A stretch of 30,570 nucleotides of DNA from a virus. The position numbers and the translations under genes are program-made. Location of the stretch: UHGV virus genome UHGV-0106128; one strand, written 5' to 3'. The notes beneath the pieces were generated by a model that had not been told where the DNA came from, ran no database searches, and was given only the letters and a program-made list of their open reading frames with translations. Below, piece after piece: positions 1 through 30,570 of this stretch (positions are counted from its first letter, which is position 1; each line of letters begins with the position of its first letter).

Positions 1-103
1 GTTAGCAACGGGCTGGCTGGAAGTGTTTTTTAACCTGCTGTTCTGCGTGCTGGTGATACGCGCACGCGGGAACGTCACAAAAATCTTTCCATTGTTGAGG
101 TGA
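1..103 (+). CDS. 3' end of an upstream ORF (partial), hydrophobic C-terminus; possibly holin or other lysis membrane protein
   Basis: Open frame from position 2 ending at TGA 101-103 (...LATGWLEVFFNLLFCVLVIRARGNVTKIFPLLR); sits directly upstream of the endolysin gene; function inferred from position only. Confidence 0.3.
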   Translation, partial: LATGWLEVFFNLLFCVLVIRARGNVTKIFPLLR

Positions 104-105
104 AT

Positions 106-483
106 ATGTCGGGTAAATTCAGATTCAGCCGTCGCAGTGAAAAAAATCTGGAGGGCGTTAAACCACAGCTGGTTGCTGTCGTTCGCCGTGCGCTGGAGCT
201 GACGGAGGTTGATTTCGGTATTACGGAAGGGCTGCGCACGAAAGAACGCCAGAAACAGCTGGTCGCGGAAGGGAAAAGCCAGACCATGAACAGCCGCCAC
301 CTGACCGGTGATGCGGTGGATGTTGTTGCCTGGGTTGGCAGCCAGGTGTCATGGGACTGGCCTCTGTACGAGAAAATCGCGCAGGCATTTAAGCAGGCTG
401 CCGCAGAGCTGGGAACTGCCATCGAATGGGGCGGGGACTGGAAAACACTGAAAGACGGGCCTCACTTTCAGTTGAAACGCTGA
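106..483 (+). CDS. endolysin, peptidase M15 family (zinc peptidoglycan peptidase of the VanY/L-alanyl-D-glutamate peptidase type)
   Basis: ORF track 100..483; ATG 106 preceded by GAGG 97-100; motifs SRHLTGDAVD and GGDW...DGPHFQ fit the His-Asp-His zinc site of M15 endolysins. Confidence 0.85.
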   Translation: MSGKFRFSRRSEKNLEGVKPQLVAVVRRALELTEVDFGITEGLRTKERQKQLVAEGKSQTMNSRHLTGDAVDVVAWVGSQVSWDWPLYEKIAQAFKQAAAELGTAIEWGGDWKTLKDGPHFQLKR

Positions 484-524
484 TAACCAGGTGTGTTATG
501 AGCAGAAAACACTGGACACACAGA

Positions 525-679
525 ATGCCGCGAACGGCGGCGAAATGGGCACTGGTAGCGATACTGGTGCCTTTTTTCTGGCGGGATGCGTCAGTCTGGA
601 TAAGGCGCGCCAGCTTTTCGATACATCTTCTCAGGTTTGTGAAATTGTCGACGGTGTTCGGCAGTGTATGCAGAACTGA
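525..679 (+). CDS. putative small lysis-cassette lipoprotein (Rz1/o-spanin-like), reading frame changes at T6 tract 572-577
   Basis: Frame from ATG 525 (or ATG 498) encodes MPRTAAKWALVAILVPFF, the n- and h-region of a signal peptide. After a -1 shift at T_TTT_TTC the frame of ORF 491..679 continues LAGC (lipobox) VSLDKARQLFDTSSQVCEIVDGVRQCMQN. Neither frame alone gives a convincing protein. Confidence 0.4.
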
Positions 680-852
680 TCGCCTGTAATAGCAGAATAT
701 TTTGCTGAAAAATGAAGGGTGCGTCAGCGTCCGGAAAGTATGAAATTCTGCTGCGTGTGCCAATTTTATCTTATTCATTCTAAATCTTGCCGAATCAAGA
801 TGAACTTTGATCAACTGCCTGGCGGCAAGGGGCATTAAAACAGGAGAAAATT

Positions 853-960
853 ATGTGGACACCTACAGGTGACAAGTTAATCACCGCGTTGATTGACGGC
901 AAGCCACAATACTTACGCATTGAAATGAGTGGTCAGCATGCTCGTTTGATTTGTGAGTAA
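853..960 (+). CDS. small hypothetical ORF, 35 aa (MWTPTGDKLITALIDGKPQYLRIEMSGQHARLICE)
   Basis: ATG 853 preceded by AGGAG 842-846; below the ORF-track size cutoff; no recognisable similarity. Confidence 0.25.
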   Translation: MWTPTGDKLITALIDGKPQYLRIEMSGQHARLICE

Positions 961-1083
961 CAGGCATTACAGCAGCCCTTCAGTGTGAGGGGCTGCGATA
1001 ATGTCAAAGCTCGTTATCAGCACCCGCCGCGCACCCAGCGCACTGGCCGATAGTGGGCTTTTTTATTCATAAAGCGAGGCTGT

Positions 1084-1875
1084 ATGAGCGAGAAATTGAA
1101 GATCGTCTATCGCCCGTTACAAGAACTATCTCCGTATGCACACAATGCCAGGACACACAGCCCTGAGCAGGTGGCACAACTGGTAGAAAGCATTAAGCAA
1201 TTCGGCTGGACTAATCCAGTGCTGATTGATGAAAAGGGCGAAATTATTGCGGGTCACGGTCGTGTTATGGCGGCTGAAGTGCTCAAAATGGATTCGGTTC
1301 CGGTCATTGTTCTGTCTGGTCTGACGGATGACCAAAAAAAGGCGTACCGCCTGGCAGATAATCGCCTGCCGATGAATGCTGGCTGGGATGAAGATCTGTT
1401 ACGGATGGAGCTGTCGGACCTAATCAATGCTGATTTTGATGTCTCCCTGACAGGATTCAGCCCAACAGAAATTGATGAATTGTTGACGGATGTTTTGCCA
1501 GGTACAGGAAATGAGGAGGAGCCGTACACGACGAAAATTGATACGCCTGTTTATGAGCCGTCAGGCGATAAACCGGATATCAGTGAACTGTGCGACGATA
1601 CGAAAACTCAGGAGCTGGTCAGCCGGATACGTTCGGCGTCCCTTGAGCCTGATATCGAAAAATTCCTCCTGTGCGCGGCAGAACGTCACACGGTGTTTAA
1701 TTTCAGCAGAATTGCGGACTATTACGCTCACGCCCCCGCTGAAATTCAGAACCTTTTTGAGGAGTCGGCGCTGGTGATCATTGATTATCAGCAGGCTATT
1801 GAAAATGGATTTGTCCGGATGACGCAGCGCATGGTGGAGATCATGCATGGCGGGGAGGAGGAGGAATATGCGTGA
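1084..1875 (+). CDS. ParB-like nuclease domain (ParB/Srx fold) protein
   Basis: ORF track; GAGG 1074-1077 then ATG 1084; N-terminal region VYRPLQELSPYAHNARTHSPEQVAQLVESIKQFGWTNPVLIDEKGEIIAGHGRVMAA matches the ParB N-terminal domain pattern including the GxGR box. Confidence 0.8.
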   Translation: MSEKLKIVYRPLQELSPYAHNARTHSPEQVAQLVESIKQFGWTNPVLIDEKGEIIAGHGRVMAAEVLKMDSVPVIVLSGLTDDQKKAYRLADNRLPMNAGWDEDLLRMELSDLINADFDVSLTGFSPTEIDELLTDVLPGTGNEEEPYTTKIDTPVYEPSGDKPDISELCDDTKTQELVSRIRSASLEPDIEKFLLCAAERHTVFNFSRIADYYAHAPAEIQNLFEESALVIIDYQQAIENGFVRMTQRMVEIMHGGEEEEYA

Positions 1876-2800
1876 TGATTTTTGCGCCTTTATTCTGACT
1901 CACGGGCGCCCGGACAAAGTTCTGACTTACCGGACGTTGCGTCGTGCTGGCTATACCGGAAAAGTTTTTATCGTTGTTGATGATGAAGATAAGACACGGC
2001 ATCAGTACATAGCTGAATTTGGTGAACAGGTGCTGGTGTTTTCCAAAGCCGATATAGCCAGTCGTTTTGACGAAGCCGATAATTTCGGTGATCGCCGCTC
2101 AATTTTTTACGCCCGTAATGCCTGTTTCGACCTGGCAAAACTGGTCGGGTGTAAATACTTCATTCAGCTCGATGATGATTATCACGAGTTCCAGTTTCGG
2201 GTGGATCGCAACTATGACCAGGCCTATTTCCCGATAAGAAAACTGGATGCGATCCTTTCTGAAATGCTGGCGTACTACGAATCAATACCTGCGCTTTCCA
2301 TCGCTATGTCGCAGGGCGGGGATTTTCTTGGTGACAATGGCGGCCATGCTTCGTGGGTGAAACGCAAGGCAATGAACAGCTTTATCTGTTCGGTTGATCG
2401 ACCGTTCTCATTCATGGGGCGCATTAACGAGGATGTGAATACGTACACGAATCTCGGTCGCTGTGGTGAATTGTTTATGACGATCGGTGCTGTCCAGTTA
2501 GGGCAGAAACAGACGCAGAAAAACAGCGGCGGAATGACCGAGCTGTATCTGGATTCCGGAACCTACGTTAAAAGTTTTTACTCCGTCATGTATGCGCCCT
2601 CGTGCGTAAAAATCTCACTGATGGGGGCCAGCCATAAACGCATTCACCATCAGGTCACCTGGAACAACGCTGCAGTAAAAATCCTTCACGAAAAATACAG
2701 GAAGAAGACACCCTGCATATCAATGGGGGTGACAAATGATTCCGTATTCGAAAGTCGAGTCTCTGGCAGCGTGCCGGATGACTGCACAACAAATCGCTGA
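1868..2800 (+). CDS. GT-A fold (GT2-like) glycosyltransferase, substrate unknown
   Basis: ATG 1868 preceded by GGGGAGGAGGAGGAA 1853-1866 (the ORF-track start 1847 is less likely); motifs FILTHGRPD, KVFIVVDDEDKT and ARNACFDLAKLVGCKYFIQLDDDY fit the GT2 pattern (IIPTYN-like, VVDDgStD-like, arNxGxxxAxGxYixfLDaDD-like). Confidence 0.6.
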   Translation: MRDDFCAFILTHGRPDKVLTYRTLRRAGYTGKVFIVVDDEDKTRHQYIAEFGEQVLVFSKADIASRFDEADNFGDRRSIFYARNACFDLAKLVGCKYFIQLDDDYHEFQFRVDRNYDQAYFPIRKLDAILSEMLAYYESIPALSIAMSQGGDFLGDNGGHASWVKRKAMNSFICSVDRPFSFMGRINEDVNTYTNLGRCGELFMTIGAVQLGQKQTQKNSGGMTELYLDSGTYVKSFYSVMYAPSCVKISLMGASHKRIHHQVTWNNAAVKILHEKYRKKTPCISMGVTNDSVFESRVSGSVPDDCTTNR

Positions 2801-2987
2801 CGTTCTGGATGTTGATCTGAACCGACTGAAAGAAAATCGGGAAGCAATGACAGATTTTTACGCATCCATCCGTAAGGGCAGAGCGAAAGGTGAAGCCGAA
2901 CTACGGGCGGCATTGTTTAAGCTTGCCAGAAAAGGGGATGCCTTTGCCCTGCGTGAACTACTCAGGGTGGATAAAAATCAGGACTAA
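2736..2987 (+). CDS. small HTH-like protein, possible DNA-binding or packaging accessory protein
   Basis: ORF track; GGGGGTGA before ATG 2736; MTAQQIADVLDVD resembles a helix-turn-helix; function not established. Confidence 0.45.
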   Translation: MIPYSKVESLAACRMTAQQIADVLDVDLNRLKENREAMTDFYASIRKGRAKGEAELRAALFKLARKGDAFALRELLRVDKNQD

Positions 2988-2990
2988 CTG

Positions 2991-4082
2991 ATGAGCAGAC
3001 CGGACTGGGGGGCGTTGCAGCAGGAATATATTGCTGAATACACCCGCTCCGGTGTATCTCCGGTGGCATGGTGTGAGGCAAGGGGACTGAATTACGCAAC
3101 AGCCCGTCGTTACATCAAAAAACCTCCGAAAAATGCGCAGACAGAAATGCGCAAAACTGCGCAACAAAGTGCGCAGAAAAAATCTGCGCAGACTGCGCAA
3201 AAGCGGAACGGAAAATCTCAGAAAAAAAAGCCAGTATCCGATGCGTGCCTGAATGAGGGCGACGCGGAGGAATTTTCGTTCTGCCCCGATGAATTCGGCA
3301 TTTCTGACCAGCAGGCTAAGTTTGCGATGCTTGTTGCTCAGGGGAAAAAGCCGACAGAGGCATACCGACTGGCTGGTTATGAGGGGCAAGGTGCGACAGC
3401 TAACAGCAACGCCAGCCGTATGCTTAGAAATGCCAGGGTTTATCGTGCTATCAGCTACTTCCGCAATCAGTATCAGAAACGCTATACCGCAGACCTGGAT
3501 TTACTGGTGAGTCAGTTGATGGCTATTGTCCAGGCCGACCCCAATCAGTTGGCACAATTTCGCCGTGTTAACTGCCGTTATTGCTGGGGCGAGAATCATC
3601 TCTACCAGTGGCGTGATATTGCAGAATTCGATAAGGCAGCGGCACAGGCCTCCAGAGATGGCAAACCCGAGCCGGAATATGGAGGCCTCGGCTTTGTTGA
3701 TAACGCCATACCCAATCCGGATTGTCCGAAGTGCTGCGGTGAGGGAACGGGACAGCTTTATATGGCTGATACCACTCTGCTTGATGGGGATGCGCGACAA
3801 TTATATGCAGGGGCAAAGCTCGGGAAATTTGGTGTTGAGATCCTGCTGGAGGATAAGGCTGCCGCCCGGCGCGAACTTATCAAGCTGATAATGGCGACGA
3901 AAGGAAGTTCTGCTGGTGGTGCAACTGACAGTCGCAATGATCTGGAGCTTGAAGGACTGAGGCTTCGCAACGAAAAGCTGCGCACTGAGATTGAAAACCT
4001 CAAAAAAGGCGTGGGTGGTGAGAATAACGAAATAATTATCCACAACTCTCTGCCGATGCCGGGAGTGGATAATGTCGATTGA
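2991..4082 (+). CDS. terminase small subunit (P27-type), with a C-terminal Cys4 cluster and coiled coil
   Basis: ORF track; AGGA then ATG 2991; N-terminal HTH; segment QQAKFAMLVAQGKKPTEAYRLAGYEGQGATANSNASRMLRNARV resembles the terminase small-subunit core; lies directly upstream of and overlapping the large subunit. Confidence 0.7.
   Translation: MSRPDWGALQQEYIAEYTRSGVSPVAWCEARGLNYATARRYIKKPPKNAQTEMRKTAQQSAQKKSAQTAQKRNGKSQKKKPVSDACLNEGDAEEFSFCPDEFGISDQQAKFAMLVAQGKKPTEAYRLAGYEGQGATANSNASRMLRNARVYRAISYFRNQYQKRYTADLDLLVSQLMAIVQADPNQLAQFRRVNCRYCWGENHLYQWRDIAEFDKAAAQASRDGKPEPEYGGLGFVDNAIPNPDCPKCCGEGTGQLYMADTTLLDGDARQLYAGAKLGKFGVEILLEDKAAARRELIKLIMATKGSSAGGATDSRNDLELEGLRLRNEKLRTEIENLKKGVGGENNEIIIHNSLPMPGVDNVD
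3134..3199. repeat. array of six TGCGCA hexamers at 9-15 bp spacing inside the terminase small-subunit gene
   Basis: TGCGCA at 3134, 3148, 3158, 3170, 3185 and 3194; encodes the Q/K/A-rich linker TEMRKTAQQSAQKKSAQTAQK. Confidence 0.6.
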
Positions 4083-5400
4083 AATCTACCTCCCAAAACC
4101 TCATGAGGGGCAAATAGCTGCATGGACGGCGGCAATAGAGGAACGCTTCCACGCGGTATGCTGTGGTCGTCGCTGGGGTAAAACGGTGATGCTGGTAAAC
4201 ATCGCTACCAGTTTCGCTACGCGGAAATTTGCCGTTCCTACCACCGGGCAACTTATCGCGGGTAGGGTGGGGATTTTTACCGCACAATACCGCCAGTACC
4301 AGGAAATCTGGGATGAAATTAGCGCCGTTCTGCAACCGCTGATCCTCAGCCAGTCAAAAAATGAAAAGCGCATTATTCTCCGTAATGGGGGGCGCATCGA
4401 CTTTTGGGTAACGGACAATAACAAACTGGCCGGGCGTGGGCGTAAATATCACGCTGTGCTGATTGATGAGGCAGCATTCACTAAATCGCCGGAAATGCTC
4501 GAGGAAATCTGGCCCCGAGCTATACGCCCGACGCTTGTCGATTACCGCGGCTGTGCGTGGGTATTTTCCACACCAAACGGTATCGACGAGAGCAATTTTT
4601 TCTACGCGATATGCCACGATGAATCCCTGGGATTTGTCATGCACCATGCGCCAACTTCATCGAATCCGTATATTCCGAAAGAAGAACTGGAGGAAACGGA
4701 GAAGAAATCCGATCCGCGCGTCTGGCAGCAGGAATATCTTGCAGAGTTCGTGGACTGGTCCAAAGACGCGTTACTCGATGTCGATAAGCTGCTGGTGGAC
4801 GGTCAGCCGATTGAGATGCCGCCGTACTGCGACATGATTTTCGCAGTGATGGATACGGCGCTGAAAGGCGGGACCGAAAATGATGGTACTGGCGTGGTGT
4901 ATTTCGCTTATGAGTCAACGTATTCGGACGAGCCAAAACTGACGATTATTGACTGGGATGTGACGCAAATTAAAGCGTCATTGCTTCCTGAATATATCCC
5001 CGGCGTTTATGACAACCTCGAGCGCCTCGCGAAATTATGCCGTCCGCGTCTGGGCTGCCAGGGCATTTTTATGGAAGACGCCGCGATGGGGGCAATCCTC
5101 AACCAGAAGGCGGAAACCGAAGGCTGGGATATGACGCCGATTAAATCGGCACTAACCAGCAAAGGTAAAGACGAACGGGCGGTGATGGCATCCAGCTACC
5201 ACTATCAGGGGATGTGCAAAATCGTCCGGGAGGCTTACGACAAGACCGTTTCATTCAAACGTACCACCGCAAACCACCTCATAAAACAAATCGCCGGATT
5301 CCACCTGGCGGATAAAAACGCGCATAAACGTGCTGATGACCTTTTCGATTGTTACACCTATGGGTTGATCATCGCGCACGGTAATTACGCGGCGTTGTAA
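4072..5400 (+). CDS. terminase large subunit
   Basis: ORF track; Walker A-like CCGRRWGKT, Walker B-like AVLIDEAA, C-terminal nuclease-like region; overlaps the small-subunit stop (ATG 4072, TGA 4080-4082). Confidence 0.9.
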   Translation: MSIEIYLPKPHEGQIAAWTAAIEERFHAVCCGRRWGKTVMLVNIATSFATRKFAVPTTGQLIAGRVGIFTAQYRQYQEIWDEISAVLQPLILSQSKNEKRIILRNGGRIDFWVTDNNKLAGRGRKYHAVLIDEAAFTKSPEMLEEIWPRAIRPTLVDYRGCAWVFSTPNGIDESNFFYAICHDESLGFVMHHAPTSSNPYIPKEELEETEKKSDPRVWQQEYLAEFVDWSKDALLDVDKLLVDGQPIEMPPYCDMIFAVMDTALKGGTENDGTGVVYFAYESTYSDEPKLTIIDWDVTQIKASLLPEYIPGVYDNLERLAKLCRPRLGCQGIFMEDAAMGAILNQKAETEGWDMTPIKSALTSKGKDERAVMASSYHYQGMCKIVREAYDKTVSFKRTTANHLIKQIAGFHLADKNAHKRADDLFDCYTYGLIIAHGNYAAL

Positions 5401-5418
5401 AAAATCAGGATATTTTTG

Positions 5419-6855
5419 ATGGCAGAGATCGAGATTACTGGCGGCCTCGGTTCAGCACTGATGCGTATTCTTGAGGCTGAAGAAATTCAGCCGGGAACCG
5501 ATATTGGCTATGAATTGTGTAAGCTGCTGTGGCAATTCCATCCTCTGGGCGGAAAACTTGTCGAAAAACCCATACTTATGGCGATGTGTAAGCCGCGTCA
5601 GTACAACGTGGAGACAGACCCTGACGAGCGGGTTGTGCGGCGTTTCCAGGAGGTATGGGAACGTATGAAGGTTAACGAGAAGATTAAAAATCTGTTTTTT
5701 CTGTCTCGTTGCTACGGTGCCGCAGCGATCGGCGTGGGCACCGACAGTGTTCCATGTCGTGAGCCGCTTCCGACATTCGGACTGACAGAAGATGATGTGT
5801 ATATCAACGCGTGGGACCCGTTGAACGCTTCTGGTTCGATGGTGACTGACCAGAACCCAAACAGCCCGTTTTTCCAGGAAGCCAATAAAAAGCTGAAGAT
5901 TGGCGGAAAAGACTGGCATCCGTCACGCACACTGAAAATTTTCAATGGCACACCGATTTATCTGGAGTTTCAGAGTTCATCGTTCGGATTCACCGGGCGA
6001 AGCGTGTTTCAGCGTGTTCTTTATTCCCTGAAATCCTATATCAATACGATGGAGGCGAATGATCTCGTCAGCCAGAAGGCAGGCGTACTGGTGGCTAAAG
6101 TTGTGCAGTATGGTTCGAAACTTGACGGGATCATGGCTGCCGCCACGGGACGAAAAAGGGAAAATGTCAAAGAGGCAAAAAATAAAGGTGTGCTTAGTAT
6201 CGGGAAGGATGAGGACGTTACCTCGCTGAATTTACAAAACATCGATGGCGCGCTAAATGCCGCCCGCGACAACATTATTTCTGATATTGCATCAGGTAGC
6301 GATGTTCCCGCGATTCTCATCAAGGAGGAGGCTTTCTCGAATGGTTTCGGTGAAGGAACTGAGGATTCGAAAGCTATCAGCCAGTATATCGATGGTGTAC
6401 GCCAGCAGATTGAACCTGTGATGGATTATTTCGAACGCCTGGTGCAGTACATCGCCTGGAACGAGGAATTTTATCAGTCGCTGAAAAATGATTACCCGGA
6501 CATCATAACTGATGACTATAAAACCACGTTTTACCAGTGGCGACGTGAATTTACCGCGACATGGCAGGAGCTGGTGGAGGAGTCGCCGGACAAACGCCGG
6601 GAAAGCGACAGTAAAGTGATTCAACAGGCGATAGCACTTTTCTCTGCCGTGTCGCCACAGGTTGATCCTGAAAACCGTGCCGCCGTCACTGAATGGCTGG
6701 CAAGCCTTGTTAATGCCACGCAAACCTATGGCGAAGCTCCACTCATCATTGATGTGGACGCGCTGGCGAATTATGAACCACCGAAGCAGGAGACGCCTGA
6801 TGGCAATTTCCAGCCGGGCGGTGAGGAAGAAGAAACGGATCAGGACGCTGTATGA
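5419..6855 (+). CDS. portal protein (putative)
   Basis: ORF track 5416..6855; AGGA 5407-5410 then ATG 5419; size (478 aa), position directly after the large terminase, acidic C-terminus. Confidence 0.65.
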   Translation: MAEIEITGGLGSALMRILEAEEIQPGTDIGYELCKLLWQFHPLGGKLVEKPILMAMCKPRQYNVETDPDERVVRRFQEVWERMKVNEKIKNLFFLSRCYGAAAIGVGTDSVPCREPLPTFGLTEDDVYINAWDPLNASGSMVTDQNPNSPFFQEANKKLKIGGKDWHPSRTLKIFNGTPIYLEFQSSSFGFTGRSVFQRVLYSLKSYINTMEANDLVSQKAGVLVAKVVQYGSKLDGIMAAATGRKRENVKEAKNKGVLSIGKDEDVTSLNLQNIDGALNAARDNIISDIASGSDVPAILIKEEAFSNGFGEGTEDSKAISQYIDGVRQQIEPVMDYFERLVQYIAWNEEFYQSLKNDYPDIITDDYKTTFYQWRREFTATWQELVEESPDKRRESDSKVIQQAIALFSAVSPQVDPENRAAVTEWLASLVNATQTYGEAPLIIDVDALANYEPPKQETPDGNFQPGGEEEETDQDAV

Positions 6856-7633
6856 GGTTCTGACGGATGCCGTTAACTACTACGTAAATCACGGGTGGGA
6901 TAGCGAAAAATCATTGCTCGAATGGTGCCGGAAACTCCGTGTAGCCGCTCAGCGAGAAACCCCTGATGATACCGTAGCCAGAAAACATCTCACCGCTATC
7001 TACAGCCGTCTTGTCATCGACGGCGGGGCATTACGGGATCAGCCTCCTGATGGCCCTAAAAAAATCACTGTTGAAAAACTGAAACCTGAGTTTCGTAAGG
7101 AACTCGACAGGCGAATTTTCGCCAGTGCCAACCTGATAAAACTCAACCGCGAACAGGCTATCGAGAAAACCATACAGCGTTTTCAGGGATGGGTTACGTC
7201 CATTCCGCCTGACGGGGTGAGCGAAATTGATCGCCGGGAAGTGAAGTCCGGTTTTCAGAAGTCCGTGAAGGATATGGATTTTATCAGTCGCCGGGTGGCA
7301 ATTGACCAGGGACATAAGCTGGCGAGCAACGTTAAGTATCTGCTGGCTGTTCAGAGTGGTGCGATTGCTCTGCGCTGGCATTCTAACTGGCGGCGTCCGG
7401 GCTACAAATACCGACAGGACCACAAAGAGCGCGACGAGAAAATTTATCTCCTCCGCGATTCGTGGGCGCTGGAGCAGGGGCTTATTAAGCCCGTATATGG
7501 TTTTTATGACGAAATCACTGCTGCCGGGGAGGAGGTTTATTGCAGTTGCGATGCTCTGCCGATCTACGCCCCTCAGAAACTACCCGACGAATTTTTAACG
7601 GAGAAGGGCAAACGTGAGTTTAACCGAGCTTGA
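6800..7633 (+). CDS. minor head / head morphogenesis protein (putative); start uncertain (ATG 6800 or GTG 6821)
   Basis: Long open frame 6662..7633 overlapping the portal 3' end; no in-frame ATG downstream of the portal stop; assignment is by position between portal and scaffold. Confidence 0.45.
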   Translation: MAISSRAVRKKKRIRTLYEVLTDAVNYYVNHGWDSEKSLLEWCRKLRVAAQRETPDDTVARKHLTAIYSRLVIDGGALRDQPPDGPKKITVEKLKPEFRKELDRRIFASANLIKLNREQAIEKTIQRFQGWVTSIPPDGVSEIDRREVKSGFQKSVKDMDFISRRVAIDQGHKLASNVKYLLAVQSGAIALRWHSNWRRPGYKYRQDHKERDEKIYLLRDSWALEQGLIKPVYGFYDEITAAGEEVYCSCDALPIYAPQKLPDEFLTEKGKREFNRA

Positions 7634-8936
7634 AGTGGCAGAACGCATCAGGGACGGAACCGTACCGTCTCCGGTGAAATTCTCCAACATGTGGTTGGTG
7701 AATTTGCGCATAACCGGAACCGGGCTTGCCTATCGCGCCGGGCTGAAAGAGCACGTCTGGCGTGATCCAAAGCTCTATCTGAACGAGGAGTTTTTAAGGC
7801 GATGCAATGGCCTTCCGGTTATCACAAACCATCCTGACGACGCAGTTCTGACGGAGGAGGATTTTAAATCGCGGATCGTCGGTAGCGTCATGCTGCCGTA
7901 TATCCGGGGTGATGAGGTATGGGCGGTGTGCCGCGTTTACCTCCAGAGCATTGTTGAAGAAATCGCTGAGGGGGATGTTTCGACAAGCCCGTCGGTGGTG
8001 TTCAACAGCACATCAGGAAATGTGGAAGTACAGGAAGGTGACACCAATTTTTTAATCGAAGGCGTTCCTTTCCTTGTTGATCACATCGCCCTGGTGACGA
8101 AAGACCACGGCTCGCTGGGCGTGTGGGATAAAGACCGGATCCCCGCAGGGGTTGAAGTGACAAGCACAGGTGAAATCGAGATGGAAAAAGAAGAACTCCA
8201 GGCCCTGTTACAGGGGGTTGTGAGCGATGCCCTGCAAGGCATTAATCAGAAAATCGATGGTGTCGTTACGCGCATGGACTCACTGGAACAGCGGGACAAA
8301 GCGCGGGCGGACGCCGAAGCTCAGGCGAAAAAAGAGGCCGAAGAAAAGGCCAAAGCCGATGAAGCAACAGAGGAACAGCGTAAAGCTGATGAAGCTGCGG
8401 CAAAGGAGGCGGAAGAAAAAGCCAAAGCTGACGAGGCGGCAGCTAAAGACGCTGAGGAGAAAGCAAAGGCTGATTCCGAAGCGGAAGAACAGCGTAAGGC
8501 TGACGAGGAGGCAGAAAAAGAACGCAATGACTCTGCCCTGGCAGAAGCACAGGCAAAAGCCGACTCCGCATTCAGTGCCTGCGGTAAAAACGCGCCAGCA
8601 CCGTTTTCTGGTGAAAATGCGCTGGACTACCGCAAGCGTGCGCTAATCGCTATGCAGAAACACTCTCCGGCACATAAGGACGTCAATATTCGCGCGATTG
8701 CGGATTCTGCAACGCTGGCTGTGCTTGAGGACGCAATTTTCAGTGCCGCCCGTCAGTCCATCGAAAAAGAAATGATGAGTACGCAGGGGCAACTGCATAA
8801 ACGTATCCGCAACGATGAAGCCGGACGTCGCATTACTGAATATCAGGGCGATCCGAACGTCTGGCTGAGTGCTTTCAAAATTCCGGGGCGTCGTCTGGCA
8901 AAAATTAACACTCAAGGGAGCCTGAACAATGGCTGA
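7614..8936 (+). CDS. head scaffolding protein (putative), N-terminal globular domain plus Ala/Glu/Lys-rich coiled-coil repeats
   Basis: GTG 7614 after GGAGAAGGG; internal repeated AEEKAKADEA / EEQRKADE segments; position directly before the capsid genes. Confidence 0.55.
   Translation: MSLTELEVAERIRDGTVPSPVKFSNMWLVNLRITGTGLAYRAGLKEHVWRDPKLYLNEEFLRRCNGLPVITNHPDDAVLTEEDFKSRIVGSVMLPYIRGDEVWAVCRVYLQSIVEEIAEGDVSTSPSVVFNSTSGNVEVQEGDTNFLIEGVPFLVDHIALVTKDHGSLGVWDKDRIPAGVEVTSTGEIEMEKEELQALLQGVVSDALQGINQKIDGVVTRMDSLEQRDKARADAEAQAKKEAEEKAKADEATEEQRKADEAAAKEAEEKAKADEAAAKDAEEKAKADSEAEEQRKADEEAEKERNDSALAEAQAKADSAFSACGKNAPAPFSGENALDYRKRALIAMQKHSPAHKDVNIRAIADSATLAVLEDAIFSAARQSIEKEMMSTQGQLHKRIRNDEAGRRITEYQGDPNVWLSAFKIPGRRLAKINTQGSLNNG
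8330..8520. repeat. imperfect tandem DNA repeats (about 30 bp units) encoding the AEEKAKADEA coiled-coil repeats of the scaffold gene
   Basis: Repeated GAGGC(C/G)GAAGAAAA(G/A)GCCAAAGC(C/T)GA(T/C)GA(A/G)GC and GA(G/A)GAACAGCGTAA(A/G)GCTGA units visible in the sequence. Confidence 0.6.
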
Positions 8937-9546
8937 TATTAACTTTCATCCGTTTAAAAACCGTGGAGCATTTGGTGGCCTTTTTAACGTCGAATCCCGT
9001 GGGCTGATGCAGGGGGATGCGCAGGATGATCCGGCAATTCGTCTGCAACTTTGCTCCGGTCGACTGGACAGCAAAATCACTGAACCGGTATGGGGTGGAG
9101 TTGGAGTTATGGAGTGCATTGCTCCCGCGAAAGACAGCGTTAACGGTGCGGTAATTAAACAAGCCACGAAGGACGCCTGTAACGCCTTTACTGTCTTTAA
9201 TCAGGCATTTCATGGCATTACCACGCCGGATAATCCGGTGCCGTTATATCTCGCGGGTGGCTTTGTTCACTATTACCGCGTTGGCTCAGGTGCCCGTATT
9301 CCTCTCCCTGTCAGTGCAGAAGTTGTTGCGCTGGCTGATGGAAATAACACCGTTGCTGCCAGTGGTTTTGTGTGGGATCTGACGAAAAACATGGTTGATG
9401 TTTATTCGGGATCACCCGGCGCTAATCCGAAAGTGGATATTAAGCTGCTGATGGTTTCAGTTGACGGAAACCTGACGGTGAAAAAAGAGGATGGCGGTAA
9501 CGTTGTCTGGGAAATCGGCAAACCGTGCGGCCTGTTTTTAATTTAA
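8929..9546 (+). CDS. hypothetical head protein (possible decoration or minor capsid protein)
   Basis: ORF track; AGGGAG then ATG 8929, overlapping the scaffold stop; position between scaffold and major capsid. Confidence 0.5.
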   Translation: MADINFHPFKNRGAFGGLFNVESRGLMQGDAQDDPAIRLQLCSGRLDSKITEPVWGGVGVMECIAPAKDSVNGAVIKQATKDACNAFTVFNQAFHGITTPDNPVPLYLAGGFVHYYRVGSGARIPLPVSAEVVALADGNNTVAASGFVWDLTKNMVDVYSGSPGANPKVDIKLLMVSVDGNLTVKKEDGGNVVWEIGKPCGLFLI

Positions 9547-9560
9547 GGGGATATTAATTA

Positions 9561-10589
9561 ATGAGCGCATTTACTCCTGCGACTACTATTGTGTCGCCGT
9601 CAATGGTGCTGCCGGAAATGATCGTGCAACAGAGCATGGCTTCCGGGGCGTTTGAAGTCCTGGCTGGTGGTGCTCCAGCGGTAAAAATCAGTTCCAGTGA
9701 TTTGATGGTCTATCAGAAATATCTGCGCATGACCTCGCAGGCGCAGGTCAGCCAGTCTCTGCCGGGTCAGTTACCGTCTTCCAGTATCTCTGGCGGCTAT
9801 GACGGAATGATGACTTACCGAATTTCTTCCCGCTCGCAATACAGCTATCTCGATACTGATGCAGCAGATCGCTGGGGCTATTCTCTGATTGAAGGCCTGC
9901 GCCTGGCTAACCGTCAGGGACACGCTCAAATGTTGCGTAATATGCTGCTGTATGGCGTGAATGCAGCTAATAACGAGGGGATCACCAACTCCCCGAACGC
10001 AGTGACGCTGAATCTGGGCAACGACAGCAAAGGGAATGATTCATATACCACCTGGGATTCCGGTGAGATGGCTAAATTTATGCTTGGCCTGATTGCTGAC
10101 CAGAAAACCCGCATGTTGCTGCTGGGGCAGCCATTAACGACTGTTATTCTGAGCCCACAGCGATTCATGAAGGCGCTGGAGTGGACAGGAATTGTTGAGC
10201 TGACCAGTTACCAGCGTCCTGGTGGTGGTACCGGAACGGTGGGAACGATGGTTAAAGACGTCGCCGATAAGGCGACAGGCGACGACATCATTTTCTGCCA
10301 GGACGACACGCTGATCGGTAAAGGCGCTGGTGGTAATGACCTGATCATCGTTACGAACCCGACGATTGAGGTTCCGGAAGCGCGTCACACCATTAACACC
10401 AATATTTTCTCCACGCTGGTACCTAACCAGCAGGCCGTCAACGTGATGTTCTGTGATATGGCAGCGCCGACGGAAATTCCGTCCCCTATGCCGGATGGCG
10501 GCCTGACCACGTTGTATACCATGCGCGCGACGCCGGGCTGGAACTTCCGCCCTGAGGGGATCACCCTGTTGTCTGCCAAATACGCATAA
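9561..10589 (+). CDS. major capsid protein (putative)
   Basis: ORF track; 342 aa; position after the scaffold; followed by a strong intrinsic terminator, as is typical downstream of a highly expressed capsid gene. Confidence 0.6.
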   Translation: MSAFTPATTIVSPSMVLPEMIVQQSMASGAFEVLAGGAPAVKISSSDLMVYQKYLRMTSQAQVSQSLPGQLPSSSISGGYDGMMTYRISSRSQYSYLDTDAADRWGYSLIEGLRLANRQGHAQMLRNMLLYGVNAANNEGITNSPNAVTLNLGNDSKGNDSYTTWDSGEMAKFMLGLIADQKTRMLLLGQPLTTVILSPQRFMKALEWTGIVELTSYQRPGGGTGTVGTMVKDVADKATGDDIIFCQDDTLIGKGAGGNDLIIVTNPTIEVPEARHTINTNIFSTLVPNQQAVNVMFCDMAAPTEIPSPMPDGGLTTLYTMRATPGWNFRPEGITLLSAKYA

Positions 10590-10608
10590 ACGTTCAATCT
10601 GATAACGC

Positions 10609-10632
10609 GGGGAGCTAAATGCTCCCTTTTTT
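10609..10632 (+). terminator. rho-independent terminator after the capsid gene
   Basis: GGGAGC (10610-10615), loop TAAAT, GCTCCC (10621-10626), then T6 (10627-10632). Confidence 0.6.
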
Positions 10633-10645
10633 GTGGGAAAAATTT

Positions 10646-11116
10646 ATGAAGCTCTACATCGCTAACTGCTCACGTCAGCCGCACACGTTCAACTACAAAC
10701 TCCCCGAAAAAACGCAGTCGTTCGGTGTGACAATTCCGTCCGGACGTCAGCATATGATCGAAAATCAGTCCGATATTATCGACCACATCATCCGACAGCA
10801 TGAGCCTTACGGATTCCAGCGTTGTGACAAGGTGGACAAGAATTTTTCCGGTATCTGCTATTCCATCGATAAACCTGTGAGCGTCGGTCGCATTGAGGAT
10901 TGCGCGGAGCAGAAAACGGAAAATCTGGAATCCCTGTCAGAAGAAATTCTTGCAGCCAGCGCCGTATCGCTGAATAACGCAGTGGATCAGGCAGTGATTC
11001 AAAGTGGCGAAAAACCTCAACCGGGTGGTATTGAAATGGAAATCACCGGGGAAGCGATTAACACTGAACAGGAAAATCCGCCCAGCACAAAGCGAAATAT
11101 TAAGGTTAAAAAATAA
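10646..11116 (+). CDS. hypothetical head-tail joining protein
   Basis: ORF track 10619..11116; ATG 10646 chosen because ATG 10619 lies inside the terminator hairpin. Confidence 0.55.
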   Translation: MKLYIANCSRQPHTFNYKLPEKTQSFGVTIPSGRQHMIENQSDIIDHIIRQHEPYGFQRCDKVDKNFSGICYSIDKPVSVGRIEDCAEQKTENLESLSEEILAASAVSLNNAVDQAVIQSGEKPQPGGIEMEITGEAINTEQENPPSTKRNIKVKK

Positions 11117-11556
11117 TGACCTTGCGTCCGTCACTGGAGGGATTTATTCGCTTTGTTCGTGACGACATGAAAGTACCGGTTCACGCTATTGCTGACGATG
11201 ATCCGACGCTGGAATGTTGCTTTCAGTCTGCGATGGAGCTAATCCCTCACGATCAGGGGCTGGAGCGTTTACCCATCATCTATGTGCGAACGGTTTATAA
11301 CGCTGCCGCCTCATTTCTCCTGAATTTCGCTCCCGGCTCGTGGTTTGCCGACCTGAGAAAAAAACTCAACCTTGGGAAACTGGCTACCGGGCTTGTCAGC
11401 GCGGCAGCAGACCAGGGGACATCTGGTTCGATCACCATCAGCGACGCGCTGAGTAATCTGTCTTTGCTGGATTTGCAGATGTTACAGGATCCGTATGGAC
11501 GACAGGTTGTTGCGGTGCTGATGCAGATGGGCACGGTATGGGGTTACACGCCATGA
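11116..11556 (+). CDS. hypothetical neck / head-tail connector protein
   Basis: ORF track; TAATG overlap with the upstream gene. Confidence 0.55.
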   Translation: MTLRPSLEGFIRFVRDDMKVPVHAIADDDPTLECCFQSAMELIPHDQGLERLPIIYVRTVYNAAASFLLNFAPGSWFADLRKKLNLGKLATGLVSAAADQGTSGSITISDALSNLSLLDLQMLQDPYGRQVVAVLMQMGTVWGYTP

Positions 11557-11993
11557 AACTTTGTTTTGGGGTTATCGACCAGCCGTATGACTACGGCGAC
11601 GAACCGGGAAAAACCACGTTTGACGTGGCCTGTGACCTCGAGGAGCGATACGAAATTTTTACGCACTTCTGGGAAATGCATAAGGACGAGATTATCCAGG
11701 AGGCAGGTACTGAACTGGCGTACCAGTTGGTCAATCACTTCAAGTATAAGGCTCCGCTACCTGGCGAGCATTTTCTGGAAGGGACCGGGAAGATTTTCCA
11801 TATATTTCTTGAAACCGAAGAAATGGCCGGAATGACGATCAACGGAAATCAGGTCCCAACCCAGGCTGCGTTACAGGGTGTTAACTCAAGGCTTAAGGAC
11901 AAATATACCGGGGAGCGGCGCCCGTCATTCATAGATGGCGGCCTGTTTAAGGGCAGCTTTATAGCGTGGATAGATAACAATGCCGAGTCTTGA
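11553..11993 (+). CDS. hypothetical neck / tail completion protein
   Basis: ORF track 11538..11993; ATG 11553 overlaps the upstream stop (ATGA); ATG 11538 is an alternative start. Confidence 0.5.
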   Translation: MKLCFGVIDQPYDYGDEPGKTTFDVACDLEERYEIFTHFWEMHKDEIIQEAGTELAYQLVNHFKYKAPLPGEHFLEGTGKIFHIFLETEEMAGMTINGNQVPTQAALQGVNSRLKDKYTGERRPSFIDGGLFKGSFIAWIDNNAES

Positions 11994-12924
11994 AGAATTA
12001 GCCGAACAGCACAGTTCGCAGCTCTCGTCCGTTCTTAAATCCGCAGTTGAAACCATCTCGTCAGACCAGGAAATCACGTTCAGGCTCTATGTCCGGCAGG
12101 TTCTGCCGCTGGATGGTTTTGTCTATTGGGTTAATGCGGAAATCATCAGTTGCGATGAACTGTGTCGTCTGAATATTGAGTCACCAACTCGTCTGAAAAT
12201 CAAAGGCAGCCTGCATCGTCAGGTTATTGCGATTCAGGACGAGTCTGTCTCGAAGGATGTGAACAACATTATTTTCACGCCTGTTCAGCAGGTTGATGAT
12301 TTTAATGTGGAAAATCCCGATGCGATCTATCTCGGTGAGTACGGCGGCGTCCAGTTCGCTTTTTCTCGAATGGAGAGCCGCTATCAGCAGTCGGGTATTT
12401 TTCATTATCGCGGCATGGCGATTTTGCCAACCATGCGTTCCCAGATTATCGACTGCGAGGAGGATATCAGCGACGAGCAGATCATATCCAACAGCATCCC
12501 GATCTGGCTGCAAATGAAAGATGCCGCGACCGTGTATCCGTCTTACCTGGTACCGCAGAACCTTCGCCCTCCGTATATCGCGGTGGATGTTCGCAACAGT
12601 ATTCCTTTGCAGGTGGCTCCCGTTGTTTTCGGTGGTGAGCGATTCCAGCTCGTCCAGGATTCGGTTCGCCTGACGCTTTACGGATTCAGCAACAAAATGG
12701 CGCTGGATCTTGTCGACTCGGTGGTGAACAGGGCGCTGGAGGAGGAAAAGTTTGGTGTAACCAATATTCCGGTGGTTCAGGACGCAAAGTCGGGACAGGT
12801 TGAAATCAACGCTCTGGCGAAGAAAAAGATTGTCGATTTTGACGTGAATTACTACCAGAGCACCGCCCGGGAAATATCCCGGCAGTTGATTGAAAAAGTC
12901 ATTTGTAAATATGAGGTTAAATAA
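11980..12924 (+). CDS. hypothetical structural protein (neck / tail completion)
   Basis: ORF track; start overlaps the upstream gene. Confidence 0.55.
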   Translation: MPSLEELAEQHSSQLSSVLKSAVETISSDQEITFRLYVRQVLPLDGFVYWVNAEIISCDELCRLNIESPTRLKIKGSLHRQVIAIQDESVSKDVNNIIFTPVQQVDDFNVENPDAIYLGEYGGVQFAFSRMESRYQQSGIFHYRGMAILPTMRSQIIDCEEDISDEQIISNSIPIWLQMKDAATVYPSYLVPQNLRPPYIAVDVRNSIPLQVAPVVFGGERFQLVQDSVRLTLYGFSNKMALDLVDSVVNRALEEEKFGVTNIPVVQDAKSGQVEINALAKKKIVDFDVNYYQSTAREISRQLIEKVICKYEVK

Positions 12925-14261
12925 TGGGGTTTAATATCGTCACGGTGAATGTGTCCCAGACCATCGGGGCCATTCCCTCGAATTTGCAGCAGATGTCCGC
13001 TGTTCTCTCGTTTGGCTCCACGACTCATGAGCCGGGAAAGCCTGTATTACTCACCCGTAATCAGGATATTAACGATCTGGTAAGAAATCCGATTGCTGCG
13101 TTGTCGGCGGCTGCCGCAGGAAAATCTGCGGCAAACGTCACCGTTACGATGACGCTTCCGGAAGGGAGCAACATCCGACGCGAAAACAGTTCTGAGGTGA
13201 AAATTGTTGTTTCCGGGTGTTCGCCCGACGCGTGGAATGGCGAATATACTGCTACCGTCACGGATGAAAAAACACTGACCTGGACGATTGCTGATTCTCA
13301 GCTTTCCGGTTCGCCAGTGACACTGGGGCAGTTTTCCATTGTTGGCAGTGAAAATCTGGTGACGGCAGTAAACACGTTTTTTGCCCAGGGAAATTCAGTT
13401 GGGATTTACCTGCTGGAGCTGGGAGTACAGAAAGGTGGAGTCAGTAAGGAAATCGCTGCACTGAAAGCTTATATGGAAGATCCGCTCCTGCGTTTTTATG
13501 CGTATCTGGTGCCGCAGCCGTGGGATGGTGACGCAGAGTTTATCAGTCTGGCAAAACTCCACACCGCCAACGAAGCGATGCAGTATTTCTTCGTGCTGAC
13601 GAAAACGCCGGACGACACGAATTACGTTTCGCCTTATGCCGGTATTAAGTCGGTTATTGCAACGGCGGATGATACGTATCCGGCGACAAACGCGGCAGCA
13701 GCCGTAATGTGGAACTATGTTTCCGCATCACCTTCAGAAATCAACAAGGTGCCGCCGATGGCATTTCGCTATCTACAGGCGGTAAACGCCCACAAGGGCA
13801 AAAATTCAATTCTGGTCACGATGACGAAGCAGAATATTAACTACGTCGACACGGGGGCTGAGGGGGGAATTTCCAACACGATTCTGGTGAAAGGCGTTAC
13901 CAGTGACGGTAACGATATGACGTACTGGTATTCCGTGGACTGGGTGCAGATTAATGTCGATATGCAGCTCGCCAACACGGTGATCAACGGCAGCAATAAC
14001 TCAATTAACCCGCTTTACTACAACCAGGACGGGATCGACCGTCTACAGCAGGTCGCACAGGCGGTGTTCAATACGGGCGTATCTTACGGCCTGGTCAACG
14101 GTCAGCCTGTCGTCGATGCAGTGCCTTTCCGCCAGTATATCAACACTAATCCCAATGATTACGGTATCGGGCGTTATGCAGGCCTTTCGGCCTCCTATAC
14201 GCCGATGCGCGGATTTGTCGAAATCATTTTTAACATCAATGTGACAATGCAGCTTTCGTGA
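12924..14261 (+). CDS. tail sheath protein (putative)
   Basis: 445 aa ORF directly followed by a tube-sized gene, chaperone pair and tape measure; downstream baseplate J/V-type genes imply a contractile tail. Confidence 0.5.
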   Translation: MGFNIVTVNVSQTIGAIPSNLQQMSAVLSFGSTTHEPGKPVLLTRNQDINDLVRNPIAALSAAAAGKSAANVTVTMTLPEGSNIRRENSSEVKIVVSGCSPDAWNGEYTATVTDEKTLTWTIADSQLSGSPVTLGQFSIVGSENLVTAVNTFFAQGNSVGIYLLELGVQKGGVSKEIAALKAYMEDPLLRFYAYLVPQPWDGDAEFISLAKLHTANEAMQYFFVLTKTPDDTNYVSPYAGIKSVIATADDTYPATNAAAAVMWNYVSASPSEINKVPPMAFRYLQAVNAHKGKNSILVTMTKQNINYVDTGAEGGISNTILVKGVTSDGNDMTYWYSVDWVQINVDMQLANTVINGSNNSINPLYYNQDGIDRLQQVAQAVFNTGVSYGLVNGQPVVDAVPFRQYINTNPNDYGIGRYAGLSASYTPMRGFVEIIFNINVTMQLS

Positions 14262-14272
14262 GGGACTGAACC

Positions 14273-14716
14273 GTGCCTAATCCAATGATCCCCGTTGGCA
14301 CCCTTAACCGGGTTCGCGCCAGCGTTAAATTCACCTCCCATTCTGAACTGAATGTGTCCGCCTCATTTCTGGCAAAAGAAGGCGTCGAATTGTCCTTTCA
14401 GGGCAATATCACGGAGTTTTTACCCGCTATGACGGGAGCCGTGCAGTCGCCGCAGCCATACATGATTTTACAGGCGCGTGTTCATCTGCTGCGTAGCCAG
14501 GCGCTGGGAAAACAATTCAAGGCGCAATGGGAAAAGAATGCCACGATCGGCGACGCAAAAGTGTATAGCGACAGCACGGTGTTCGGTGACTTCGATATCT
14601 ATAACACGGCGATCACCAACGTGCAGGATATGACCTTCGCCGGGGGCGAGCCGGGTGTGGCCATCACCATTACTGGTACGTATTACATCAACTCTGAAAT
14701 GTGGGATCTGGTATGA
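14273..14716 (+). CDS. tail tube protein (putative)
   Basis: 147 aa; GTG 14273 after AGGGA; position between sheath and chaperone genes. Confidence 0.5.
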   Translation: MPNPMIPVGTLNRVRASVKFTSHSELNVSASFLAKEGVELSFQGNITEFLPAMTGAVQSPQPYMILQARVHLLRSQALGKQFKAQWEKNATIGDAKVYSDSTVFGDFDIYNTAITNVQDMTFAGGEPGVAITITGTYYINSEMWDLV

Positions 14717-15330
14717 AAATCGCGCGAAATTTAAACCTGATTATTCCTGTCCGGACAGAAAAGGGTAATGGCTGGATCCATGCCACGCCGATCAGCAAAG
14801 AGGTGTTTAAAGAGCATTTCTTCATTCTGAGTAAAACTTTTTCTGCCATTTTTTCAGAAGGTCTTGGCGTCGTTGCGGGTCCGCGTATCGCTTTTTTGAT
14901 GCTGGAGCGGATCTCGCGTGATTCTAATATCTGGGAAGGTGATAAAGGGGTCCGTAATACACTTGTTAATGAGGTCATTCGCCTGGCAAACCTTGTTTAC
15001 CCAGTGGAGGGTAAAGGCTACGACACAATCCCTCTCGATATGGCGCTGGAGCGTGAAATCATTGATTTGGATGAAGTGGCGGGTGAGCTCATTTTTTTTA
15101 CATGCGTCTCGTCGATAAATTCACCGGAGCAGGCGAAGGGGACTATGGATGTGGTCAATGGAGTATGGAGCACTCAATGCTCGTTATTGAATCTTACGGA
15201 ATGGATCGCTTCATTGCCGACATTGAAATCAGCCGCCAGTTCTGGCGCGACGGCGAACACGTCATCAGCGACATCCTCGACTACTCAGCCGGAGCCGGAT
15301 TCAGAGACATCTGTGCAGATTCCGGCCTAA
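14713..15330 (+). CDS. tail assembly chaperone (zero-frame product)
   Basis: ORF track 14701..15330; ATG 14713 overlaps the tube stop (ATGA); lies directly upstream of the tape measure gene. Confidence 0.6.
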   Translation: MKIARNLNLIIPVRTEKGNGWIHATPISKEVFKEHFFILSKTFSAIFSEGLGVVAGPRIAFLMLERISRDSNIWEGDKGVRNTLVNEVIRLANLVYPVEGKGYDTIPLDMALEREIIDLDEVAGELIFFTCVSSINSPEQAKGTMDVVNGVWSTQCSLLNLTEWIASLPTLKSAASSGATANTSSATSSTTQPEPDSETSVQIPA

Positions 15331-15395
15331 ATGTAAAAACAGCAGCTCAGTTTCGTGAGCTGCTCAAATTCAAAAATCCCGCAGGAGTATTGTGA
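14713..15395 (+). CDS. tail assembly chaperone, predicted -1 frameshift product (about 227 aa)
   Basis: Frame of ORF 15102..15395 opens at 15087 and overlaps the zero frame across an 8-T run (15092-15099); its stop TGA 15393-15395 overlaps the tape measure ATG 15395. Confidence 0.45.
15093..15099 (+). other. candidate -1 slippery heptamer T_TTT_TTT (within an 8-T run) for the chaperone frameshift
   Basis: Zero-frame codons ATT TTT TTT ACA; the -1 frame continues YMRLVDKF... Confidence 0.45.
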
Positions 15396-17470
15396 TGGCT
15401 GGTAACCAGATGCCAGTTCTGACGCTGGATGTTAATGAAGAACACCTCAGGCGGCTTGAGGCGATATTTGAAAAGTATCGCAACGGACTGATGATTGGCC
15501 CTGCCGGTACGCCGCTTAAAATACCTTCAAATACCGGTCCGGGAGGTGGCTCTTGGCAGACAACCACAGGCGGAGAAGCCAATCAGGCTCCCAGGAAACC
15601 ATCTTCACCCGCGCCAGTTCTGGCTGCTTCCACTGATGGACGTTTAAGGGATGAAAAATGGCGCTTTGTTGGCAGCGGGAAAACACCTGATTCGCTGGTG
15701 AGCAACTATAAAGGTCGCGGCGAAACGATGTTTGATAAGTACCTCAGCGGGCTGGGGAAAAACGCCAAACAGACGCTGAAAACTTACAAGCAGATCAATT
15801 CTACGCTACGGACGACCACTTCGAGATTAAACAACCTGTTTAAAACCACCGTATCGTGGGGGACAAAACTTGCGGTTATGGGCGTTGCCGGGCCGTTTGG
15901 CTTTGGCATGATGGCTCGTAATGTTGTAGAGAAACAGAAAAATGCTGATGAATTGCAGGCAACTCCAGGAGAGTTAAAGGCGGCAGAAAGCACTTATTCG
16001 CCTTATTTTTCCGGTGTTGGTAATTTGCTCAATACACTGGCAGCCGCGCAAAATGACACTCAGCATTCTGCCTACAACGGGCTAATTGGATTAGGGATAA
16101 ATCCTAAAAAAGGGGCAGCAGAAAATCTTCCTGTATTGTTAGAAAGAGTTGCTGCTCTTGCAAAGGAGTATGAGGGAACCGGACTTACTCAGAGCATGCT
16201 CAGAGGTCGTGGCCTTGGATGGGTAAATTTTGGTATTGCTAACCAGTTAGTCAAATATCAGGACAAAATACCTGAACTCAACAAAGAGTTTTTATCGCGA
16301 GCTTCTCAGAATGACTCGTTGCTCACCTCTGGACATACAAGCCAGTATCAGAATCTTACCAGCAACTTAGAAAATAACTGGGATCAACTTACCAGCGGAT
16401 TTCAGGGGGCAATGTCGGGTAACTCTGTACAGCTAATTAGAATATCTAATGGTGTAAAGAATGCTGGTCTAAATTTCCTTAACGGTGAGAACTTTAAAAG
16501 AATTTTGACTGATGTTGAAACAGGTCTGGATAAACTTGGTAAGTATGTAAATGGCCCGGATTTTAATAACGACCTGAATAATTTTGCCGAAAATGTTGCA
16601 AAGGTTGTTAAGGCACTTAGCGGGTTTGTTGGTTTTGCGGTTGAACATCCCTGGCTTTTTGGGGCCGCAGTACTTGCTGGACCATCGAGAGTTGGTGCTG
16701 TGGCAGCCACAACGACCGGAGTTGCCGCCCGTGTTGTTGGTGGAAGTCTTCTTGGGGCTACAGCCGGAACAGTAGCTGGATTGGCTATTCCTACAAATGA
16801 CACACCTACCACCAGTGAGGAAATGAAAGGGCTGGAGGGGCGTTTCAACTTTGATTATTTTAACGAAGTGCAGGAGTGGCAAAAAAACAATCCGGGTAAG
16901 GTCTGGCCTGGAGGATTGCAGGGATTTTCAAATCAAGTAAACAGATCTGCATATTTATCCAGAGGGATCAGGAATAACAATCCCGGAAATCTTAATTTCG
17001 CAGGACAAAAAGGGGCTACCTTGGAATCGGGGCCAAATGCCCGTTTTGCCAGCTTCCCGACGATGCTGGAAGGCATTGCTGCCTTAGATCGGCAGGTAAT
17101 GCTATACCTGAAACGCGGCAAAAATACGATTGATCAGATTATTGATATTTATGCCCCTTCATCTGATGGAAATAACACATCGTCCTATAAAAGCTATCTC
17201 TCTCAGTACACCGGATTAGGTGTTAAGGAGAAAATCGATGGTTCTAATTTTGAGATAATGAGAAAGCTAATTCAGGGCATTATTAACCATGAAAATGGGG
17301 ACGCCGCTCGTGCAGTAAGTGGCGATGATGTGATGCGGGCGCTGGCAATGAACCGGGGAAACGTATATTCACCAAATAATACTTCTCAGGTAATCAGGCT
17401 CGACGTTCAACAAAAACCAGGTTCCGACATACTGGCACAACTCGCCGGAATGCAACAAATACCGGGGTAA
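15395..17470 (+). CDS. tail tape measure protein
   Basis: ORF track 15392..17470; GCAGGAG then ATG 15395; 691 aa; Gly/Ala-rich hydrophobic segments (GFVGFAVEHPWLFGAAVLAGP..., GAVAATTTGVAARVVGGSLLGATAGTVAGLAIP); follows the chaperone pair. Confidence 0.75.
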   Translation: MAGNQMPVLTLDVNEEHLRRLEAIFEKYRNGLMIGPAGTPLKIPSNTGPGGGSWQTTTGGEANQAPRKPSSPAPVLAASTDGRLRDEKWRFVGSGKTPDSLVSNYKGRGETMFDKYLSGLGKNAKQTLKTYKQINSTLRTTTSRLNNLFKTTVSWGTKLAVMGVAGPFGFGMMARNVVEKQKNADELQATPGELKAAESTYSPYFSGVGNLLNTLAAAQNDTQHSAYNGLIGLGINPKKGAAENLPVLLERVAALAKEYEGTGLTQSMLRGRGLGWVNFGIANQLVKYQDKIPELNKEFLSRASQNDSLLTSGHTSQYQNLTSNLENNWDQLTSGFQGAMSGNSVQLIRISNGVKNAGLNFLNGENFKRILTDVETGLDKLGKYVNGPDFNNDLNNFAENVAKVVKALSGFVGFAVEHPWLFGAAVLAGPSRVGAVAATTTGVAARVVGGSLLGATAGTVAGLAIPTNDTPTTSEEMKGLEGRFNFDYFNEVQEWQKNNPGKVWPGGLQGFSNQVNRSAYLSRGIRNNNPGNLNFAGQKGATLESGPNARFASFPTMLEGIAALDRQVMLYLKRGKNTIDQIIDIYAPSSDGNNTSSYKSYLSQYTGLGVKEKIDGSNFEIMRKLIQGIINHENGDAARAVSGDDVMRALAMNRGNVYSPNNTSQVIRLDVQQKPGSDILAQLAGMQQIPG

Positions 17471-17473
17471 ACC

Positions 17474-18142
17474 ATGTCACTTAATTACTTTGGACAAGCT
17501 TTCAAACTGGCGTTTGAAGTATCGCCCATTCTTTTAGTTGATGGCATAGCGTCGAAAATTCCCGGCGGGGTGATGCCGATTGCTGTTTTGACCGAAGGCC
17601 TAAGCATTGTGAACGGTCTGCTGCATGGCGAGATTCGTACACGCTCGATGGCGGCATTTACCCCGATGGCGGGGACAACGTTGGTTCAGCAGGATATTTG
17701 CAACCTGAATTTCTATAACCAGGTAACGGCAGCGAATGCGACCGTCAAGAAGCCTAACCGAGTAGTCATGCAGATGATCCGTCCGGCATCAACGGAGGAC
17801 GGTGGCTACATCACTAAGGGGATGACATTCACGGCGCTGAAAATGGCGCTCGATATGCATAACCAGTATGGCGGTTGTTACACCGTAATGACGCCATCTT
17901 TCATCTACACGCGCTGTCTGATGCGGTCGTTTATCGATACATCCGGTTTCTCTGAGCAGAACAAGCAGGTTCAGCACACCTGGCAGATTGAGTTTGAGCA
18001 ACCATTGTCGTCTGTCGAACAAACGGTAAAAACGCTGGCGAGCGTTCTGGATAAATTTGATAAAGGGATGCCGTCAGACGGGGCGCTATCGTGGTCAGGT
18101 ATTAAGAACCAGGTCGTGCAGGAGTTTGGTTTTGGCTTATGA
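17474..18142 (+). CDS. tail / baseplate protein (hypothetical)
   Basis: ORF track; position after the tape measure. Confidence 0.5.
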   Translation: MSLNYFGQAFKLAFEVSPILLVDGIASKIPGGVMPIAVLTEGLSIVNGLLHGEIRTRSMAAFTPMAGTTLVQQDICNLNFYNQVTAANATVKKPNRVVMQMIRPASTEDGGYITKGMTFTALKMALDMHNQYGGCYTVMTPSFIYTRCLMRSFIDTSGFSEQNKQVQHTWQIEFEQPLSSVEQTVKTLASVLDKFDKGMPSDGALSWSGIKNQVVQEFGFGL

Positions 18143-18405
18143 CAACGTTAATTCCTTTCAAACCTGACGGGCGAGGACCATTTCAGTTCACGGCCAGAAT
18201 CGGAGAATATGAAACATTCGCCCGCGTTCCGTTTAATCTGTATGCAAATCGTTACTACCTGGAACTGAAAGACAGTTCAGGCGACGTGATTGTATACATG
18301 CCTTTGATCGCGTCACCTGACAGTTACGACATCAATCTGGCGCTGCCTTGCTCACCGGGGAAACTTGTTTTTCGCAAAAGTACGAATCAGTTTGAGGTTT
18401 CGTAA
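18139..18405 (+). CDS. small tail / baseplate protein (hypothetical)
   Basis: ORF track; ATGA overlap with upstream gene and TAATG overlap with downstream gene. Confidence 0.45.
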   Translation: MTTLIPFKPDGRGPFQFTARIGEYETFARVPFNLYANRYYLELKDSSGDVIVYMPLIASPDSYDINLALPCSPGKLVFRKSTNQFEVS

Positions 18406-19412
18406 TGCGTTATTACCGACTGGAAATTATTAATCCTAAAACAGGCAAGCCGCCAGTGGATAGCAATGGAAAACCCATTGGACCTTTTGATACCAATGAA
18501 ACACTAGGATGTGGGTTGCATATTGAATTTGACTTTGAAGTAACCGGCCTGGATGTAGTCTGTTCGGGTACGATGCTGACGATCTATGGATTACCAATTG
18601 ACATGCTGAAGCAAAGCGTAAGTTTGCAGGGTTGTCTGGTACGTATGAAAGCAGGCTTTGTTCAGGGGTTACCACTGGCAAATAAGGATCAACAGGGGGA
18701 GGTAATCTATGGTGAAATTTATCTGGCCTATGCCAACTGGATCGGCACGAACCAGACTTTAAACCTGGTAATAAATCCAAGCATACGCAAAACCGATGAC
18801 GGTAAACCTTTTTCAATTGAGGGGCAGGGGGAAGCAGGGGAAAGGGTGGGCGATGTTTTAGTCCGCGCTTTGCAAAAAGCATATCCCAATAAACTTATTG
18901 ATTGCACAGTCAGCGACAACCTGGTTTTGCCAGAGCCGTGGACGGGCAAATATACGGAGATTGGTTCGCTGGCTATGGTCGTAAAAAACGCCTCTATTGC
19001 GATGATGCGTAATGAAAGGTATAGCGGAATCGCCATCAGTATTCTTTCCGACAGAATACGAATCTACGATAACGCATCGGCAAAGTGGGGTGAGCCAAAA
19101 ACAATTCATGCCCATGAACTGGTCGGGCAGCCGACATGGATAGCGCCGTTTACCGTCAGTTTCAAATGCCCTATGAGAGGCGATATCAGATGTGGTGATG
19201 TGGTTAAACTGCCGGAGGGGCTATATTCTGGCGCTGCGTCGATTGTGATGGCTAATACAACGGTACCCAGCGTTATCGCAAAAAATTCGACCACGTTCAC
19301 CGGGAAATTTCTTGTGAAATCAGTCAGACACATTGGTTCGTATCTGACAGCCGATGGCGATGCCTGGGTGACGGTATTTGAGGCATATGCTGAGAACTGG
19401 GCGAGGGTGTAA
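18405..19412 (+). CDS. baseplate hub-like protein (P2 gpD / Mu gp44-like, putative)
   Basis: 335 aa; assignment by order relative to the tape measure and the spike-like gene. Confidence 0.4.
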   Translation: MRYYRLEIINPKTGKPPVDSNGKPIGPFDTNETLGCGLHIEFDFEVTGLDVVCSGTMLTIYGLPIDMLKQSVSLQGCLVRMKAGFVQGLPLANKDQQGEVIYGEIYLAYANWIGTNQTLNLVINPSIRKTDDGKPFSIEGQGEAGERVGDVLVRALQKAYPNKLIDCTVSDNLVLPEPWTGKYTEIGSLAMVVKNASIAMMRNERYSGIAISILSDRIRIYDNASAKWGEPKTIHAHELVGQPTWIAPFTVSFKCPMRGDIRCGDVVKLPEGLYSGAASIVMANTTVPSVIAKNSTTFTGKFLVKSVRHIGSYLTADGDAWVTVFEAYAENWARV

Positions 19413-20125
19413 TGTCAAACGCTCAAAAATTACCGTTTCTCCGAACACTGTCGGAGATGATGACCAGTTCTGGTAACCAGCAAGCCGAGCTTAAAGGCCG
19501 CGAATTGCCCTGCCATGTTGTCGATATCTGCGGGCAAATAGTGACAGTTCAGTTTGATATGCTGCCGGAGGGGATCAACTTCCCGCAGATAACAATCCCT
19601 GTCGCCACATTCCCGTATATCCGTTACCCGATACAGCCGGGCGATCGAGGAGTAACAATTGCCGCTGATGTATCACTGCGCGGTGTGTCCGGATTGGGAA
19701 CCGGTATGGCAACGCTTTCTTACTCGATGTCGCTCACTCCCCTGTTTTTCGTGCCACTGGCAAACAAGGAGTGGTCCGACGAAGATCCGCAAAAAATCGT
19801 TTTGTACGGTCCGGATGGCGCGATCCTCAAAACAGAGGACGGCAGTAGCTCGGTAATGGTGGCTCTGGAAGAAATCAGGCAAAAGTCGAAAGCTGTTTAC
19901 CTCGAGGCCGAAGATATTTTCCTGAACGGGAAAATTCACCTCAACGGACCGATCGTCCAGGACAAAGCCCAGATGAAGGATACAACCGCTTCGCTGATTG
20001 GTCCTCTTAATGTCGAGATGGATGCAGTTATCAACGGCGTGAGCGTCAGCGGCCACAGTCACGATGTGACTGGTGTTCAAAGCGGCAGTAGCACGATTAC
20101 GTCGAAGAAACCAAATCCTGGTTAA
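19412..20125 (+). CDS. baseplate spike / assembly protein V-like (putative)
   Basis: 237 aa; position before wedge and J genes; C-terminal Gly/Ser/Thr-rich tip; followed by a strong terminator. Confidence 0.45.
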   Translation: MSNAQKLPFLRTLSEMMTSSGNQQAELKGRELPCHVVDICGQIVTVQFDMLPEGINFPQITIPVATFPYIRYPIQPGDRGVTIAADVSLRGVSGLGTGMATLSYSMSLTPLFFVPLANKEWSDEDPQKIVLYGPDGAILKTEDGSSSVMVALEEIRQKSKAVYLEAEDIFLNGKIHLNGPIVQDKAQMKDTTASLIGPLNVEMDAVINGVSVSGHSHDVTGVQSGSSTITSKKPNPG

Positions 20126-20166
20126 TACCGGTTCATTTCACTTTAAATTCTAACCATAAAACGAAA

Positions 20167-20200
20167 CCCCCGACTGTTGGCCCAGTCGGGGGTTTCTGTT
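20167..20200 (+). terminator. rho-independent terminator
   Basis: 10 bp perfect stem CCCCCGACTG (20167-20176) / CAGTCGGGGG (20183-20192), 6 nt loop, then TTTCTGTTTCT. Confidence 0.65.
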
Positions 20201-20249
20201 TCTCACCTTGAATACGCAAGGGATGATTACGTATGTTTGGAGGTCTTCC

Positions 20250-20411
20250 GTGATTAATTTTAGCGGAGGAGACTGGATTGTGAAAGCCTTAAAATTAGTG
20301 GCAAAAAGCAATACCTTACGACGCATGTATTACACCGCTGCACTCGTAGCTTTAGCATTTGCCTTTTCACCAGTACTGACAGAGTTAGTTAAAGTGATGG
20401 GGGCACGATGA
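20250..20411 (+). CDS. small hypothetical protein with hydrophobic C-terminal segment; start uncertain (GTG 20250 or GTG 20280)
   Basis: ORF track 20208..20411; GGAGG 20239-20243 before GTG 20250; possible membrane helix YYTAALVALAFAFSPVL. Confidence 0.3.
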   Translation: MINFSGGDWIVKALKLVAKSNTLRRMYYTAALVALAFAFSPVLTELVKVMGAR

Positions 20412-20755
20412 GAACATGGGGCCGCGTCACCGACGCGAACGGCAACAAAAAATGGGTTGCAGTAGAATCTGACGCCAACGGTGATTTCTCCTACGGCTGG
20501 CTGACGACGCTCATTCAGACGTTAAAGCTGGGATTGGGGGAGTCGCCGTTTTACGCGAATTACGGTATTCCTGCACAGCAGTGCATCGTGCAGCAGATTT
20601 ACCCAGACTACTATGTGAACATGGTTCAGCAACAGTTTGCTGGGTATTTTGCATCACTGGCAATTTCAAAGGTAGATGGAGCAGATAACCCCACCTATAA
20701 CATCGATGTTGTGTTTTTTAATGGGACCAGTTACCGGACGCAGGTGCCGGTATGA
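20408..20755 (+). CDS. baseplate wedge protein (gpW / gp25-like, putative by synteny)
   Basis: 115 aa; ATG 20408 overlaps the upstream stop; position between spike and J genes as in Mu and P2 tails. Confidence 0.4.
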   Translation: MRTWGRVTDANGNKKWVAVESDANGDFSYGWLTTLIQTLKLGLGESPFYANYGIPAQQCIVQQIYPDYYVNMVQQQFAGYFASLAISKVDGADNPTYNIDVVFFNGTSYRTQVPV

Positions 20756-20847
20756 ATCACAGTTTTATGATAAAACTTTTACCTTGGTTTGGAGTGCTGT
20801 AGAGAGATATTTTAGGGGGGGCGAGTAATTTTCTAAGCTGGAGCATA

Positions 20848-20890
20848 TTGACATATATTATTTCGGATTTGCAAAATACATATTGTTACC
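20848..20890 (+). promoter_or_regulatory. candidate promoter of the AT-rich cargo gene
   Basis: Consensus TTGACA at 20848-20853 followed by A/T-rich sequence; the -10 element is ambiguous (TATATT, TACATA and TATTGT are all candidates). Confidence 0.3.
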
Positions 20891-20905
20891 ATGGAGGAGA
20901 CAAGC

Positions 20906-22066
20906 ATGGAAAATTTTGCAAATAAGTTAAAAATACACACAGAGCATGTTGCAAAAATGGGGGTGTTTTGTACAACTGAAGAAACGACAAAACAAGCACT
21001 CATTATGCCATTTCTAGATATTCTTGGTTTTACTCCGTATGATCCAAGAAAAGTCAAAGCTGAGTATAGTGCTGACTTCCCCGGGGTTAAGGCTAATGAA
21101 CGGGTTGATTACGCTTTATTTTGTCATGATGTTCCTGTGATGTTCATTGAGGCGAAATCGTTTTCAGAACAAATTGATAATCACTGCCCACAGCTATCAA
21201 GATATTTTAATTCAACACCGGAAGTTACTATATCAGCCATTACAAATGGTGTTGAATGGCGTTTTTTTACGGATTTGAAACAAAAAAACATAATGGATTC
21301 AACGCCGTTTTTAAAAATAAGAATGGATTCTCTAACTCACTCCGATATTACACAATTATTTCGTTTTCGTTATGATAAATTCAAACCAGAGGCTTTGCGG
21401 ACACTGGCTGAAGAAAGTGTTTATTTGAATTCATTTACTAAAACAATCAGTTCTAGTCTTCGTGAAGTTGATCTGGAGTTTGTTCGATATGTTGCTAGTC
21501 GTTCAAATATTGAGAGACAACTTAATCAGAGATTTCTTGAGTTCGTGACTCCATTAGTTAAACAGGCCGTTGAGCGCGCTGTTAGCGCAATGGTGGTTTC
21601 CGGGCTATCTACACAACCGGTAGAGCAAACTAAAGAAAATGATGCAACGGATACACAAGTTAATAACGCCATTGTTGATGAAGAAAACCCCAACATAATA
21701 ACCACAGCCAAAGAATTGGAACTATTTGAAAGGGTAAAACAAATCATACAAACAGAAGATAATATAGAATATAAAGATACTGAGTCATATTTTGGTGTAC
21801 TATTGAATGGTAAAACTAATAGATGGCTGTTAAGATTTTATGATAAAAAATCTTCATTTATAACATTACCTATTTCGCTTAGTGAAGTTCAGTTGAATGA
21901 AATAAGACGAGCTCGACTTGATACGGATGGTAAAAGGATACATATAACTAATCCGGAAGATATACTTCGCATATCTGGTTTGATTCTGGATTCATACGAG
22001 TATGTTAAAAATGATGATAATTTCCGCCGAGGGTCCAGAGTGAGCAGTTTAGAAGAGGTTGAATAA
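20906..22066 (+). CDS. 386-aa protein with N-terminal PD-(D/E)xK nuclease-like domain (type I restriction HsdR N-terminal-like); C-terminal ~250 aa unassigned; candidate defence gene
   Basis: ORF track 20891..22066; GGAGGAG 20893-20899 then ATG 20906; visibly AT-rich; motifs PFLDILGF, ERVDYALF and VMFIEAKS (D68, E82, K84); flanked by a promoter-like sequence and an intrinsic terminator. Confidence 0.75.
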   Translation: MENFANKLKIHTEHVAKMGVFCTTEETTKQALIMPFLDILGFTPYDPRKVKAEYSADFPGVKANERVDYALFCHDVPVMFIEAKSFSEQIDNHCPQLSRYFNSTPEVTISAITNGVEWRFFTDLKQKNIMDSTPFLKIRMDSLTHSDITQLFRFRYDKFKPEALRTLAEESVYLNSFTKTISSSLREVDLEFVRYVASRSNIERQLNQRFLEFVTPLVKQAVERAVSAMVVSGLSTQPVEQTKENDATDTQVNNAIVDEENPNIITTAKELELFERVKQIIQTEDNIEYKDTESYFGVLLNGKTNRWLLRFYDKKSSFITLPISLSEVQLNEIRRARLDTDGKRIHITNPEDILRISGLILDSYEYVKNDDNFRRGSRVSSLEEVE

Positions 22067-22070
22067 GTAA

Positions 22071-22094
22071 AAAACCCGCGAAAGCGGGTTTTTT
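22071..22094 (+). terminator. rho-independent terminator of the cargo gene
   Basis: CCCGC (22075-22079), GAAA loop, GCGGG (22084-22088), T6 (22089-22094). Confidence 0.75.
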
Positions 22095-22106
22095 AATGGA
22101 GTAAAT

Positions 22107-23333
22107 ATGTCAGAAATACCAATTACTATGACCAGTGCGGGGGCGCAGCCTACGCCACCCAATGATTTGCTCGCGAATCTTATCACCAGAGTTGCCGAAA
22201 AAGTACCTGGATATACAGCCAACCTTCCGGCGGGGCTTATTACAGACCTTGCCAGCACGGCTGTCGGGGCGCTGGCATTAATAGACCAGGCGCGGGTGGA
22301 CCTTATTAACTCCGTAAGCCCATACGGCGCAAATATTCCGTTACTGATGCAACTCGGAAACATTTATGGAGCACAGAAGGGATTAAGTACAAATACGGCG
22401 GTATACGTGGTGTTTGAGGCGTTGCCGGGGTTTGGTATCCCTAAAGGATTTGTTGTCGGTGACGGCAACTACCAGTATGCAGTTTCCCGCGATACGGTGG
22501 TGCCGGAAAGCGGGCAGACTGAGCCAGTCTACTGTGTGGCCACAACGTCAGGCTCATGGGCTGTACCGGAAGGAACCGTAACGCAGGTCATTACATCGGT
22601 ACCCAAAGATCAGCCTGTAAAATGCACGAACCTTACCGCAGGGATGCCAGGTCAGGAGGCGCAAACGTGGGCATCTTACCGCGCCGAAGTCATGGAGTCC
22701 GGCATGTTTGGTGTGCAGGGAACACCGGATTGCTTTAAAGCGATGCTCAAATCAGTAAGCGGTGTGCGAGAAAACCTGATTTCTTTCCGGCAGTCGTCGC
22801 TGGGGAAATGGGTTGCGGTTGTTGGTGGCGGTGATCCGTATGATGTGGCTTATGCTATTTACAAATCTGTACCGGATATTTCGAAACTGACCAACGATGT
22901 TAGCAATCCATCTGGTGCGGCAGTGGAAAAACGCACGGTTTCAATAACCGTTTCGCCAGATGTTTATCAGGTGCCGTTCGTTATCCCGTCATCACAAAAC
23001 GTCATGGTGCTAATCACCTGGAACACTGTATCTGATGATTATGTTGATCCGGCGGGTATTGCTATGGCTGTGCAGCAAAACGTTGCTGATTACATCAATT
23101 CTATTGAAGTCGGACACCCGATAAATCTGCTGCGAATCCAGGATATTTTTACCAGTTCCGTCAGATTGTTGGTTGATGCGACGTTGATCTCAACAATCAG
23201 TGTGAGCATTGGCATTAATGGCCATATTGTTCCTCCGGCAAAAGACACAAGCCTGGTTTATGGCGATACCTATTCCTATTTTTCGACGGTGGTATCACAG
23301 GTTCAAGTTAACAAGTATGCAATATCTGACTGA
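22107..23333 (+). CDS. baseplate J-like protein (Mu gp47 / P2 gpJ family)
   Basis: 408 aa; GGAG then ATG 22107; N-terminal region fits the Baseplate_J pattern (GYTANLPAGLITDL..., LMQLGNIYGAQKGLSTNTAVYVVFEALPGFGIPKGFVVGDG). Confidence 0.7.
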   Translation: MSEIPITMTSAGAQPTPPNDLLANLITRVAEKVPGYTANLPAGLITDLASTAVGALALIDQARVDLINSVSPYGANIPLLMQLGNIYGAQKGLSTNTAVYVVFEALPGFGIPKGFVVGDGNYQYAVSRDTVVPESGQTEPVYCVATTSGSWAVPEGTVTQVITSVPKDQPVKCTNLTAGMPGQEAQTWASYRAEVMESGMFGVQGTPDCFKAMLKSVSGVRENLISFRQSSLGKWVAVVGGGDPYDVAYAIYKSVPDISKLTNDVSNPSGAAVEKRTVSITVSPDVYQVPFVIPSSQNVMVLITWNTVSDDYVDPAGIAMAVQQNVADYINSIEVGHPINLLRIQDIFTSSVRLLVDATLISTISVSIGINGHIVPPAKDTSLVYGDTYSYFSTVVSQVQVNKYAISD

Positions 23334-23943
23334 AAAAATTCTCCCTGCTTATCCGTTTGTGCAGTACAGAGATGATCCGAATGTTGTTGCGTTCTTTGAT
23401 GCATACAATGAAATTGCTCAGGAATACCTCGATTCACTCAACAATCTGGCATTGCCATGCTGGACATCGGAATCAATAACCGGGCAATTGCTGGACTGGA
23501 TTGCTCTCGGGATTTATGGCGTTGAAAGGCCTTTACTACAGGTTTCCGAGGAGGCTATTGCACGCGGCGCATACGATACCATTGAATACAATACAATCCC
23601 TTATGCGGCAATGCGGAATTATGTTCCGGGGCAGGCATCGTATGTTCCGGATGATTATTTCAAGCGAATATTAACTTGGAATTTTTATAAGGCTGACGGT
23701 TCGCATTTCTGCATTGACTGGTTAAAGCGCCGTGTGGCACGGTTCATTCATGGGAAAAACGGAATAGACCCGCCGTTGCAGCACACTTTTGATGTGAGCG
23801 TGACTGTATCGGACAGTGTTTTTTCTATTCAGATACCAGAATATGGTGATGGTATAGGCTATTTTCTGAAAGATGCCATTGACCAGAAATATGTAAAACT
23901 CCCTTTTATTTATTCCTATGCAACAACGGTGATTCAAAAATGA
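23323..23943 (+). CDS. tail protein I-like (P2 gpI / Mu gp48-like, putative)
   Basis: ORF track 23209..23943; ATG 23323 overlaps the J stop; position between J and the tail fibre. Confidence 0.5.
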   Translation, partial: YLTEKILPAYPFVQYRDDPNVVAFFDAYNEIAQEYLDSLNNLALPCWTSESITGQLLDWIALGIYGVERPLLQVSEEAIARGAYDTIEYNTIPYAAMRNYVPGQASYVPDDYFKRILTWNFYKADGSHFCIDWLKRRVARFIHGKNGIDPPLQHTFDVSVTVSDSVFSIQIPEYGDGIGYFLKDAIDQKYVKLPFIYSYATTVIQK

Positions 23944-25325
23944 TTCTTGGATTCGGAAATAACGTTGTTTCAGCACTGGCTGGTGATATTACGACGATTC
24001 AGACTGATATTCCGGTGATGCCGGGCACGGGAGCTAAATTTGCAAAATTGCTTTCTGCCGATTTTGAAAATAAATCGAACGGGCAACGCGTCTATGCAAA
24101 AATTACGCTTACCGATAATAAAGAGTCTGCATTTGAGATTTGTCATTTGGTATCGGTAAGCGGTGATGTGTTGAAAGTCATTCGTGGGCAGGAAGGAACA
24201 ACCGCGAAAGGTTGGTCCCTTAATGATGTTGTGGCTAACTTTGCCACGCGTGGTTCGGAAAACTATTTCGTACAGATAGCGCAGCTTCAGAGCGGTCATT
24301 ATATTGCGGGTGTTGCTGGCGGCACTGCAAACGCACTGACGCTGGAAGTTCCCTCGACGTTTTTTGTTAATGGAGGTACAGATTGGACGCTACGAACTCC
24401 GATTATCGTTTTCCCCGTTCAGAACAATACCAACGCCGCGACGCTTCAATTAACACTAGGCGGAAAGGTTCTTGGTTCGTTCCCACTTTATAAGGGGAAC
24501 AAGTCCGAGCTGGTAGCGAATGATATCATTAAGGGTATTCCTTTGATTTGCCTTCTTGATAGCGAGAAAAGCTATTTCAGTGTGATAAACCCCGGCAATA
24601 TCTATTCAGATTTTGATCTGCGATATGTAAAAAAATCTGGTGATTTGATGACCGGGGAGCTGAAAATCCGTGGTGTTAATGCGCTGAGGATTTTCAACGA
24701 AGCCTTTGGTCTGATTTTTCGTCGTTCGGAAGAGTGCCTGCATCTCATTCCTACCAGGGAAAATCAGGGCGAAAACGGCGATATTGGTCCACTTCGCCCG
24801 TTCACTATTAATCTGCGGACGGGCGAAATATCCATGTCGCATAAAGTGTCTGTTGGCGGTGGTTCGCAGGTCAATGGTGCGCTGGGTATCGGCGTTCAGA
24901 ACGCGCTGGGCGGAAACTCAATTGCTTTCGGGGATAACGATACGGGTATAAAGCAGAATGGCGACGGCCTGCTGGATATTTATGCCAATGGCCAGCATAT
25001 ATTCCGTTTTCAGAACGGGACGCTACAAAGCAACAGGTCCATGAACATTTCTGGTAGGGTAACACCGTCAGACTACGGAAACTTTGATGCAAGGTATAAG
25101 CAGCGAACAGAGGGAGTGCAGGATGTGCGCTATGGTTCCGAAATGTATTACAACCCTGGCAGCAATGTAATCTCCTGGACATATCACGCTCCTGCGGGAC
25201 ACGGATTGTCAGGGATATCGATATCGGATACTGGTAAAAATTCAGCGGATAACGTCAACGGCGTGTATTACCGACCGCTTCAGAAACTGATTAACGGCAC
25301 CTGGTATAACGTGGCGAGTGTTTAA
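23940..25325 (+). CDS. tail fibre protein (P2 gpH / Mu S-type)
   Basis: 461 aa; ATGA overlap with upstream gene; motif RYVKKSGDLMTGELKIRG resembles the conserved KSGDxMTG motif of phage tail fibres; followed by a Tfa gene. Confidence 0.7.
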   Translation: MILGFGNNVVSALAGDITTIQTDIPVMPGTGAKFAKLLSADFENKSNGQRVYAKITLTDNKESAFEICHLVSVSGDVLKVIRGQEGTTAKGWSLNDVVANFATRGSENYFVQIAQLQSGHYIAGVAGGTANALTLEVPSTFFVNGGTDWTLRTPIIVFPVQNNTNAATLQLTLGGKVLGSFPLYKGNKSELVANDIIKGIPLICLLDSEKSYFSVINPGNIYSDFDLRYVKKSGDLMTGELKIRGVNALRIFNEAFGLIFRRSEECLHLIPTRENQGENGDIGPLRPFTINLRTGEISMSHKVSVGGGSQVNGALGIGVQNALGGNSIAFGDNDTGIKQNGDGLLDIYANGQHIFRFQNGTLQSNRSMNISGRVTPSDYGNFDARYKQRTEGVQDVRYGSEMYYNPGSNVISWTYHAPAGHGLSGISISDTGKNSADNVNGVYYRPLQKLINGTWYNVASV

Positions 25326-25327
25326 CA

Positions 25328-25873
25328 ATGTTGCATTTAAAAAATATTACTGCAGGCAATCCGAAAACCGCAGAACAATATCAGATGACAAAACAACATG
25401 GTATCACCTGGCTTTTTTCGGAAGATGACAAAAACTGGTATGAAGAGCTGAAAAATTTTGCCAGTGACACCATAAAAATGGTTTACACCGGAGACGGGCG
25501 CGTGGTGTGGGTCGGTAAGGATGTGACAGGCATTGAACCCCGTAACGCCAGTGTTATTGAAGTTCCTGATATTACCGCTAACCGCCGTATTACCGTGCCT
25601 GGTTACTGGTTTTACCGCGACGATAAATTTGTCTTCGACTACAAACTTAAAGCGGAAGATGAGCGCGATGCCCTGTTACAACGGGTCAGCATCATGACCA
25701 GCGAATGGGAAAAAGACCTGCTGCTGGGATTAATCAGTGATGAAGACAGGGAGAAGCTGAAAGCGTACCGCATTTACGCGAAATCGCTGCAGGCGATGGA
25801 TTTCAGCACCATCGCTGATAAAACCTCATATAACGCCATTGAATGGCCCGTCTCTCCGGAAGCCTCTTCCTGA
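25328..25873 (+). CDS. tail fibre assembly protein (Tfa chaperone)
   Basis: 181 aa directly downstream of the fibre gene; N-terminus MLHLKNITAGNPKTAEQYQMTKQHGITWLFSEDDKNWYEEL is Tfa-like. Confidence 0.65.
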   Translation: MLHLKNITAGNPKTAEQYQMTKQHGITWLFSEDDKNWYEELKNFASDTIKMVYTGDGRVVWVGKDVTGIEPRNASVIEVPDITANRRITVPGYWFYRDDKFVFDYKLKAEDERDALLQRVSIMTSEWEKDLLLGLISDEDREKLKAYRIYAKSLQAMDFSTIADKTSYNAIEWPVSPEASS

Positions 25874-25896
25874 TTTAATTTATCGCGAGAAAAACT

Positions 25897-27321
25897 ATGT
25901 CTGTAGTGATATCAGGTGCGCTGATTGATGGCGCAGGCATCCCCATGTCCGGATGCCACATTATTCTGAAATCCCGGGTAAACACCTCAGAGGTGGTGAT
26001 GCGCACAGTTGCCGACGTGGTGACAGGAAACTGTGGCGAGTACTCTTTTAAGGCGCAGACCGGAAAATATTGCGTATATCTGAAACAGGACTGGCGCGAC
26101 GAGTACTGTGTTGGCGATATTGCTGTATACGATGACTCAAAGCCCGGCACGCTGAATGATTTTCTGACAGCCATCGATGAAGGTGACCTCAAACCCGACG
26201 TGGTGAAACGTTTTGAGGAAATGGTGGCGCAGGCGCAGCAGAGCGCGGAAACTGCAACAGAAAGCGAACGACAGGCAGGGCAACATGCAGACGCTGCCGC
26301 CCGTGCAAAAGAAGAGGTAAAAAAACTGGCGGAAGGTGTTCAGCAGAACGCCGACGCGGTTGCGGAGGGTAAACAACAGGCCGAAAATCTGGCCTCACGG
26401 GTTGAGGATACCGCCGCGGAGGTCAGGCAGGATGCTGAAGCCGCGAAAAAGGCCGCATCCGGTGCAGAGCAGGCCAGAGCAGATATTGATACTGCGTTAT
26501 CTGCGACACTGAAAACGGCGAATCGTTTATCAGAGCTGGCTGATGAAGGTGAAGAGGCTCAGCAGGAATCCCGTGCTAATCTTGGACTGAAAAGCGCTGC
26601 CACAATGACGCCACAGAGCGACATTCGTGACCGGACTGAAGGGCGTCTGGCGACACCTGGCGCATTTGGTTTTGGGCATATTTTTTTGCCCGCAGAGCGT
26701 ATCCGTTTTAACACAGAGGATGATTTTCTGTCCTGGGTAAGGAATGCGACGCCGGGTGAATATTTTGTTGAGGGTGACAGTAAAATCATATCCGGAGGTG
26801 TGTTGTTTAACGGGATGGTCCGCATCCGGTGGGTTGAGGCACGCAATAATCCACCGGAGCCGCGATATACAGCAAAGGCCATTATTTTCTACGGTATTAA
26901 TGGCGATGTTTATTACAACCGCTACTGGACAACAGGTAATGGTTATCTGACTGGCTGGGAAAATCTGAAGATTACCTCACAGGACATTATCTCTCTTCTG
27001 TCCGGTATTGCTCCCGGTACCACGGACGGCTGGTACGGTGCAGGCAGTCTTGTACTGGCGGCTTATAACGGTAAGGGAGACGCAGACACCGACCGCCGGA
27101 TAAAACGCGGTTACAGCTATCCGGGGTCACGCCTGAGCGCGGTTGAATTTATGTGTCACGGCACGACCGGTAGCGGGGTTGGATATAACGGCAGCGTTTC
27201 CGTATATGTGCGGGGTTCTGGTGGTGGTATGCCGGGGTCATATCGGGCACTGTCAGGTGATGGGCTCGGGTCTGCCGGGTCAGCCAGTGTCATGATTGGT
27301 TTGTTCATACGTATTGCGTAG
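25897..27321 (+). CDS. side tail fibre protein (lambda Stf / StfR-like N-terminal domain)
   Basis: 474 aa; N-terminus (SGALIDGAGIPMSGCHIILKSRVNTSEVV...YCVYLKQDW...IAVYDDSKPGTLNDFL) resembles the lambda Stf N-terminal region as I recall it; Ala/Glu/Gln-rich coiled segment; Gly-rich C-terminus. Confidence 0.7.
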   Translation: MSVVISGALIDGAGIPMSGCHIILKSRVNTSEVVMRTVADVVTGNCGEYSFKAQTGKYCVYLKQDWRDEYCVGDIAVYDDSKPGTLNDFLTAIDEGDLKPDVVKRFEEMVAQAQQSAETATESERQAGQHADAAARAKEEVKKLAEGVQQNADAVAEGKQQAENLASRVEDTAAEVRQDAEAAKKAASGAEQARADIDTALSATLKTANRLSELADEGEEAQQESRANLGLKSAATMTPQSDIRDRTEGRLATPGAFGFGHIFLPAERIRFNTEDDFLSWVRNATPGEYFVEGDSKIISGGVLFNGMVRIRWVEARNNPPEPRYTAKAIIFYGINGDVYYNRYWTTGNGYLTGWENLKITSQDIISLLSGIAPGTTDGWYGAGSLVLAAYNGKGDADTDRRIKRGYSYPGSRLSAVEFMCHGTTGSGVGYNGSVSVYVRGSGGGMPGSYRALSGDGLGSAGSASVMIGLFIRIA

Positions 27322-27328
27322 GTGTTTT

Positions 27329-27892
27329 ATGGAAATAAAACGCATCGAAAATGCGCGTTATCTTGAAAATGGCGCGATTGACTGCGGGGTGTTGTTTGAT
27401 GGCATGGATGAACCGGTTCCGTATACGGCAACTGCCACGGATACAGCAGAGACAGGGCAGCGAGTCTGGCAGGAGCTGCAAAGCGGGAGATGGGGAGAAA
27501 TAACGCCGTTCACCGTCACGCCAGAGATGCTGGAAGCAGCAAAAGCAGCCAAACGCCGGGAAATTGAAGCATGGCGTACAGAGCAGGAGGCGCAGCCATT
27601 CATTTTTGAATGGAACGGTCATAGCTGGAACGGGGGGCCGGATTCTATGGCCCGTCTTTATCCGGTGGCGATGGCATCGAAATCCGACACAGCACGGGAC
27701 GTCATGACGTGGGGCGATGCGGAAAATCAGCAGGTAAAGTTGTCAATGCAACAACTGGATGAGCTACTTACTGCAATGGTTCAGGCGCAGGTTGATCGCA
27801 ATGATGAAATTTATCGCCGTCAGCGAGAGATGAAAGAAGCGTTAAATACACTGAAGGATCTGAGCTCAATCAGAAAGCTGGCAATTAACTAG
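27329..27892 (+). CDS. tail fibre assembly protein (Tfa-like, second copy)
   Basis: ORF track 27296..27892; AGGTG then ATG 27329; 187 aa directly downstream of the Stf-like gene. Confidence 0.55.
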   Translation: MEIKRIENARYLENGAIDCGVLFDGMDEPVPYTATATDTAETGQRVWQELQSGRWGEITPFTVTPEMLEAAKAAKRREIEAWRTEQEAQPFIFEWNGHSWNGGPDSMARLYPVAMASKSDTARDVMTWGDAENQQVKLSMQQLDELLTAMVQAQVDRNDEIYRRQREMKEALNTLKDLSSIRKLAIN

Positions 27893-27980
27893 TAATTTAC
27901 GGGTGATTTTGGGCTTTTGTTACACATTCGCAACGAAGAATTGTGTGCCATTAGCCCAAGAAAATTATATTTTAATGATT

Positions 27981-28934
27981 TCAACAGTTACTAGTGTGTT
28001 TCTTGTTATAATCGTCAAGTAAAAAATCTTTGTGTTTTTCAGCCAGTAAACCTACTTCCCCCCATTTCAAAATATGTGTCCAGTATCCCATGCCGACAGA
28101 TGATATTGGAGCGTAAAAAATAATAATTCTATTTTTTGCATTTTCGTCCGTTATACCACGAGAAATTGCAGTGTTATTTTCTATTCGCACTCTGAAATCA
28201 GGATAATAACAAGAACCTTTTAATTTTAACCATACGGTTGAATGATTAGTATGTTGTTCTATTGAACTTATTTCACCAAAATAAAACCCCGGTTCTTCTT
28301 GTTCAGAGCGGATATCAGAAATACTTTTTAATGCATCGCAAAAAATATAACTGCGAGCGAGACTAGTGCCAGTGGTGATAAATATCTCTTTATAGTAGTT
28401 TTCTTGAAAGTTAGTACATAGAGCTTGCACGCTTGTTATCTTACTGGGCAGATTGAATGTTTCACCTTGATGACGAGAGATGGGAATTTCAACAAATACC
28501 CCATTTTTACTTTCAAAGTACATTTCCGTTCGAGTGGCGGAAGAATCTGTATTATCACGATATACAAGTTCTGGTCGTTCCTGCATGAATCCGGATATGA
28601 TAATGACATCATTGTCGCTAACAGCTTTTTGGGCTTCTTCTTCACTAGAATAGCGTTTCCCGATAATAGCTCCGCTTCTCAACAAACAAAAAGGAGCATT
28701 TGGATTTGGGTAGTGGCGGAAGAGAGCTTCTCGCCCGTCAGTCATAATCGTTATACTTGACTCTGATGGTATACGATTAAGTGGCTCATAACATTGGGGA
28801 CAAATGAGATGATCTTTCATTTCTTCTTGATATTCTAATGGTCCAACACTTGTACGAACTAACTGTGCTGTACTGTGTATGCTTTTATCCCATACAGGAT
28901 CGAAATAAGCATAGGCAATGCGGCGGCTAGTCAT
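27981..28934 (-). CDS. hypothetical 317-aa protein, AT-rich orphan cargo at the prophage end; no recognisable domain
   Basis: ORF track; minus-strand ATG at 28934 with GGAG 8 nt upstream; visibly AT-rich codon usage unlike the structural genes; single CPQC motif. Confidence 0.7.
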   Translation of the reverse strand: MTSRRIAYAYFDPVWDKSIHSTAQLVRTSVGPLEYQEEMKDHLICPQCYEPLNRIPSESSITIMTDGREALFRHYPNPNAPFCLLRSGAIIGKRYSSEEEAQKAVSDNDVIIISGFMQERPELVYRDNTDSSATRTEMYFESKNGVFVEIPISRHQGETFNLPSKITSVQALCTNFQENYYKEIFITTGTSLARSYIFCDALKSISDIRSEQEEPGFYFGEISSIEQHTNHSTVWLKLKGSCYYPDFRVRIENNTAISRGITDENAKNRIIIFYAPISSVGMGYWTHILKWGEVGLLAEKHKDFLLDDYNKKHTSNC

Positions 28935-29117
28935 GAGTTATCTCCGGTAAGGTAGAATATATAGGATTCGAACAAAGTTTTGGCTGTTGTATTGTTTGAG
29001 CAATTACTAAGCCTATTTTGCATAGTAACCAAACAAACATATTTGTTACAACCCATTTACATAAATTTAAGAATAAAAATATGTGCAAACGGCCTTAATT
29101 TAGCTTGAATACTGAGG

Positions 29118-29161
29118 GCAAAAATGGGGCAAATGCCGTAAAAGGTGCAAAAATGGGGCAA
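29118..29161. repeat. 15-bp perfect direct repeat GCAAAAATGGGGCAA (29118-29132 and 29147-29161); candidate integrase arm-type or operator sites
   Basis: Seen directly; a third, inverted copy of the GGGCAAAAAT core at 29251-29263 abuts the ttcA fragment. Confidence 0.5.
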
Positions 29162-29263
29162 CAAAAATGTTGGTTATTGTGGTTTGTTGTAGTTGTTGAT
29201 GTGTCTTAATTTATTGAAAAATAAATAAAATACTTATGCGTCAGATAGTTGTGATTTTTGCCC

Positions 29264-29317
29264 TTACTTGTTCAGGTTGTATTGTTCTTTCTTACTAATT
29301 TCTTGATTTTGCGACAT
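29264..29317 (-). pseudogene. ttcC: 5' fragment of ttcA (ttcC-like remnant) marking the prophage/chromosome junction (attR)
   Basis: Minus-strand ATG at 29317 encodes MSQNQEISKKEQYNLNK then TAA (29264-29266); KKEQYNLNK matches the TtcA N-terminus as I recall it, and the match breaks exactly where the GGGCAAAAAT motif starts. Confidence 0.55.
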
Positions 29318-29460
29318 TTAAAAGCGACTCAATTCGTTATATGGCATCAGAAGAGTATGCGTCATGCCGGAACGCCCAGCATAAGAAATCTGATATAAAA
29401 ACTGTGGCGTGTATGGTACGGATTAGAGGGGAAAATGTCAGCACATTTGCGAAATGAATC

Positions 29461-29487
29461 AAAAAGCCCGCAGCAATGTGCGGGCGT
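29461..29487 (-). terminator. rho-independent terminator downstream of uspF
   Basis: Plus-strand AAAAA-GCCCGCA-GCAATG-TGCGGGC; on the minus strand this is a stem-loop followed by a U-run. Confidence 0.55.
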
Positions 29488-29492
29488 TAGTG

Positions 29493-30008
<516 letters not shown>

Positions 30009-30035
30009 TTAGATCAAAGGAGGAAGAATAAGCAG

Positions 30036-30059
30036 AAAAAGCCCGCCATAACAGCGGGC
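30036..30059 (-). terminator. rho-independent terminator downstream of the porin gene
   Basis: Plus-strand AAAAA-GCCCGC-CATAACA-GCGGGC directly 3' of the porin stop on the minus strand. Confidence 0.5.
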
Positions 30060-30067
30060 AGGAGGAT

Positions 30068-30570
30068 TTAGAACTGATAAACCAGACCTAAAGCGACAAT
30101 ATCATCGGTAGAGATGCCGTTGGCAGCGTAGAAGCTGTCATCTTCATCCAACAGGTTGATTTTATAGTCAACATAGGTGGACATGTTTTTATTGAAATAG
30201 TAAGTCGCGCCAACATCGGCGTATTTAACCAGATCTTTATCATCAACACCTGCCGGGTTGTCTGCACCACCGGCAGCGTGCAGGTCACGGCCTTTAGACA
30301 TCAGGAAAGAGACTGCCGGACGCAGACCAAAATCAAACTGGTACTGTGCAGTAACTTCAAAGTTCTGGGTTTTGTTAGCAACAGCATAATCGCTGTCGCC
30401 AAACGGGGTCATATTACGCGTTTCTGAATACATGGTTGCCAGGTAAATATTGTTAGCATCGTATTTTAGCCCAGCAGTCCACGCGTCTGCTTTATCACCA
30501 CCCGCCGCAGTATGGTTAACCTGGTCATTGGTGCGGTCAGAAGAGGTGTATGCCGCACCAGCGCTAAAGC
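30068..30570 (-). CDS. ompN: outer membrane porin, 3' part only (OmpC/OmpN family); gene continues beyond the window
   Basis: C-terminus ...[16 protein letters not shown] and beta-barrel pattern typical of general porins; adjacency to uspF suggests ompN; stop TAA at 30068-30070 on the minus strand. Confidence 0.6.

What the first reader, a model, noticed from the sequence alone, without database searches (positions are those of the whole stretch)
498..679. Lysis-cassette lipoprotein encoded across two frames joined at a T6 tract
One frame gives a perfect signal-peptide n- and h-region (MPRTAAKWALVAILVPFF) but then runs into an implausible basic tail. The overlapping frame supplies the lipobox and a plausible 30-aa mature peptide (LAGC-VSLDKARQLFDTSSQVCEIVDGVRQCMQN) but has no hydrophobic signal of its own. 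A -1 slip, or one extra T, at T_TTT_TTC (572-578) fuses them into a canonical ~60-aa lipoprotein. This is either a homopolymer sequencing error, a decaying gene, or a slippage-controlled lysis or outer-membrane lipoprotein. No Rz-like i-spanin ORF is evident nearby.
Basis: seen in the sequence. Interest (0 to 1): 0.5.

Follow-up and report, generated by a model that had tools for sequence, protein, structure and literature searches.

The report
Frameshifted prophage lysis lipoprotein gene
A small phage lipoprotein gene next to the cell-wall-digesting enzyme has lost one T from a run of seven, which splits it over two reading frames; this is a real, inherited and probably inactivating mutation, not a programmed recoding signal.

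Summary
ATG 498 opens a frame that encodes a signal peptide. A -1 shift at T_TTT_TTC (572-578) joins it to the frame that carries the lipobox LAGC and a 30-residue mature peptide. The fused 60-aa protein matches PHROG 7528 end to end (E 1.5e-37).

In relatives the gene is a single uninterrupted ORF, and the extra base may be T, C or A. One E. coli assembly is identical to the window over 2,059 flanking bases but carries T7. So the window has a one-base deletion.

It is not an assembly error. The same allele is indexed in 128 blocks of the public collection, and five independent assemblies were checked at DNA level.

It is not a conserved programmed frameshift either. About 98% of copies need no shift, no downstream stimulator is present, and the alternative-frame tail is not conserved.

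At least six other lineages carry independent one-base deletions in the same ~10 bases, and no insertions were found.

New here: the T run is the U-tract of a stable, sequence-conserved RNA hairpin (547-572). It looks like an intrinsic terminator embedded in the signal-peptide codons. Its function is untested.

No i-spanin partner exists in the window.

Verdict: an ordinary null or leaky allele at a mutational hot spot.

The parts
100..483 (+). M15-family endolysin gene (L-alanyl-D-glutamate peptidase type), intact. It lies immediately upstream of the lipoprotein gene.
   Evidence: ORF. Pfam Peptidase_M15_4 E 3e-12. PHROG 465 endolysin E 1e-75. RefSeq annotation as M15 metallopeptidase.
489..493 (+). 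Shine-Dalgarno-like AGGTG, with 6 nt between the AGG and ATG 498. The GTG at 491 that RefSeq uses as the start of the frame-B ORF lies inside it.
   Evidence: Read directly from the sequence. The frame-B CDS WP_023568490.1 is annotated from 491.
498..578 (+). 5' part of the lipoprotein gene in frame A: start codon, basic n-region and hydrophobic h-region (MSRKHWTHRMPRTAAKWALVAILVPFF).
   Evidence: Residues 1-28 of the frame-A product match PHROG 7528 positions 1-28 (E 3e-12).
547..572 (+). RNA hairpin GGGCACUGGUA-GCGA-UACUGGUGCCU: 11 pairs including 3 G.U, with a GNRA loop. It abuts the T run, giving intrinsic-terminator-like geometry inside the signal-peptide codons.
   Evidence: - Flagged by the terminator scan.
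- MFE -18.7 kcal/mol, z = -4.36, 0 of 200 shuffles fold as well.
- Stem kept in Salmonella, Citrobacter, Lelliottia and Yersinia relatives while the rest of the gene diverges.
- 98.5% of cells paired across 12 variants, but no compensatory double changes.
- No Rfam family.
572..577 (+). T6 run: the site of the one-base deletion (T7 in the otherwise identical allele), the core of the formal slippery heptamer T_TTT_TTC (572-578), and the U-tract of the hairpin.
   Evidence: L139 carries T7 with 0 differences in 2,059 flanking nt.
578..679 (+). 3' part of the lipoprotein gene in frame B: lipobox L-A-G-C (578-589), mature peptide CVSLDKARQLFDTSSQVCEIVDGVRQCMQN, stop TGA 677-679.
   Evidence: Two further Cys are invariant or nearly invariant in the family. 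AlphaFold2 predicts a continuous helix over residues 12-59, mean pLDDT 76.
498..689 (+). The ORF that standard decoding of this allele would translate: 63 aa, an uncleaved signal-anchor followed by an out-of-frame basic tail.
   Evidence: The tail is not conserved in divergent relatives (7 aa in L267, 16 aa in Lelliottia).

Best explanation
This is the small outer-membrane lipoprotein gene that follows the endolysin in phiP27-type lysis cassettes. It belongs to PHROG 7528 and is the gene that Kongari et al. 2018 listed as the phiP27 o-spanin.

In this E. coli prophage lineage the gene carries a genuine, inherited one-base deletion (T7 to T6) between the codons for the signal-peptide core and those for the lipobox.

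Standard translation from ATG 498 therefore gives a 63-aa membrane-anchored peptide with a nonsense basic tail. The lipoprotein itself is lost, apart from whatever trace spontaneous -1 slippage on U_UUU_UUC provides. I infer that trace to be well under 1%.

The allele is tolerated because late genes are silent in a lysogen.

The deletion sits where it does because the family keeps a T run there as the U-tract of a conserved RNA hairpin, probably an internal terminator, attenuator or RNA-stability element. The hairpin-plus-homopolymer is a recurrent hot spot for one-base deletions.

Shown: the deletion, its inheritance, its recurrence, the in-frame state of relatives, and the stability and conservation of the hairpin.

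Inferred: loss of function, the low level of rescue, the role of the hairpin, and the lysis role of the lipoprotein.
For: 1. Relatives have one continuous ORF. DH5alpha-labelled strain T7; O169:H41 strain T6+A; phiP27 T6+CC. RefSeq annotates a 60-aa CDS there.

2. L139 (GCA_025098445.1) is identical to the window over 559 + 1,500 flanking nt and differs only by T7 against T6.

3. The allele is real. The frame-B protein is indexed in 128 blocks of the collection and 24 contigs were read. Five separate assemblies and two IMG/VR contigs have the same T6 with 0-2 SNPs in the flanks.

4. It is rare in the family:
- IMG/VR: 4 one-base-short alleles against 268 relatives.
- Metagenomes: 1 of 33.
- Complete E. 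coli genomes: 3 genomes with T6-C among 326 that match the region.

5. The fused frame is the coding frame on both sides of the tract. The synonymous share is 41% and 38% there, against 16-25% in the other frames.

6. Recurrence. Each of five further frameshift alleles has an intact neighbour at 0-1 differences in 168 nt and lies 7-14 differences from other frameshift alleles, except L136 and L137, which share a background. The C-T6-CC allele's nearest intact relative is 8 differences away. The events are CC-T7-C to CC-T6-C or C-T7-C, and CC-T6-CC to CC-T5-CC or C-T6-CC. A further event occurs in a divergent gut-metagenome lineage.

7. There is no stimulatory structure 3' of the heptamer (z = -0.56). 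Unstimulated heptamers in E. coli give only 2-10 times a 0.055% background (PMC4066793).

8. Hairpin: dG -18.7 kcal/mol, z = -4.36. In Lelliottia, 29 of 31 nt are identical in hairpin plus T run against 52% elsewhere, and 8 of 9 same-amino-acid codons are identical against 5 of 20 elsewhere, p = 0.003. Third-position variability is 3 of 11 codons against 34 of 49, p = 0.015. In L270 the loop is replaced (ACCU) while the stem is kept.

9. The largest frameshift lineage (P0123, indexed in 206 blocks) has changed the nearly invariant D52-G53 to G-D, as expected for relaxed constraint.
Against: - Several independent lineages carry only one-base deletions (9-base tract types), and no 11-base insertion allele was found in IMG/VR or metagenomes. 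All of these deletions are formally correctable by a -1 shift on a U run. That pattern could reflect selection for leaky alleles rather than mutational bias alone. The numbers are small (4 and 1 against 0), and insertion alleles would escape the protein-based counts.
- The T6 lineage is large, and no second disabling mutation was seen in it, so decay is not demonstrated for this lineage.
- The hairpin has no compensatory double substitutions. It is absent from one distant relative (L268) and lacks the U run in another (L269). Its function, and its link to the hot spot, are therefore inferences.
- No expression or lysis data exist for any allele.
Confidence: 0.8

Rival explanations
1. Programmed or adaptive recoding. 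The one-base-short alleles are low-expression variants in which -1 ribosomal slippage on U_UUU_UUC, or insertion of an extra U by RNA polymerase at the hairpin-plus-U-run, supplies a small, useful amount of lipoprotein. This would be a 'savior indel' with compensatory frameshifting.
For: - A canonical X_XXY_YYZ heptamer in the zero frame.
- At least seven independent deletions in the same ~10 nt, no insertions, and all correctable by a -1 shift.
- Large lineages keep the allele (indexed in 128 and 206 blocks).
- A stem-loop with a GNRA loop directly 5' of a T/C run has the same anatomy as the Roseiflexus IS630 slippage stimulator (PMC5009743).
- The concept of savior indels is established (PMC5009743).
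Against: - About 98% of copies are in frame.
- There is no 3' stimulator.
- Unstimulated heptamers give about 0.1-0.5% in E. coli.
- Two tract types (CC-T5-CC and C-T6-CC, the latter the most abundant frameshift allele) lack a tandem-slippage heptamer.
- The one characterised stem-loop slippage system yields transcripts lacking a base, whereas rescue here needs an added base.
- The hairpin is equally present in in-frame alleles, so it did not evolve for rescue.
Confidence: 0.1
2. Phase variation. The T run is a contingency tract that switches the lipoprotein on (T7) and off (T6) by slipped-strand mispairing.
For: A T7 twin with zero flanking differences sits within the diversity of the T6 clade. 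T7 alleles make up 26 of 235 intact-length copies in the pooled loci, which are not a random sample, yet account for four of the six E. coli-type deletion events whose parent could be assigned.
Against: - The run is only 6-7 nt long.
- One T7 assembly was found against T6 indexed in 128 blocks on this background.
- No T8 or other +1 length was found.
- Most of the family has T6 followed by A or C and so cannot switch by T-run slippage.
- Some events delete a C, not a T.
- A late lytic gene is an odd target for on/off switching in a lysogen.
Confidence: 0.05
3. Sequencing or assembly error at a homopolymer in this one assembly.
For: The site is a homopolymer next to a strong hairpin. The record is a whole-genome-shotgun chromosome of unknown platform.
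Against: The identical allele occurs in many unrelated assemblies and projects and in IMG/VR. The RefSeq protein accession for the frame-B ORF, WP_023568490.1, has a low number relative to newer accessions in the same record. I take that to mean it was registered from earlier genomes; this is inferred from the numbering, not checked.
Confidence: 0.02
4. Two genuine overlapping genes: the frame-A 63-aa membrane peptide and the frame-B peptide are separate functional products. For example, they could be an i-spanin-like anchor and an o-spanin made from one locus.
For: The frame-A product has a type II topology (N-terminal TMD plus a 36-aa tail), formally like a miniature i-spanin. The +1 frame is open for 37 codons in most E. 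coli alleles.
Against: - Frame B has no signal peptide and no credible ribosome-binding site.
- The variable sites are enriched at third positions of the fused frame, which are second positions of frame A.
- The frame-A tail is cut to 7 aa in L267 and to 16 unrelated aa in Lelliottia.
- In in-frame alleles frame A is not reached at all.
Confidence: 0.02

Closest known systems
phiP27 'o-spanin' (coordinates 20706-20861 of AJ298298) as assigned bioinformatically by Kongari et al. 2018, BMC Bioinformatics 19:326 (PMC6139136); equals PHROG 7528
   Same: It is the same gene family. The phiP27 copy is more than 90% identical, has the same lipobox and the same 30-residue helical mature part with two further Cys, and holds the same position after the M15 endolysin.
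   Different: The phiP27 copy is in frame (T6+CC); the window copy is one base short.

The i-spanin that the paper pairs with it (20348-20542, a 64-aa TTG ORF) lies in an insertion that the window and most relatives lack. It matches no PHROG or Pfam family, and it is antisense to an ORF that matches PHROG 36812 end to end. The two-component assignment is therefore doubtful.

No experiment on this protein was found.
Lambda Rz1 and other o-spanins of two-component spanins
   Same: A small outer-membrane-type lipoprotein with no Asp at +2, encoded at the distal end of a holin-endolysin cassette, with periplasmic cysteines.
   Different: - No cognate i-spanin is embedded, overlapping or adjacent.
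- The mature part has no proline and is predicted helical, whereas Rz1 is proline-rich and unstructured (own knowledge, and PMC6139136).
- There is no significant sequence match to spanin families (best is PHROG 6073, E 0.19).
Frameshift pseudogenes at homopolymer runs, with possible low-level compensatory slippage ('savior indel' concept, Atkins et al. 2016, PMC5009743)
   Same: A one-base indel in a short homopolymer disrupts an otherwise intact gene. The run itself is shift-prone, so trace correction is conceivable.
   Different: No benefit of the indel and no measured correction is known here.
Roseiflexus IS630 stem-loop-stimulated transcriptional slippage (Penno et al. 2015, as summarised in PMC5009743), and intrinsic terminators
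   Same: A stable stem with a GNRA tetraloop lies directly 5' of a T-then-C run: GCGGGC-gcaa-GCCCGC + T5C5 there, and GGGCACUGGUA-gcga-UACUGGUGCCU + U6C(C) here.
   Different: In the IS element slippage is needed to make the transposase, and it removes a base. Here the family's normal alleles need no slippage, and the T6 allele would need a base added. Neither termination nor slippage activity has been tested.

Membership tests
Bacterial lipoprotein (Lgt/LspA substrate; PROSITE PS51257-type rule) | A basic n-region, an uncharged hydrophobic h-region and a lipobox [LVI][ASTVI][GAS]C, with the Cys at residue 15-35. | tested here: met
   The fused 60-aa and 51-aa forms pass all three rules (AILVPFFLAGC, Cys31 or Cys22). 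Frame A alone and frame B alone both fail. The rule was written from memory and applied by script.
Bacterial lipoprotein (Lgt/LspA substrate; PROSITE PS51257-type rule) | The protein is actually lipidated and cleaved. | not testable with these tools
   This needs globomycin sensitivity, palmitate labelling or mass spectrometry.
PHROG 7528 / phiP27 lysis-cassette lipoprotein | An end-to-end profile match. | tested here: met
   The fused product matches 1-60 of 60 positions, E 1.5e-37. The frame-A product matches only positions 1-28.
PHROG 7528 / phiP27 lysis-cassette lipoprotein | One uninterrupted ORF of about 60 codons. | tested here: not met
   The window is one base short in the T run. In this genome the gene is therefore a disrupted allele of the family.
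PHROG 7528 / phiP27 lysis-cassette lipoprotein | Position directly after the endolysin of a holin-holin-endolysin cassette. | tested here: met
   There are 14 nt between the endolysin stop and ATG 498. The same position holds behind a non-homologous GH108 endolysin, with an ATGA overlap, in Yersinia and two other relatives.
Two-component spanin, o-spanin subunit | A cognate i-spanin (N-terminal TMD plus a periplasmic domain) that is embedded, overlapping or adjacent. | tested here: not met
   There is no such ORF on either strand in 1-1083. The two upstream membrane proteins are multi-TMD holin families. The phiP27 candidate is not conserved and is probably spurious.
Two-component spanin, o-spanin subunit | An outer-membrane lipoprotein signal with periplasmic cysteine(s). 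| tested here: met
   Lipobox present, Val at +2 and Ser at +3. Cys48 is invariant and Cys57 invariant or nearly so in the family. The sorting rule is established knowledge, not tested here.
Two-component spanin, o-spanin subunit | Sequence relatedness to a described o-spanin family, or functional complementation of an Rz/Rz1 defect. | tested here: not met
   The best spanin PHROG hit has E 0.19. A profile search of 1.84 billion representatives finds only 25 proteins, all of them this narrow family or low-scoring matches. Complementation is not testable here.
Programmed -1 ribosomal frameshift site | A slippery heptamer X_XXY_YYZ in the zero frame. | tested here: met
   T_TTT_TTC at 572-578, with frame-A codons CCT TTT TTC.
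Programmed -1 ribosomal frameshift site | A stimulatory element: a 3' stem-loop or pseudoknot at 5-9 nt, or a suitably spaced 5' SD-like sequence. | tested here: not met
   Folding of 572-680 gives z = -0.56. The only stem begins at base 7 of the heptamer. The strong hairpin lies 5' of the site.
Programmed -1 ribosomal frameshift site | The need to shift is conserved among homologues, and both products are conserved. | tested here: not met
   About 98% of copies are in frame. The zero-frame tail is not conserved.
Intrinsic (Rho-independent) terminator | A stable G+C-containing stem-loop followed at once by a U-rich tract. | tested here: met
   An 11-pair stem, a GCGA loop, then U6; dG -18.7 kcal/mol, z = -4.36.
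Intrinsic (Rho-independent) terminator | Transcripts end there, or the site lies at the end of a transcription unit. | not testable with these tools
   The site lies 50-80 nt inside an ORF. It needs 3'-end mapping with and without late-gene antitermination.
Stem-loop-stimulated transcriptional slippage (Roseiflexus IS630 type) | A stem-loop 5'-adjacent to a short T/C run, and slippage required for the functional product. | tested here: inconclusive
   The anatomy is met. The requirement is not met in in-frame alleles. For the T6 allele the documented direction (loss of a base) would not restore the frame.
Phase-variable homopolymer (contingency locus) | A long tract with both longer and shorter lengths among close relatives. 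| tested here: not met
   The tract is 6-7 nt. One T7 twin was found against T6 indexed in 128 blocks. No +1-length allele was found.

The most novel reading that the evidence does not exclude
The conserved hairpin-plus-U-run inside the signal-peptide codons is a working RNA-polymerase pause, termination or slippage element that sets how much lipoprotein the phage makes. On this reading, the recurrent one-base-short alleles are not dead genes but low-output variants. Hairpin-assisted insertion of a U by RNA polymerase, or -1 ribosomal slippage, would restore a small functional amount of an outer-membrane-disrupting lipoprotein that works without an i-spanin.
Probability: 0.06. Interest if true: 0.65.

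Novelty: new member of a known kind. Interest (0 to 1): 0.27.

Why it matters
As a frameshift finding it is ordinary. It corrects an annotation: RefSeq calls the signal-less frame-B ORF a hypothetical protein. It also shows that the split gene is a mutant allele, not recoding.

Three by-products may be useful to phage-lysis researchers.

1. This narrow lipoprotein family is the only candidate for outer-membrane disruption in phiP27-type (Stx2e-type) lysis cassettes, and the published i-spanin partner looks spurious. How these phages breach the outer membrane is therefore open.

2. Nature has supplied matched T7 and T6 lysogens, identical in 2 kb of flanks. They could be induced side by side to test the gene's role.

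3. A stable, sequence-conserved terminator-like hairpin sits inside a signal-peptide coding region and coincides with a hot spot of one-base deletions. It is a small, testable case of an RNA element constraining a coding sequence and making it fragile.

Tried and rejected
- Allele-specific megablast with a T7 query in complete E. coli genomes returned no match, although locus L001 contains that exact sequence. I presume the low-complexity filter masks T7. T7 could therefore not be counted there.

- Pfam and NCBIfam give nothing for the fused protein or for either frame.

- Rfam gives nothing at the hairpin. Weak sub-threshold hits elsewhere (isrN-like, E 0.26) were ignored.

- The loci from the first pattern scans were selected by an exact match to the 3' arm of the hairpin, so they are biased for conservation tests. 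I repeated the test on loci found by peptide patterns.

- Covariation test of the hairpin: no pair has changes on both sides, so there is no covariation proof.

- Dual-coding idea, with the frame-A tail as a mini i-spanin made by slippage: rejected because the tail is not conserved.

- Downstream frameshift stimulator: rejected.

- AlphaFold2 gave only one long helix. I judged it too featureless for a fold search, so none was run.

- The profile search of 1.84 billion representatives found no link to any larger family.

- Literature searches found no experimental work on this protein.

Full report
**What is in the sequence**

The window begins inside the lysis cassette of a prophage of E. coli strain GmM062. 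The prophage lies at a Rac-type locus, between ompN/uspF and kilR/recE.

An intact M15 endolysin gene ends at 483. Fourteen bases later, behind an AGGTG, ATG 498 opens frame A: MSRKHWTHRMPRTAAKWALVAILVPFF. This frame then runs on as a 36-residue basic tail to TAA 687-689. The -1 frame (frame B) reads ...GAFF-LAGC-VSLDKARQLFDTSSQVCEIVDGVRQCMQN and stops at 677-679.

The T run is 572-577 (T6). With C578 it forms T_TTT_TTC in frame A. The fused product passes a PROSITE-type lipoprotein rule, and neither frame passes alone.

**The fused reading is the real gene**

- The fused 60-aa sequence matches PHROG 7528 over its whole length, E 1.5e-37. The frame-A product matches only positions 1-28.
- Close relatives have one continuous 60-codon ORF. 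A strain labelled DH5alpha has T7, an O169:H41 strain has T6 followed by A, and phage phiP27 has T6 followed by CC. RefSeq annotates a 183-nt CDS in the first two.
- In loci from IMG/VR and metagenomes, 65 of 74 unique intact-length alleles encode a 60-aa ORF.
- The share of synonymous variants is highest in the fused frame on both sides of the tract: 18 of 44 and 26 of 69, against 16-25% in the other frames.
- Invariant residues include K16-W17, VAILVPF, GC-VS, and Cys48 and Cys57.

**The window carries a one-base deletion, and it is real**

Assembly GCA_025098445.1 (locus L139) is identical to the window over 559 bases upstream and 1,500 bases downstream of the tract. It differs only in having T7, and it encodes exactly the fused protein.

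The frame-B protein of the window (RefSeq WP_023568490.1) is indexed in 128 blocks of the public collection. Five separate NCBI assemblies and two IMG/VR contigs were checked at DNA level. All have T6, with 0-2 SNPs in 2 kb of flanks and the same gene neighbourhood. A homopolymer error private to this assembly is thus excluded.

**Frequency of the shifted state**

The shifted state is the exception.

| Collection | One-base-short alleles | Comparison set |
|---|---|---|
| IMG/VR | 4 contigs with a 9-base tract | 268 relatives |
| Metagenome scan | 1 | 33 hits in total |
| Complete E. coli genomes | 3 genomes with T6-C | 326 genomes that match the region |

In most copies the base that keeps the frame is A or C, not a seventh T. 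The family does not depend on slippage.

**Recurrence**

One-base-short alleles occur on several different sequence backgrounds. For five of them an intact allele with 0-1 differences in 168 flanking bases exists. The frameshift alleles themselves differ from one another by 7-14 bases, except L136 and L137, which share a background. The C-T6-CC allele's nearest intact relative is 8 differences away.

The inferred events are:
- CC-T7-C to CC-T6-C, twice.
- CC-T7-C to C-T7-C, twice.
- CC-T6-CC to CC-T5-CC.
- CC-T6-CC to C-T6-CC, with the parent not sampled.
- A further event in a divergent gut-metagenome lineage, TC-T5-AT.

No allele one base longer was found in IMG/VR or in metagenomes. The counts are small, and a deletion bias at homopolymers is not unusual.

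The largest frameshift lineage (P0123, indexed in 206 blocks) has also changed the nearly invariant D52-G53 to G-D. This fits relaxed constraint.

**Why a T run sits there: a conserved hairpin**

The terminator scan flagged 547-572, GGGCACTGGTA-GCGA-TACTGGTGCCT, directly followed by the T run. As RNA it folds at -18.7 kcal/mol with z = -4.36, and none of 200 shuffles folds as well. Three of its 11 pairs are G.U, so the structure is specific to the sense RNA.

The stem is identical or nearly so in Salmonella, Citrobacter, Lelliottia and Yersinia relatives and in one further relative. The loop is GCGA or GCAA.

- Against Lelliottia (54% protein identity), hairpin plus T run is 29 of 31 identical, against 52% for the rest of the gene.
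- In the same comparison, codons for identical residues are the same in 8 of 9 cases inside the hairpin against 5 of 20 outside, p = 0.003.
- In a set chosen by peptide patterns, third positions vary in 3 of 11 hairpin codons against 34 of 49 elsewhere, p = 0.015.
- In the divergent metagenome lineage the loop is replaced (ACCU) while the stem is kept.
- All but one of the single substitutions seen in the stem keep pairing through G.U.

The limits are these. No pair changes on both sides, so there is no covariation proof. One distant relative has no hairpin, and another has a shorter one without a U run. No Rfam family matches.

I read this as a probably functional RNA element: an internal terminator or attenuator of the late transcript, or a 3'-end stabiliser. 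Its U-tract forces two or more Phe/Leu codons rich in T into the signal peptide. It thereby creates the fragile site. A conserved recombination joint is an alternative that I cannot exclude.

**Could slippage rescue the T6 allele?**

Ribosomal slippage:
- The heptamer is canonical, but nothing significant folds 3' of it (z = -0.56).
- In E. coli, heptamers without a stimulator give only 2-10 times a 0.055% background (PMC4066793).
- Two of the five frameshift tract types seen in E. coli-type lineages lack a tandem-slippage heptamer.

Transcriptional slippage:
- The hairpin with a GNRA loop next to a T/C run has the anatomy of the Roseiflexus IS630 stimulator.
- That system yields transcripts lacking a base (PMC5009743), whereas T6 needs a base added.
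- Runs of 6-7 are otherwise poor slippage sites; high efficiency is reported for 9.

The -1-transcript product (the frame-A tail) is not conserved. It is 7 residues in one relative and 16 unrelated residues in Lelliottia, so a two-product design is also unsupported. Rescue, if any, should be a trace.

**What the lipoprotein is**

Kongari et al. 2018 list the phiP27 copy (20706-20861) as the o-spanin of a 'separated' two-component spanin. It has the shortest periplasmic length in their survey (32 + 30 residues) and is 83% helical (PMC6139136).

Their i-spanin (20348-20542) is a 64-aa TTG ORF inside a roughly 470-bp insertion that the window and most relatives lack. It has no PHROG or Pfam match, and it is antisense to an ORF that matches PHROG 36812 end to end.

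The window has no i-spanin-like ORF. The two upstream membrane proteins belong to multi-TMD holin families. A survey of Stx phages reports Rz in 277 of 279 phages, and the two-member Stx2e cluster has its own holin and endolysin phams; I infer that this cluster is the pair without Rz (PMC8136144).

The gene keeps its place behind a non-homologous GH108 endolysin, with an ATGA overlap, in Yersinia and other relatives. This ties it to lysis.

The mature part has no proline and is predicted as one helix. The family is narrow: 25 representatives among 1.84 billion proteins.

It therefore works, at most, like an o-spanin. It fails the membership test for a two-component spanin, and its mechanism is unknown.

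**Verdict**

Of the three options offered, the mutated-gene option fits, the sequencing-error option is refuted, and the slippage-control option is unsupported.

The allele is most likely null or strongly leaky-down, carried silently in a lysogen.

Interest is low to moderate. It rests mainly on the conserved hairpin at the hot spot and on the orphan status of the lipoprotein.

Noticed in passing
window 547-577 (+): A stable RNA hairpin with a GNRA loop directly precedes the T run, inside the signal-peptide codons. It is conserved at synonymous sites across E. coli, Salmonella, Citrobacter, Lelliottia and Yersinia relatives. It has intrinsic-terminator-like geometry, and its function is unknown.
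   Followed up: yes
L004 (phiP27 AJ298298) 1149-1343, i.e. phage coordinates 20348-20542: The ORF listed as the phiP27 i-spanin in Kongari et al. 2018 is a 64-aa TTG ORF in an insertion that is absent from the window. It has no family match and is antisense to a 90-aa ORF that matches PHROG 36812 end to end. The two-component spanin call for phiP27 looks unsafe.
   Followed up: partly
window 484-497; compare L004 995-1478, L133 1091-1453 and L136 855-1453: The gap between the endolysin and the lipoprotein gene is an insertion hot spot. It is 14 nt here, but about 360-600 nt in the relatives examined at sequence level, and larger still to judge from match spans in other genomes, with differing cargo. 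Some lineages have a small C-terminal-TMD protein (PHROG 4493) that ends in TGATATGA right at the lipoprotein start.
   Followed up: partly
L265 1201-1383, L267 1201-1383, L268 1201-1383: In Yersinia and other relatives the same lipoprotein gene follows a non-homologous GH108 + PG_binding_3 endolysin, with a 4-nt ATGA overlap. The lipoprotein therefore stays with the cassette when the endolysin is swapped.
   Followed up: partly
window 1084-2800 (+): A ParB_N-domain gene (263-aa continuous ORF) overlaps a TAGT/GREB1-related glycosyltransferase-like gene just upstream of the terminase genes, possibly forming a DNA-modification module. RefSeq splits the continuous ParB ORF into a 'ynaK' pseudogene (1084-1341) and a separate CDS (1372-1875).
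   Followed up: no
window 389-835 (-): A 148-aa antisense ORF spans the endolysin end and the whole lipoprotein gene, and it is called as a gene in at least one assembly (L143). It has no recorded family hit and is probably spurious.
   Followed up: no
window 5419-6855 and 20906-22066 (+): RefSeq annotates an anti-CBASS Acb1-family protein next to the terminase large subunit, and a 'type I restriction endonuclease' gene between baseplate genes. Both are possible defence or counter-defence cargo in the morphogenesis region.
   Followed up: no
window 968-1098 (-): A weak, sub-threshold Rfam hit to the isrN Hfq-binding sRNA (17 bits against a gathering score of 44, E 0.26) lies in the 400-nt non-coding stretch between the lipoprotein gene and ParB. 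It is probably chance.
   Followed up: no

What the first reader, a model, noticed from the sequence alone, without database searches (positions are those of the whole stretch)
1084..2800. ParB-like nuclease-domain protein paired with a soluble GT2-like glycosyltransferase just upstream of the terminase genes
The two genes overlap (ATG 1868 lies inside the ParB-like 3' end) and sit between the lysis cassette and the packaging genes. The second protein carries the three GT-A signature blocks (FILTHGRPD, IVVDDED, FIQLDDDY). It has no obvious signal peptide or membrane segments, unlike O-antigen-modifying Gtr proteins. A cytoplasmic glycosyltransferase next to a ParB/Srx-fold protein near the packaging module could act on DNA (hypermodification or anti-restriction) or on a host or virion target. 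I cannot assign the substrate from sequence.
Basis: partly seen in the sequence, partly recalled or inferred. Interest (0 to 1): 0.5.

Follow-up and report, generated by a model that had tools for sequence, protein, structure and literature searches.

The report
Orphan ParB-partnered phage glycosyltransferase module
An E. coli prophage carries, just ahead of its DNA-packaging genes, a two-gene unit found in viruses of many bacteria and of archaea: a sugar-adding enzyme from the family that decorates phage DNA bases, plus a dedicated ParB-like helper. I found none of the enzymes that normally make the base it would decorate, so its target is an open and easily testable question.

Summary
ORF 1084-1875 (263 aa) and ORF 1868-2800 (310 aa) overlap by 8 nt and lie between the endolysin and the terminase genes of a Rac-like E. 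coli prophage. The second protein is not a GT2. It is a GT-A-fold member of Pfam TAGT (PF20691), the family of the T2/T6 beta-glucosyl-HMC-alpha-glucosyltransferase, kinetoplastid JGT and GREB1. Its R14, DDD102-104 and ED188-189 active-site motifs are intact. The first protein has a ParB-CTPase-fold domain, closest to the one fused to phage DNA methyltransferases. It is followed by an invariant linker motif and an acidic C-terminal domain with no Pfam or PDB match. This linker+CTD always sits next to this TAGT clade. It occurs alone in large lytic phages, where the pair lies inside the replication gene cluster, and it is fused to the GT in one contig. The module is present in viruses of many bacterial phyla and of haloarchaea. 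No TET/JBP or ThyA-like hydroxymethylase was found with it. Best reading (0.5): a helper-dependent DNA glycosyltransferase that acts late on phage DNA, with an unknown acceptor. The main rival is protein O-glycosylation. I class it as a new variant of a known kind.

The parts
1084..1875 (+). Accessory (helper) gene, 263 aa, pI 4.45; the full-length form of the truncated K-12 Rac gene ynaK
   Evidence: ORF. PHROG 620 E 1e-89 over the full length and Pfam ParB_N E 1.4e-6. RefSeq names it 'ParB/Srx family N-terminal domain-containing protein / ynaK'. pI.
1084..1488 (+). ParB-CTPase-fold nucleotide-binding domain (aa 1-100) plus a helix-helix segment (aa 101-135). Putative NTP-binding residues are N21, G57-H-G59-R60 and D92-N93.
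   Evidence: Foldseek matches to Noc, ParB, PadC and KorB at E 2e-6 to 1e-4. HMMER alignment to Spo0J places GHGR on GERR. The residues are invariant. Aa 10-145 hit the N-terminal part of the PADLOC MTase_II model at 1e-38 and PHROG 498 'DNA methyltransferase' at 3e-51.
1525..1560 (+). Linker motif Y148-T-T-K-I-D-T-P-V-Y-E-P159 (consensus Y-[TS]-x-K-x-x-x-P-x-Y-E-P) in a predicted disordered acidic stretch
   Evidence: Nearly invariant from E. coli prophages to Lactobacillus, Nocardia, Vibrio and haloarchaeal viruses. The region has pLDDT <50.
1594..1872 (+). Acidic helical C-terminal domain (aa 171-263, pI 4.5); the dedicated TAGT partner domain, with no Pfam or PDB relative
   Evidence: No significant Pfam or PDB hit. 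tblastn of linker+CTD finds 28 phage records, all of which also carry the TAGT. CTD-only proteins and one natural fusion exist. There are 1198 clusters at 50% identity, and among the 150 listed hits the domain lies at the C-terminus of nearly all of them.
1852..1866 (+). Shine-Dalgarno-like run GGGGAGGAGGAGGAA ending 1 nt before ATG 1868, lying within the helper's acidic-tail codons (translational coupling)
   Evidence: Read directly from the sequence. An overlapping stop/start arrangement is also seen in phi jlb1, HHTV-2, c5, the Porphyromonas phage and metagenomic loci.
1868..2800 (+). TAGT-family GT-A glycosyltransferase, 310 aa. Homologues end near aa 287-290; the last ~23 aa are a non-conserved tail that overlaps the next ORF.
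1907..1909 (+). Codon for R14, first element of the R...DDD...ED active-site motif
   Evidence: Invariant. The motif is defined for phage DNA GT-A enzymes and JGT in bioRxiv 10.1101/2023.12.21.572611.
2171..2179 (+). Codons for D102-D103-D104 (DxD metal and nucleotide-sugar binding motif)
   Evidence: Invariant.
2426..2440 (+). Codons for N187-E-D-V-N191, third active-site element (ED followed by V instead of Y/F)
   Evidence: N187, E188, D189 and V190 are invariant and N191 is nearly so.
2778..2987 (+). Small ORF (69 aa from ATG 2778; 83 aa from ATG 2736) resembling part of a small terminase subunit. It is context, not shown to belong to the module.
   Evidence: PHROG 309 at 1.7e-22. RefSeq CDS. 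Present in enterobacterial relatives only.
2991..5400 (+). Terminase small (2991-4082) and large (4072-5400) subunit genes; the conserved downstream context
   Evidence: Pfam Terminase_2 and Terminase_6N, PHROGs 51 and 2.
100..483 (+). M15 endolysin; the upstream context and end of the lysis cassette
   Evidence: Pfam Peptidase_M15_4 and PHROG 465.

Best explanation
The two genes encode a two-component, DNA-directed glycosyltransferase.

Catalytic subunit. This is a TAGT-family GT-A enzyme (R14, D102-D104, E188-D189) that uses a nucleotide sugar.

Helper. The obligatory helper binds the GT through its invariant linker motif and acidic C-terminal domain. The likely contact is the basic, highly conserved C-terminal half of the GT.

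ParB domain. In temperate phages the helper also carries a ParB-type NTP-binding domain, the same module that phages fuse to DNA methyltransferases. It would load or hold the enzyme on double-stranded DNA, as ParB176 does for the thymine dioxygenase 5mYOX176.

Timing and purpose. The pair is translationally coupled and transcribed with the late operon. It would therefore act on replicated phage DNA just before or during packaging. The sugar mark would protect or otherwise condition the DNA in the next host.

Shown: family membership, fold, intact catalytic motifs, strict helper-GT coupling, natural fusion, and genomic contexts.
Inferred: DNA as the acceptor, the helper-GT contact, the role of the ParB domain, and the protective function.
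Unknown: which sugar, and which atom of DNA accepts it, since no hydroxymethyl-pyrimidine source was found.
For: 1. Family. Pfam TAGT at 120.9 bits and PHROG 842 at 3e-103. The characterised or assigned relatives covered in the papers I read act on DNA bases: T2/T6 beta-glucosyl-HMC-alpha-GT, JGT, and the GT-A phage GTs linked to 5mYOX. GREB1, a protein O-GlcNAc transferase, is the exception.

3. Helper coupling.
- The upstream gene carries the CTD in 79 of 95 non-redundant viral GT copies, and 6 more are later copies in tandem GT arrays.
- Most of the rest are ORF-calling failures that other calls resolve.
- In 80 species genomes of many phyla, 73 loci have the helper adjacent.
- All 28 phage records with the linker+CTD also have the GT.
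- CTD-only helpers exist.
- There is one in-frame NBD-CTD-GT fusion of 522 aa.
- GT and CTD distances co-vary: Mantel r 0.43, with 0 of 500 permutations reaching it.

4. DNA context.
- The ParB domain is closest to the module fused to phage DNA methyltransferases (PADLOC MTase_II 1e-38, PHROG 498 3e-51).
- In large lytic phages, CTD+TAGT lies among DnaB, primase, SSB, PolA, a clamp-like protein, a Holliday-junction resolvase and RecA.
- In small phages it lies directly upstream of terminases of at least four unrelated families.
- Across hosts from E. coli to Haloarcula, the only constants are the helper and DNA.

5. Precedent. A ParB-like protein with an NBD-helix-helix-linker-CTD layout and no DNA-binding domain is required by a phage DNA-modifying enzyme on dsDNA (PMC13229309).

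6. Sugar supply. A sugar epimerase/dehydratase gene sits between the TAGT and TerS in one locus, as in known DNA-glycan pathways.
Against: 1. Every characterised TAGT-type DNA enzyme needs a hydroxyl made by a 5mYOX/TET or a ThyA-like hydroxymethylase. None was found in:
- the Rac-like prophage;
- the complete 31.8-kb c5 genome;
- nine Pfam-annotated contexts;
- the ORFs of the loci held, about 320 in all, searched with ThyA by phmmer.

2. The authors of the phage-GT survey regard such orphan contigs as 'less likely' to hypermodify DNA.

3. The helper is strongly acidic (pI 4.45) and has no recognisable DNA-binding domain.

4. GREB1 shows that the family can glycosylate proteins.

5. The ParB domain is dispensable in some lineages (CTD-only helpers). 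In ParB176, mutating the NTP-site residues had little effect.

6. No biochemical or nucleoside data exist for any member of this clade.

7. The C-terminal halves of both AF2 models are of low confidence.
Confidence: 0.5

Rival explanations
1. The GT is a protein O- (or Tyr-) glycosyltransferase like its eukaryotic relative GREB1. Its substrate would be phage-encoded. The obvious candidate is the helper itself, through the invariant Thr/Tyr of the linker motif Y-T-x-K...P-x-Y-E-P. Another protein bound by the helper is also possible.
Against: The contexts are DNA-centred: replisome genes, terminases, and a ParB module shared with DNA methyltransferases. The clade aligns over nearly its full length with TAGTs of T4-like phages, whose T2/T6 counterparts are assigned a role on DNA. 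Tandem arrays of up to five TAGTs and a linked epimerase resemble DNA-glycan pathways. An invariant linear motif is equally well explained as a docking peptide.
Confidence: 0.2
2. The enzyme is a conventional hydroxymethyl-pyrimidine (or glucosyl-hmC) DNA glycosyltransferase whose substrate is made elsewhere. Either an unrecognised or unlinked hydroxylase supplies it, or the substrate is the hmC/hmU DNA of other, superinfecting phages. In the second case the prophage-borne module would act as an anti-phage device.
For: All characterised DNA-acting relatives use such acceptors. The phage-GT preprint raises exactly this anti-phage idea for prophage GTs. My search for TET/JBP rests on precomputed Pfam tables, record annotations and a limited set of Pfam scans, not on a profile scan of every locus (note).
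Against: The genes lie in the late operon behind the lysis cassette, with no sigma-70-like promoter predicted upstream of them, so they should be silent in lysogens. The same module is present in the small cos phage c5, whose 50 ORFs leave no room for a hydroxylase. It also sits in the replication modules of large phages that appear lytic. The only ThyA found, in Vibrio phage pv27, is a true thymidylate synthase next to DHFR. Only about 100 of the 191 kb of pv27 were inspected.
Confidence: 0.12
3. The GT modifies a cell-envelope or other non-nucleic-acid glycoconjugate (lysogenic conversion, as with Gtr or TarP), or merely consumes a nucleotide sugar. On this view the ParB-like gene is an unrelated neighbour, such as a partition or nuclease protein.
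Against: There is no signal peptide or membrane segment. The hosts include Gram-negative, Gram-positive, Bacteroidota, Actinobacteria and haloarchaea, which share no envelope polymer. The position implies late expression. The strict adjacency, overlap, fusion and CTD-only forms rule out an accidental neighbour. No HTH, parS or parA accompanies the ParB domain.
Confidence: 0.05

Closest known systems
T2/T6 beta-glucosyl-HMC-alpha-glucosyltransferase (TAGT, PF20691) of T-even phages
   Same: Same Pfam family, and the PHROG is named after it. TAGTs of T4-like Aeromonas phages align with aa 2-263 of the window protein at 23-26% identity. It is a soluble phage GT-A enzyme that acts post-replicatively on DNA.
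   Different: The T-even enzyme adds a second glucose to alpha-glucosyl-hmC, which needs dCMP hydroxymethylase and alpha-GT. Neither was found here. No CTD helper was detected in the T4-like Aeromonas phages that carry a TAGT. The window protein is only about 25% identical to those TAGTs.
Phage GT-A glycosyltransferases linked to 5mYOX/TET, and kinetoplastid base-J glucosyltransferase (JGT)
   Same: GT-A fold and the R...DDD...ED active-site signature. Frequent co-occurrence with ParB-like and terminase genes in metaviromes.
   Different: Those enzymes glycosylate 5hmC or 5hmU made by an adjacent dioxygenase, with or without a C5-methyltransferase. This clade has no such neighbour in any context examined. 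Its third motif reads EDV rather than ED(Y/F).
ParB-like activators of phage thymine dioxygenases (for example ParB176 with 5mYOX176; PMC13229309)
   Same: A ParB-CTPase-fold NBD, a short helix-helix segment, a linker of about 35-50 aa predicted to be disordered, and a C-terminal domain. There is no HTH DNA-binding domain. It is encoded next to the DNA-modifying enzyme it serves, with conserved NTP-site residues.
   Different: The partner here is a glycosyltransferase, not a dioxygenase. The linker carries an invariant motif. The CTD can exist without the ParB domain.
ParB-N-terminal-domain / DNA methyltransferase fusion proteins of phages and prophages
   Same: Aa 10-145 match the N-terminal module of these fusions very strongly (PADLOC MTase_II 1e-38, PHROG 498 3e-51). 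From my own knowledge, they are typically encoded near the terminase genes. Their enrichment in prophages is reported in PMC12704722.
   Different: Here the module is fused to a non-catalytic partner domain, and the catalytic activity (a GT, not an MTase) is on a separate, translationally coupled polypeptide.
GREB1 (vertebrate O-GlcNAc transferase of ER-alpha)
   Same: RefSeq names the window protein 'GREB1-related protein'. The GT domain of GREB1 was reported to align with JGT and the phage TAGTs at key residues.
   Different: GREB1 is a 1949-aa multidomain cytoplasmic protein that acts on a protein. This is a 310-aa stand-alone viral enzyme with a dedicated helper and DNA-centred contexts.

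Membership tests
Pfam TAGT (PF20691), GT-A DNA-base glycosyltransferases | Significant match to the family profile above the curated threshold | tested here: met
   120.9 bits against a cut-off of 27.5, E 9e-35, aa 8-222. PHROG 842 at 3e-103 over the full length.
Pfam TAGT (PF20691), GT-A DNA-base glycosyltransferases | GT-A fold with the R...DDD...ED(Y/F) active-site motifs | tested here: met
Pfam TAGT (PF20691), GT-A DNA-base glycosyltransferases | Genomic association with an enzyme that makes the hydroxylated base (TET/JBP-type 5mYOX, or a ThyA-like hydroxymethylase or hydroxylase) | tested here: not met
   None in the prophage, the complete c5 genome or nine Pfam-annotated contexts. No ThyA-like ORF in the loci searched. 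A full TET/JBP profile scan of all loci was not possible.
Pfam TAGT (PF20691), GT-A DNA-base glycosyltransferases | Transfers a sugar to a modified base in DNA | not testable with these tools
   Needs nucleoside LC-MS or an enzyme assay.
ParB-CTPase fold (PF02195) proteins that serve DNA-modifying enzymes | ParB/Srx N-terminal fold with conserved NTP-site motifs (box I N-x-R, box II G-x-x-R, box III D/E-N) | tested here: met
   Pfam ParB_N at 28.7 bits against 26.3, which is marginal. Foldseek E 2e-6 to Noc, ParB, PadC and KorB. N21, G57, G59, R60, D92 and N93 are invariant. GHGR aligns with GERR of Spo0J.
ParB-CTPase fold (PF02195) proteins that serve DNA-modifying enzymes | NBD, helix-helix, disordered linker and CTD layout without an HTH, encoded beside the enzyme it serves | tested here: met
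   Secondary structure and pLDDT profile. No HTH family hit. Adjacency statistics. Layout as described for ParB176.
ParB-CTPase fold (PF02195) proteins that serve DNA-modifying enzymes | NTP binding, and activation of the partner enzyme on dsDNA | not testable with these tools
   Needs biochemistry. In ParB176 the NTP-site mutants stayed active.
Canonical partition ParB (ParABS) | HTH DNA-binding domain, C-terminal dimerisation domain of the ParB type, parS sites and a parA partner | tested here: not met
   TIGR00180 at 37 bits against a cut-off of 58 and only over the N-terminal domain. No HTH or ParB_C Pfam hit. No parA annotated in the prophage region shown.
ParB-like nuclease | Demonstrable nuclease domain or motif | not tested
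   Only the generic ParB/Srx fold is present. The label comes from old annotation.
GT2 (PF00535) glycosyltransferases | Match to a GT2 family profile | tested here: not met
   TAGT was the only Pfam hit at E<=0.1. GT2 structures appear only as general GT-A neighbours.
Gtr-type O-antigen modification (GtrA/GtrB/GtrC) | Membrane-embedded GT with bactoprenol-linked sugar machinery, encoded near the attachment site | tested here: not met
   No hydrophobic segment. No Gtr-family hit. The genes lie in the late operon, next to the terminase.
GREB1-type protein O-GlcNAc transferase | Glycosylates Ser/Thr of a protein, and has the N-terminal Zn-binding and inactive helicase domains | tested here: inconclusive
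   The accessory domains are absent, as the protein is 310 aa. The activity is not testable here. Homology of the GT domain rests on the RefSeq name and on the alignment reported in the GREB1 paper.

The most novel reading that the evidence does not exclude
The helper-dependent TAGT clade installs a sugar on DNA without any hydroxymethyl or hydroxy precursor. It would glycosylate a canonical base or another native DNA nucleophile directly. That would be a new chemistry of DNA modification, carried by temperate phages of many bacterial phyla and of haloarchaea, and by prophages in roughly one in six to one in three complete E. coli genomes. The linker+CTD domain would be a new class of activator that gives a GT-A enzyme access to DNA.
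Probability: 0.25. Interest if true: 0.9.

Novelty: new variant of a known kind. Interest (0 to 1): 0.6.

Why it matters
DNA glycosylation in viruses is at present understood as the decoration of a pre-made hydroxymethyl- or hydroxy-pyrimidine. Here a member of the DNA glycosyltransferase family has intact catalytic residues and is kept under strong conservation (about 40-50% identity between viruses of E. coli, Lactobacillus, Nocardia and Haloarcula). Yet it sits in small phage genomes that have no way of making such a base.

Two outcomes are possible. The enzyme may use a new acceptor on DNA, which would add a new kind of epigenetic or anti-restriction mark and a new enzymatic tool for labelling DNA. 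Or a 'DNA' glycosyltransferase clade has moved to a protein substrate, as GREB1 did in animals.

In both cases the ParB-like helper widens the newly recognised role of ParB-fold proteins as adaptors for nucleic-acid-modifying enzymes, and the uncharacterised linker+CTD domain gets a concrete partner. The system is easy to test. It sits in inducible prophages of ordinary E. coli strains, including E. coli W, and consists of two small soluble proteins.

Tried and rejected
- Partition function. Rejected: the NCBIfam parB model scores below its cut-off and covers only the N-terminal domain. No HTH or parA was seen.
- GT2 or Gtr membership. Rejected.
- Known defence system. PADLOC gave only the MTase-type ParB-domain hit and nothing for the GT.
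- Hidden hydroxylase in the helper's C-terminal half. The region is about 115 aa, helical and acidic, with no Pfam or PDB match. That is too small for a TET/JBP domain, judged from my own knowledge of its size.
- Hydroxymethylase elsewhere. The ThyA of Vibrio phage pv27 proved to be a genuine thymidylate synthase. A phmmer search with it over all loci found nothing else.
- A recurrent third gene. Clustering 1553 neighbour proteins from 88 non-redundant loci gave only terminases, portals, lysis genes and replication genes. A cluster I first took for an epimerase next to the GT in large phages is instead a protein with only a weak sub-threshold match to the beta-clamp N-terminal domain. A true epimerase neighbour exists in L319.
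- Sequence search of the PDB for the GT. No relative was found.
- Structure predictions. The C-terminal halves of both models are of low confidence because the alignments were shallow, so I did not use them for fold searches or surface arguments.
- afdb50 fold search. The library was not available.
- Key literature. The Iyer et al. 2013 paper that defined TAGT is not held. Supplements with 5mYOX and ParB176 sequences are not held either. I therefore could not test CTD homology to ParB176 or build a TET/JBP profile.
- Experimental data on HHTV-2 DNA. I found no mention of ParB or glycosyl genes in the one paper I opened.
Full report
**What is there**

The window is the late region of a Rac-like E. 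coli prophage. It is 100% identical over the pair to E. coli GmM062, where intR, xisR, ralR, recET and kilR lie upstream.

ORF 1084-1875 (263 aa) and ORF 1868-2800 (310 aa) are intact on the + strand and overlap by 8 nt. A strong Shine-Dalgarno-like run (1852-1866) is encoded by the acidic tail of the first protein, so the second gene is translationally coupled to the first.

Upstream lies the M15 endolysin (100-483). Downstream lie a small HTH-like ORF, TerS (2991-4082) and TerL (4072-5400). No sigma-70-like promoter is predicted upstream of the pair. I therefore take the pair to be part of the late transcript.

Neither protein has a membrane-like segment.

**The glycosyltransferase**

It is not a GT2. 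The only Pfam hit is TAGT, the 'TET-associated glycosyltransferase' (PF20691), at 120.9 bits against a cut-off of 27.5. PHROG 842, named after the T2/T6 beta-glucosyl-HMC-alpha-glucosyltransferase, matches at 3e-103. RefSeq now calls the protein 'GREB1-related'.

R14, D102-D104 and E188-D189 correspond to the R...DDD...ED(Y/F) signature described for phage DNA GT-A enzymes and JGT. They are invariant in alignments reaching down to 25% identity. The C-terminal half is basic (pI 9.6) and rich in invariant aromatic and basic residues.

Known relatives transfer sugars to hydroxyl groups:
- hmU in DNA (JGT);
- alpha-glucosyl-hmC in DNA (T2/T6);
- 5hmC in DNA (phage GTs linked to 5mYOX);
- Ser/Thr of ER-alpha (GREB1).

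**The first protein**

It has four parts:
- Aa 1-100: a ParB-CTPase-fold domain. Foldseek gives E about 1e-6 to Noc, ParB, PadC and KorB. The GHGR sequence aligns with GERR of Spo0J. N21, G57, G59, R60, D92 and N93 are invariant.
- Aa 101-135: a helix-helix segment.
- A low-confidence acidic linker that holds the motif Y148-T-T-K-I-D-T-P-V-Y-E-P159.
- Aa 171-263: an acidic helical C-terminal domain.

The N-terminal 145 residues are closest to the module that phages fuse to DNA methyltransferases (PHROG 498 at 3e-51; PADLOC MTase_II at 1e-38).

The protein fails the tests for a partition ParB. It scores below the TIGR00180 cut-off, and no HTH or parA is present. Nothing supports a nuclease.

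The layout is the one described for ParB176, the activator that the phage thymine dioxygenase 5mYOX176 needs on double-stranded DNA.

**The real partner is the linker plus C-terminal domain**

This part is conserved at least as well as the ParB domain, from E. coli prophages to phages of Lactobacillus, Nocardia and Porphyromonas and the haloarchaeal virus HHTV-2. It has no Pfam or PDB relative.

A tblastn search with it over 50,697 phage records found 28 records, and all 28 also carry the TAGT.

In the 191-kb Vibrio phages, the gene in front of the TAGT encodes only the linker motif and the CTD (139 aa), with no ParB domain.

Among 95 non-redundant viral TAGT copies, the upstream gene encodes:
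- ParB domain plus CTD in 67;
- CTD only in 12;
- another TAGT, in tandem arrays of up to five, in 6.

The rest are mostly failures of my crude ORF caller that other calls resolve. They also include one contig end, one locus with the reverse gene order, and one 522-aa ORF.

That ORF is an in-frame fusion of NBD, CTD and GT. The helper sequence runs straight into the GT start MRDDF. A sequencing error that merged the two overlapping genes cannot be excluded.

In one genome per species, 73 of 80 loci have the helper adjacent. The hosts include Bacteroidota, Clostridia, Veillonella, Proteobacteria, Kiritimatiellae, Planctomycetota, Saccharibacteria and others. Most of the remaining loci are contig ends or larger overlaps.

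GT and CTD distances co-vary, with Mantel r 0.43 and 0 of 500 permutations reaching it.

The CTD family has about 1,200 clusters at 50% identity. Among the 150 listed hits it lies at the C-terminus in nearly all.

**Context**

In small, mostly temperate phages the pair lies immediately upstream of the terminase genes, whatever the terminase family. The families seen are Terminase_6, Terminase_3, HK97-type TerL and lambda GpA. In L. delbrueckii phage c5 they are the first two genes after cos.

In large phages (pv27, L164, L227, L229) the CTD-only helper and one to five TAGTs lie inside the replication cluster. Their neighbours are DnaB, primase, SSB, a PolA split by homing endonucleases, a clamp-like protein (a weak, sub-threshold match), a Holliday-junction resolvase and RecA.

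One locus has a sugar epimerase/dehydratase between the TAGT and TerS.

Terminases, capsids and hosts all differ among carriers. The only constants are the helper and DNA itself.

**What is missing**

No TET/JBP dioxygenase and no ThyA-like hydroxymethylase accompanies the module. I checked:
- the Rac-like prophage;
- the complete 31.8-kb c5 genome, whose unassigned ORFs are all under 210 aa;
- nine contexts with precomputed Pfam for every gene;
- all ORFs of the loci held, about 320 in all, searched by phmmer with ThyA.

The one ThyA found, in pv27, is a true thymidylate synthase next to DHFR.

The literature notes that about 65% of phage GT contigs lack a 5mYOX or ThyS neighbour, and sets them aside as less obviously DNA-related. 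The ParB-CTPase survey does not mention glycosyltransferases. In the library I could search, I found no experimental work on this clade.

**Interpretation**

I favour a helper-dependent DNA glycosyltransferase that acts late on phage DNA (0.5). The reasons are family membership, intact chemistry, the ParB module shared with DNA methyltransferases, the replisome and terminase contexts, and the ParB176 precedent.

The unresolved step is the acceptor. Without a hydroxylated base, the enzyme would have to use a canonical DNA nucleophile, which would be new chemistry.

The rivals are:
- Protein O-glycosylation as in GREB1, most plausibly of the helper's own invariant Thr/Tyr motif (0.2).
- A conventional hydroxymethyl acceptor supplied from elsewhere, including foreign phage DNA (0.12). 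Late-operon placement and the presence of the module in c5 and in large phages that appear lytic weigh against this.
- An envelope glycoconjugate or an unrelated neighbour (0.05). The host range and the strict coupling of the two genes weigh against this.

**Verdict**

The pair is a member of known families (TAGT and the ParB-CTPase fold), and both genes are already named as such in RefSeq. The general ParB-modification link has been proposed before (citing Iyer et al. 2013) and shown for dioxygenases.

What I believe is new is the variant. It is a TAGT clade with a dedicated, uncharacterised linker+CTD helper, it has no hydroxymethyl-base pathway alongside it, and it is spread across bacterial and archaeal viruses. 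It is present in 889 (intact) to 1566 (any part) of 5426 complete E. coli genomes.

It is moderately to highly interesting, mainly because a simple nucleoside LC-MS experiment on an ordinary E. coli prophage would decide between a new DNA modification and a re-targeted enzyme.

Noticed in passing
window 20891-22066 (+): A 391-aa protein with the HSDR_N / HSDR_N_2 domain (the N-terminal domain of type I restriction R subunits). It sits between baseplate genes of the prophage. RefSeq calls it 'type I restriction endonuclease'. It may be a cargo or defence gene inside the tail module.
   Followed up: partly
window 1084-1875; L002 20001-20792: In the 100%-identical RefSeq record, the intact 263-aa ORF is annotated as a 'ynaK' pseudogene plus a separate 167-aa CDS. 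The truncated ynaK of the K-12 Rac prophage is a remnant of this helper gene, and it appears to mislead the annotation.
   Followed up: partly
window 5416-6855 (+); L002 24336-25772: Pfam identifies this protein as a portal (Phage_portal_3). RefSeq names it 'anti-CBASS protein Acb1 family protein'. This is either a misannotation or a portal-related family name worth checking.
   Followed up: no
L320 2180-3332: In a related prophage, genes for a heat-labile-enterotoxin-like A subunit (Enterotoxin_a/Scabin-like ADP-ribosyltransferase) and an LT-IIB B subunit lie between the lysis cassette and the ParB-TAGT pair.
   Followed up: no
L319 1804-4380: The gene order is ParB-like helper, TAGT, NAD-dependent sugar epimerase/dehydratase, then TerS and TerL. 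This phage appears to supply its own nucleotide-sugar tailoring enzyme for the GT.
   Followed up: partly
L227 7794-13218; L229 8731-10849: Contigs of 115 kb and 149 kb carry a CTD-only helper followed by five (L227) or two (L229) TAGT paralogues in a row. They lie next to a PolA gene split by homing endonucleases and close to a RecA gene.
   Followed up: partly
L183 9287-10855: A single 522-aa ORF fuses the ParB domain, the CTD and the TAGT in frame. It is either a natural fusion or a sequencing error that merged the two overlapping genes.
   Followed up: partly
L006 17837-20316 (also L007): Four consecutive GT2-family glycosyltransferase genes lie just downstream of the major capsid gene in a phage that also has the ParB-TAGT pair. 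They may glycosylate the virion.
   Followed up: no
window 27981-28934 (-), 29493-29999 (-), 30068-30433 (-): Three minus-strand ORFs lie beyond the tail-fibre genes. The first has no Pfam or PADLOC hit, and the other two have no PADLOC hit (they were not scanned against Pfam). They are possible prophage cargo of unknown function.
   Followed up: no
L001 18388-19863 and many E. coli loci: Many related prophages carry trkG (491 aa) inserted between the lysis genes and the ParB-like gene. From memory, K-12 Rac has the same arrangement. The window's prophage lacks trkG and has about 400 bp of apparently non-coding DNA there (680-1083).
   Followed up: no

Follow-up and report, generated by a model that had tools for sequence, protein, structure and literature searches.

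An array of six TGCGCA words inside the small terminase subunit gene (terS) of a Rac-like prophage is probably the pac recognition site of that phage, with a build like that of the P1 pac site and with TGCGCA as its word. Judged by comparison with related genes and by analogy, the array is most likely read by the N-terminal HTH of TerS itself to start packaging. A candidate packaging site inside terS had been put forward in the original prediction, and it gains support here from co-variation of the word with the HTH, from homology of the HTH to P1 PacA and from the P1-equivalent position of the array.

That pac sites can lie inside terS, and that the P1 pac site is made of hexamers, is textbook knowledge. 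The phages for which a pac site has been defined by experiment are very few. In a literature search that left most subscription journals outside, no paper was found on this site, its word or the pac of Rac-like phages, and no packaging-initiation or DNA-end mapping was found for this phage family. With the same scope, no published description was found of the counterparts in Rac-like, Klebsiella, Yersinia, Erwinia and Stx phages, or of the co-variation of reader and word.

Results

The terS gene, its product and its neighbourhood

The window, which is the whole stretch of DNA analysed (30,570 bp), is the late region of an intact Rac-like prophage. Its features are listed below.

Left end of the window: peptidase M15 endolysin-like gene
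1084..1875, upstream of terS: ParB_N gene
1847..2800, upstream of terS: TAGT (TET-associated glycosyltransferase) gene (Pfam E 1e-34)
Directly upstream of terS, with ParB_N and TAGT: an 83-aa ORF
2991..4082, + strand: terS, small terminase subunit gene, 363 aa (ORF, Pfam, RefSeq annotation)
2991..3122, + strand: predicted N-terminal three-helix HTH of TerS, residues 1-44 (...GLNYATARRYIKK), the proposed reader of the array (AlphaFold2 model, hhalign)
3123..3290, + strand: flexible basic linker of TerS, approximately residues 45-100, containing the array (AlphaFold2 pLDDT)
3134..3199, no strand: TGCGCA array, the proposed pac recognition site, made of six words and A-rich spacers
3134-3139, 3148-3153, 3158-3163, 3170-3175, 3185-3190 and 3194-3199: the TGCGCA words (exact matches, + strand)
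3148..3153: the second TGCGCA word, whose codon phase differs from that of the other five (aTG-CGC-Aaa, Met-Arg-Lys)
3354..3923, + strand: Terminase_2 core of TerS, the best-scoring Pfam stretch, residues 122-311 (PF03592)
4072..5400, + strand: terL, large terminase subunit, the presumed nuclease/ATPase partner (Pfam Terminase_6N, E 4.7e-5)
Gene order from terS: terS, terL, portal gene, then ORFs including a baseplate J-like protein and a tail-fibre N-terminal domain
Right end of the window: host genes for a universal stress protein and a porin

From N to C terminus, TerS is laid out as an HTH, a disordered Lys/Ala/Gln-rich linker, a Terminase_2 core and a C-terminal tail. The match of residues 122-311 to Pfam PF03592 has an E-value of 7.6e-9 and a score of 36.8 bits (curated cut-off 26.1), and identical genes in RefSeq E. 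coli genomes are labelled 'terminase small subunit'. The terL gene overlaps the end of terS by 11 bases. In close relatives trkG lies upstream, the same as in Rac, and the first 310 nt of terS are matched at ≥90% identity in 889 of 5,426 complete E. coli genomes; in E. coli EC11 (NZ_CP027255) these 310 nt do not differ from those of the window. A homologue search with full-length TerS returned near-identical proteins only and added no diversity.

Residues 1-44 of TerS are predicted to be an HTH domain. The AlphaFold2 model places helices at residues 6-20, 24-31 and 35-38, with pLDDT values of 79-88 over residues 1-40, and the recognition helix is invariant in 44 aligned relatives. When the N-terminal domain was searched with Foldseek, the top matches were HTH DNA-binding domains (DeoR, sigma region 4 and LuxR-type regulators, and the IstA transposase), all with E > 1; a domain of this size would not be expected to give a significant match. 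The HTH of IS66 TnpA was also matched below threshold; Pfam gave no match for the N-terminal domain of the TGCGCA class (class A), and no solved relative of the domain was found in the PDB by sequence. From residue 51 onward the linker has pLDDT values of 45-53, with segments 64-79 and 82-87 below 50. Plain Terminase_2 TerS genes (L011-L016) have neither the N-terminal module nor any array.

A single cluster of TGCGCA words

The word TGCGCA is its own reverse complement, and its six copies in terS are separated, start to start, by 14, 10, 12, 15 and 9 bp. They occupy nucleotides 144-209 of the gene, some 140 nt into the coding sequence, and they bear out the original description of six copies 9-15 bp apart within about 70 bp inside terS. 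Five of the six are read as xxT-GCG-CAR (x-Ala-Gln), and the array-coding stretch translates as ...KNAQTEMRKTAQQSAQKKSAQTAQK... The A content is 46% in 3117-3235 as compared to 27% across terS, and GATC is absent from the array.

The window as a whole holds 12 copies of TGCGCA, against 12.3 expected from shuffles, and six of these 12 fall within the 66 bp inside terS. As the total is that expected by chance, it is the clustering alone that is unusual, and a simple enrichment of the word was ruled out. The Poisson probability of finding at least six copies in a given 70-bp stretch is ∼6e-13, and every other hexamer reaches at most four copies per 70-bp stretch anywhere in the window. No second TGCGCA cluster was found in the window, even with one mismatch allowed; outside the array the word occurs at chance density, giving one cluster per window.

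Palindromic words could also form hairpins in RNA or single-stranded DNA that control terS translation, mRNA stability or replication. RNA of 3115-3215 does fold strongly (-37.7 kcal/mol, z-score -6.3 as compared to shuffles), and the array of class B, another word class, also beats its shuffles (z -2.7). Any palindromic word set pairs with itself, however, so the fold of the TGCGCA array is uninformative. For the arrays of word classes A', C and D, folding showed no gain over shuffles (z -1.3, -1.1 and -0.65); these arrays are largely direct repeats, whose copies are unable to pair among themselves. A search of Rfam gave no match, the best being a chance hit (E 0.78, 12.7 bits against a gathering score of 50). 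An explanation by RNA structure, which is very improbable, was set aside on these grounds: a strong fold is typical of palindromic words, hairpins could account for the palindromic classes alone, and Rfam offers no counterpart.

Constraint on the DNA word

The words might have no function in the DNA and be a by-product either of a K-x-A-Q peptide repeat or of recent replication slippage or gene conversion in a low-complexity linker. The array does show imperfect periods of 24 and 36 bp in Tandem Repeats Finder, indels of ∼12 bp shift its copy number between relatives, and the linker that it encodes is predicted to be disordered. To set against this, synonymous resampling of TerS residues 43-75 with the window's own codon usage rejects a protein-only constraint: six copies of TGCGCA arose in 0 of 200,000 trials and five copies in eight of 200,000, and in 0 of 20,000 trials did any hexamer reach six copies. 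Resampling of 17 diverged genes from all word classes reached the observed count in mostly 0 of 20,000 trials, the weakest case being 933W (194 of 20,000), and for the diverged genes of the TGCGCA class the figure was 0-13 of 20,000.

Also contrary to a peptide origin, the word is used in three codon phases that encode unrelated peptides (xAQ, M/V/L-R-x and C-A). Over 45 distinct class-A genes, TGCGCA is read as xAQ 188 times, as xRx 44 times and as CA three times, gene and word counts which, like the others across relatives, are not phylogenetically independent. The terS of Serratia fonticola has five TGCGCA words (read SAQ, MRN, AAQ, LRT and TAQ), that of Superficieibacter has four, that of Buttiauxella has four, one of them read Cys-Ala, and that of a Klebsiella prophage has six (TAQ, TAQ, PAQ, LRT, TAQ and CAE); in one Klebsiella gene the word occurs in all three codon phases. 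In these four genera the C-terminal part of TerS is 36-59% identical to that of the window (36% in the Klebsiella prophages), and the 4-6 copies of TGCGCA persist while the spacers of the array and the encoded residues diverge. In an eight-lineage alignment of diverged homologues, most of the invariant columns of the linker fall within the TGCGCA words. Finally, where the N-terminal module is a different one, a different word occupies the corresponding place. The codon-phase use, the distant homologues and the synonymous resampling rule out an origin in the protein alone or in slippage, and the by-product explanation as a whole is given very little credence.

Even so, the words are not completely fixed. 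A comparison of 83 E. coli-type loci gave 23 array variants with 4-6 intact copies of TGCGCA, and just four of the six are intact in the commonest variant (26 loci). Copies 2 and 6 are those most often degraded in close relatives (to TGTGCA, TGCGTA, TGCACA or TGAGCA).

Together these data show directly that selection acts on the DNA word TGCGCA. The original prediction had suspected constraint at the DNA level and had proposed a comparison with related terminase genes. That comparison found the word kept while encoded residues and spacers vary, and the suspicion is upheld by the use of three codon phases, the persistence across genera and the excess over resampling.

The word co-varies with the N-terminal module

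When 128 distinct genes were grouped by their N-terminal motif, the comparison showed the word to co-vary with the N-terminal HTH and with no other component. The groups are as follows.

Y[AV]T[AG]RRY[IV]K (window: ...YATARRYIK), 45 genes: TGCGCA, 4-7 copies; TGCGAA never
Y[AS][ST]AKRYIK, 61 genes: TGCGAA/TTCGCA, 4-9 copies; often the palindrome TGCGAATTCGCA
...KALRYMA, 13 genes: GGGGCA, then inverted TGCCCC, 4-6 copies
...SHTxIN, six genes: GTTTCC(AC), then inverted GGAAAC
...NTARTRIK (Stx phage 933W), three genes: GATCAT, four copies at an exact 12-bp period

At least five pairs of reader and word co-vary in this way. The module ...YSTAKRYIK pairs with the word TGCGAAT, and two unrelated N-terminal modules have the words GTTTCCAC/GTGGAAAC and GGGGCA/TGCCCC, respectively. 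Within the recognition helix, residue 36 differs with the word: GATC-core words go with N, TGCGCA goes with A and TGCGAA with S. The change from TGCGCA to TGCGAA is accompanied by R39K. A natural deletion fits the same pattern: Rac-SA53 has lost the stretch of terS that encodes the HTH, and mutations have altered three of its five surviving words.

The reader could be separated from the rest of the terminase in both directions. In pPE4, the Terminase_2 core is 95% and TerL 99% identical to those of the window, yet the HTH and the word are different ones; homology of its terS, with the other N-terminal module, to the window terS starts at window position 3284. The Klebsiella prophages, by contrast, have a core that is 36% identical to that of the window, yet the same HTH and the same word TGCGCA. 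Loci with the TGCGCA module also have differing TerL types, and the Terminase_2 core and TerL were both ruled out as the reader by this two-way dissociation and the variety of TerL. From sequence comparison, the P1-type design appears on at least three small-terminase bodies, namely the Terminase_2 core, PacA and the 933W type, which has no Pfam family.

TGCGCA contains GCGC, and it could be a modification target of the upstream ParB-like and TAGT genes, analogous to Dam at P1, where cleavage of pac is controlled by methylation of the hexamers at GATC (PMC10028697). The ParB_N, TAGT and 83-aa genes do adjoin terS, and in E. coli, Serratia and Superficieibacter they are found together with the TGCGCA module. 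They are absent, however, from Buttiauxella, Klebsiella and Yersinia loci, all of which have arrays (full TGCGCA arrays in Buttiauxella and Klebsiella, TGCGAAT in Yersinia), and the Buttiauxella and Klebsiella arrays indicate that neither these genes nor GCGC modification is required. When 25 of the window's long ORFs were scanned with Pfam, neither a cytosine methyltransferase nor a TET turned up, and the chance density of TGCGCA outside the array likewise speaks against a modification target, which is considered extremely improbable.

Co-variation reveals a relation between reader and site and is silent on the purpose of the binding. The array could thus be an operator, at which the HTH of TerS or some other regulator autoregulates terS and terL by blocking transcription or translation. 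The TerS of SPP1 also represses its own synthesis when at pac (PMC6316719, citing Chai et al. 1997), so the array might serve in regulation as well as in packaging. Several observations count against an operator: experiments have defined the homologous arrangement in P1 as a site of cleavage and packaging (PMC10028697), the array lies ∼140 nt within the coding sequence, away from a promoter or ribosome-binding site, and all instances of the domain that were seen form part of a terminase subunit. An operator is accordingly regarded as an unlikely, if somewhat more serious, alternative to a pac site.

Relationship of the HTH to PacA of P1 and D6

Profile alignment (hhalign) of the HTH with D6 PacA gave a probability of 96% (E 5e-9), pairing residues 1-44 with residues 1-44, and alignment with residues 3-41 of P1 PacA gave a moderate probability of 60% (E 8.5e-5). 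D6 PacA and P1 PacA are homologous over their full length (BLASTP E 2e-9). With D6 PacA as the bridge, these alignments argue, with moderate confidence, that the TerS HTH is homologous to the N-terminus of P1 PacA. HTH_23 and HTH_28 are also matched, below threshold, by residues 10-44 of PacA. The first 50 residues of TerS match PacA at its N-terminus only, and the likeness appears not to extend beyond the N-terminal domain: the body of the window TerS matches Terminase_2, whereas PacA has no such match. A scan of viral contigs with P1 PacA found only relatives that are ≥94% identical.

The P1 pac site spans 161 bp inside pacA; its seven TGATCA/G hexamers form two groups, between which lie an IHF site and the cut (PMC10028697). 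Synonymous recoding of these hexamers lowered the titre ∼9-fold (PMC10028697). In the P1 record, eight TGATC[AG] words were found at pacA nucleotides 194-380, right after the HTH-coding part and in two codon phases, and the annotated cleavage sites are at pacA nucleotides 276-285. Cronobacter phage JK004 keeps seven TGATC[AG] words while its linker residues differ, and the words of D6 (GGATCAT/ATGATCC) contain GATC. Given the homologous HTH and the same position in the gene, the TGCGCA array corresponds to the P1 pac hexamers both in position and in evolutionary origin.

Discussion

If the array is the pac site, its recognition may be pictured as follows. TerS would use an extra HTH (residues 1-44), tethered to the Terminase_2 core by a disordered basic linker of ∼50 residues, and the DNA that codes for this linker would itself carry the six copies of the word that the HTH reads. 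Members of the Terminase_2 family are expected to assemble as rings, and several subunits of a TerS ring could each dock one HTH on one word, with the flexible linkers tolerating the irregular 9-15 bp spacing and allowing either orientation of asymmetric words. The resulting multivalent complex would mark concatemeric phage DNA and position TerL for a first cut nearby, from which headful packaging would follow. The Lys/Ala/Gln-rich peptide would be largely a by-product of the words and A-rich spacers, which would account for the composition of the linker. The arrays constitute comparative evidence for multivalent, sequence-specific reading by TerS.

It is an evenly balanced question whether an HTH with a word array in its own linker is a portable specificity cassette that sets packaging identity across enterobacterial temperate phages. 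Its range would take in Rac-like, Stx/933W-like and P1/D6-like phages and prophages of Klebsiella, Yersinia, Serratia and Erwinia. One word would be bound per TerS subunit via flexible tethers, and the co-variation would represent a recognition code. Such a code, if true, would make pac sites predictable from sequence and packaging re-targetable, and the cassette would provide the first comparative evidence of several HTHs per TerS ring engaging DNA sequence-specifically. The P1 solution, a short-word array with an N-terminal HTH of the small subunit, is not peculiar to P1 and points to a modular design; a related module is also found in Shiga-toxin phages.

If the proposed role of the array is confirmed, it would offer a route to re-targeted packaging for phagemid delivery, as done with P1 (PMC10028697), and a tractable system for sequence-specific, multivalent recognition of DNA by TerS. 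Packaging starts would become predictable from sequence, and with them how far and in which direction neighbouring host genes are moved by lateral transduction.

Comparison with known packaging systems

G1P, the TerS of the Bacillus phage SPP1, is presumably a member of the Terminase_2 family and, if that assignment holds, has the same core family as the TerS described here. The SPP1 pac (pacL-pacC-pacR) overlaps the TerS gene in its 5' part, where the DNA-binding domain is encoded, and multiple TerS contacts position TerL (PMC6316719, PMC9611059). Unlike the TerS of the window, that of SPP1 is described in the literature consulted without an extra N-terminal HTH or a hexamer array.

In P22, pac likewise lies within the TerS gene and directs headful packaging, as is the case for the P22 pac-like sites of Salmonella (PMC9611059, PMC11260489). 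The P22 site is one asymmetric 22-bp sequence (PMC9611059), whereas the site proposed here is a six-fold palindromic hexamer; the TGCGCA array is not a P22-type pac in the sense of a single asymmetric ∼22-bp site in terS. A pac peak has also been mapped inside terS in the E. coli LF82 phage Gally (bioRxiv 10.1101/2022.10.28.514194). Gally was set aside as a parallel, its TerS of 140 residues having neither the N-terminal module nor a word array. More generally, a recent review describes the recognition of pac by TerS as unclear and controversial, finds the multi-HTH 'nucleosome' model of TerS unsupported, and notes that in vitro proof of sequence-specific binding of TerS to pac has been difficult to obtain with other pac phages (PMC9611059).

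The small terminase of Stx phage 933W (L0112) has a homologous N-terminal HTH (37% identity, pairwise BLASTP E 1e-12) and a word array at the same place, made of four GATCAT at a 12-bp period and then two TGCGCA/TGTGCA. It differs in its main word, GATCAT, which contains GATC, and in a C-terminal body that has no Terminase_2 match. A literature search found no published pac site for 933W or related Stx prophages. A 933W-like phage was classed as 'Mu-like' by PhageTerm, with host DNA at its ends (PMC7946995), a class that was judged compatible with in-situ headful packaging and maps no pac site.

The closest comparison is with P1. Its two word clusters flank the cleavage site, whereas there is a single six-word cluster here, and P1 pac has an IHF site, whereas the IHF consensus WATCAANNNNTTR is absent from 2900-3500. 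The P1 words carry GATC under Dam control; TGCGCA lacks GATC, so that a P1-style control by Dam is impossible here. What the TGCGCA array has in common with P1, and also with P7, JK004 and D6, is the clustering of one short word within the 5' part of the small-terminase gene. In both P1 pac and the array, the words start within a few codons of the end of the HTH-coding sequence and occur in more than one codon phase, and they are themselves related, with the shared form TGnnCA (TGATCA/G in P1, TGCGCA here).

Genes surrounding the TGCGCA module

Three genes form a block (window 1084..2987) that adjoins the small-terminase gene, terS, and lies directly upstream of it:

1084..1875, ParB_N-domain protein gene
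1847..2800, TET-associated glycosyltransferase (TAGT) gene (Pfam E 1e-34)
2736..2987, 83-aa ORF

Of the window's long ORFs, 25 were scanned against Pfam, and neither a TET/JBP dioxygenase nor a cytosine methyltransferase turned up among them. In E. coli, Serratia, and Superficieibacter, the trio accompanies the TGCGCA module, which consists of the N-terminal HTH-coding part of terS and the word array in the linker-coding DNA. Buttiauxella and Klebsiella carry the module without the trio. Further genes were annotated elsewhere in the window:

20891..22066, 391-aa ORF with an HSDR_N domain, the N-terminal domain of the type I restriction enzyme R subunit (E 9e-14)
22107..23333, baseplate J-like gene, just downstream of the HSDR_N ORF
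29493..30433 (- strand), gene for a universal stress protein, plus the 3' part of a porin gene

The HSDR_N ORF sits amid the tail and baseplate region; it could encode a defence-related nuclease or represent a moron. The universal stress protein and porin genes resemble the host genes next to Rac, on its right-hand side, in E. coli K-12, and because of this likeness the prophage probably ends before ~29.4 kb.

Frameshifts and a deletion within the array

Many database 'proteins' of 66-90 aa (e.g., P0029, P0046, P0052, P0062, and P0093) were found to be terS frameshifted inside the array region, as a result of which the words are read as LRK, MRR, or CAK. One of these, P0052, is on record from 62 contigs. 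Such variants may have arisen through prophage decay or sequencing slippage. A different lesion is present in Rac-SA53:

3912..4940 of L001 (KU052037), Rac-SA53 terS, a deletion fusion

The N-terminus of this fusion is similar to the start of the window ORF at 100..483 (Peptidase_M15_4). The joint falls inside the array, immediately upstream of the word equivalent to the window's second, so that the ParB, TAGT, and 83-aa genes have been lost along with the HTH-coding part. Three of the five remaining words are point-mutated (TTCGCA, TGCGCT, and TGCCCA).

Another compared locus, L002 (PP818812), comes from 'Actinobacillus phage vB_Apl-pPE4', whose recorded host is Actinobacillus pleuropneumoniae. 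Its proteins are 95% (C-terminal part of terS) and 99% (terL) identical to those of the window's E. coli prophage; the host assignment looks doubtful, unless a very recent transfer took place.

Recognition helices and their words

Hybrid arrays were observed at terS nucleotides ~130-280 in three viral contigs (L180, L184, and L190). Each encodes a ...YSTAKRYIK helix and contains five to six TGCGAA/TTCGCA words, followed further downstream by three to four TGCGCA words.

The N-terminal HTH of the Shiga-toxin phage small terminase is homologous to that of the window's terS:

1501..2307 of L202 (AF125520), 933W small-terminase gene; L203 and L204 share its array layout

Here, four (C/T)GATCAT(G) words with an exact 12-bp period, encoding IDHE-IDHK-TDHE-IDHD, come after the HTH-coding part, and two TGCGCA/TGTGCA words lie ~60 nt further downstream. 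No published pac site for Shiga-toxin phages was found in the literature.

Among the classes compared, the recognition helix (window residues 34-44) has Ala at residue 36 where the word is TGCGCA and Ser where it is TGCGAA, and the change from TGCGCA to TGCGAA goes with R39K. In P1, 933W, and D6 (a phage with a homologous PacA), all three of which have GATC-core words, residue 36 is Asn. Judged from sequence, this pattern at residues 36 and 39, behind which stand few independent lineages, may represent a recognition code. Like the P1 pac site, which is composed of TGATCA/G hexamers inside pacA, the Shiga-toxin phage words include the Dam site GATC.

What the first reader, a model, noticed from the sequence alone, without database searches (positions are those of the whole stretch)
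15087..15110. Programmed -1 frameshift signature in the tail assembly chaperone gene upstream of the tape measure
The zero-frame chaperone ORF (14713..15330) and a -1 frame ORF (open from 15087 to 15395) overlap across an 8-T run containing the heptamer T_TTT_TTT. The -1 frame ends in a TGATG overlap with the tape measure start. This matches the conserved G/GT-type chaperone arrangement of tailed phages. Unusually, the zero frame continues for about 77 codons past the slip site into a Ser/Thr/Ala-rich tail, and an 8-T run could also support transcriptional slippage.
Basis: partly seen in the sequence, partly recalled or inferred. Interest (0 to 1): 0.4.

Follow-up and report, generated by a model that had tools for sequence, protein, structure and literature searches.

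The report
Phage tail chaperone frameshift, long overlap
The gene between the tail-tube and tape-measure genes of this E. coli prophage carries a conserved -1 ribosomal slip site that should give two proteins with the same first 129 residues and different ends; this is a well-known phage device, but here it sits in an unannotated family and mid-gene, so about 76 codons are read in two frames.

Summary
A T8 run lies at 15092-15099. The in-phase heptamer T_TTT_TTT is at 15093-15099. The zero-frame ORF is 14713-15330 (205 aa). The -1 frame is open only from 15087 and ends at TGA 15393-15395, overlapping the tape-measure ATG at 15395.

About 100 related loci, down to roughly 30% protein identity, include cultured myoviruses of Klebsiella, Pantoea, Yersinia and Shewanella. 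In every locus read that was not a T-run length variant, the slip site and both downstream frames are kept. GC-rich relatives that rarely use TTT still have NNT TTT TTT. Some relatives have no start codon anywhere in the -1 ORF. Three have only TAT/TCT TTT A, a T4 run, yet keep the -1 ORF. This argues for ribosomal slippage rather than polymerase slippage or separate initiation.

The unusual part is real. The zero frame continues for 54-100 codons past the slip site across the family, against a mean of 26 nt in annotated chaperone frameshifts. Both frames show protein-level conservation and suppressed synonymous change. The slip site falls inside a helix of a confidently modelled fold.

No database annotates the frameshift, and there is no Pfam match. 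I rate it a new variant of a known kind, of moderate interest.

The parts
12924..14261 (+). Tail sheath gene (445 aa); context showing a contractile-tail module
   Evidence: phrog_205 'tail sheath', E=3e-53. Cultured relatives of the Yersinia group are myoviruses by electron microscopy (PMC9224151).
14273..14716 (+). Tube-sized gene (147 aa; PGAP starts it at ATG 14285) directly upstream; its stop overlaps the chaperone start (ATGA)
   Evidence: ORF list. phrog_6566, function unknown. A 146-154 aa gene sits in this position in all relatives. The tube assignment is inferred from position.
14713..15330 (+). Zero-frame product, the 'G-like' chaperone, 205 aa. Residues 8-170 are modelled as one folded domain; residues 175-205 are a disordered Ser/Thr/Ala-rich tail.
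   Evidence: phrog_11810 matches full length. 694 cluster representatives have E<=1e-3; the 150 best are listed (weakest 2e-24), and those at 32-45% identity align to residues 1 to about 185. AlphaFold2 gives pLDDT 85.7 and pTM 0.78, with helix 119-135 spanning the slip site. 85 of 150 representatives have [IVLM]-P at the second- and third-last residues, so they end in [IVLM]-P-x; the window protein ends in I-P-A.
15093..15099 (+). Slippery heptamer T_TTT_TTT (Phe128-Phe129), inside the T8 run 15092-15099; the next base, A, makes the first -1 codon TAC (Tyr)
   Evidence: Sequence. The T8 run is kept in 69 of 72 close loci; one has T_TTT_TTC and two have T9. All 19 diverged loci, 5 of 6 and 4 of 4 cultured phages have T_TTT_TTT; L097 has G_TTT_TTT. 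Variants TAT TTT A and TCT TTT A occur in 3 lineages. Codon-usage expectation is 0.034 per lineage.
15099..15395 (+). -1 frame extension, the 'T-like' domain: 98 codons plus stop. Fused to residues 1-129 it gives a 227-aa product.
   Evidence: phrog_14324 matches full length. Homologous -1 tails occur in all relatives, with motifs ...YG[VIM]xxF[IL]xD[IV][DE]xxRxFWR... and ...EGF...A..FRQR. pN/pS is 0.34 in the non-overlapping part. The stop abuts the tape-measure start.
15100..15327 (+). Dual-coding overlap: 76 zero-frame codons that are also read in the -1 frame
   Evidence: Nucleotide diversity by phase switches at the slip site, and both third positions are suppressed. pS drops from 0.55 to 0.22 (zero frame) and from 0.36 to 0.25 (-1 frame); pN/pS is 0.74 and 0.60 against 1.26 in the +1 control frame. 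Smith-Waterman scores between diverged lineages have medians of 80 (zero frame), 86 (-1) and 50 (+1 control). Stop avoidance gives Fisher p=0.002 (zero frame) and 2e-9 (-1 frame).
15395..17470 (+). Tape-measure-like protein (691 aa) with a C-terminal lytic transglycosylase domain; its ATG overlaps the -1 stop (TGATG)
   Evidence: phrog_7694 matches full length; phrog_2276 'tail length tape measure protein' matches residues 485-640. Relatives annotate it as lytic transglycosylase.

Best explanation
This is a programmed -1 ribosomal frameshift in the gene between the tail tube and the tape measure of a temperate myovirus (an E. coli prophage).

Most ribosomes read the zero frame and make a 205-aa protein. 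It consists of one compact alpha/beta domain (about residues 8-170) and a disordered Ser/Thr/Ala-rich tail that ends in I-P-A; 85 of 150 family representatives likewise end in [IVLM]-P-x.

A minority of ribosomes slip back one base while tRNA-Phe decodes T_TTT_TTT (15093-15099). They continue with TAC ATG... and make a 227-aa protein. This product shares residues 1-129 and then carries a different, about 98-residue, mostly helical domain that ends exactly at the tape-measure start codon.

By analogy with lambda gpG/gpGT and P2 E/E+E', the shared N-terminal part would bind the tape measure, and the -1 domain would recruit the tube protein. A fixed low ratio of the two products would be set by slip efficiency.

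Unlike the classical cases, the slip is not at the end of the first gene but at about 63% of its length, inside a helix. The two products therefore have alternative C-terminal modules, and 76 codons are dual-coding.

Shown here: the sequence arrangement; its conservation; protein-level selection in both frames; the absence of a usable start codon for the -1 ORF in several relatives; and the fold confidence of the zero-frame product. Inferred: that slippage actually occurs, its efficiency, the chaperone role, and the binding partners.
For: 1. Anatomy is exact.
2. Close relatives: in 69 of 72 IMG/VR loci (66-100% identity) the zero frame is exactly 205 aa (210 aa in L059) and the -1 frame is open from the T-run to the tape-measure start (12 nt short of it in L063). 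One locus has T_TTT_TTC, and two T9 variants break the pattern.
3. Distant relatives: 19 loci, 6 more, 4 cultured phages and 3 'YF/SF' lineages, 32 diverged loci in all (about 29 distinct sequences). All keep a Phe-codon slip site, 54-100 zero-frame codons after it and 97-156 -1 codons. The -1 frame ends at or near the next gene's start, except in L098, where the contig ends first.
4. Codon usage: GC-rich relatives use TTT for only 8-25% of Phe codons yet keep NNT TTT TTT. The expected frequency is 0.034 per lineage; it is observed in 23 of 25.
5. The frame switch is visible in substitution patterns. Synonymous suppression and pN/pS below the control frame hold in both frames. Both frames are conserved as proteins above the third-frame control. 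Both frames avoid stops.
6. The -1 ORF has no ATG, GTG or TTG at all in L103 (Yersinia phage vB_YenM_21.09) and L094, and none before codon 62 in four others.
7. Runs of T7, T6 and T4 still go with an intact -1 ORF, which fits tRNA slippage on U_UUU rather than polymerase slippage.
8. The zero-frame region 130-170 is confidently folded as part of the domain. The N-terminal part keeps its fold in the fusion model.
9. Synteny: sheath, tube-sized gene, this gene, tape measure, baseplate hub.
10. Known precedents are lambda G/GT (PMC5009743) and P2 E/E+E' at TTTTTTG without a downstream structure (PMC3091744).
Against: - There are no protein or RNA data. Slippage and its efficiency are inferred.
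- U_UUU_UUU is reported as much less shift-prone in E. coli than A_AAA_AAG (PMC5009743).
- No conserved downstream RNA structure was found, and there is no conserved, well-spaced upstream Shine-Dalgarno-like element. Efficiency may therefore be low, although lambda and P2 also lack stimulators.
- The -1 domain was modelled with low confidence from a shallow alignment.
- The stop-avoidance test for the zero frame is only moderately significant (p=0.002), and lineages are not fully independent.
- In this window the run is T8, so some polymerase slippage cannot be excluded.
Confidence: 0.85

Rival explanations
1. Transcriptional slippage: RNA polymerase adds one U at the T8 run, producing a fraction of U9 mRNAs that encode the same 227-aa fusion. 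The ribosome does not slip.
For: The window and most close relatives have T8, a length at which bacterial polymerases slip detectably (my own knowledge; reviewed in PMC5009743). A DNA-level T9 variant (L023) gives exactly the fused 227-aa ORF. The protein product would be identical, so proteomics alone cannot tell the two apart.
Against: The conserved feature is the in-phase heptamer, not run length. The run is T7 in L077, L091, L092, L096, L099, L100 and L069 (as T_TTT_TTC). It is T6 in L097 and T4 (TAT TTT A / TCT TTT A) in L106-L108. All of these keep an intact, homologous -1 ORF. A T4 run cannot support polymerase slippage.
Confidence: 0.08
2. Two separate overlapping genes: the -1 ORF is translated on its own from ATG 15102 as a 97-aa protein.
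For: ATG 15102 exists and is kept in the close clade. PHROGs and a few gene callers list the 97-aa ORF as a protein.
Against: No Shine-Dalgarno-like motif lies in the 12 nt scanned (4-16 nt upstream of ATG 15102). In distant relatives the equivalent codon encodes Cys, Leu, Ile, Gly, Val or Ala. Two lineages have no ATG, GTG or TTG anywhere in the -1 ORF, and four more have none before codon 62. The -1 frame opens only 6-36 nt before the heptamer in 15 of the 27 lineages scanned.
Confidence: 0.03
3. Artefact or decay: a homopolymer sequencing error or a real frameshift mutation has split one gene (true run T9 or T7), or the -1 ORF is an unexpressed by-product of zero-frame constraints.
For: Homopolymer length variants do occur in assemblies: T9 in L023 and L076, and an apparent T7 variant in P0122.
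Against: T8 is present in 69 of 72 viral loci and in the four E. coli and phage loci read at this site (L001-L004), which come from independent records; 92 complete E. coli genomes carry the locus. Both continuations are conserved as proteins above the third-frame control. The part of the -1 ORF that does not overlap has pN/pS of 0.34. The zero-frame tail is confidently folded.
Confidence: 0.03

Closest known systems
Lambda gpG/gpGT-type tail assembly chaperone frameshift (Levin 1993; Xu, Hendrix & Duda 2004, 2013, 2014; reviewed in PMC5009743)
   Same: The gene lies between the major tail or tube gene and the tape measure. A -1 slip on an in-phase heptamer gives two products from one start with a shared N-terminus. 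The -1 ORF has no start of its own and ends at the tape-measure gene. No RNA stimulator is needed.
   Different: In lambda the slip is near the 3' end of G, so GT is essentially all of G plus T. In 2,476 annotated SEA-PHAGES cases the mean distance from slip site to zero-frame stop is 26 nt (PMC10885494). Here it is 229 nt (162-300 nt in the family). The slip lies inside a helix of the folded domain, and the zero-frame product has about 76 residues of its own. There is no detectable sequence or fold homology. The slippery site is U_UUU_UUU rather than G_GGA_AAG.
Phage P2 E / E+E' (myovirus; Christie 2002, as summarised in PMC3091744)
   Same: A contractile-tail phage of enterobacteria with a T-rich slippery site (TTTTTTG in P2). 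No downstream structure. The gene lies between the tube and tape-measure genes.
   Different: P2 E is 91 aa and E+E' is 142 aa, and as far as I recall the slip is close to the end of E. Here the proteins are 205 and 227 aa, the overlap is long, and the two frames are both conserved. There is no homology (no PHROG or Pfam link).
Long dual-coding overlaps reached by frameshifting in RNA viruses (e.g. influenza PA-X, cited in PMC5009743)
   Same: A minority product shares the N-terminus and then reads a long stretch that also codes in the zero frame. Synonymous-site suppression marks the overlap.
   Different: Different biology and a different slip direction and mechanism. Here both C-termini belong to an assembly chaperone of a DNA phage.

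Membership tests
G/GT-type tail assembly chaperone frameshift | The gene lies directly between the major tail (tube) gene and the tape-measure gene | tested here: met
   The order is sheath, a 147-aa tube-sized gene, this gene, then the tape-measure-like gene, in the window and in all relatives.
G/GT-type tail assembly chaperone frameshift | The second ORF is in the -1 frame, overlaps the first, has no translation start of its own, and ends at or near the tape-measure start | tested here: met
   The -1 frame is open only from 15087 and ends in TGATG. Two relatives have no start codon in the -1 ORF, and four have none before codon 62. The -1 stop is adjacent to the next gene in the relatives.
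G/GT-type tail assembly chaperone frameshift | A conserved in-phase slippery sequence lies within the overlap | tested here: met
   T_TTT_TTT (or T_TTT_TTC, G_TTT_TTT, or N_NNT_TTT) occurs at the same aligned position in every lineage read, against codon-usage expectation.
G/GT-type tail assembly chaperone frameshift | [quoted passage not shown] | tested here: not met
   The slip is at codon 128-129 of 205. Zero-frame residues 130-170 are folded. The distance to the stop is 229 nt, against a mean of 26 nt (PMC10885494).
G/GT-type tail assembly chaperone frameshift | Sequence or fold homology to known chaperone families (Pfam Phage_TAC_*, lambda gpG) | tested here: inconclusive
G/GT-type tail assembly chaperone frameshift | Both products are made in a fixed ratio, are required for tail assembly, and are absent from virions | not testable with these tools
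   This needs proteomics, reporter assays and genetics.
Transcriptional-slippage recoding (long A/T runs, e.g. IS elements, Shigella type III genes) | A conserved homopolymer long enough for polymerase slippage (about 8-9 or more), independent of codon phase | tested here: not met
   The run shrinks to T7, T6 and T4 in relatives that keep the arrangement; the phase is constant.
Independent overlapping gene (overprinted ORF with its own initiation) | A conserved start codon with a ribosome-binding site | tested here: not met
   ATG 15102 is clade-specific and has no Shine-Dalgarno-like motif in the 12 nt scanned upstream; start codons are absent in several lineages.

The most novel reading that the evidence does not exclude
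This family may be a distinct design of tail assembly chaperone. The frameshift does not append a domain to a complete chaperone. Instead it swaps C-terminal modules in mid-fold. The zero-frame product finishes the domain (helices 138-167) and adds a disordered tail that in most representatives ends in [IVLM]-P-x, possibly a docking peptide with its own partner. The -1 product replaces all of this with a helical domain. On this reading, a 54-100-codon stretch has been kept under selection in two frames across a family of at least hundreds of 50%-identity clusters. It would be one of the longest conserved dual-coding overlaps in a phage structural gene, and one that current frameshift predictors and annotation pipelines miss systematically.
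Probability: 0.55. Interest if true: 0.6.

Novelty: new variant of a known kind. Interest (0 to 1): 0.45.

Why it matters
Practical value:
- A widespread group of temperate myoviruses is affected. It covers 92 of 5,426 complete E. coli genomes, plus Salmonella, Shigella, Klebsiella, Pantoea, Yersinia, Shewanella and many metagenomic lineages.
- This group has an essential tail gene product that no public record annotates.
- The family has no Pfam model.
- Both PHROG families are labelled 'unknown function'.

Conceptual value:
- The conserved tail-chaperone frameshift does not have to sit at the end of the first gene.
- Here the two products share only the first two-thirds of a fold.
- A long stretch is constrained in two frames.
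- This gives a natural test of which part of a chaperone binds the tape measure and which parts are product-specific.

Mechanistic value:
- The series of natural slip-site variants is U_UUU_UUU, U_UUU_UUC, G_UUU_UUU, and UAU_UUU or UCU_UUU.
- It is a ready-made set for measuring tandem against single-tRNA slippage.

Tried and rejected
- Locus search with protein alignments A2 and A3 failed because there was no conserved 7-10 residue stretch. The genome-contig scan was therefore never used.
- P0128 found nothing in viral contigs.
- Downstream RNA stimulator, none found:
  - Single-sequence fold of 15085-15220 gave z=+0.79.
  - Folds of 25 lineages gave z mostly between -2 and +1.2, with no common hairpin.
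  - RNAalifold predicted zero pairs.
- An upstream Shine-Dalgarno-like stimulator was considered. GGTGAG ends 5 nt before the heptamer in the window, which is too close, and it is not conserved (read).
- Pfam gave nothing for either frame or for 19 fusions.
- PDB profile searches gave nothing.
- afdb50 was not available.
A mixed alignment was accepted, but the -1 domain came out at low confidence, so I draw no conclusion about its fold.
- Christie 2002 (PMC135442) is not held, so the P2 slip position is given from memory and from PMC3091744.
- The T8 run alone, taken as evidence, was rejected because it is no more frequent than chance.

Full report
**1. What is in the sequence**

The window is an E. 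coli prophage. It is 100% identical over this gene to several complete E. coli chromosomes. It is about 90-93% identical over this region to phage Rac-SA53 and to a record named Actinobacillus phage vB_Apl-pPE4.

The local gene order on the + strand is as follows:
- Tail sheath, 12924-14261 (phrog_205).
- A 147-aa tube-sized gene, 14273-14716.
- The gene in question, 14713-15330.
- A 691-aa tape-measure-like protein with a transglycosylase domain, 15395-17470.

Further downstream lie a baseplate hub, a baseplate wedge and tail fibres. Terminase, portal and capsid genes lie upstream.

The T8 run is 15092-15099. The zero-frame codons are ATT TTT TTT ACA, so T_TTT_TTT (15093-15099) is an in-phase X_XXY_YYZ heptamer.

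The -1 frame has a stop at 15084-15086. It is then open to TGA 15393-15395, which shares its A with the tape-measure ATG. A -1 slip gives ...ELIFF|YMRLVDK..., a product of 129 + 98 = 227 aa. The zero frame continues for 76 codons after the slip.

All four other in-phase heptamers of the gene lie upstream of the -1 stop. A T8 run as such is no more frequent than chance.

**2. How public records treat it**

GenBank records and PGAP annotate only the 205-aa zero-frame ORF as a hypothetical protein, with no frameshift.

PHROGs holds the two ORFs as separate families of unknown function, phrog_11810 and phrog_14324. Pfam has no match.

Gene callers almost never call the -1 ORF. A search found only 16 proteins.

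**3. Close relatives**

Across 72 IMG/VR loci at 66-100% protein identity:
- The zero frame is exactly 205 aa (210 aa in L059).
- The -1 frame stays open from the run to the tape-measure start (12 nt short of it in L063).
- 69 loci have T8, one has T_TTT_TTC, and two have T9. One of the T9 loci yields a fused 227-aa ORF.

Nucleotide diversity by codon phase switches at the slip site. The three values are for zero-frame codon positions 1, 2 and 3:

| Region | Position 1 | Position 2 | Position 3 |
|---|---|---|---|
| Upstream of the slip | 0.14 | 0.08 | 0.56 |
| -1-only part | 0.11 | 0.34 | 0.15 |
| Overlap | 0.13 | 0.24 | 0.22 |

Upstream, the variable position is the zero-frame third position. 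In the -1-only part it is the -1 third position.

A Nei-Gojobori count gives the following:
- Zero frame: pS is 0.55 upstream and 0.22 in the overlap.
- -1 frame: pS is 0.36 downstream and 0.25 in the overlap.
- pN/pS in the overlap is 0.74 (zero frame), 0.60 (-1 frame) and 1.26 (+1 control frame).

Both 'silent' positions are constrained. This is the expected mark of dual coding.

**4. Distant relatives**

An exhaustive profile-free search found 694 cluster representatives (50% identity clusters) with E<=1e-3. The 150 best are listed (weakest E 2e-24); those at 32-45% identity are 180-200 aa long and align to query residues 1 to about 185. The zero-frame continuation is therefore a conserved part of the family.

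Phe128-Phe129 are nearly invariant. Of 150 representatives, 140 have FF at this position.

I read DNA for 32 diverged loci, about 29 distinct sequences. They include cultured phages:
- Klebsiella vB_Kpn_Chronis.
- Pantoea PdC23.
- Yersinia vB_YenM_21.09, whose group are myoviruses by electron microscopy (PMC9224151).
- Shewanella vB_Sb_QDWS.

Every one has:
- A Phe-codon slip site at the same aligned position.
- 54-100 zero-frame codons after it.
- A -1 ORF of 97-156 codons with a homologous sequence. Conserved motifs include YG[VIM]xxF[IL]xD[IV][DE]xxRxFWR, EGF and FRQR.
- A -1 ORF that ends at or near the next gene's start. The one exception is L098, where the contig ends first.

**5. Is the slip site selected as nucleotides?**

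Yes. In relatives of 55-67% GC, TTT makes up only 8-32% of Phe codons, and only 13-23% of codons end in T. Yet the site is NNT TTT TTT. The expected frequency is about 0.034 per lineage, and it is observed in 23 of 25.

**6. Ribosome or polymerase?**

The run length varies while the phase does not:
- T8 where the preceding codon is GTT or ATT.
- T7 after AGT, ACT, GCT or TGT, and in T_TTT_TTC.
- T6 in L097 (GTG TTT TTT).
- T4 in three lineages that read GTA TAT TTT ACG, ATA TAT TTT ACT or GTG TCT TTT ATT. These still carry an intact homologous -1 ORF.

The common core is U_UUU followed by A, where a single tRNA-Phe can re-pair. The heptamer adds tandem re-pairing.

This pattern fits ribosomal slippage. 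A T4 run cannot support polymerase slippage. For the T8 of this window, a contribution from polymerase slippage cannot be excluded.

**7. Separate initiation?**

ATG 15102 is specific to the close clade and has no Shine-Dalgarno-like motif in the 12 nt scanned upstream of it. Two lineages have no ATG, GTG or TTG anywhere in the -1 ORF, and four others have none before codon 62. The -1 ORF must therefore be reached from the zero frame.

**8. Are both continuations real proteins?**

- Between diverged lineages, Smith-Waterman scores over the overlap have medians of 80 (zero frame) and 86 (-1 frame). The +1 control frame gives 50 and shuffled sequences give about 25.
- Resampling synonymous codons shows stop avoidance. 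It gives Fisher p=2e-9 for the -1 frame given the zero-frame protein. It gives p=0.002 for the zero frame given the -1 protein. Lineages are not fully independent, and GC-rich ones carry little information.
- AlphaFold2 models the zero-frame protein at pLDDT 85.7 and pTM 0.78 as one fold up to residue 170. Helix 119-135 spans the slip site, followed by helix 138-152, strand 155-157 and helix 161-167. Residues 175-205 are disordered.
- 85 of 150 representatives have [IVLM]-P at the second- and third-last residues, so they end in [IVLM]-P-x.
- In the fusion model the N-terminal part keeps its fold. The -1 part is helical but of low confidence, because only eight close homologues could be supplied.

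**9. Stimulators**

No conserved downstream structure was found. No conserved upstream Shine-Dalgarno-like element at a useful spacing was found either. Lambda and P2 also lack them (PMC5009743, PMC3091744).

U_UUU_UUU is reported as a weaker shifter in E. coli than A_AAA_AAG (PMC5009743). I therefore expect a low percentage, which fits a chaperone ratio, but this is inference.

**10. Comparison with what is known**

The device is the conserved tail-assembly frameshift of long-tailed phages (Xu et al. 2004; lambda G/GT; P2 E/E+E').

Four defining features are met: position, a -1 ORF without a start, a conserved slippery site, and an end at the tape measure.

One feature is not met. [quoted passage not shown]
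- The review describes the lambda slip as near the 3' end of g (PMC5009743).
- The mean distance from slip to stop in 2,476 annotated SEA-PHAGES cases is 26 nt.
- The PRFect predictor succeeded on only 2 of the 43 genomes in the Atkins et al. set with a slip-to-stop distance above 51 nt (PMC10885494).
- Here the distance is 229 nt, and 162-300 nt across the family.

Homology to known chaperones could not be shown. The chaperone role is inferred from architecture.

**11. Verdict**

It is an unannotated family-wide -1 frameshift of the known G/GT kind.

Its atypical feature is a mid-fold slip site with a long overlap conserved in both frames. This makes the two products alternatives rather than 'short' and 'short plus extension'.

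My confidence in the frameshift is 0.85. I rate the novelty as a new variant of a known kind and the interest as 0.45.

Noticed in passing
L023:1880-1888; L076 (run starts about 1882); protein P0122: Homopolymer length variants of the slip site occur in public assemblies. L023 and L076 have T9; in L023 this fuses the two frames into one 227-aa ORF. P0122 ends ...ELVFLHASRR, as an apparent T7 variant would. These could be sequencing errors or real mutants.
   Followed up: partly
L079-L088, -1 frame about 50-75 codons after the slip site (e.g. L081 ...VPCSCAKRARTCECDGGRETC...): A subgroup of GC-rich relatives has a four-cysteine insert (CxC...CxC) in the -1 domain. It looks like a small metal-binding knuckle. 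It is encoded by the same nucleotides as the Pro/Ala/Ser-rich disordered tail of the zero frame.
   Followed up: no
window 15395-17470 and relatives L077, L096, L101: The cell-wall-degrading domain at the C-terminal end of the tape-measure-like protein differs between relatives. It is SLT/transglycosylase in the window and L101, Phage_lysozyme2 (PF18013) in L077, and VanY peptidase (PF02557) in L096.
   Followed up: no
window 20891-22066: A 391-aa ORF matching a PHROG annotated as endonuclease (phrog_4225, E=3e-149) sits inside the baseplate gene block, between 19412-20125 and the wedge gene 22107-23333. It may be a mobile or moron insertion.
   Followed up: no
PP818812.1 (L001): The record named Actinobacillus phage vB_Apl-pPE4 is 92.7% identical at the DNA level to this E. 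coli prophage over 1.3 kb. That is unexpected for a Pasteurellaceae host, and the host assignment may need checking.
   Followed up: no
OK094664.1 and OP650936.1: Shewanella phage vB_Sb_QDWS and 'Hujiaoplasma phage zrk29-1' (host given as a Tenericutes bacterium) have the same record length (47,902 bp) and identical match statistics. They look like the same genome deposited under two very different hosts.
   Followed up: no
NZ_CP026085.1, NZ_CM135829.1 (hits H32, H34): Two assemblies labelled E. coli DH5alpha (about 4.83 Mb) carry a relative of this prophage at 85% identity. So do LY180 and SA53-3. I would not expect this in a K-12 derivative, so the strain labels may be wrong.
   Followed up: no
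window 14273 vs 14285: The tube-sized gene can start at GTG 14273 (the longest ORF) or at ATG 14285 (the PGAP choice in identical genomes). The true start is unresolved.
   Followed up: no

Follow-up and report, generated by a model that had tools for sequence, protein, structure and literature searches.

The window analysed here, 30,570 nucleotides of a viral genome (UHGV-0106128), passes from phage into bacterial DNA near its right end, and a set of short repeats lies just before the junction. The question raised by this locus is what reads these repeats. The original prediction took two direct repeats and an inverted copy for arm-type and core-type sites of a tyrosine integrase, with operators of the adjacent orphan gene as the alternative.

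The right end of a Rac-type prophage in ttcA

A full-length Rac-type prophage has integrated into the 5' end of ttcA, and the end of the window is its right junction (attR). E. coli strains C5 and F2_407_2_2 match positions 28900-29500 at 100% identity, and the first 6 kb of the window are 100% identical to GmM062, the best-matching genome. In C5 and GmM062, the other end of the element, 49-54 kb away, consists of xisR, intR and then ttcA; the junction in the window is therefore the attR of a Rac-type prophage. A tail-fibre gene, a tail-fibre assembly gene and an orphan ORF of 317 aa are found upstream of uspF and the ompN fragment that follows it. Table 1 lists the features of the attachment site and its surroundings.

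Rac is among the most studied cryptic prophages, and its relatives occupy ttcA in about one third of complete E. coli genomes, with cargo that includes sitABCD and nleC. Of 5426 complete E. coli genomes, 1872 carry the int-distal arm of the attachment site (29113/29117-29267), at ~78-87% identity. The Rac prophage of K-12, on which the core and XisR binding have been defined (PMC4632033), shares the ttcA site and the 26-bp core with the window prophage, and the two differ very little in IntR and the int-proximal arm. The window prophage differs from it in being full-length (~49 kb), in its late region and its cargo, and in its attR arm, which is ~82% identical.

Table 1. Features at the attR end of the window (positions in the window; arm-type and IHF-like sites are predictions)
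Feature	Position	Strand	Remarks
Int-distal attP arm, whole	29113-29267	plus	counterpart of the lambda P arm; from alignments
Int-distal arm and core of the attachment site	29113-29293		
Predicted arm-type site P1a, AGGGCAAA	29115-29122	plus	homology block of all attR arms begins here
Predicted arm-type site P1b, GGGGCAAA	29126-29133	plus	11 bp after P1a
Predicted arm-type site P2a, GGTGCAAA	29144-29151	plus	18 bp after P1b
Predicted arm-type site P2b, GGGGCAAC	29155-29162	plus	11 bp after P2a
IHF-like site, TTTCAATAAATTA	29207-29219	minus	consensus scan, 1 mismatch to WATCAANNNNTTR; weak by itself
Inverted motif copy (AGGGCAAAAAT on the minus strand)	29254-29264	minus	4 bp from core
ttcC, displaced original ttcA 5' end	29264-29317	minus	ATG at 29315-29317, 17 codons
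26-bp core common with ttcA, attR copy TTGTTCAGGTTGTATTGTTCTTTCTT	29268-29293		
Exact IHF consensus, AATCAAGAAATTA	29296-29308	minus	bacterial side, inside the ttcA 5' fragment
uspF	29493-29927	minus	near the window end, followed by an ompN fragment

Identity with ttcA begins at the first base of the 26-bp core, which has been described as the common attL/attR sequence of Rac in K-12 (PMC4632033), and the displaced original ttcA start comes after the core. The stop codon of ttcC is, as read from the sequence, created in phage DNA; the K-12 annotation lists ttcC as a pseudogene. Comparison with the empty ttcA site, which the original prediction had proposed as a check, bore out this junction: the attB sequence rebuilt from the K-12 flanks was found in one piece, 425/425 identical, in empty-site strains. 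The attL and attR cores differ at positions 16-18 in GmM062 (ATC vs TGT) and at positions 16-17 in C5, and the crossover must therefore take place within the left 15 bp of the core, TTGTTCAGGTTGTAT (29268-29282). No convincing inverted repeat that would define core-type sites was found inside the core.

Several observations concern the wider neighbourhood. The orphan ORF (27981-28934, minus strand) lies between the att arm and the gene for tail-fibre assembly, in a cargo slot that holds sitABCD, nleC or pinR/ynaE in other Rac-type prophages. Its product has no match in Pfam, PADLOC or PHROGs, and its homologues form only 24 clusters, all 'hypothetical', scattered over Enterobacterales and one Pseudomonas. 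No Rfam family scored above threshold in 28800-29600. At the opposite end of the window (1-6000), an anti-CBASS Acb1 family protein and a ParB/Srx-domain protein are annotated in the matching genomes, immediately before the terminase genes. Between ttcC and uspF, a fossil integrase fragment at ~29365-29448 (minus strand) matches IntR residues 345-373 with 15/29 identical; a clearer fossil (residues 344-405, 69% identical) is present to the right of attR in the Enterobacter-type viral contigs L242, L243 and L250. The fossil integrase is preceded by a decayed arm, ATGGGGCACCAGTGGGGCAAA. Judged from these two remnants, the 'native' region upstream of ttcA looks like the ancient, decayed attL of an earlier Rac-type element.

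A tandem site in both arms of the attachment site

Two perfect 15-bp direct repeats, GCAAAAATGGGGCAA, are indeed present at 29118-29132 and 29147-29161, 29 bp apart from start to start. The 15-mer is not the repeating unit, as had been assumed; each copy is made up of two 8-bp sites placed 11 bp apart, that is, a tandem pair. The four sites follow the consensus GGGGCAAA and start at 29115, 29126, 29144 and 29155 (spacing, 11/18/11 bp). In other Rac arms the 15-mers are imperfect and their period is 30 bp, vs 29 bp in the window. The sites vary somewhat: P2a reads GGTGCAAA in the window vs GGGGCAAA in most other arms, and GGGACAA occurs in O157-type and TUM9757 arms. The attR arm of K-12 contains the same four sites (L004, 25808-25856).

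The motif is strongly concentrated in the arm. G[GT]GCAA[AC] occurs five times in the 167-bp arm, where the composition of the remaining window would predict 0.10 occurrences (Poisson P ~1e-7), and GGGCAAA three times vs 0.05 expected (P ~2e-5). The sequence GGGCAAAAAT, allowing at most one mismatch, has 12 matches in the window vs 4.2 expected, three of the 12 falling within this 150 bp. The 26-bp core contains no match to GGGGCAAA. That the repeats are a chance product of AT-rich intergenic DNA, for which the base composition of the region and the A-run in the motif might speak, can practically be dismissed given this enrichment (P 1e-5 to 1e-7) and the recurrence of the motif in the other arm and in diverged relatives.

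The number of int-distal GGGGCAAA sites in E. coli elements ranges from 2 to 5, in 11-bp steps: PKF8 (L088) has five, L262 three and the plasmid pAPEC-O2-ColV (L253) two. A site number that changes by 11 bp means that the helical phase is kept. The variation is probably due to slippage or recombination between the repeats.

The original prediction had also suggested looking for the motif at the left end of the prophage, and it is there. In GmM062, C5 and K-12, attL consists of the core, the ttcA ATG, ...AAATGGGGCAAATTGGGGGCAAAC and the intR stop; a pair of GGGGCAAA sites, oriented like those of the window and with a spacing of 11 bp, is located ~49 and ~60 bp past the core, just ahead of the intR stop. 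A search of the C5 left end with the exact 10-mer GGGCAAAAAT returned nothing above chance, and the common motif GGGGCAAA was seen on reading the junction. An unbiased comparison of the two arms gave the same motif: all common 7- and 8-mers are pieces of AAATGGGGCAAAT, apart from a stray 7-mer, TGATTTT, and this degree of k-mer sharing was equalled in at most five of 2000 shuffles. Tandem motif pairs were found nowhere else in ~62 kb comprising the C5 prophage, the window and flanks, or in the 27.5 kb of K-12 Rac.

The motif is likewise present in attP, where the two arms are contiguous, as seen in the IMG/VR contig L075 and in plasmid pAPEC-O2-ColV; the attP reconstructed from attL and attR is therefore a real molecule. 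Nearly all IMG/VR matches to IntR are prophage calls that end at the int stop, and only L075 has a contiguous attP; none was found among these matches for the Enterobacter-type integrase. Two "phage" records that matched the arm proved to be prophage regions with host flanks, and were rejected as free attP.

An O157:H7 strain (7.1_Anguil, L005) was rejected as an attL/attR pair, because the integrase found opposite its attR arm is of the mlrA site. In this genome, the attR arm adjoins uspF and nleC fills the cargo slot, and the prophage ends at its other side in a different integrase abutting mlrA, apparently as the result of a large rearrangement between two prophages. The mlrA-site integrase is PF12167-like, and no obvious tandem motif was found by its stop codon.

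On pAPEC-O2-ColV (NC_007675.1, ~2990-3265), the contiguous Rac-type attP follows the sitABCD operon of this ColV virulence plasmid, and comprises an arm with only two sites left, then the core and the int-proximal arm, and lastly a truncated 3' end of int. Such an arrangement suggests that the plasmid-borne sit locus derives from the excised form of a Rac-type phage.

Comparison between attR arms points to the sites as the conserved element. Homology begins exactly at the first site, beside five unrelated cargoes (the orphan gene, sitABCD, a tail-fibre assembly gene, ynaM/pinR and nleC). Column conservation, computed over 22 distinct arms of both lineages, has a mean of 1.68 bits in the 32 columns of the sites vs 1.20 elsewhere in the arm; when four blocks of eight columns were drawn at random 10,000 times, only 61 draws reached the mean of the sites. 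The best conserved columns fall in the GGGGC block of the sites. Integrases 70-74% identical to IntR occupy the same place at ttcA in Enterobacter, Erwinia and Citrobacter. In their int-proximal arms, which cannot otherwise be aligned with the E. coli arm, GGGGCATA-N3-GGGGCAA is retained, and its distances to the ttcA ATG and to the int stop are those of E. coli. In the far arm of the Enterobacter type, available from viral contigs, two tandem pairs are conserved (AGGGGCAAATTTAGGGGCAAAAAT...AGGGGCAAAAAAAGGGCA; spacing, 12/19/11 bp), and the DNA outside them has diverged. The 5' flank of the sites is lineage-specific and alike in both arms (ATGGGGCA vs TAGGGGCA). Because the distant relatives share one ancestral att site, this conservation is not fully independent evidence.

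IntR (411 aa) has the domains that a reader of such sites would need. Residues 5-69 match the Pfam family Arm-DNA-bind_2 (PF12167, E=9e-27), and the catalytic domain matches Phage_integrase (PF00589, E=6e-23); among solved structures, IntR is matched via the catalytic domain only (Tn1549 Int, E=3e-7). PF12167, also known as DUF3596, marks the arm-binding domain of the IntBPP-1 subgroup, which includes the integrases of Bordetella BPP-1, Gifsy-2 and Stx2a phages (Smyshlyaev et al., PMC8138268), and IntR shares this hallmark. The direct repeats thus come through all available computational tests as tyrosine-integrase arm-type sites: both arms, attP, relatives and the arm-binding domain. We consider it likely (probability roughly 0.8) that the four direct and the two int-proximal GGGGCAAA-type sites are arm-type sites for the N-terminal arm-binding domain of IntR.

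The inverted copy and other readings of the repeats

The inverted copy of the motif is real: AGGGCAAAAAT at 29115-29125 and ATTTTTGCCCT at 29254-29264 form a perfect 11-nt inverted repeat. It had been described as directly abutting the ttcA homology. It is close, ending 4 bp (TTAC) before the identity begins at 29268, and 4-18 bp separate it from the 15-bp segment in which the crossover must fall. This position, the perfection of the repeat and the fact that 15 of the 19 distinct attR arms of E. coli type have it intact (8/10 and 7/9 in two alignments) speak for a role as the left core-type site or as one more arm-type site, the fifth and inverted. We regard either role as doubtful. The copy is changed in two arms (O157-type L005 and L090), and L256 has GTAGTTTTTGCCC in its place. 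Enterobacter-type arms lack it, and in the O157-type and TUM9757 arms it is degenerate beside direct sites that persist. Across lineages its conservation equals the background (1.21 vs 1.20 bits). The assignment as a core-type site, in particular, found no support: attB reads ACGTTTTTGTAAT at the matching position and has no counterpart of the copy, and to the right of the crossover segment there is no inverted partner, as a core-type pair would need. Lambda Int uses one domain for core-type sites and another for arm-type sites, so a copy of the arm motif is unlike what would be expected of a core-type site. The inverted copy could be an extra arm-type site, overlap with the left core-type site, or have no function.

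At the position of the inverted copy, E. coli arms have GGGCAAAAATCAC on the minus strand and Enterobacter-type arms (L241-L252) have TTGACAAAATCAGC on the plus strand. The latter is an A-run element that loosely resembles the inverted copy in the opposite orientation, and the resemblance may be a coincidence.

For the direct repeats themselves, a different reading is that the tandem pairs act via the host nucleoid protein Fis, or via intrinsic curvature of their A-tracts, without the integrase. Each pair spans 15 bp from G to C with an A/T-rich centre, GGGCAAAAATGGGGC, and is one mismatch from what we take to be the degenerate Fis consensus; the A-tracts are phased at 11 bp, and a Fis site is present in the corresponding arm of lambda. 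The best conserved columns, however, are those of the GGGGC block, which neither Fis nor curvature needs, and the first pair of the Enterobacter arm has a 12-bp spacing that breaks the 15-bp Fis frame. We therefore consider an action without the integrase improbable. Fis binding or curvature would, moreover, be compatible with binding of the integrase to the same pairs, and the A-tracts in the sites could contribute curvature instead of, or besides, specific contacts.

The repeats might instead be bound by the excisionase, XisR. Direct repeats in a single att arm are a common target of recombination directionality factors, and the Xis sites of lambda are in the int-distal arm. XisR (Pfam DUF1233) shifts a 294-bp AttR probe from K-12 (PMC4632033). 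When the published primers are mapped on K-12, this bound probe corresponds to L004 25790-26083. The control probe, AttM, which XisR left unshifted (PMC4632033), corresponds to L004 25669-25959; its last base immediately precedes the core, and it contains all four direct sites as well as the inverted copy. XisR therefore does not bind the repeats, as far as one published gel shift can tell. The presence of the motif in the int-proximal arm as well would also be unusual for excisionase sites. Taken together, we consider the excisionase a very improbable reader of the repeats, more so than Fis.

The alternative offered by the original prediction was that the repeats are operators, or promoter elements, of the orphan gene, whose start codon is ~180-230 bp downstream of them. 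This reading is refuted by the arms of other genomes: the arm follows sitA, a tail-fibre assembly gene, ynaM/pinR or nleC with the same first base, so that it is conserved beside five different cargoes with homology running from the first repeat. The segment that adjoins the orphan gene (28935-29112) is not common to the other arms, and a scan of 28850-29300 gave no sigma-70-like promoter on the strand in question. We attach next to no weight to it.

A predicted attP of the lambda type

If the sites are indeed bound by IntR, the attP of the Rac-type phage would span ~250 bp. Its outer end would hold four arm sites, at -153 to -106 relative to the core; an IHF-like element would come next, and then the core. 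On the int side there would be a second IHF-type element, arm sites at +49 and +60, and the int stop. The int-distal sites form two tandem pairs, with 11 bp within a pair and 18-19 bp between pairs. By analogy with lambda Int, IntR protomers may bridge arm sites and core sites, with IHF bending the DNA at TAAnnnnTTGAA in the int-distal arm and, we infer, at TTGAT between the core and the int-proximal sites. The outcome would be a ~250-bp intasome recombining within TTGTTCAGGTTGTAT.

The TAAnnnnTTGAA block (29207-29219) averages 1.55 bits and is kept in the E. coli and Enterobacter lineages. The int-proximal TTGAT element has one mismatch here vs an exact match in K-12, for which an IHF peak has been published (PMC8407004). 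The exact IHF consensus of Table 1, on the bacterial side, has been noted in ttcC of K-12; in that study, IHF gave a peak at the attL counterpart alone (PMC8407004).

It is only by analogy with lambda that the sites can be read as an array. The attP of lambda contains the arm-type sites P1, P2 and P'1-P'3, together with sites for IHF, Xis and Fis. The likeness extends to the overall size (~250 bp), to a long arm away from int (to -153) and a short arm by int (to ~+68 past the core), to tandem arm sites about one helical turn apart, to a candidate IHF-type element between the core and the int-proximal sites, and to a separate N-terminal arm-binding domain in the integrase. The site GGGGCAAA is unrelated to lambda's C/AAGTCACTAT, Rac has four distal and two proximal predicted sites vs two and three in lambda, a reversed balance, and the arm-binding domain belongs to PF12167 in IntR vs PF09003 in lambda. 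Unlike in lambda, moreover, the published XisR gel shift maps outside the int-distal arm, and the Rac sites are predictions. The attP of mycobacteriophage L5 has arm-type sites as adjacent pairs on both arms; paired arm sites are thus common to L5 and Rac, whereas the integrase subgroup, the host and the site sequence differ.

A full-text search, with older subscription literature outside its reach, found no published description of arm sites for IntR or for any other PF12167 integrase. The predicted arm-type sites of Rac thus seem to be undescribed before, although the type of biology is ordinary. A bolder version holds that the GGGGCAAA array is the first arm-site code of the PF12167/IntBPP-1 class and that the inverted copy is a functional arm-type site, giving an intasome and directionality control of a non-lambda kind. 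With a functional inverted copy and XisR acting on the core or bacterial side, both would be unlike lambda's. We think this unlikely, and less probable than a role for the inverted copy taken by itself.

As it stands, the finding changes no concept: it would be the lambda paradigm with another site sequence and another family of arm-binding domain, in a class of integrases that includes those of Gifsy-2 and Stx phages. For the biology of Rac, a full attP of ~250 bp with six predicted integrase sites and a 15-bp crossover segment provides concrete targets for studying the control of excision. The definition of attP may also serve integration tools based on IntR and the base-exact annotation of prophage ends at the ttcA hotspot.

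Follow-up and report, generated by a model that had tools for sequence, protein, structure and literature searches.

In Escherichia coli K-12, the Rac prophage is located between ttcA and ttcC'. Its attL and attR sites are imperfect and excision changes four residues of TtcA; YdaQ (XisR) is the Rac excisionase and binds the attR site of K-12 (Liu et al. 2015, PMC4632033). According to the same study, Sp10 of O157:H7 Sakai and CP-933R of EDL933 are likewise integrated in ttcA, their attL and attR follow the logic seen in Rac, and the N-terminus of TtcA switches in the same way; the study also split strains into two TtcA N-terminal classes by site occupancy. A review covers the same Rac/ttcA material and also describes e14, integrated in icd, whose attP carries a surrogate gene end, so that the gene is kept intact and a short duplicated fragment is found at the other junction (PMC6379469). 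In the MG1655 annotation, the feature “cryptic prophage Rac” ends with the 51-nt ttcC (b4638), and uspF and ompN come next.

We analysed a stretch of 30,570 nucleotides from the viral genome UHGV-0106128, hereafter called the window. Close to its right end, the ATG at position 29317 of the minus strand opens 17 codons, MSQNQEISKKEQYNLNK, which are followed immediately by a TAA at 29266-29264. A sequence-only reading of the window had taken this short ORF for the N-terminus of TtcA, and the comparisons bore it out. The window from 29317 to 29264 is identical over all 54 nt to the K-12 pseudogene ttcC (b4638), whose translation is likewise MSQNQEISKKEQYNLNK followed by a stop. The fragment matches the intact ttcA gene of strain 3347558, in which the site is empty, at 50 of 51 nt and 17 of 17 amino acids; the sole mismatch lies in the last codon (AAG vs AAA) and is synonymous. 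The native TtcA N-terminus reads MSQNQEISKKEQYNLNKLQKR... A four-way alignment was made of the window, the right junction of K-12 Rac, the junction of a related prophage in strain C5 and the empty ttcA locus of 3347558. No base of the ORF, or of the roughly 100 nt upstream of it, varies among the four sequences. At the divergence point, the empty site reads on as ttcA (...AAC AAA TTA CAA AAA CGT...), whereas the three lysogens (window, K-12 and C5) read ...AAC AAG TAA GGG CAA AAA TCA... The genes directly adjoining the fragment are uspF and ompN, as had been claimed, the former by its profile match and the latter by nucleotide identity: annotated uspF-ompN-nifJ loci are 97-99.7% identical to the window's uspF/ompN flank. 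The fragment and its upstream leader are identical base for base to those of K-12, and the ttcC-uspF-ompN order of the Rac right junction is reproduced here. A scan of 27800-30570 against Rfam gave no matches.

The 17 codons once formed the start of ttcA and were displaced to where a full-length Rac-family prophage now has its right junction. The fragment is the same well-documented scar (ttcC) as in E. coli K-12, and as such ordinary and already known. Taking the integration mechanism outlined below into account, we consider it almost certain that 29264-29317 is the attR scar left by a full-length Rac-family prophage in the 5' end of ttcA, formed by IntR together with a substitute gene start carried by the phage.

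The junction itself could be placed to the base. Homology to the empty site, where ttcA adjoins uspF, covers 29268-30570 of the window at 99.7% identity, while homology to K-12 begins further left, at 29117 (97.2% identity, with ttcC identical). The 150 nt from 29117 onwards are therefore a phage-side P' arm common to Rac, and on these alignments the right boundary of the prophage is 29267/29268. The left end, comprising attL, intR and the early region, lies outside the window and was read by proxy from the near-identical prophage of E. coli GmM062 (NZ_CM183653). Positions 1-25000 of the window are 100% identical to that genome, and over the whole 30,570 nt the two differ by one SNP and one indel in a T-run, and nothing else. 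The window corresponds to the right 30.5 kb of the prophage, whose core-to-core length, computed from the coordinates, is about 48.8 kb.

From left to right, the GmM062 prophage starts with ttcA (attL), intR, xisR, a DUF1187 gene, ralR, recT and recE, followed by a gene at the racC position, ydaE, kilR and ydaF. Next come a repressor pair, ydaT, replication genes, hokD, late-control genes, holins and an endopeptidase, and the right end consists of the window content, attR and uspF. The Rac early gene set is thus represented in this prophage by ralR, recT, recE, the gene at the racC position, ydaE, kilR, ydaF/G and ydaT. Read from this proxy, IntR is identical to its K-12 Rac counterpart at 405 of 411 residues and XisR at 71 of 71. 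The left host flank through intR, xisR and ralR shows 99.2% nucleotide identity to K-12, and the alignable segments from recE through kilR, in ydaF/G, in ydaT and in ydaW show 92-98%; the integration and early segments that can be aligned to K-12 are thus 92-99% identical overall. The immunity region and the recT allele differ from those of K-12 Rac, and we therefore regard the element as mosaic.

The 26-bp att core begins at the boundary, and the attL and attR 26-mers are equal to the Rac-SA53 features named “attP” and “attB”. In the present lysogen, exact identity between attL and attR is limited to the 15 bp ATACAACCTGAACAA (29268-29282), with three bases differing in the rest of the core; the crossover therefore has to lie within these 15 bp. 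In K-12 the block of identity between attL and attR is the full 26 bp. At the attL of GmM062, ttcA is a complete ORF that adjoins intR and xisR. The hybrid TtcA encoded there starts with MQENQKNTKKEIYNLNK, which carries six substitutions relative to the native MSQNQEISKKEQYNLNK. The hybrid TtcA of K-12 starts with MQENQQITKKEQYNLNK and carries four, in agreement with Liu et al. 2015. The attB is predicted to read ...AAGAAAGAACAATACAACCTGAACAAATTACAAAAACG..., and the attP predicted from attL and attR, which agrees with the Rac-SA53 annotation, ...AAGAAAGAGATATACAACCTGAACAAGTAAGGGCAAAAATC... A blastn search with the predicted attP for a contiguous ttcA-type attP in a free phage, run on 50,697 phage records, returned prophage-form half sites only; the best phage match, PP818812 (vB_Apl-pPE4), has a different integrase and lacks the ttcA-type core. 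This record (PP818812.1, “Actinobacillus phage vB_Apl-pPE4”) covers 82% of window 1-25000 (about 96% identical in nucleotides) and has recT, recE, kil and ydaT, with an integrase and att region unlike the ttcA type. Its stated host, Actinobacillus pleuropneumoniae, looks doubtful, and it appears to be an E. coli Rac-type phage.

These sites suggest how the scar could arise. The tyrosine recombinase IntR would join attP with attB inside codons 9-17 of ttcA, within its first 51 nt. Since attP would bring a substitute ttcA start (an RBS, an ATG and 17 codons, here MQENQKNTKKEIYNLNK), attL would hold an intact, working hybrid ttcA after integration, adjoining and downstream of intR. The promoter and leader native to ttcA, with its first 17 codons, would end up about 48.8 kb away at attR, where the P' arm of the phage would supply the immediate TAA that closes the native frame. 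Excision by IntR and XisR would then restore the native N-terminus of TtcA. In this scheme, the sequence identities, the exact junction, the hybrid ttcA at the GmM062 attL and the identity of IntR and XisR to those of K-12 were seen directly; excision by IntR and XisR (YdaQ), binding of XisR to attR and the TtcA N-terminal change come from the literature, and we infer that they hold for the present element from the near-identity of proteins and sites.

The P' arm contains two direct repeats and an inverted partial copy, and repeats of TTTGCCCC are present in the P arm. The P' repeats are kept in K-12, Rac-SA53 and the window, while the sequence around them drifts. It is plausible that the repeats of both arms are candidate arm-type binding sites for IntR or Xis. 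The case for this rests on their conservation across the three elements and not on motif counts, as the 8-mer TTGCCCCA occurs twice in the window vs 1.6 times expected, which is not above chance. The features of the window and of the att sites are listed in Table 1.

Table 1. Coordinates of features in the 30,570-nt window, with the att sites written in the sense of ttcA
Feature	Position	Strand	Basis or remark
Late region	1..27892	+	Lysis genes to tail fibres; ~95% identical to Rac-SA53
ParB-like/TAGT pair	1084-2800	+	
terS	2991-4082	+	
terL	4072-5400	+	
Portal	5416-6855	+	PHROG 146, 1e-74; Pfam Phage_portal_3
Head genes	7614-10589	+	
Tail sheath	12924-14261	+	
Tape measure with transglycosylase domain	15392-17470	+	
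Baseplate	to 23333	+	
Two tail-fibre and assembly pairs	23940-27892	+	
ORF317, cargo, last prophage gene before attR	27981..28934	-	No known family
Phage P' arm of attR	29117..29267	.	Conserved with K-12 Rac and Rac-SA53
15-nt direct repeats GCAAAAATGGGGCAA in P' arm	29118-29132 and 29147-29161		
Inverted partial copy of repeat GCAAAAATGGGGCAA	29254-29264		Abuts core
ttcC-type remnant	29264..29317	-	Native ttcA start codon and 16 codons; TAA from phage P' arm; equals K-12 ttcC
att core region	29268..29293	.	26-bp AAGAAAGAACAATACAACCTGAACAA (ttcA sense), annotated as att in Rac-SA53
attB (ttcA sense)			AAGAAAGAACAATACAACCTGAACAA / ATTACAAAAACG
attR, window (ttcA sense)			AAGAAAGAACAATACAACCTGAACAA / GTAAGGGCAAAAATC
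attL, GmM062 (ttcA sense)			AAGAAAGAGATATACAACCTGAACAA / ATTACAAAAACG
Native ttcA leader and promoter region (uspF-ttcA intergenic)	29318..29492	-	Now stranded at attR; 99.7% identity to empty site
Promoter-like site in ttcA leader	29441-29413	-	Consensus scan only
uspF terminator hairpin	29485-29466	-	Consensus scan only
uspF, host gene	29493..29927	-	NCBIfam UspF equivalog, 303 bits, cut-off 166
ompN 3' part, host gene, cut by window end	30068..30570	-	Nucleotide identity and annotated loci

Most of the window is occupied by the late region of the phage. Searches against PHROGs and Pfam identified the small and large terminase, portal, sheath, tape measure, baseplate wedge and tail fibres, together with a protease-like match and a major-head match that are both distant. 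By gene content, the packaging, head, tail and lysis sets are complete, and the statement of the sequence-only reading that the element is not a degraded Rac stands, with terminase, portal, head, sheath, tape-measure, baseplate and fibre genes all present. From this gene content we infer that the prophage could still excise and form particles. The RefSeq label of the gene at 5416-6855, “anti-CBASS protein Acb1 family protein”, is probably misleading, as profiles identify the product as a portal.

Nucleotide comparison with K-12 Rac showed that the window aligns only at 29117-30570 and over a stretch of about 300 nt at ynaK. The latter belongs to an intact ORF (1084-1875) that encodes a ParB-like protein of 263 aa, and the first 86 residues of this protein are 95% identical to K-12 YnaK (87 aa); K-12 ynaK is therefore a truncated copy of the gene that is intact here. 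PGAP divides this continuous ORF into a partial “ynaK pseudogene” and a second CDS. No homology to K-12 Rac ynaA, lomR, stfR, tfaR or pinR was found in the late module of the window beyond the fibre N-terminus, which is 43% identical to the K-12 Rac relic over 117 aa. The idea that the K-12 right-end genes are decayed copies of those in the window was dropped, since homology is confined to this fibre N-terminal domain. Mosaicism is usual among temperate coliphages. As judged from these alignments, K-12 Rac and the present element are mosaics that differ in the late region. From ynaK, IntR/XisR and the P' arm it follows that K-12 Rac is related to phages of the present kind and has undergone deletion.

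Several genes in the late region lie outside the structural set or vary between relatives. On the plus strand, just upstream of terS, the ParB_N protein (263 aa) is followed by a TET-associated glycosyltransferase (TAGT, PF20691) within 1084-2800. The PADLOC match on the ParB_N protein corresponds to the ParB-like N-terminus of a type II MTase model, and the two genes may form a DNA-modification cassette. A gene at 20891-22066 (plus strand) encodes a 391-aa protein whose sole domain is the type I restriction domain HSDR_N. It occupies a variable slot within the baseplate module, where C5, Rac-SA53 and pPE4 carry an antirepressor and other small genes, and it looks like a moron or defence-type insertion. 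The fibre genes at 23940-25325 and 25897-27321 are paired with assembly genes at 25328-25873 and 27329-27892, respectively; the distal parts of the fibres diverge strongly from those of Rac-SA53 and C5, as is typical of host-range mosaics.

Three other readings of the locus were weighed against that of a displaced ttcA start. That the short ORF occurs by chance and resembles TtcA by coincidence can be discarded outright: it is identical to K-12 ttcC at 54 of 54 nt, leader included, matches intact ttcA at 50 of 51 nt, and keeps synteny with uspF and ompN. In addition, 5405 of 5426 complete E. coli genomes match window 29150-29520, and homology to the empty site stops exactly at 29268. A more substantial alternative, put forward by the sequence-only reading as a different phage at the Rac integration site, is that an unrelated phage with an integrase of its own has used the same attB in ttcA as K-12 Rac. 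Such an origin would account for the limited nucleotide alignment to K-12 Rac described above and for K-12 stfR and tfaR being at most distantly related to the window fibres, and PP818812 offers a precedent, combining late genes that are about 96% identical, recET and kil with an unrelated att/int region. The integration module speaks against it, as the GmM062 copy carries intR and xisR products with 98.5% and 100% protein identity to those of K-12 Rac, along with Rac early genes. The P' arm with its repeats is also common to K-12 Rac, the K-12 ynaK gene is a truncated copy of the one intact in the window, and the closest deposited phage is itself named and annotated as a Rac phage. We consider this alternative largely refuted and give it very little probability, and this part of the earlier reading was not upheld. 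What places the element in the Rac family is its integration module and its early module, together with its P' arm, its ynaK and its named relative, Rac-SA53.

The third reading concerns what the scar might do. ORF317, the gene next to attR, had no matches in Pfam, PHROGs, PADLOC, NCBIfam or PDB sequences. Its family comprises 24 clusters, all with entries named “hypothetical”; named members come mostly from Enterobacterales, with one from Pseudomonas, and the family has an invariant CPxC...H...C (cysteine/histidine) motif. An OB-fold domain is predicted, and the AlphaFold model has a mean pLDDT of 71.7, with residues ~88-166 poorly modelled. A homologue in Serratia marcescens (57% identical) is located between a ScoMcrA/SRA gene and GmrSD, beside type I R-M genes. 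Among the 5426 E. coli genomes, ORF317 is found at the present position in three. It lies on the same strand as ttcC, 330 nt away, and a GGAG precedes its ATG by about 10 nt. The stranded ttcA promoter and leader could drive ORF317 through the 17-codon ORF, or the 17-aa peptide could itself be made and functional. Consistent with this, consensus scans detected no terminator-like site in the interval from ORF317 to the ttcA promoter, and no promoter-like site upstream of ORF317 on the same strand besides the one in the ttcA leader; the K-12 attR neighbours ynaM, ynaE and pinR are likewise co-oriented with ttcC. All that these scans report is matches to a consensus, at a level no higher than expected from shuffled sequence. 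Moreover, no gene separates the last fibre gene of Rac-SA53 from attR, which indicates that the arrangement is not conserved in the family. We therefore regard this reading, promoter and peptide together, as unlikely, and rate slightly lower still the narrower proposal that the prophage uses the stranded ttcA promoter and leader at attR to express ORF317. If true, the scar would provide ORF317, as a gene of lysogenic conversion or defence, with a promoter captured from the host.

About a third of the complete E. coli genomes (1837 of 5426) have a match that spans the junction into the P' arm and thus carry a Rac-type attR; in many others the match starts exactly at 29268, with an intact ttcA adjoining uspF. 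In NZ_CP029327 and NZ_CP065152, all that is left of intR in the ttcA-uspF interval is a fragment of about 230 nt beside ttcA, along with other pseudogene debris, and the ttcC/attR junction is lost. The locus therefore presents a decay series of empty, full-length, K-12-type and minimal-remnant states. GenBank annotations (MG1655 b4638; KU052037) and a published study (PMC4632033) already cover the att sequences, the scar itself, the switch of the TtcA N-terminus and the occurrence of full-length Rac-type prophages in ttcA, and the locus has little value as a discovery. Its practical use is that the right boundary of the prophage is fixed and the element is identified as a full-length Rac-family phage.

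The closest described systems resemble the locus to different degrees. At the ttcC/attR junction of K-12 MG1655, the 17 codons with their stop and the leader, uspF and ompN flank are identical to the window, and the 150-nt P' arm with its repeats is homologous. To the left of the P' arm, K-12 carries ynaM, ynaE, pinR, tfaR and stfR; in the window this place is taken by ORF317 and another set of fibres. K-12 Rac is defective and 23 kb long, in contrast to the ~48.8 kb of the present element with its full late region. The closest deposited phage is Rac-SA53 (KU052037), a full-length Rac-type element in ttcA that carries LT-IIa toxin genes. It shares the integration site and the same annotated 26-bp att at attL and attR, its IntR and XisR are identical at 403 of 411 and 71 of 71 residues, respectively, and it covers 75% of window 1-25000 at 95% identity. 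The cargo is different: Rac-SA53 carries an IS1, genes for LT-IIa and pertussis-like toxins and a third fibre gene of greater length, but ORF317 and the HSDR_N protein are missing from it, as is the ParB/TAGT pair in the form seen here. The likeness of Sp10 and CP-933R to the present element is drawn from their description by Liu et al. 2015 (PMC4632033). Unlike e14-type elements, in which a 3' gene end is replaced, the present element swaps the 5' end of its target gene, with promoter and start codon.
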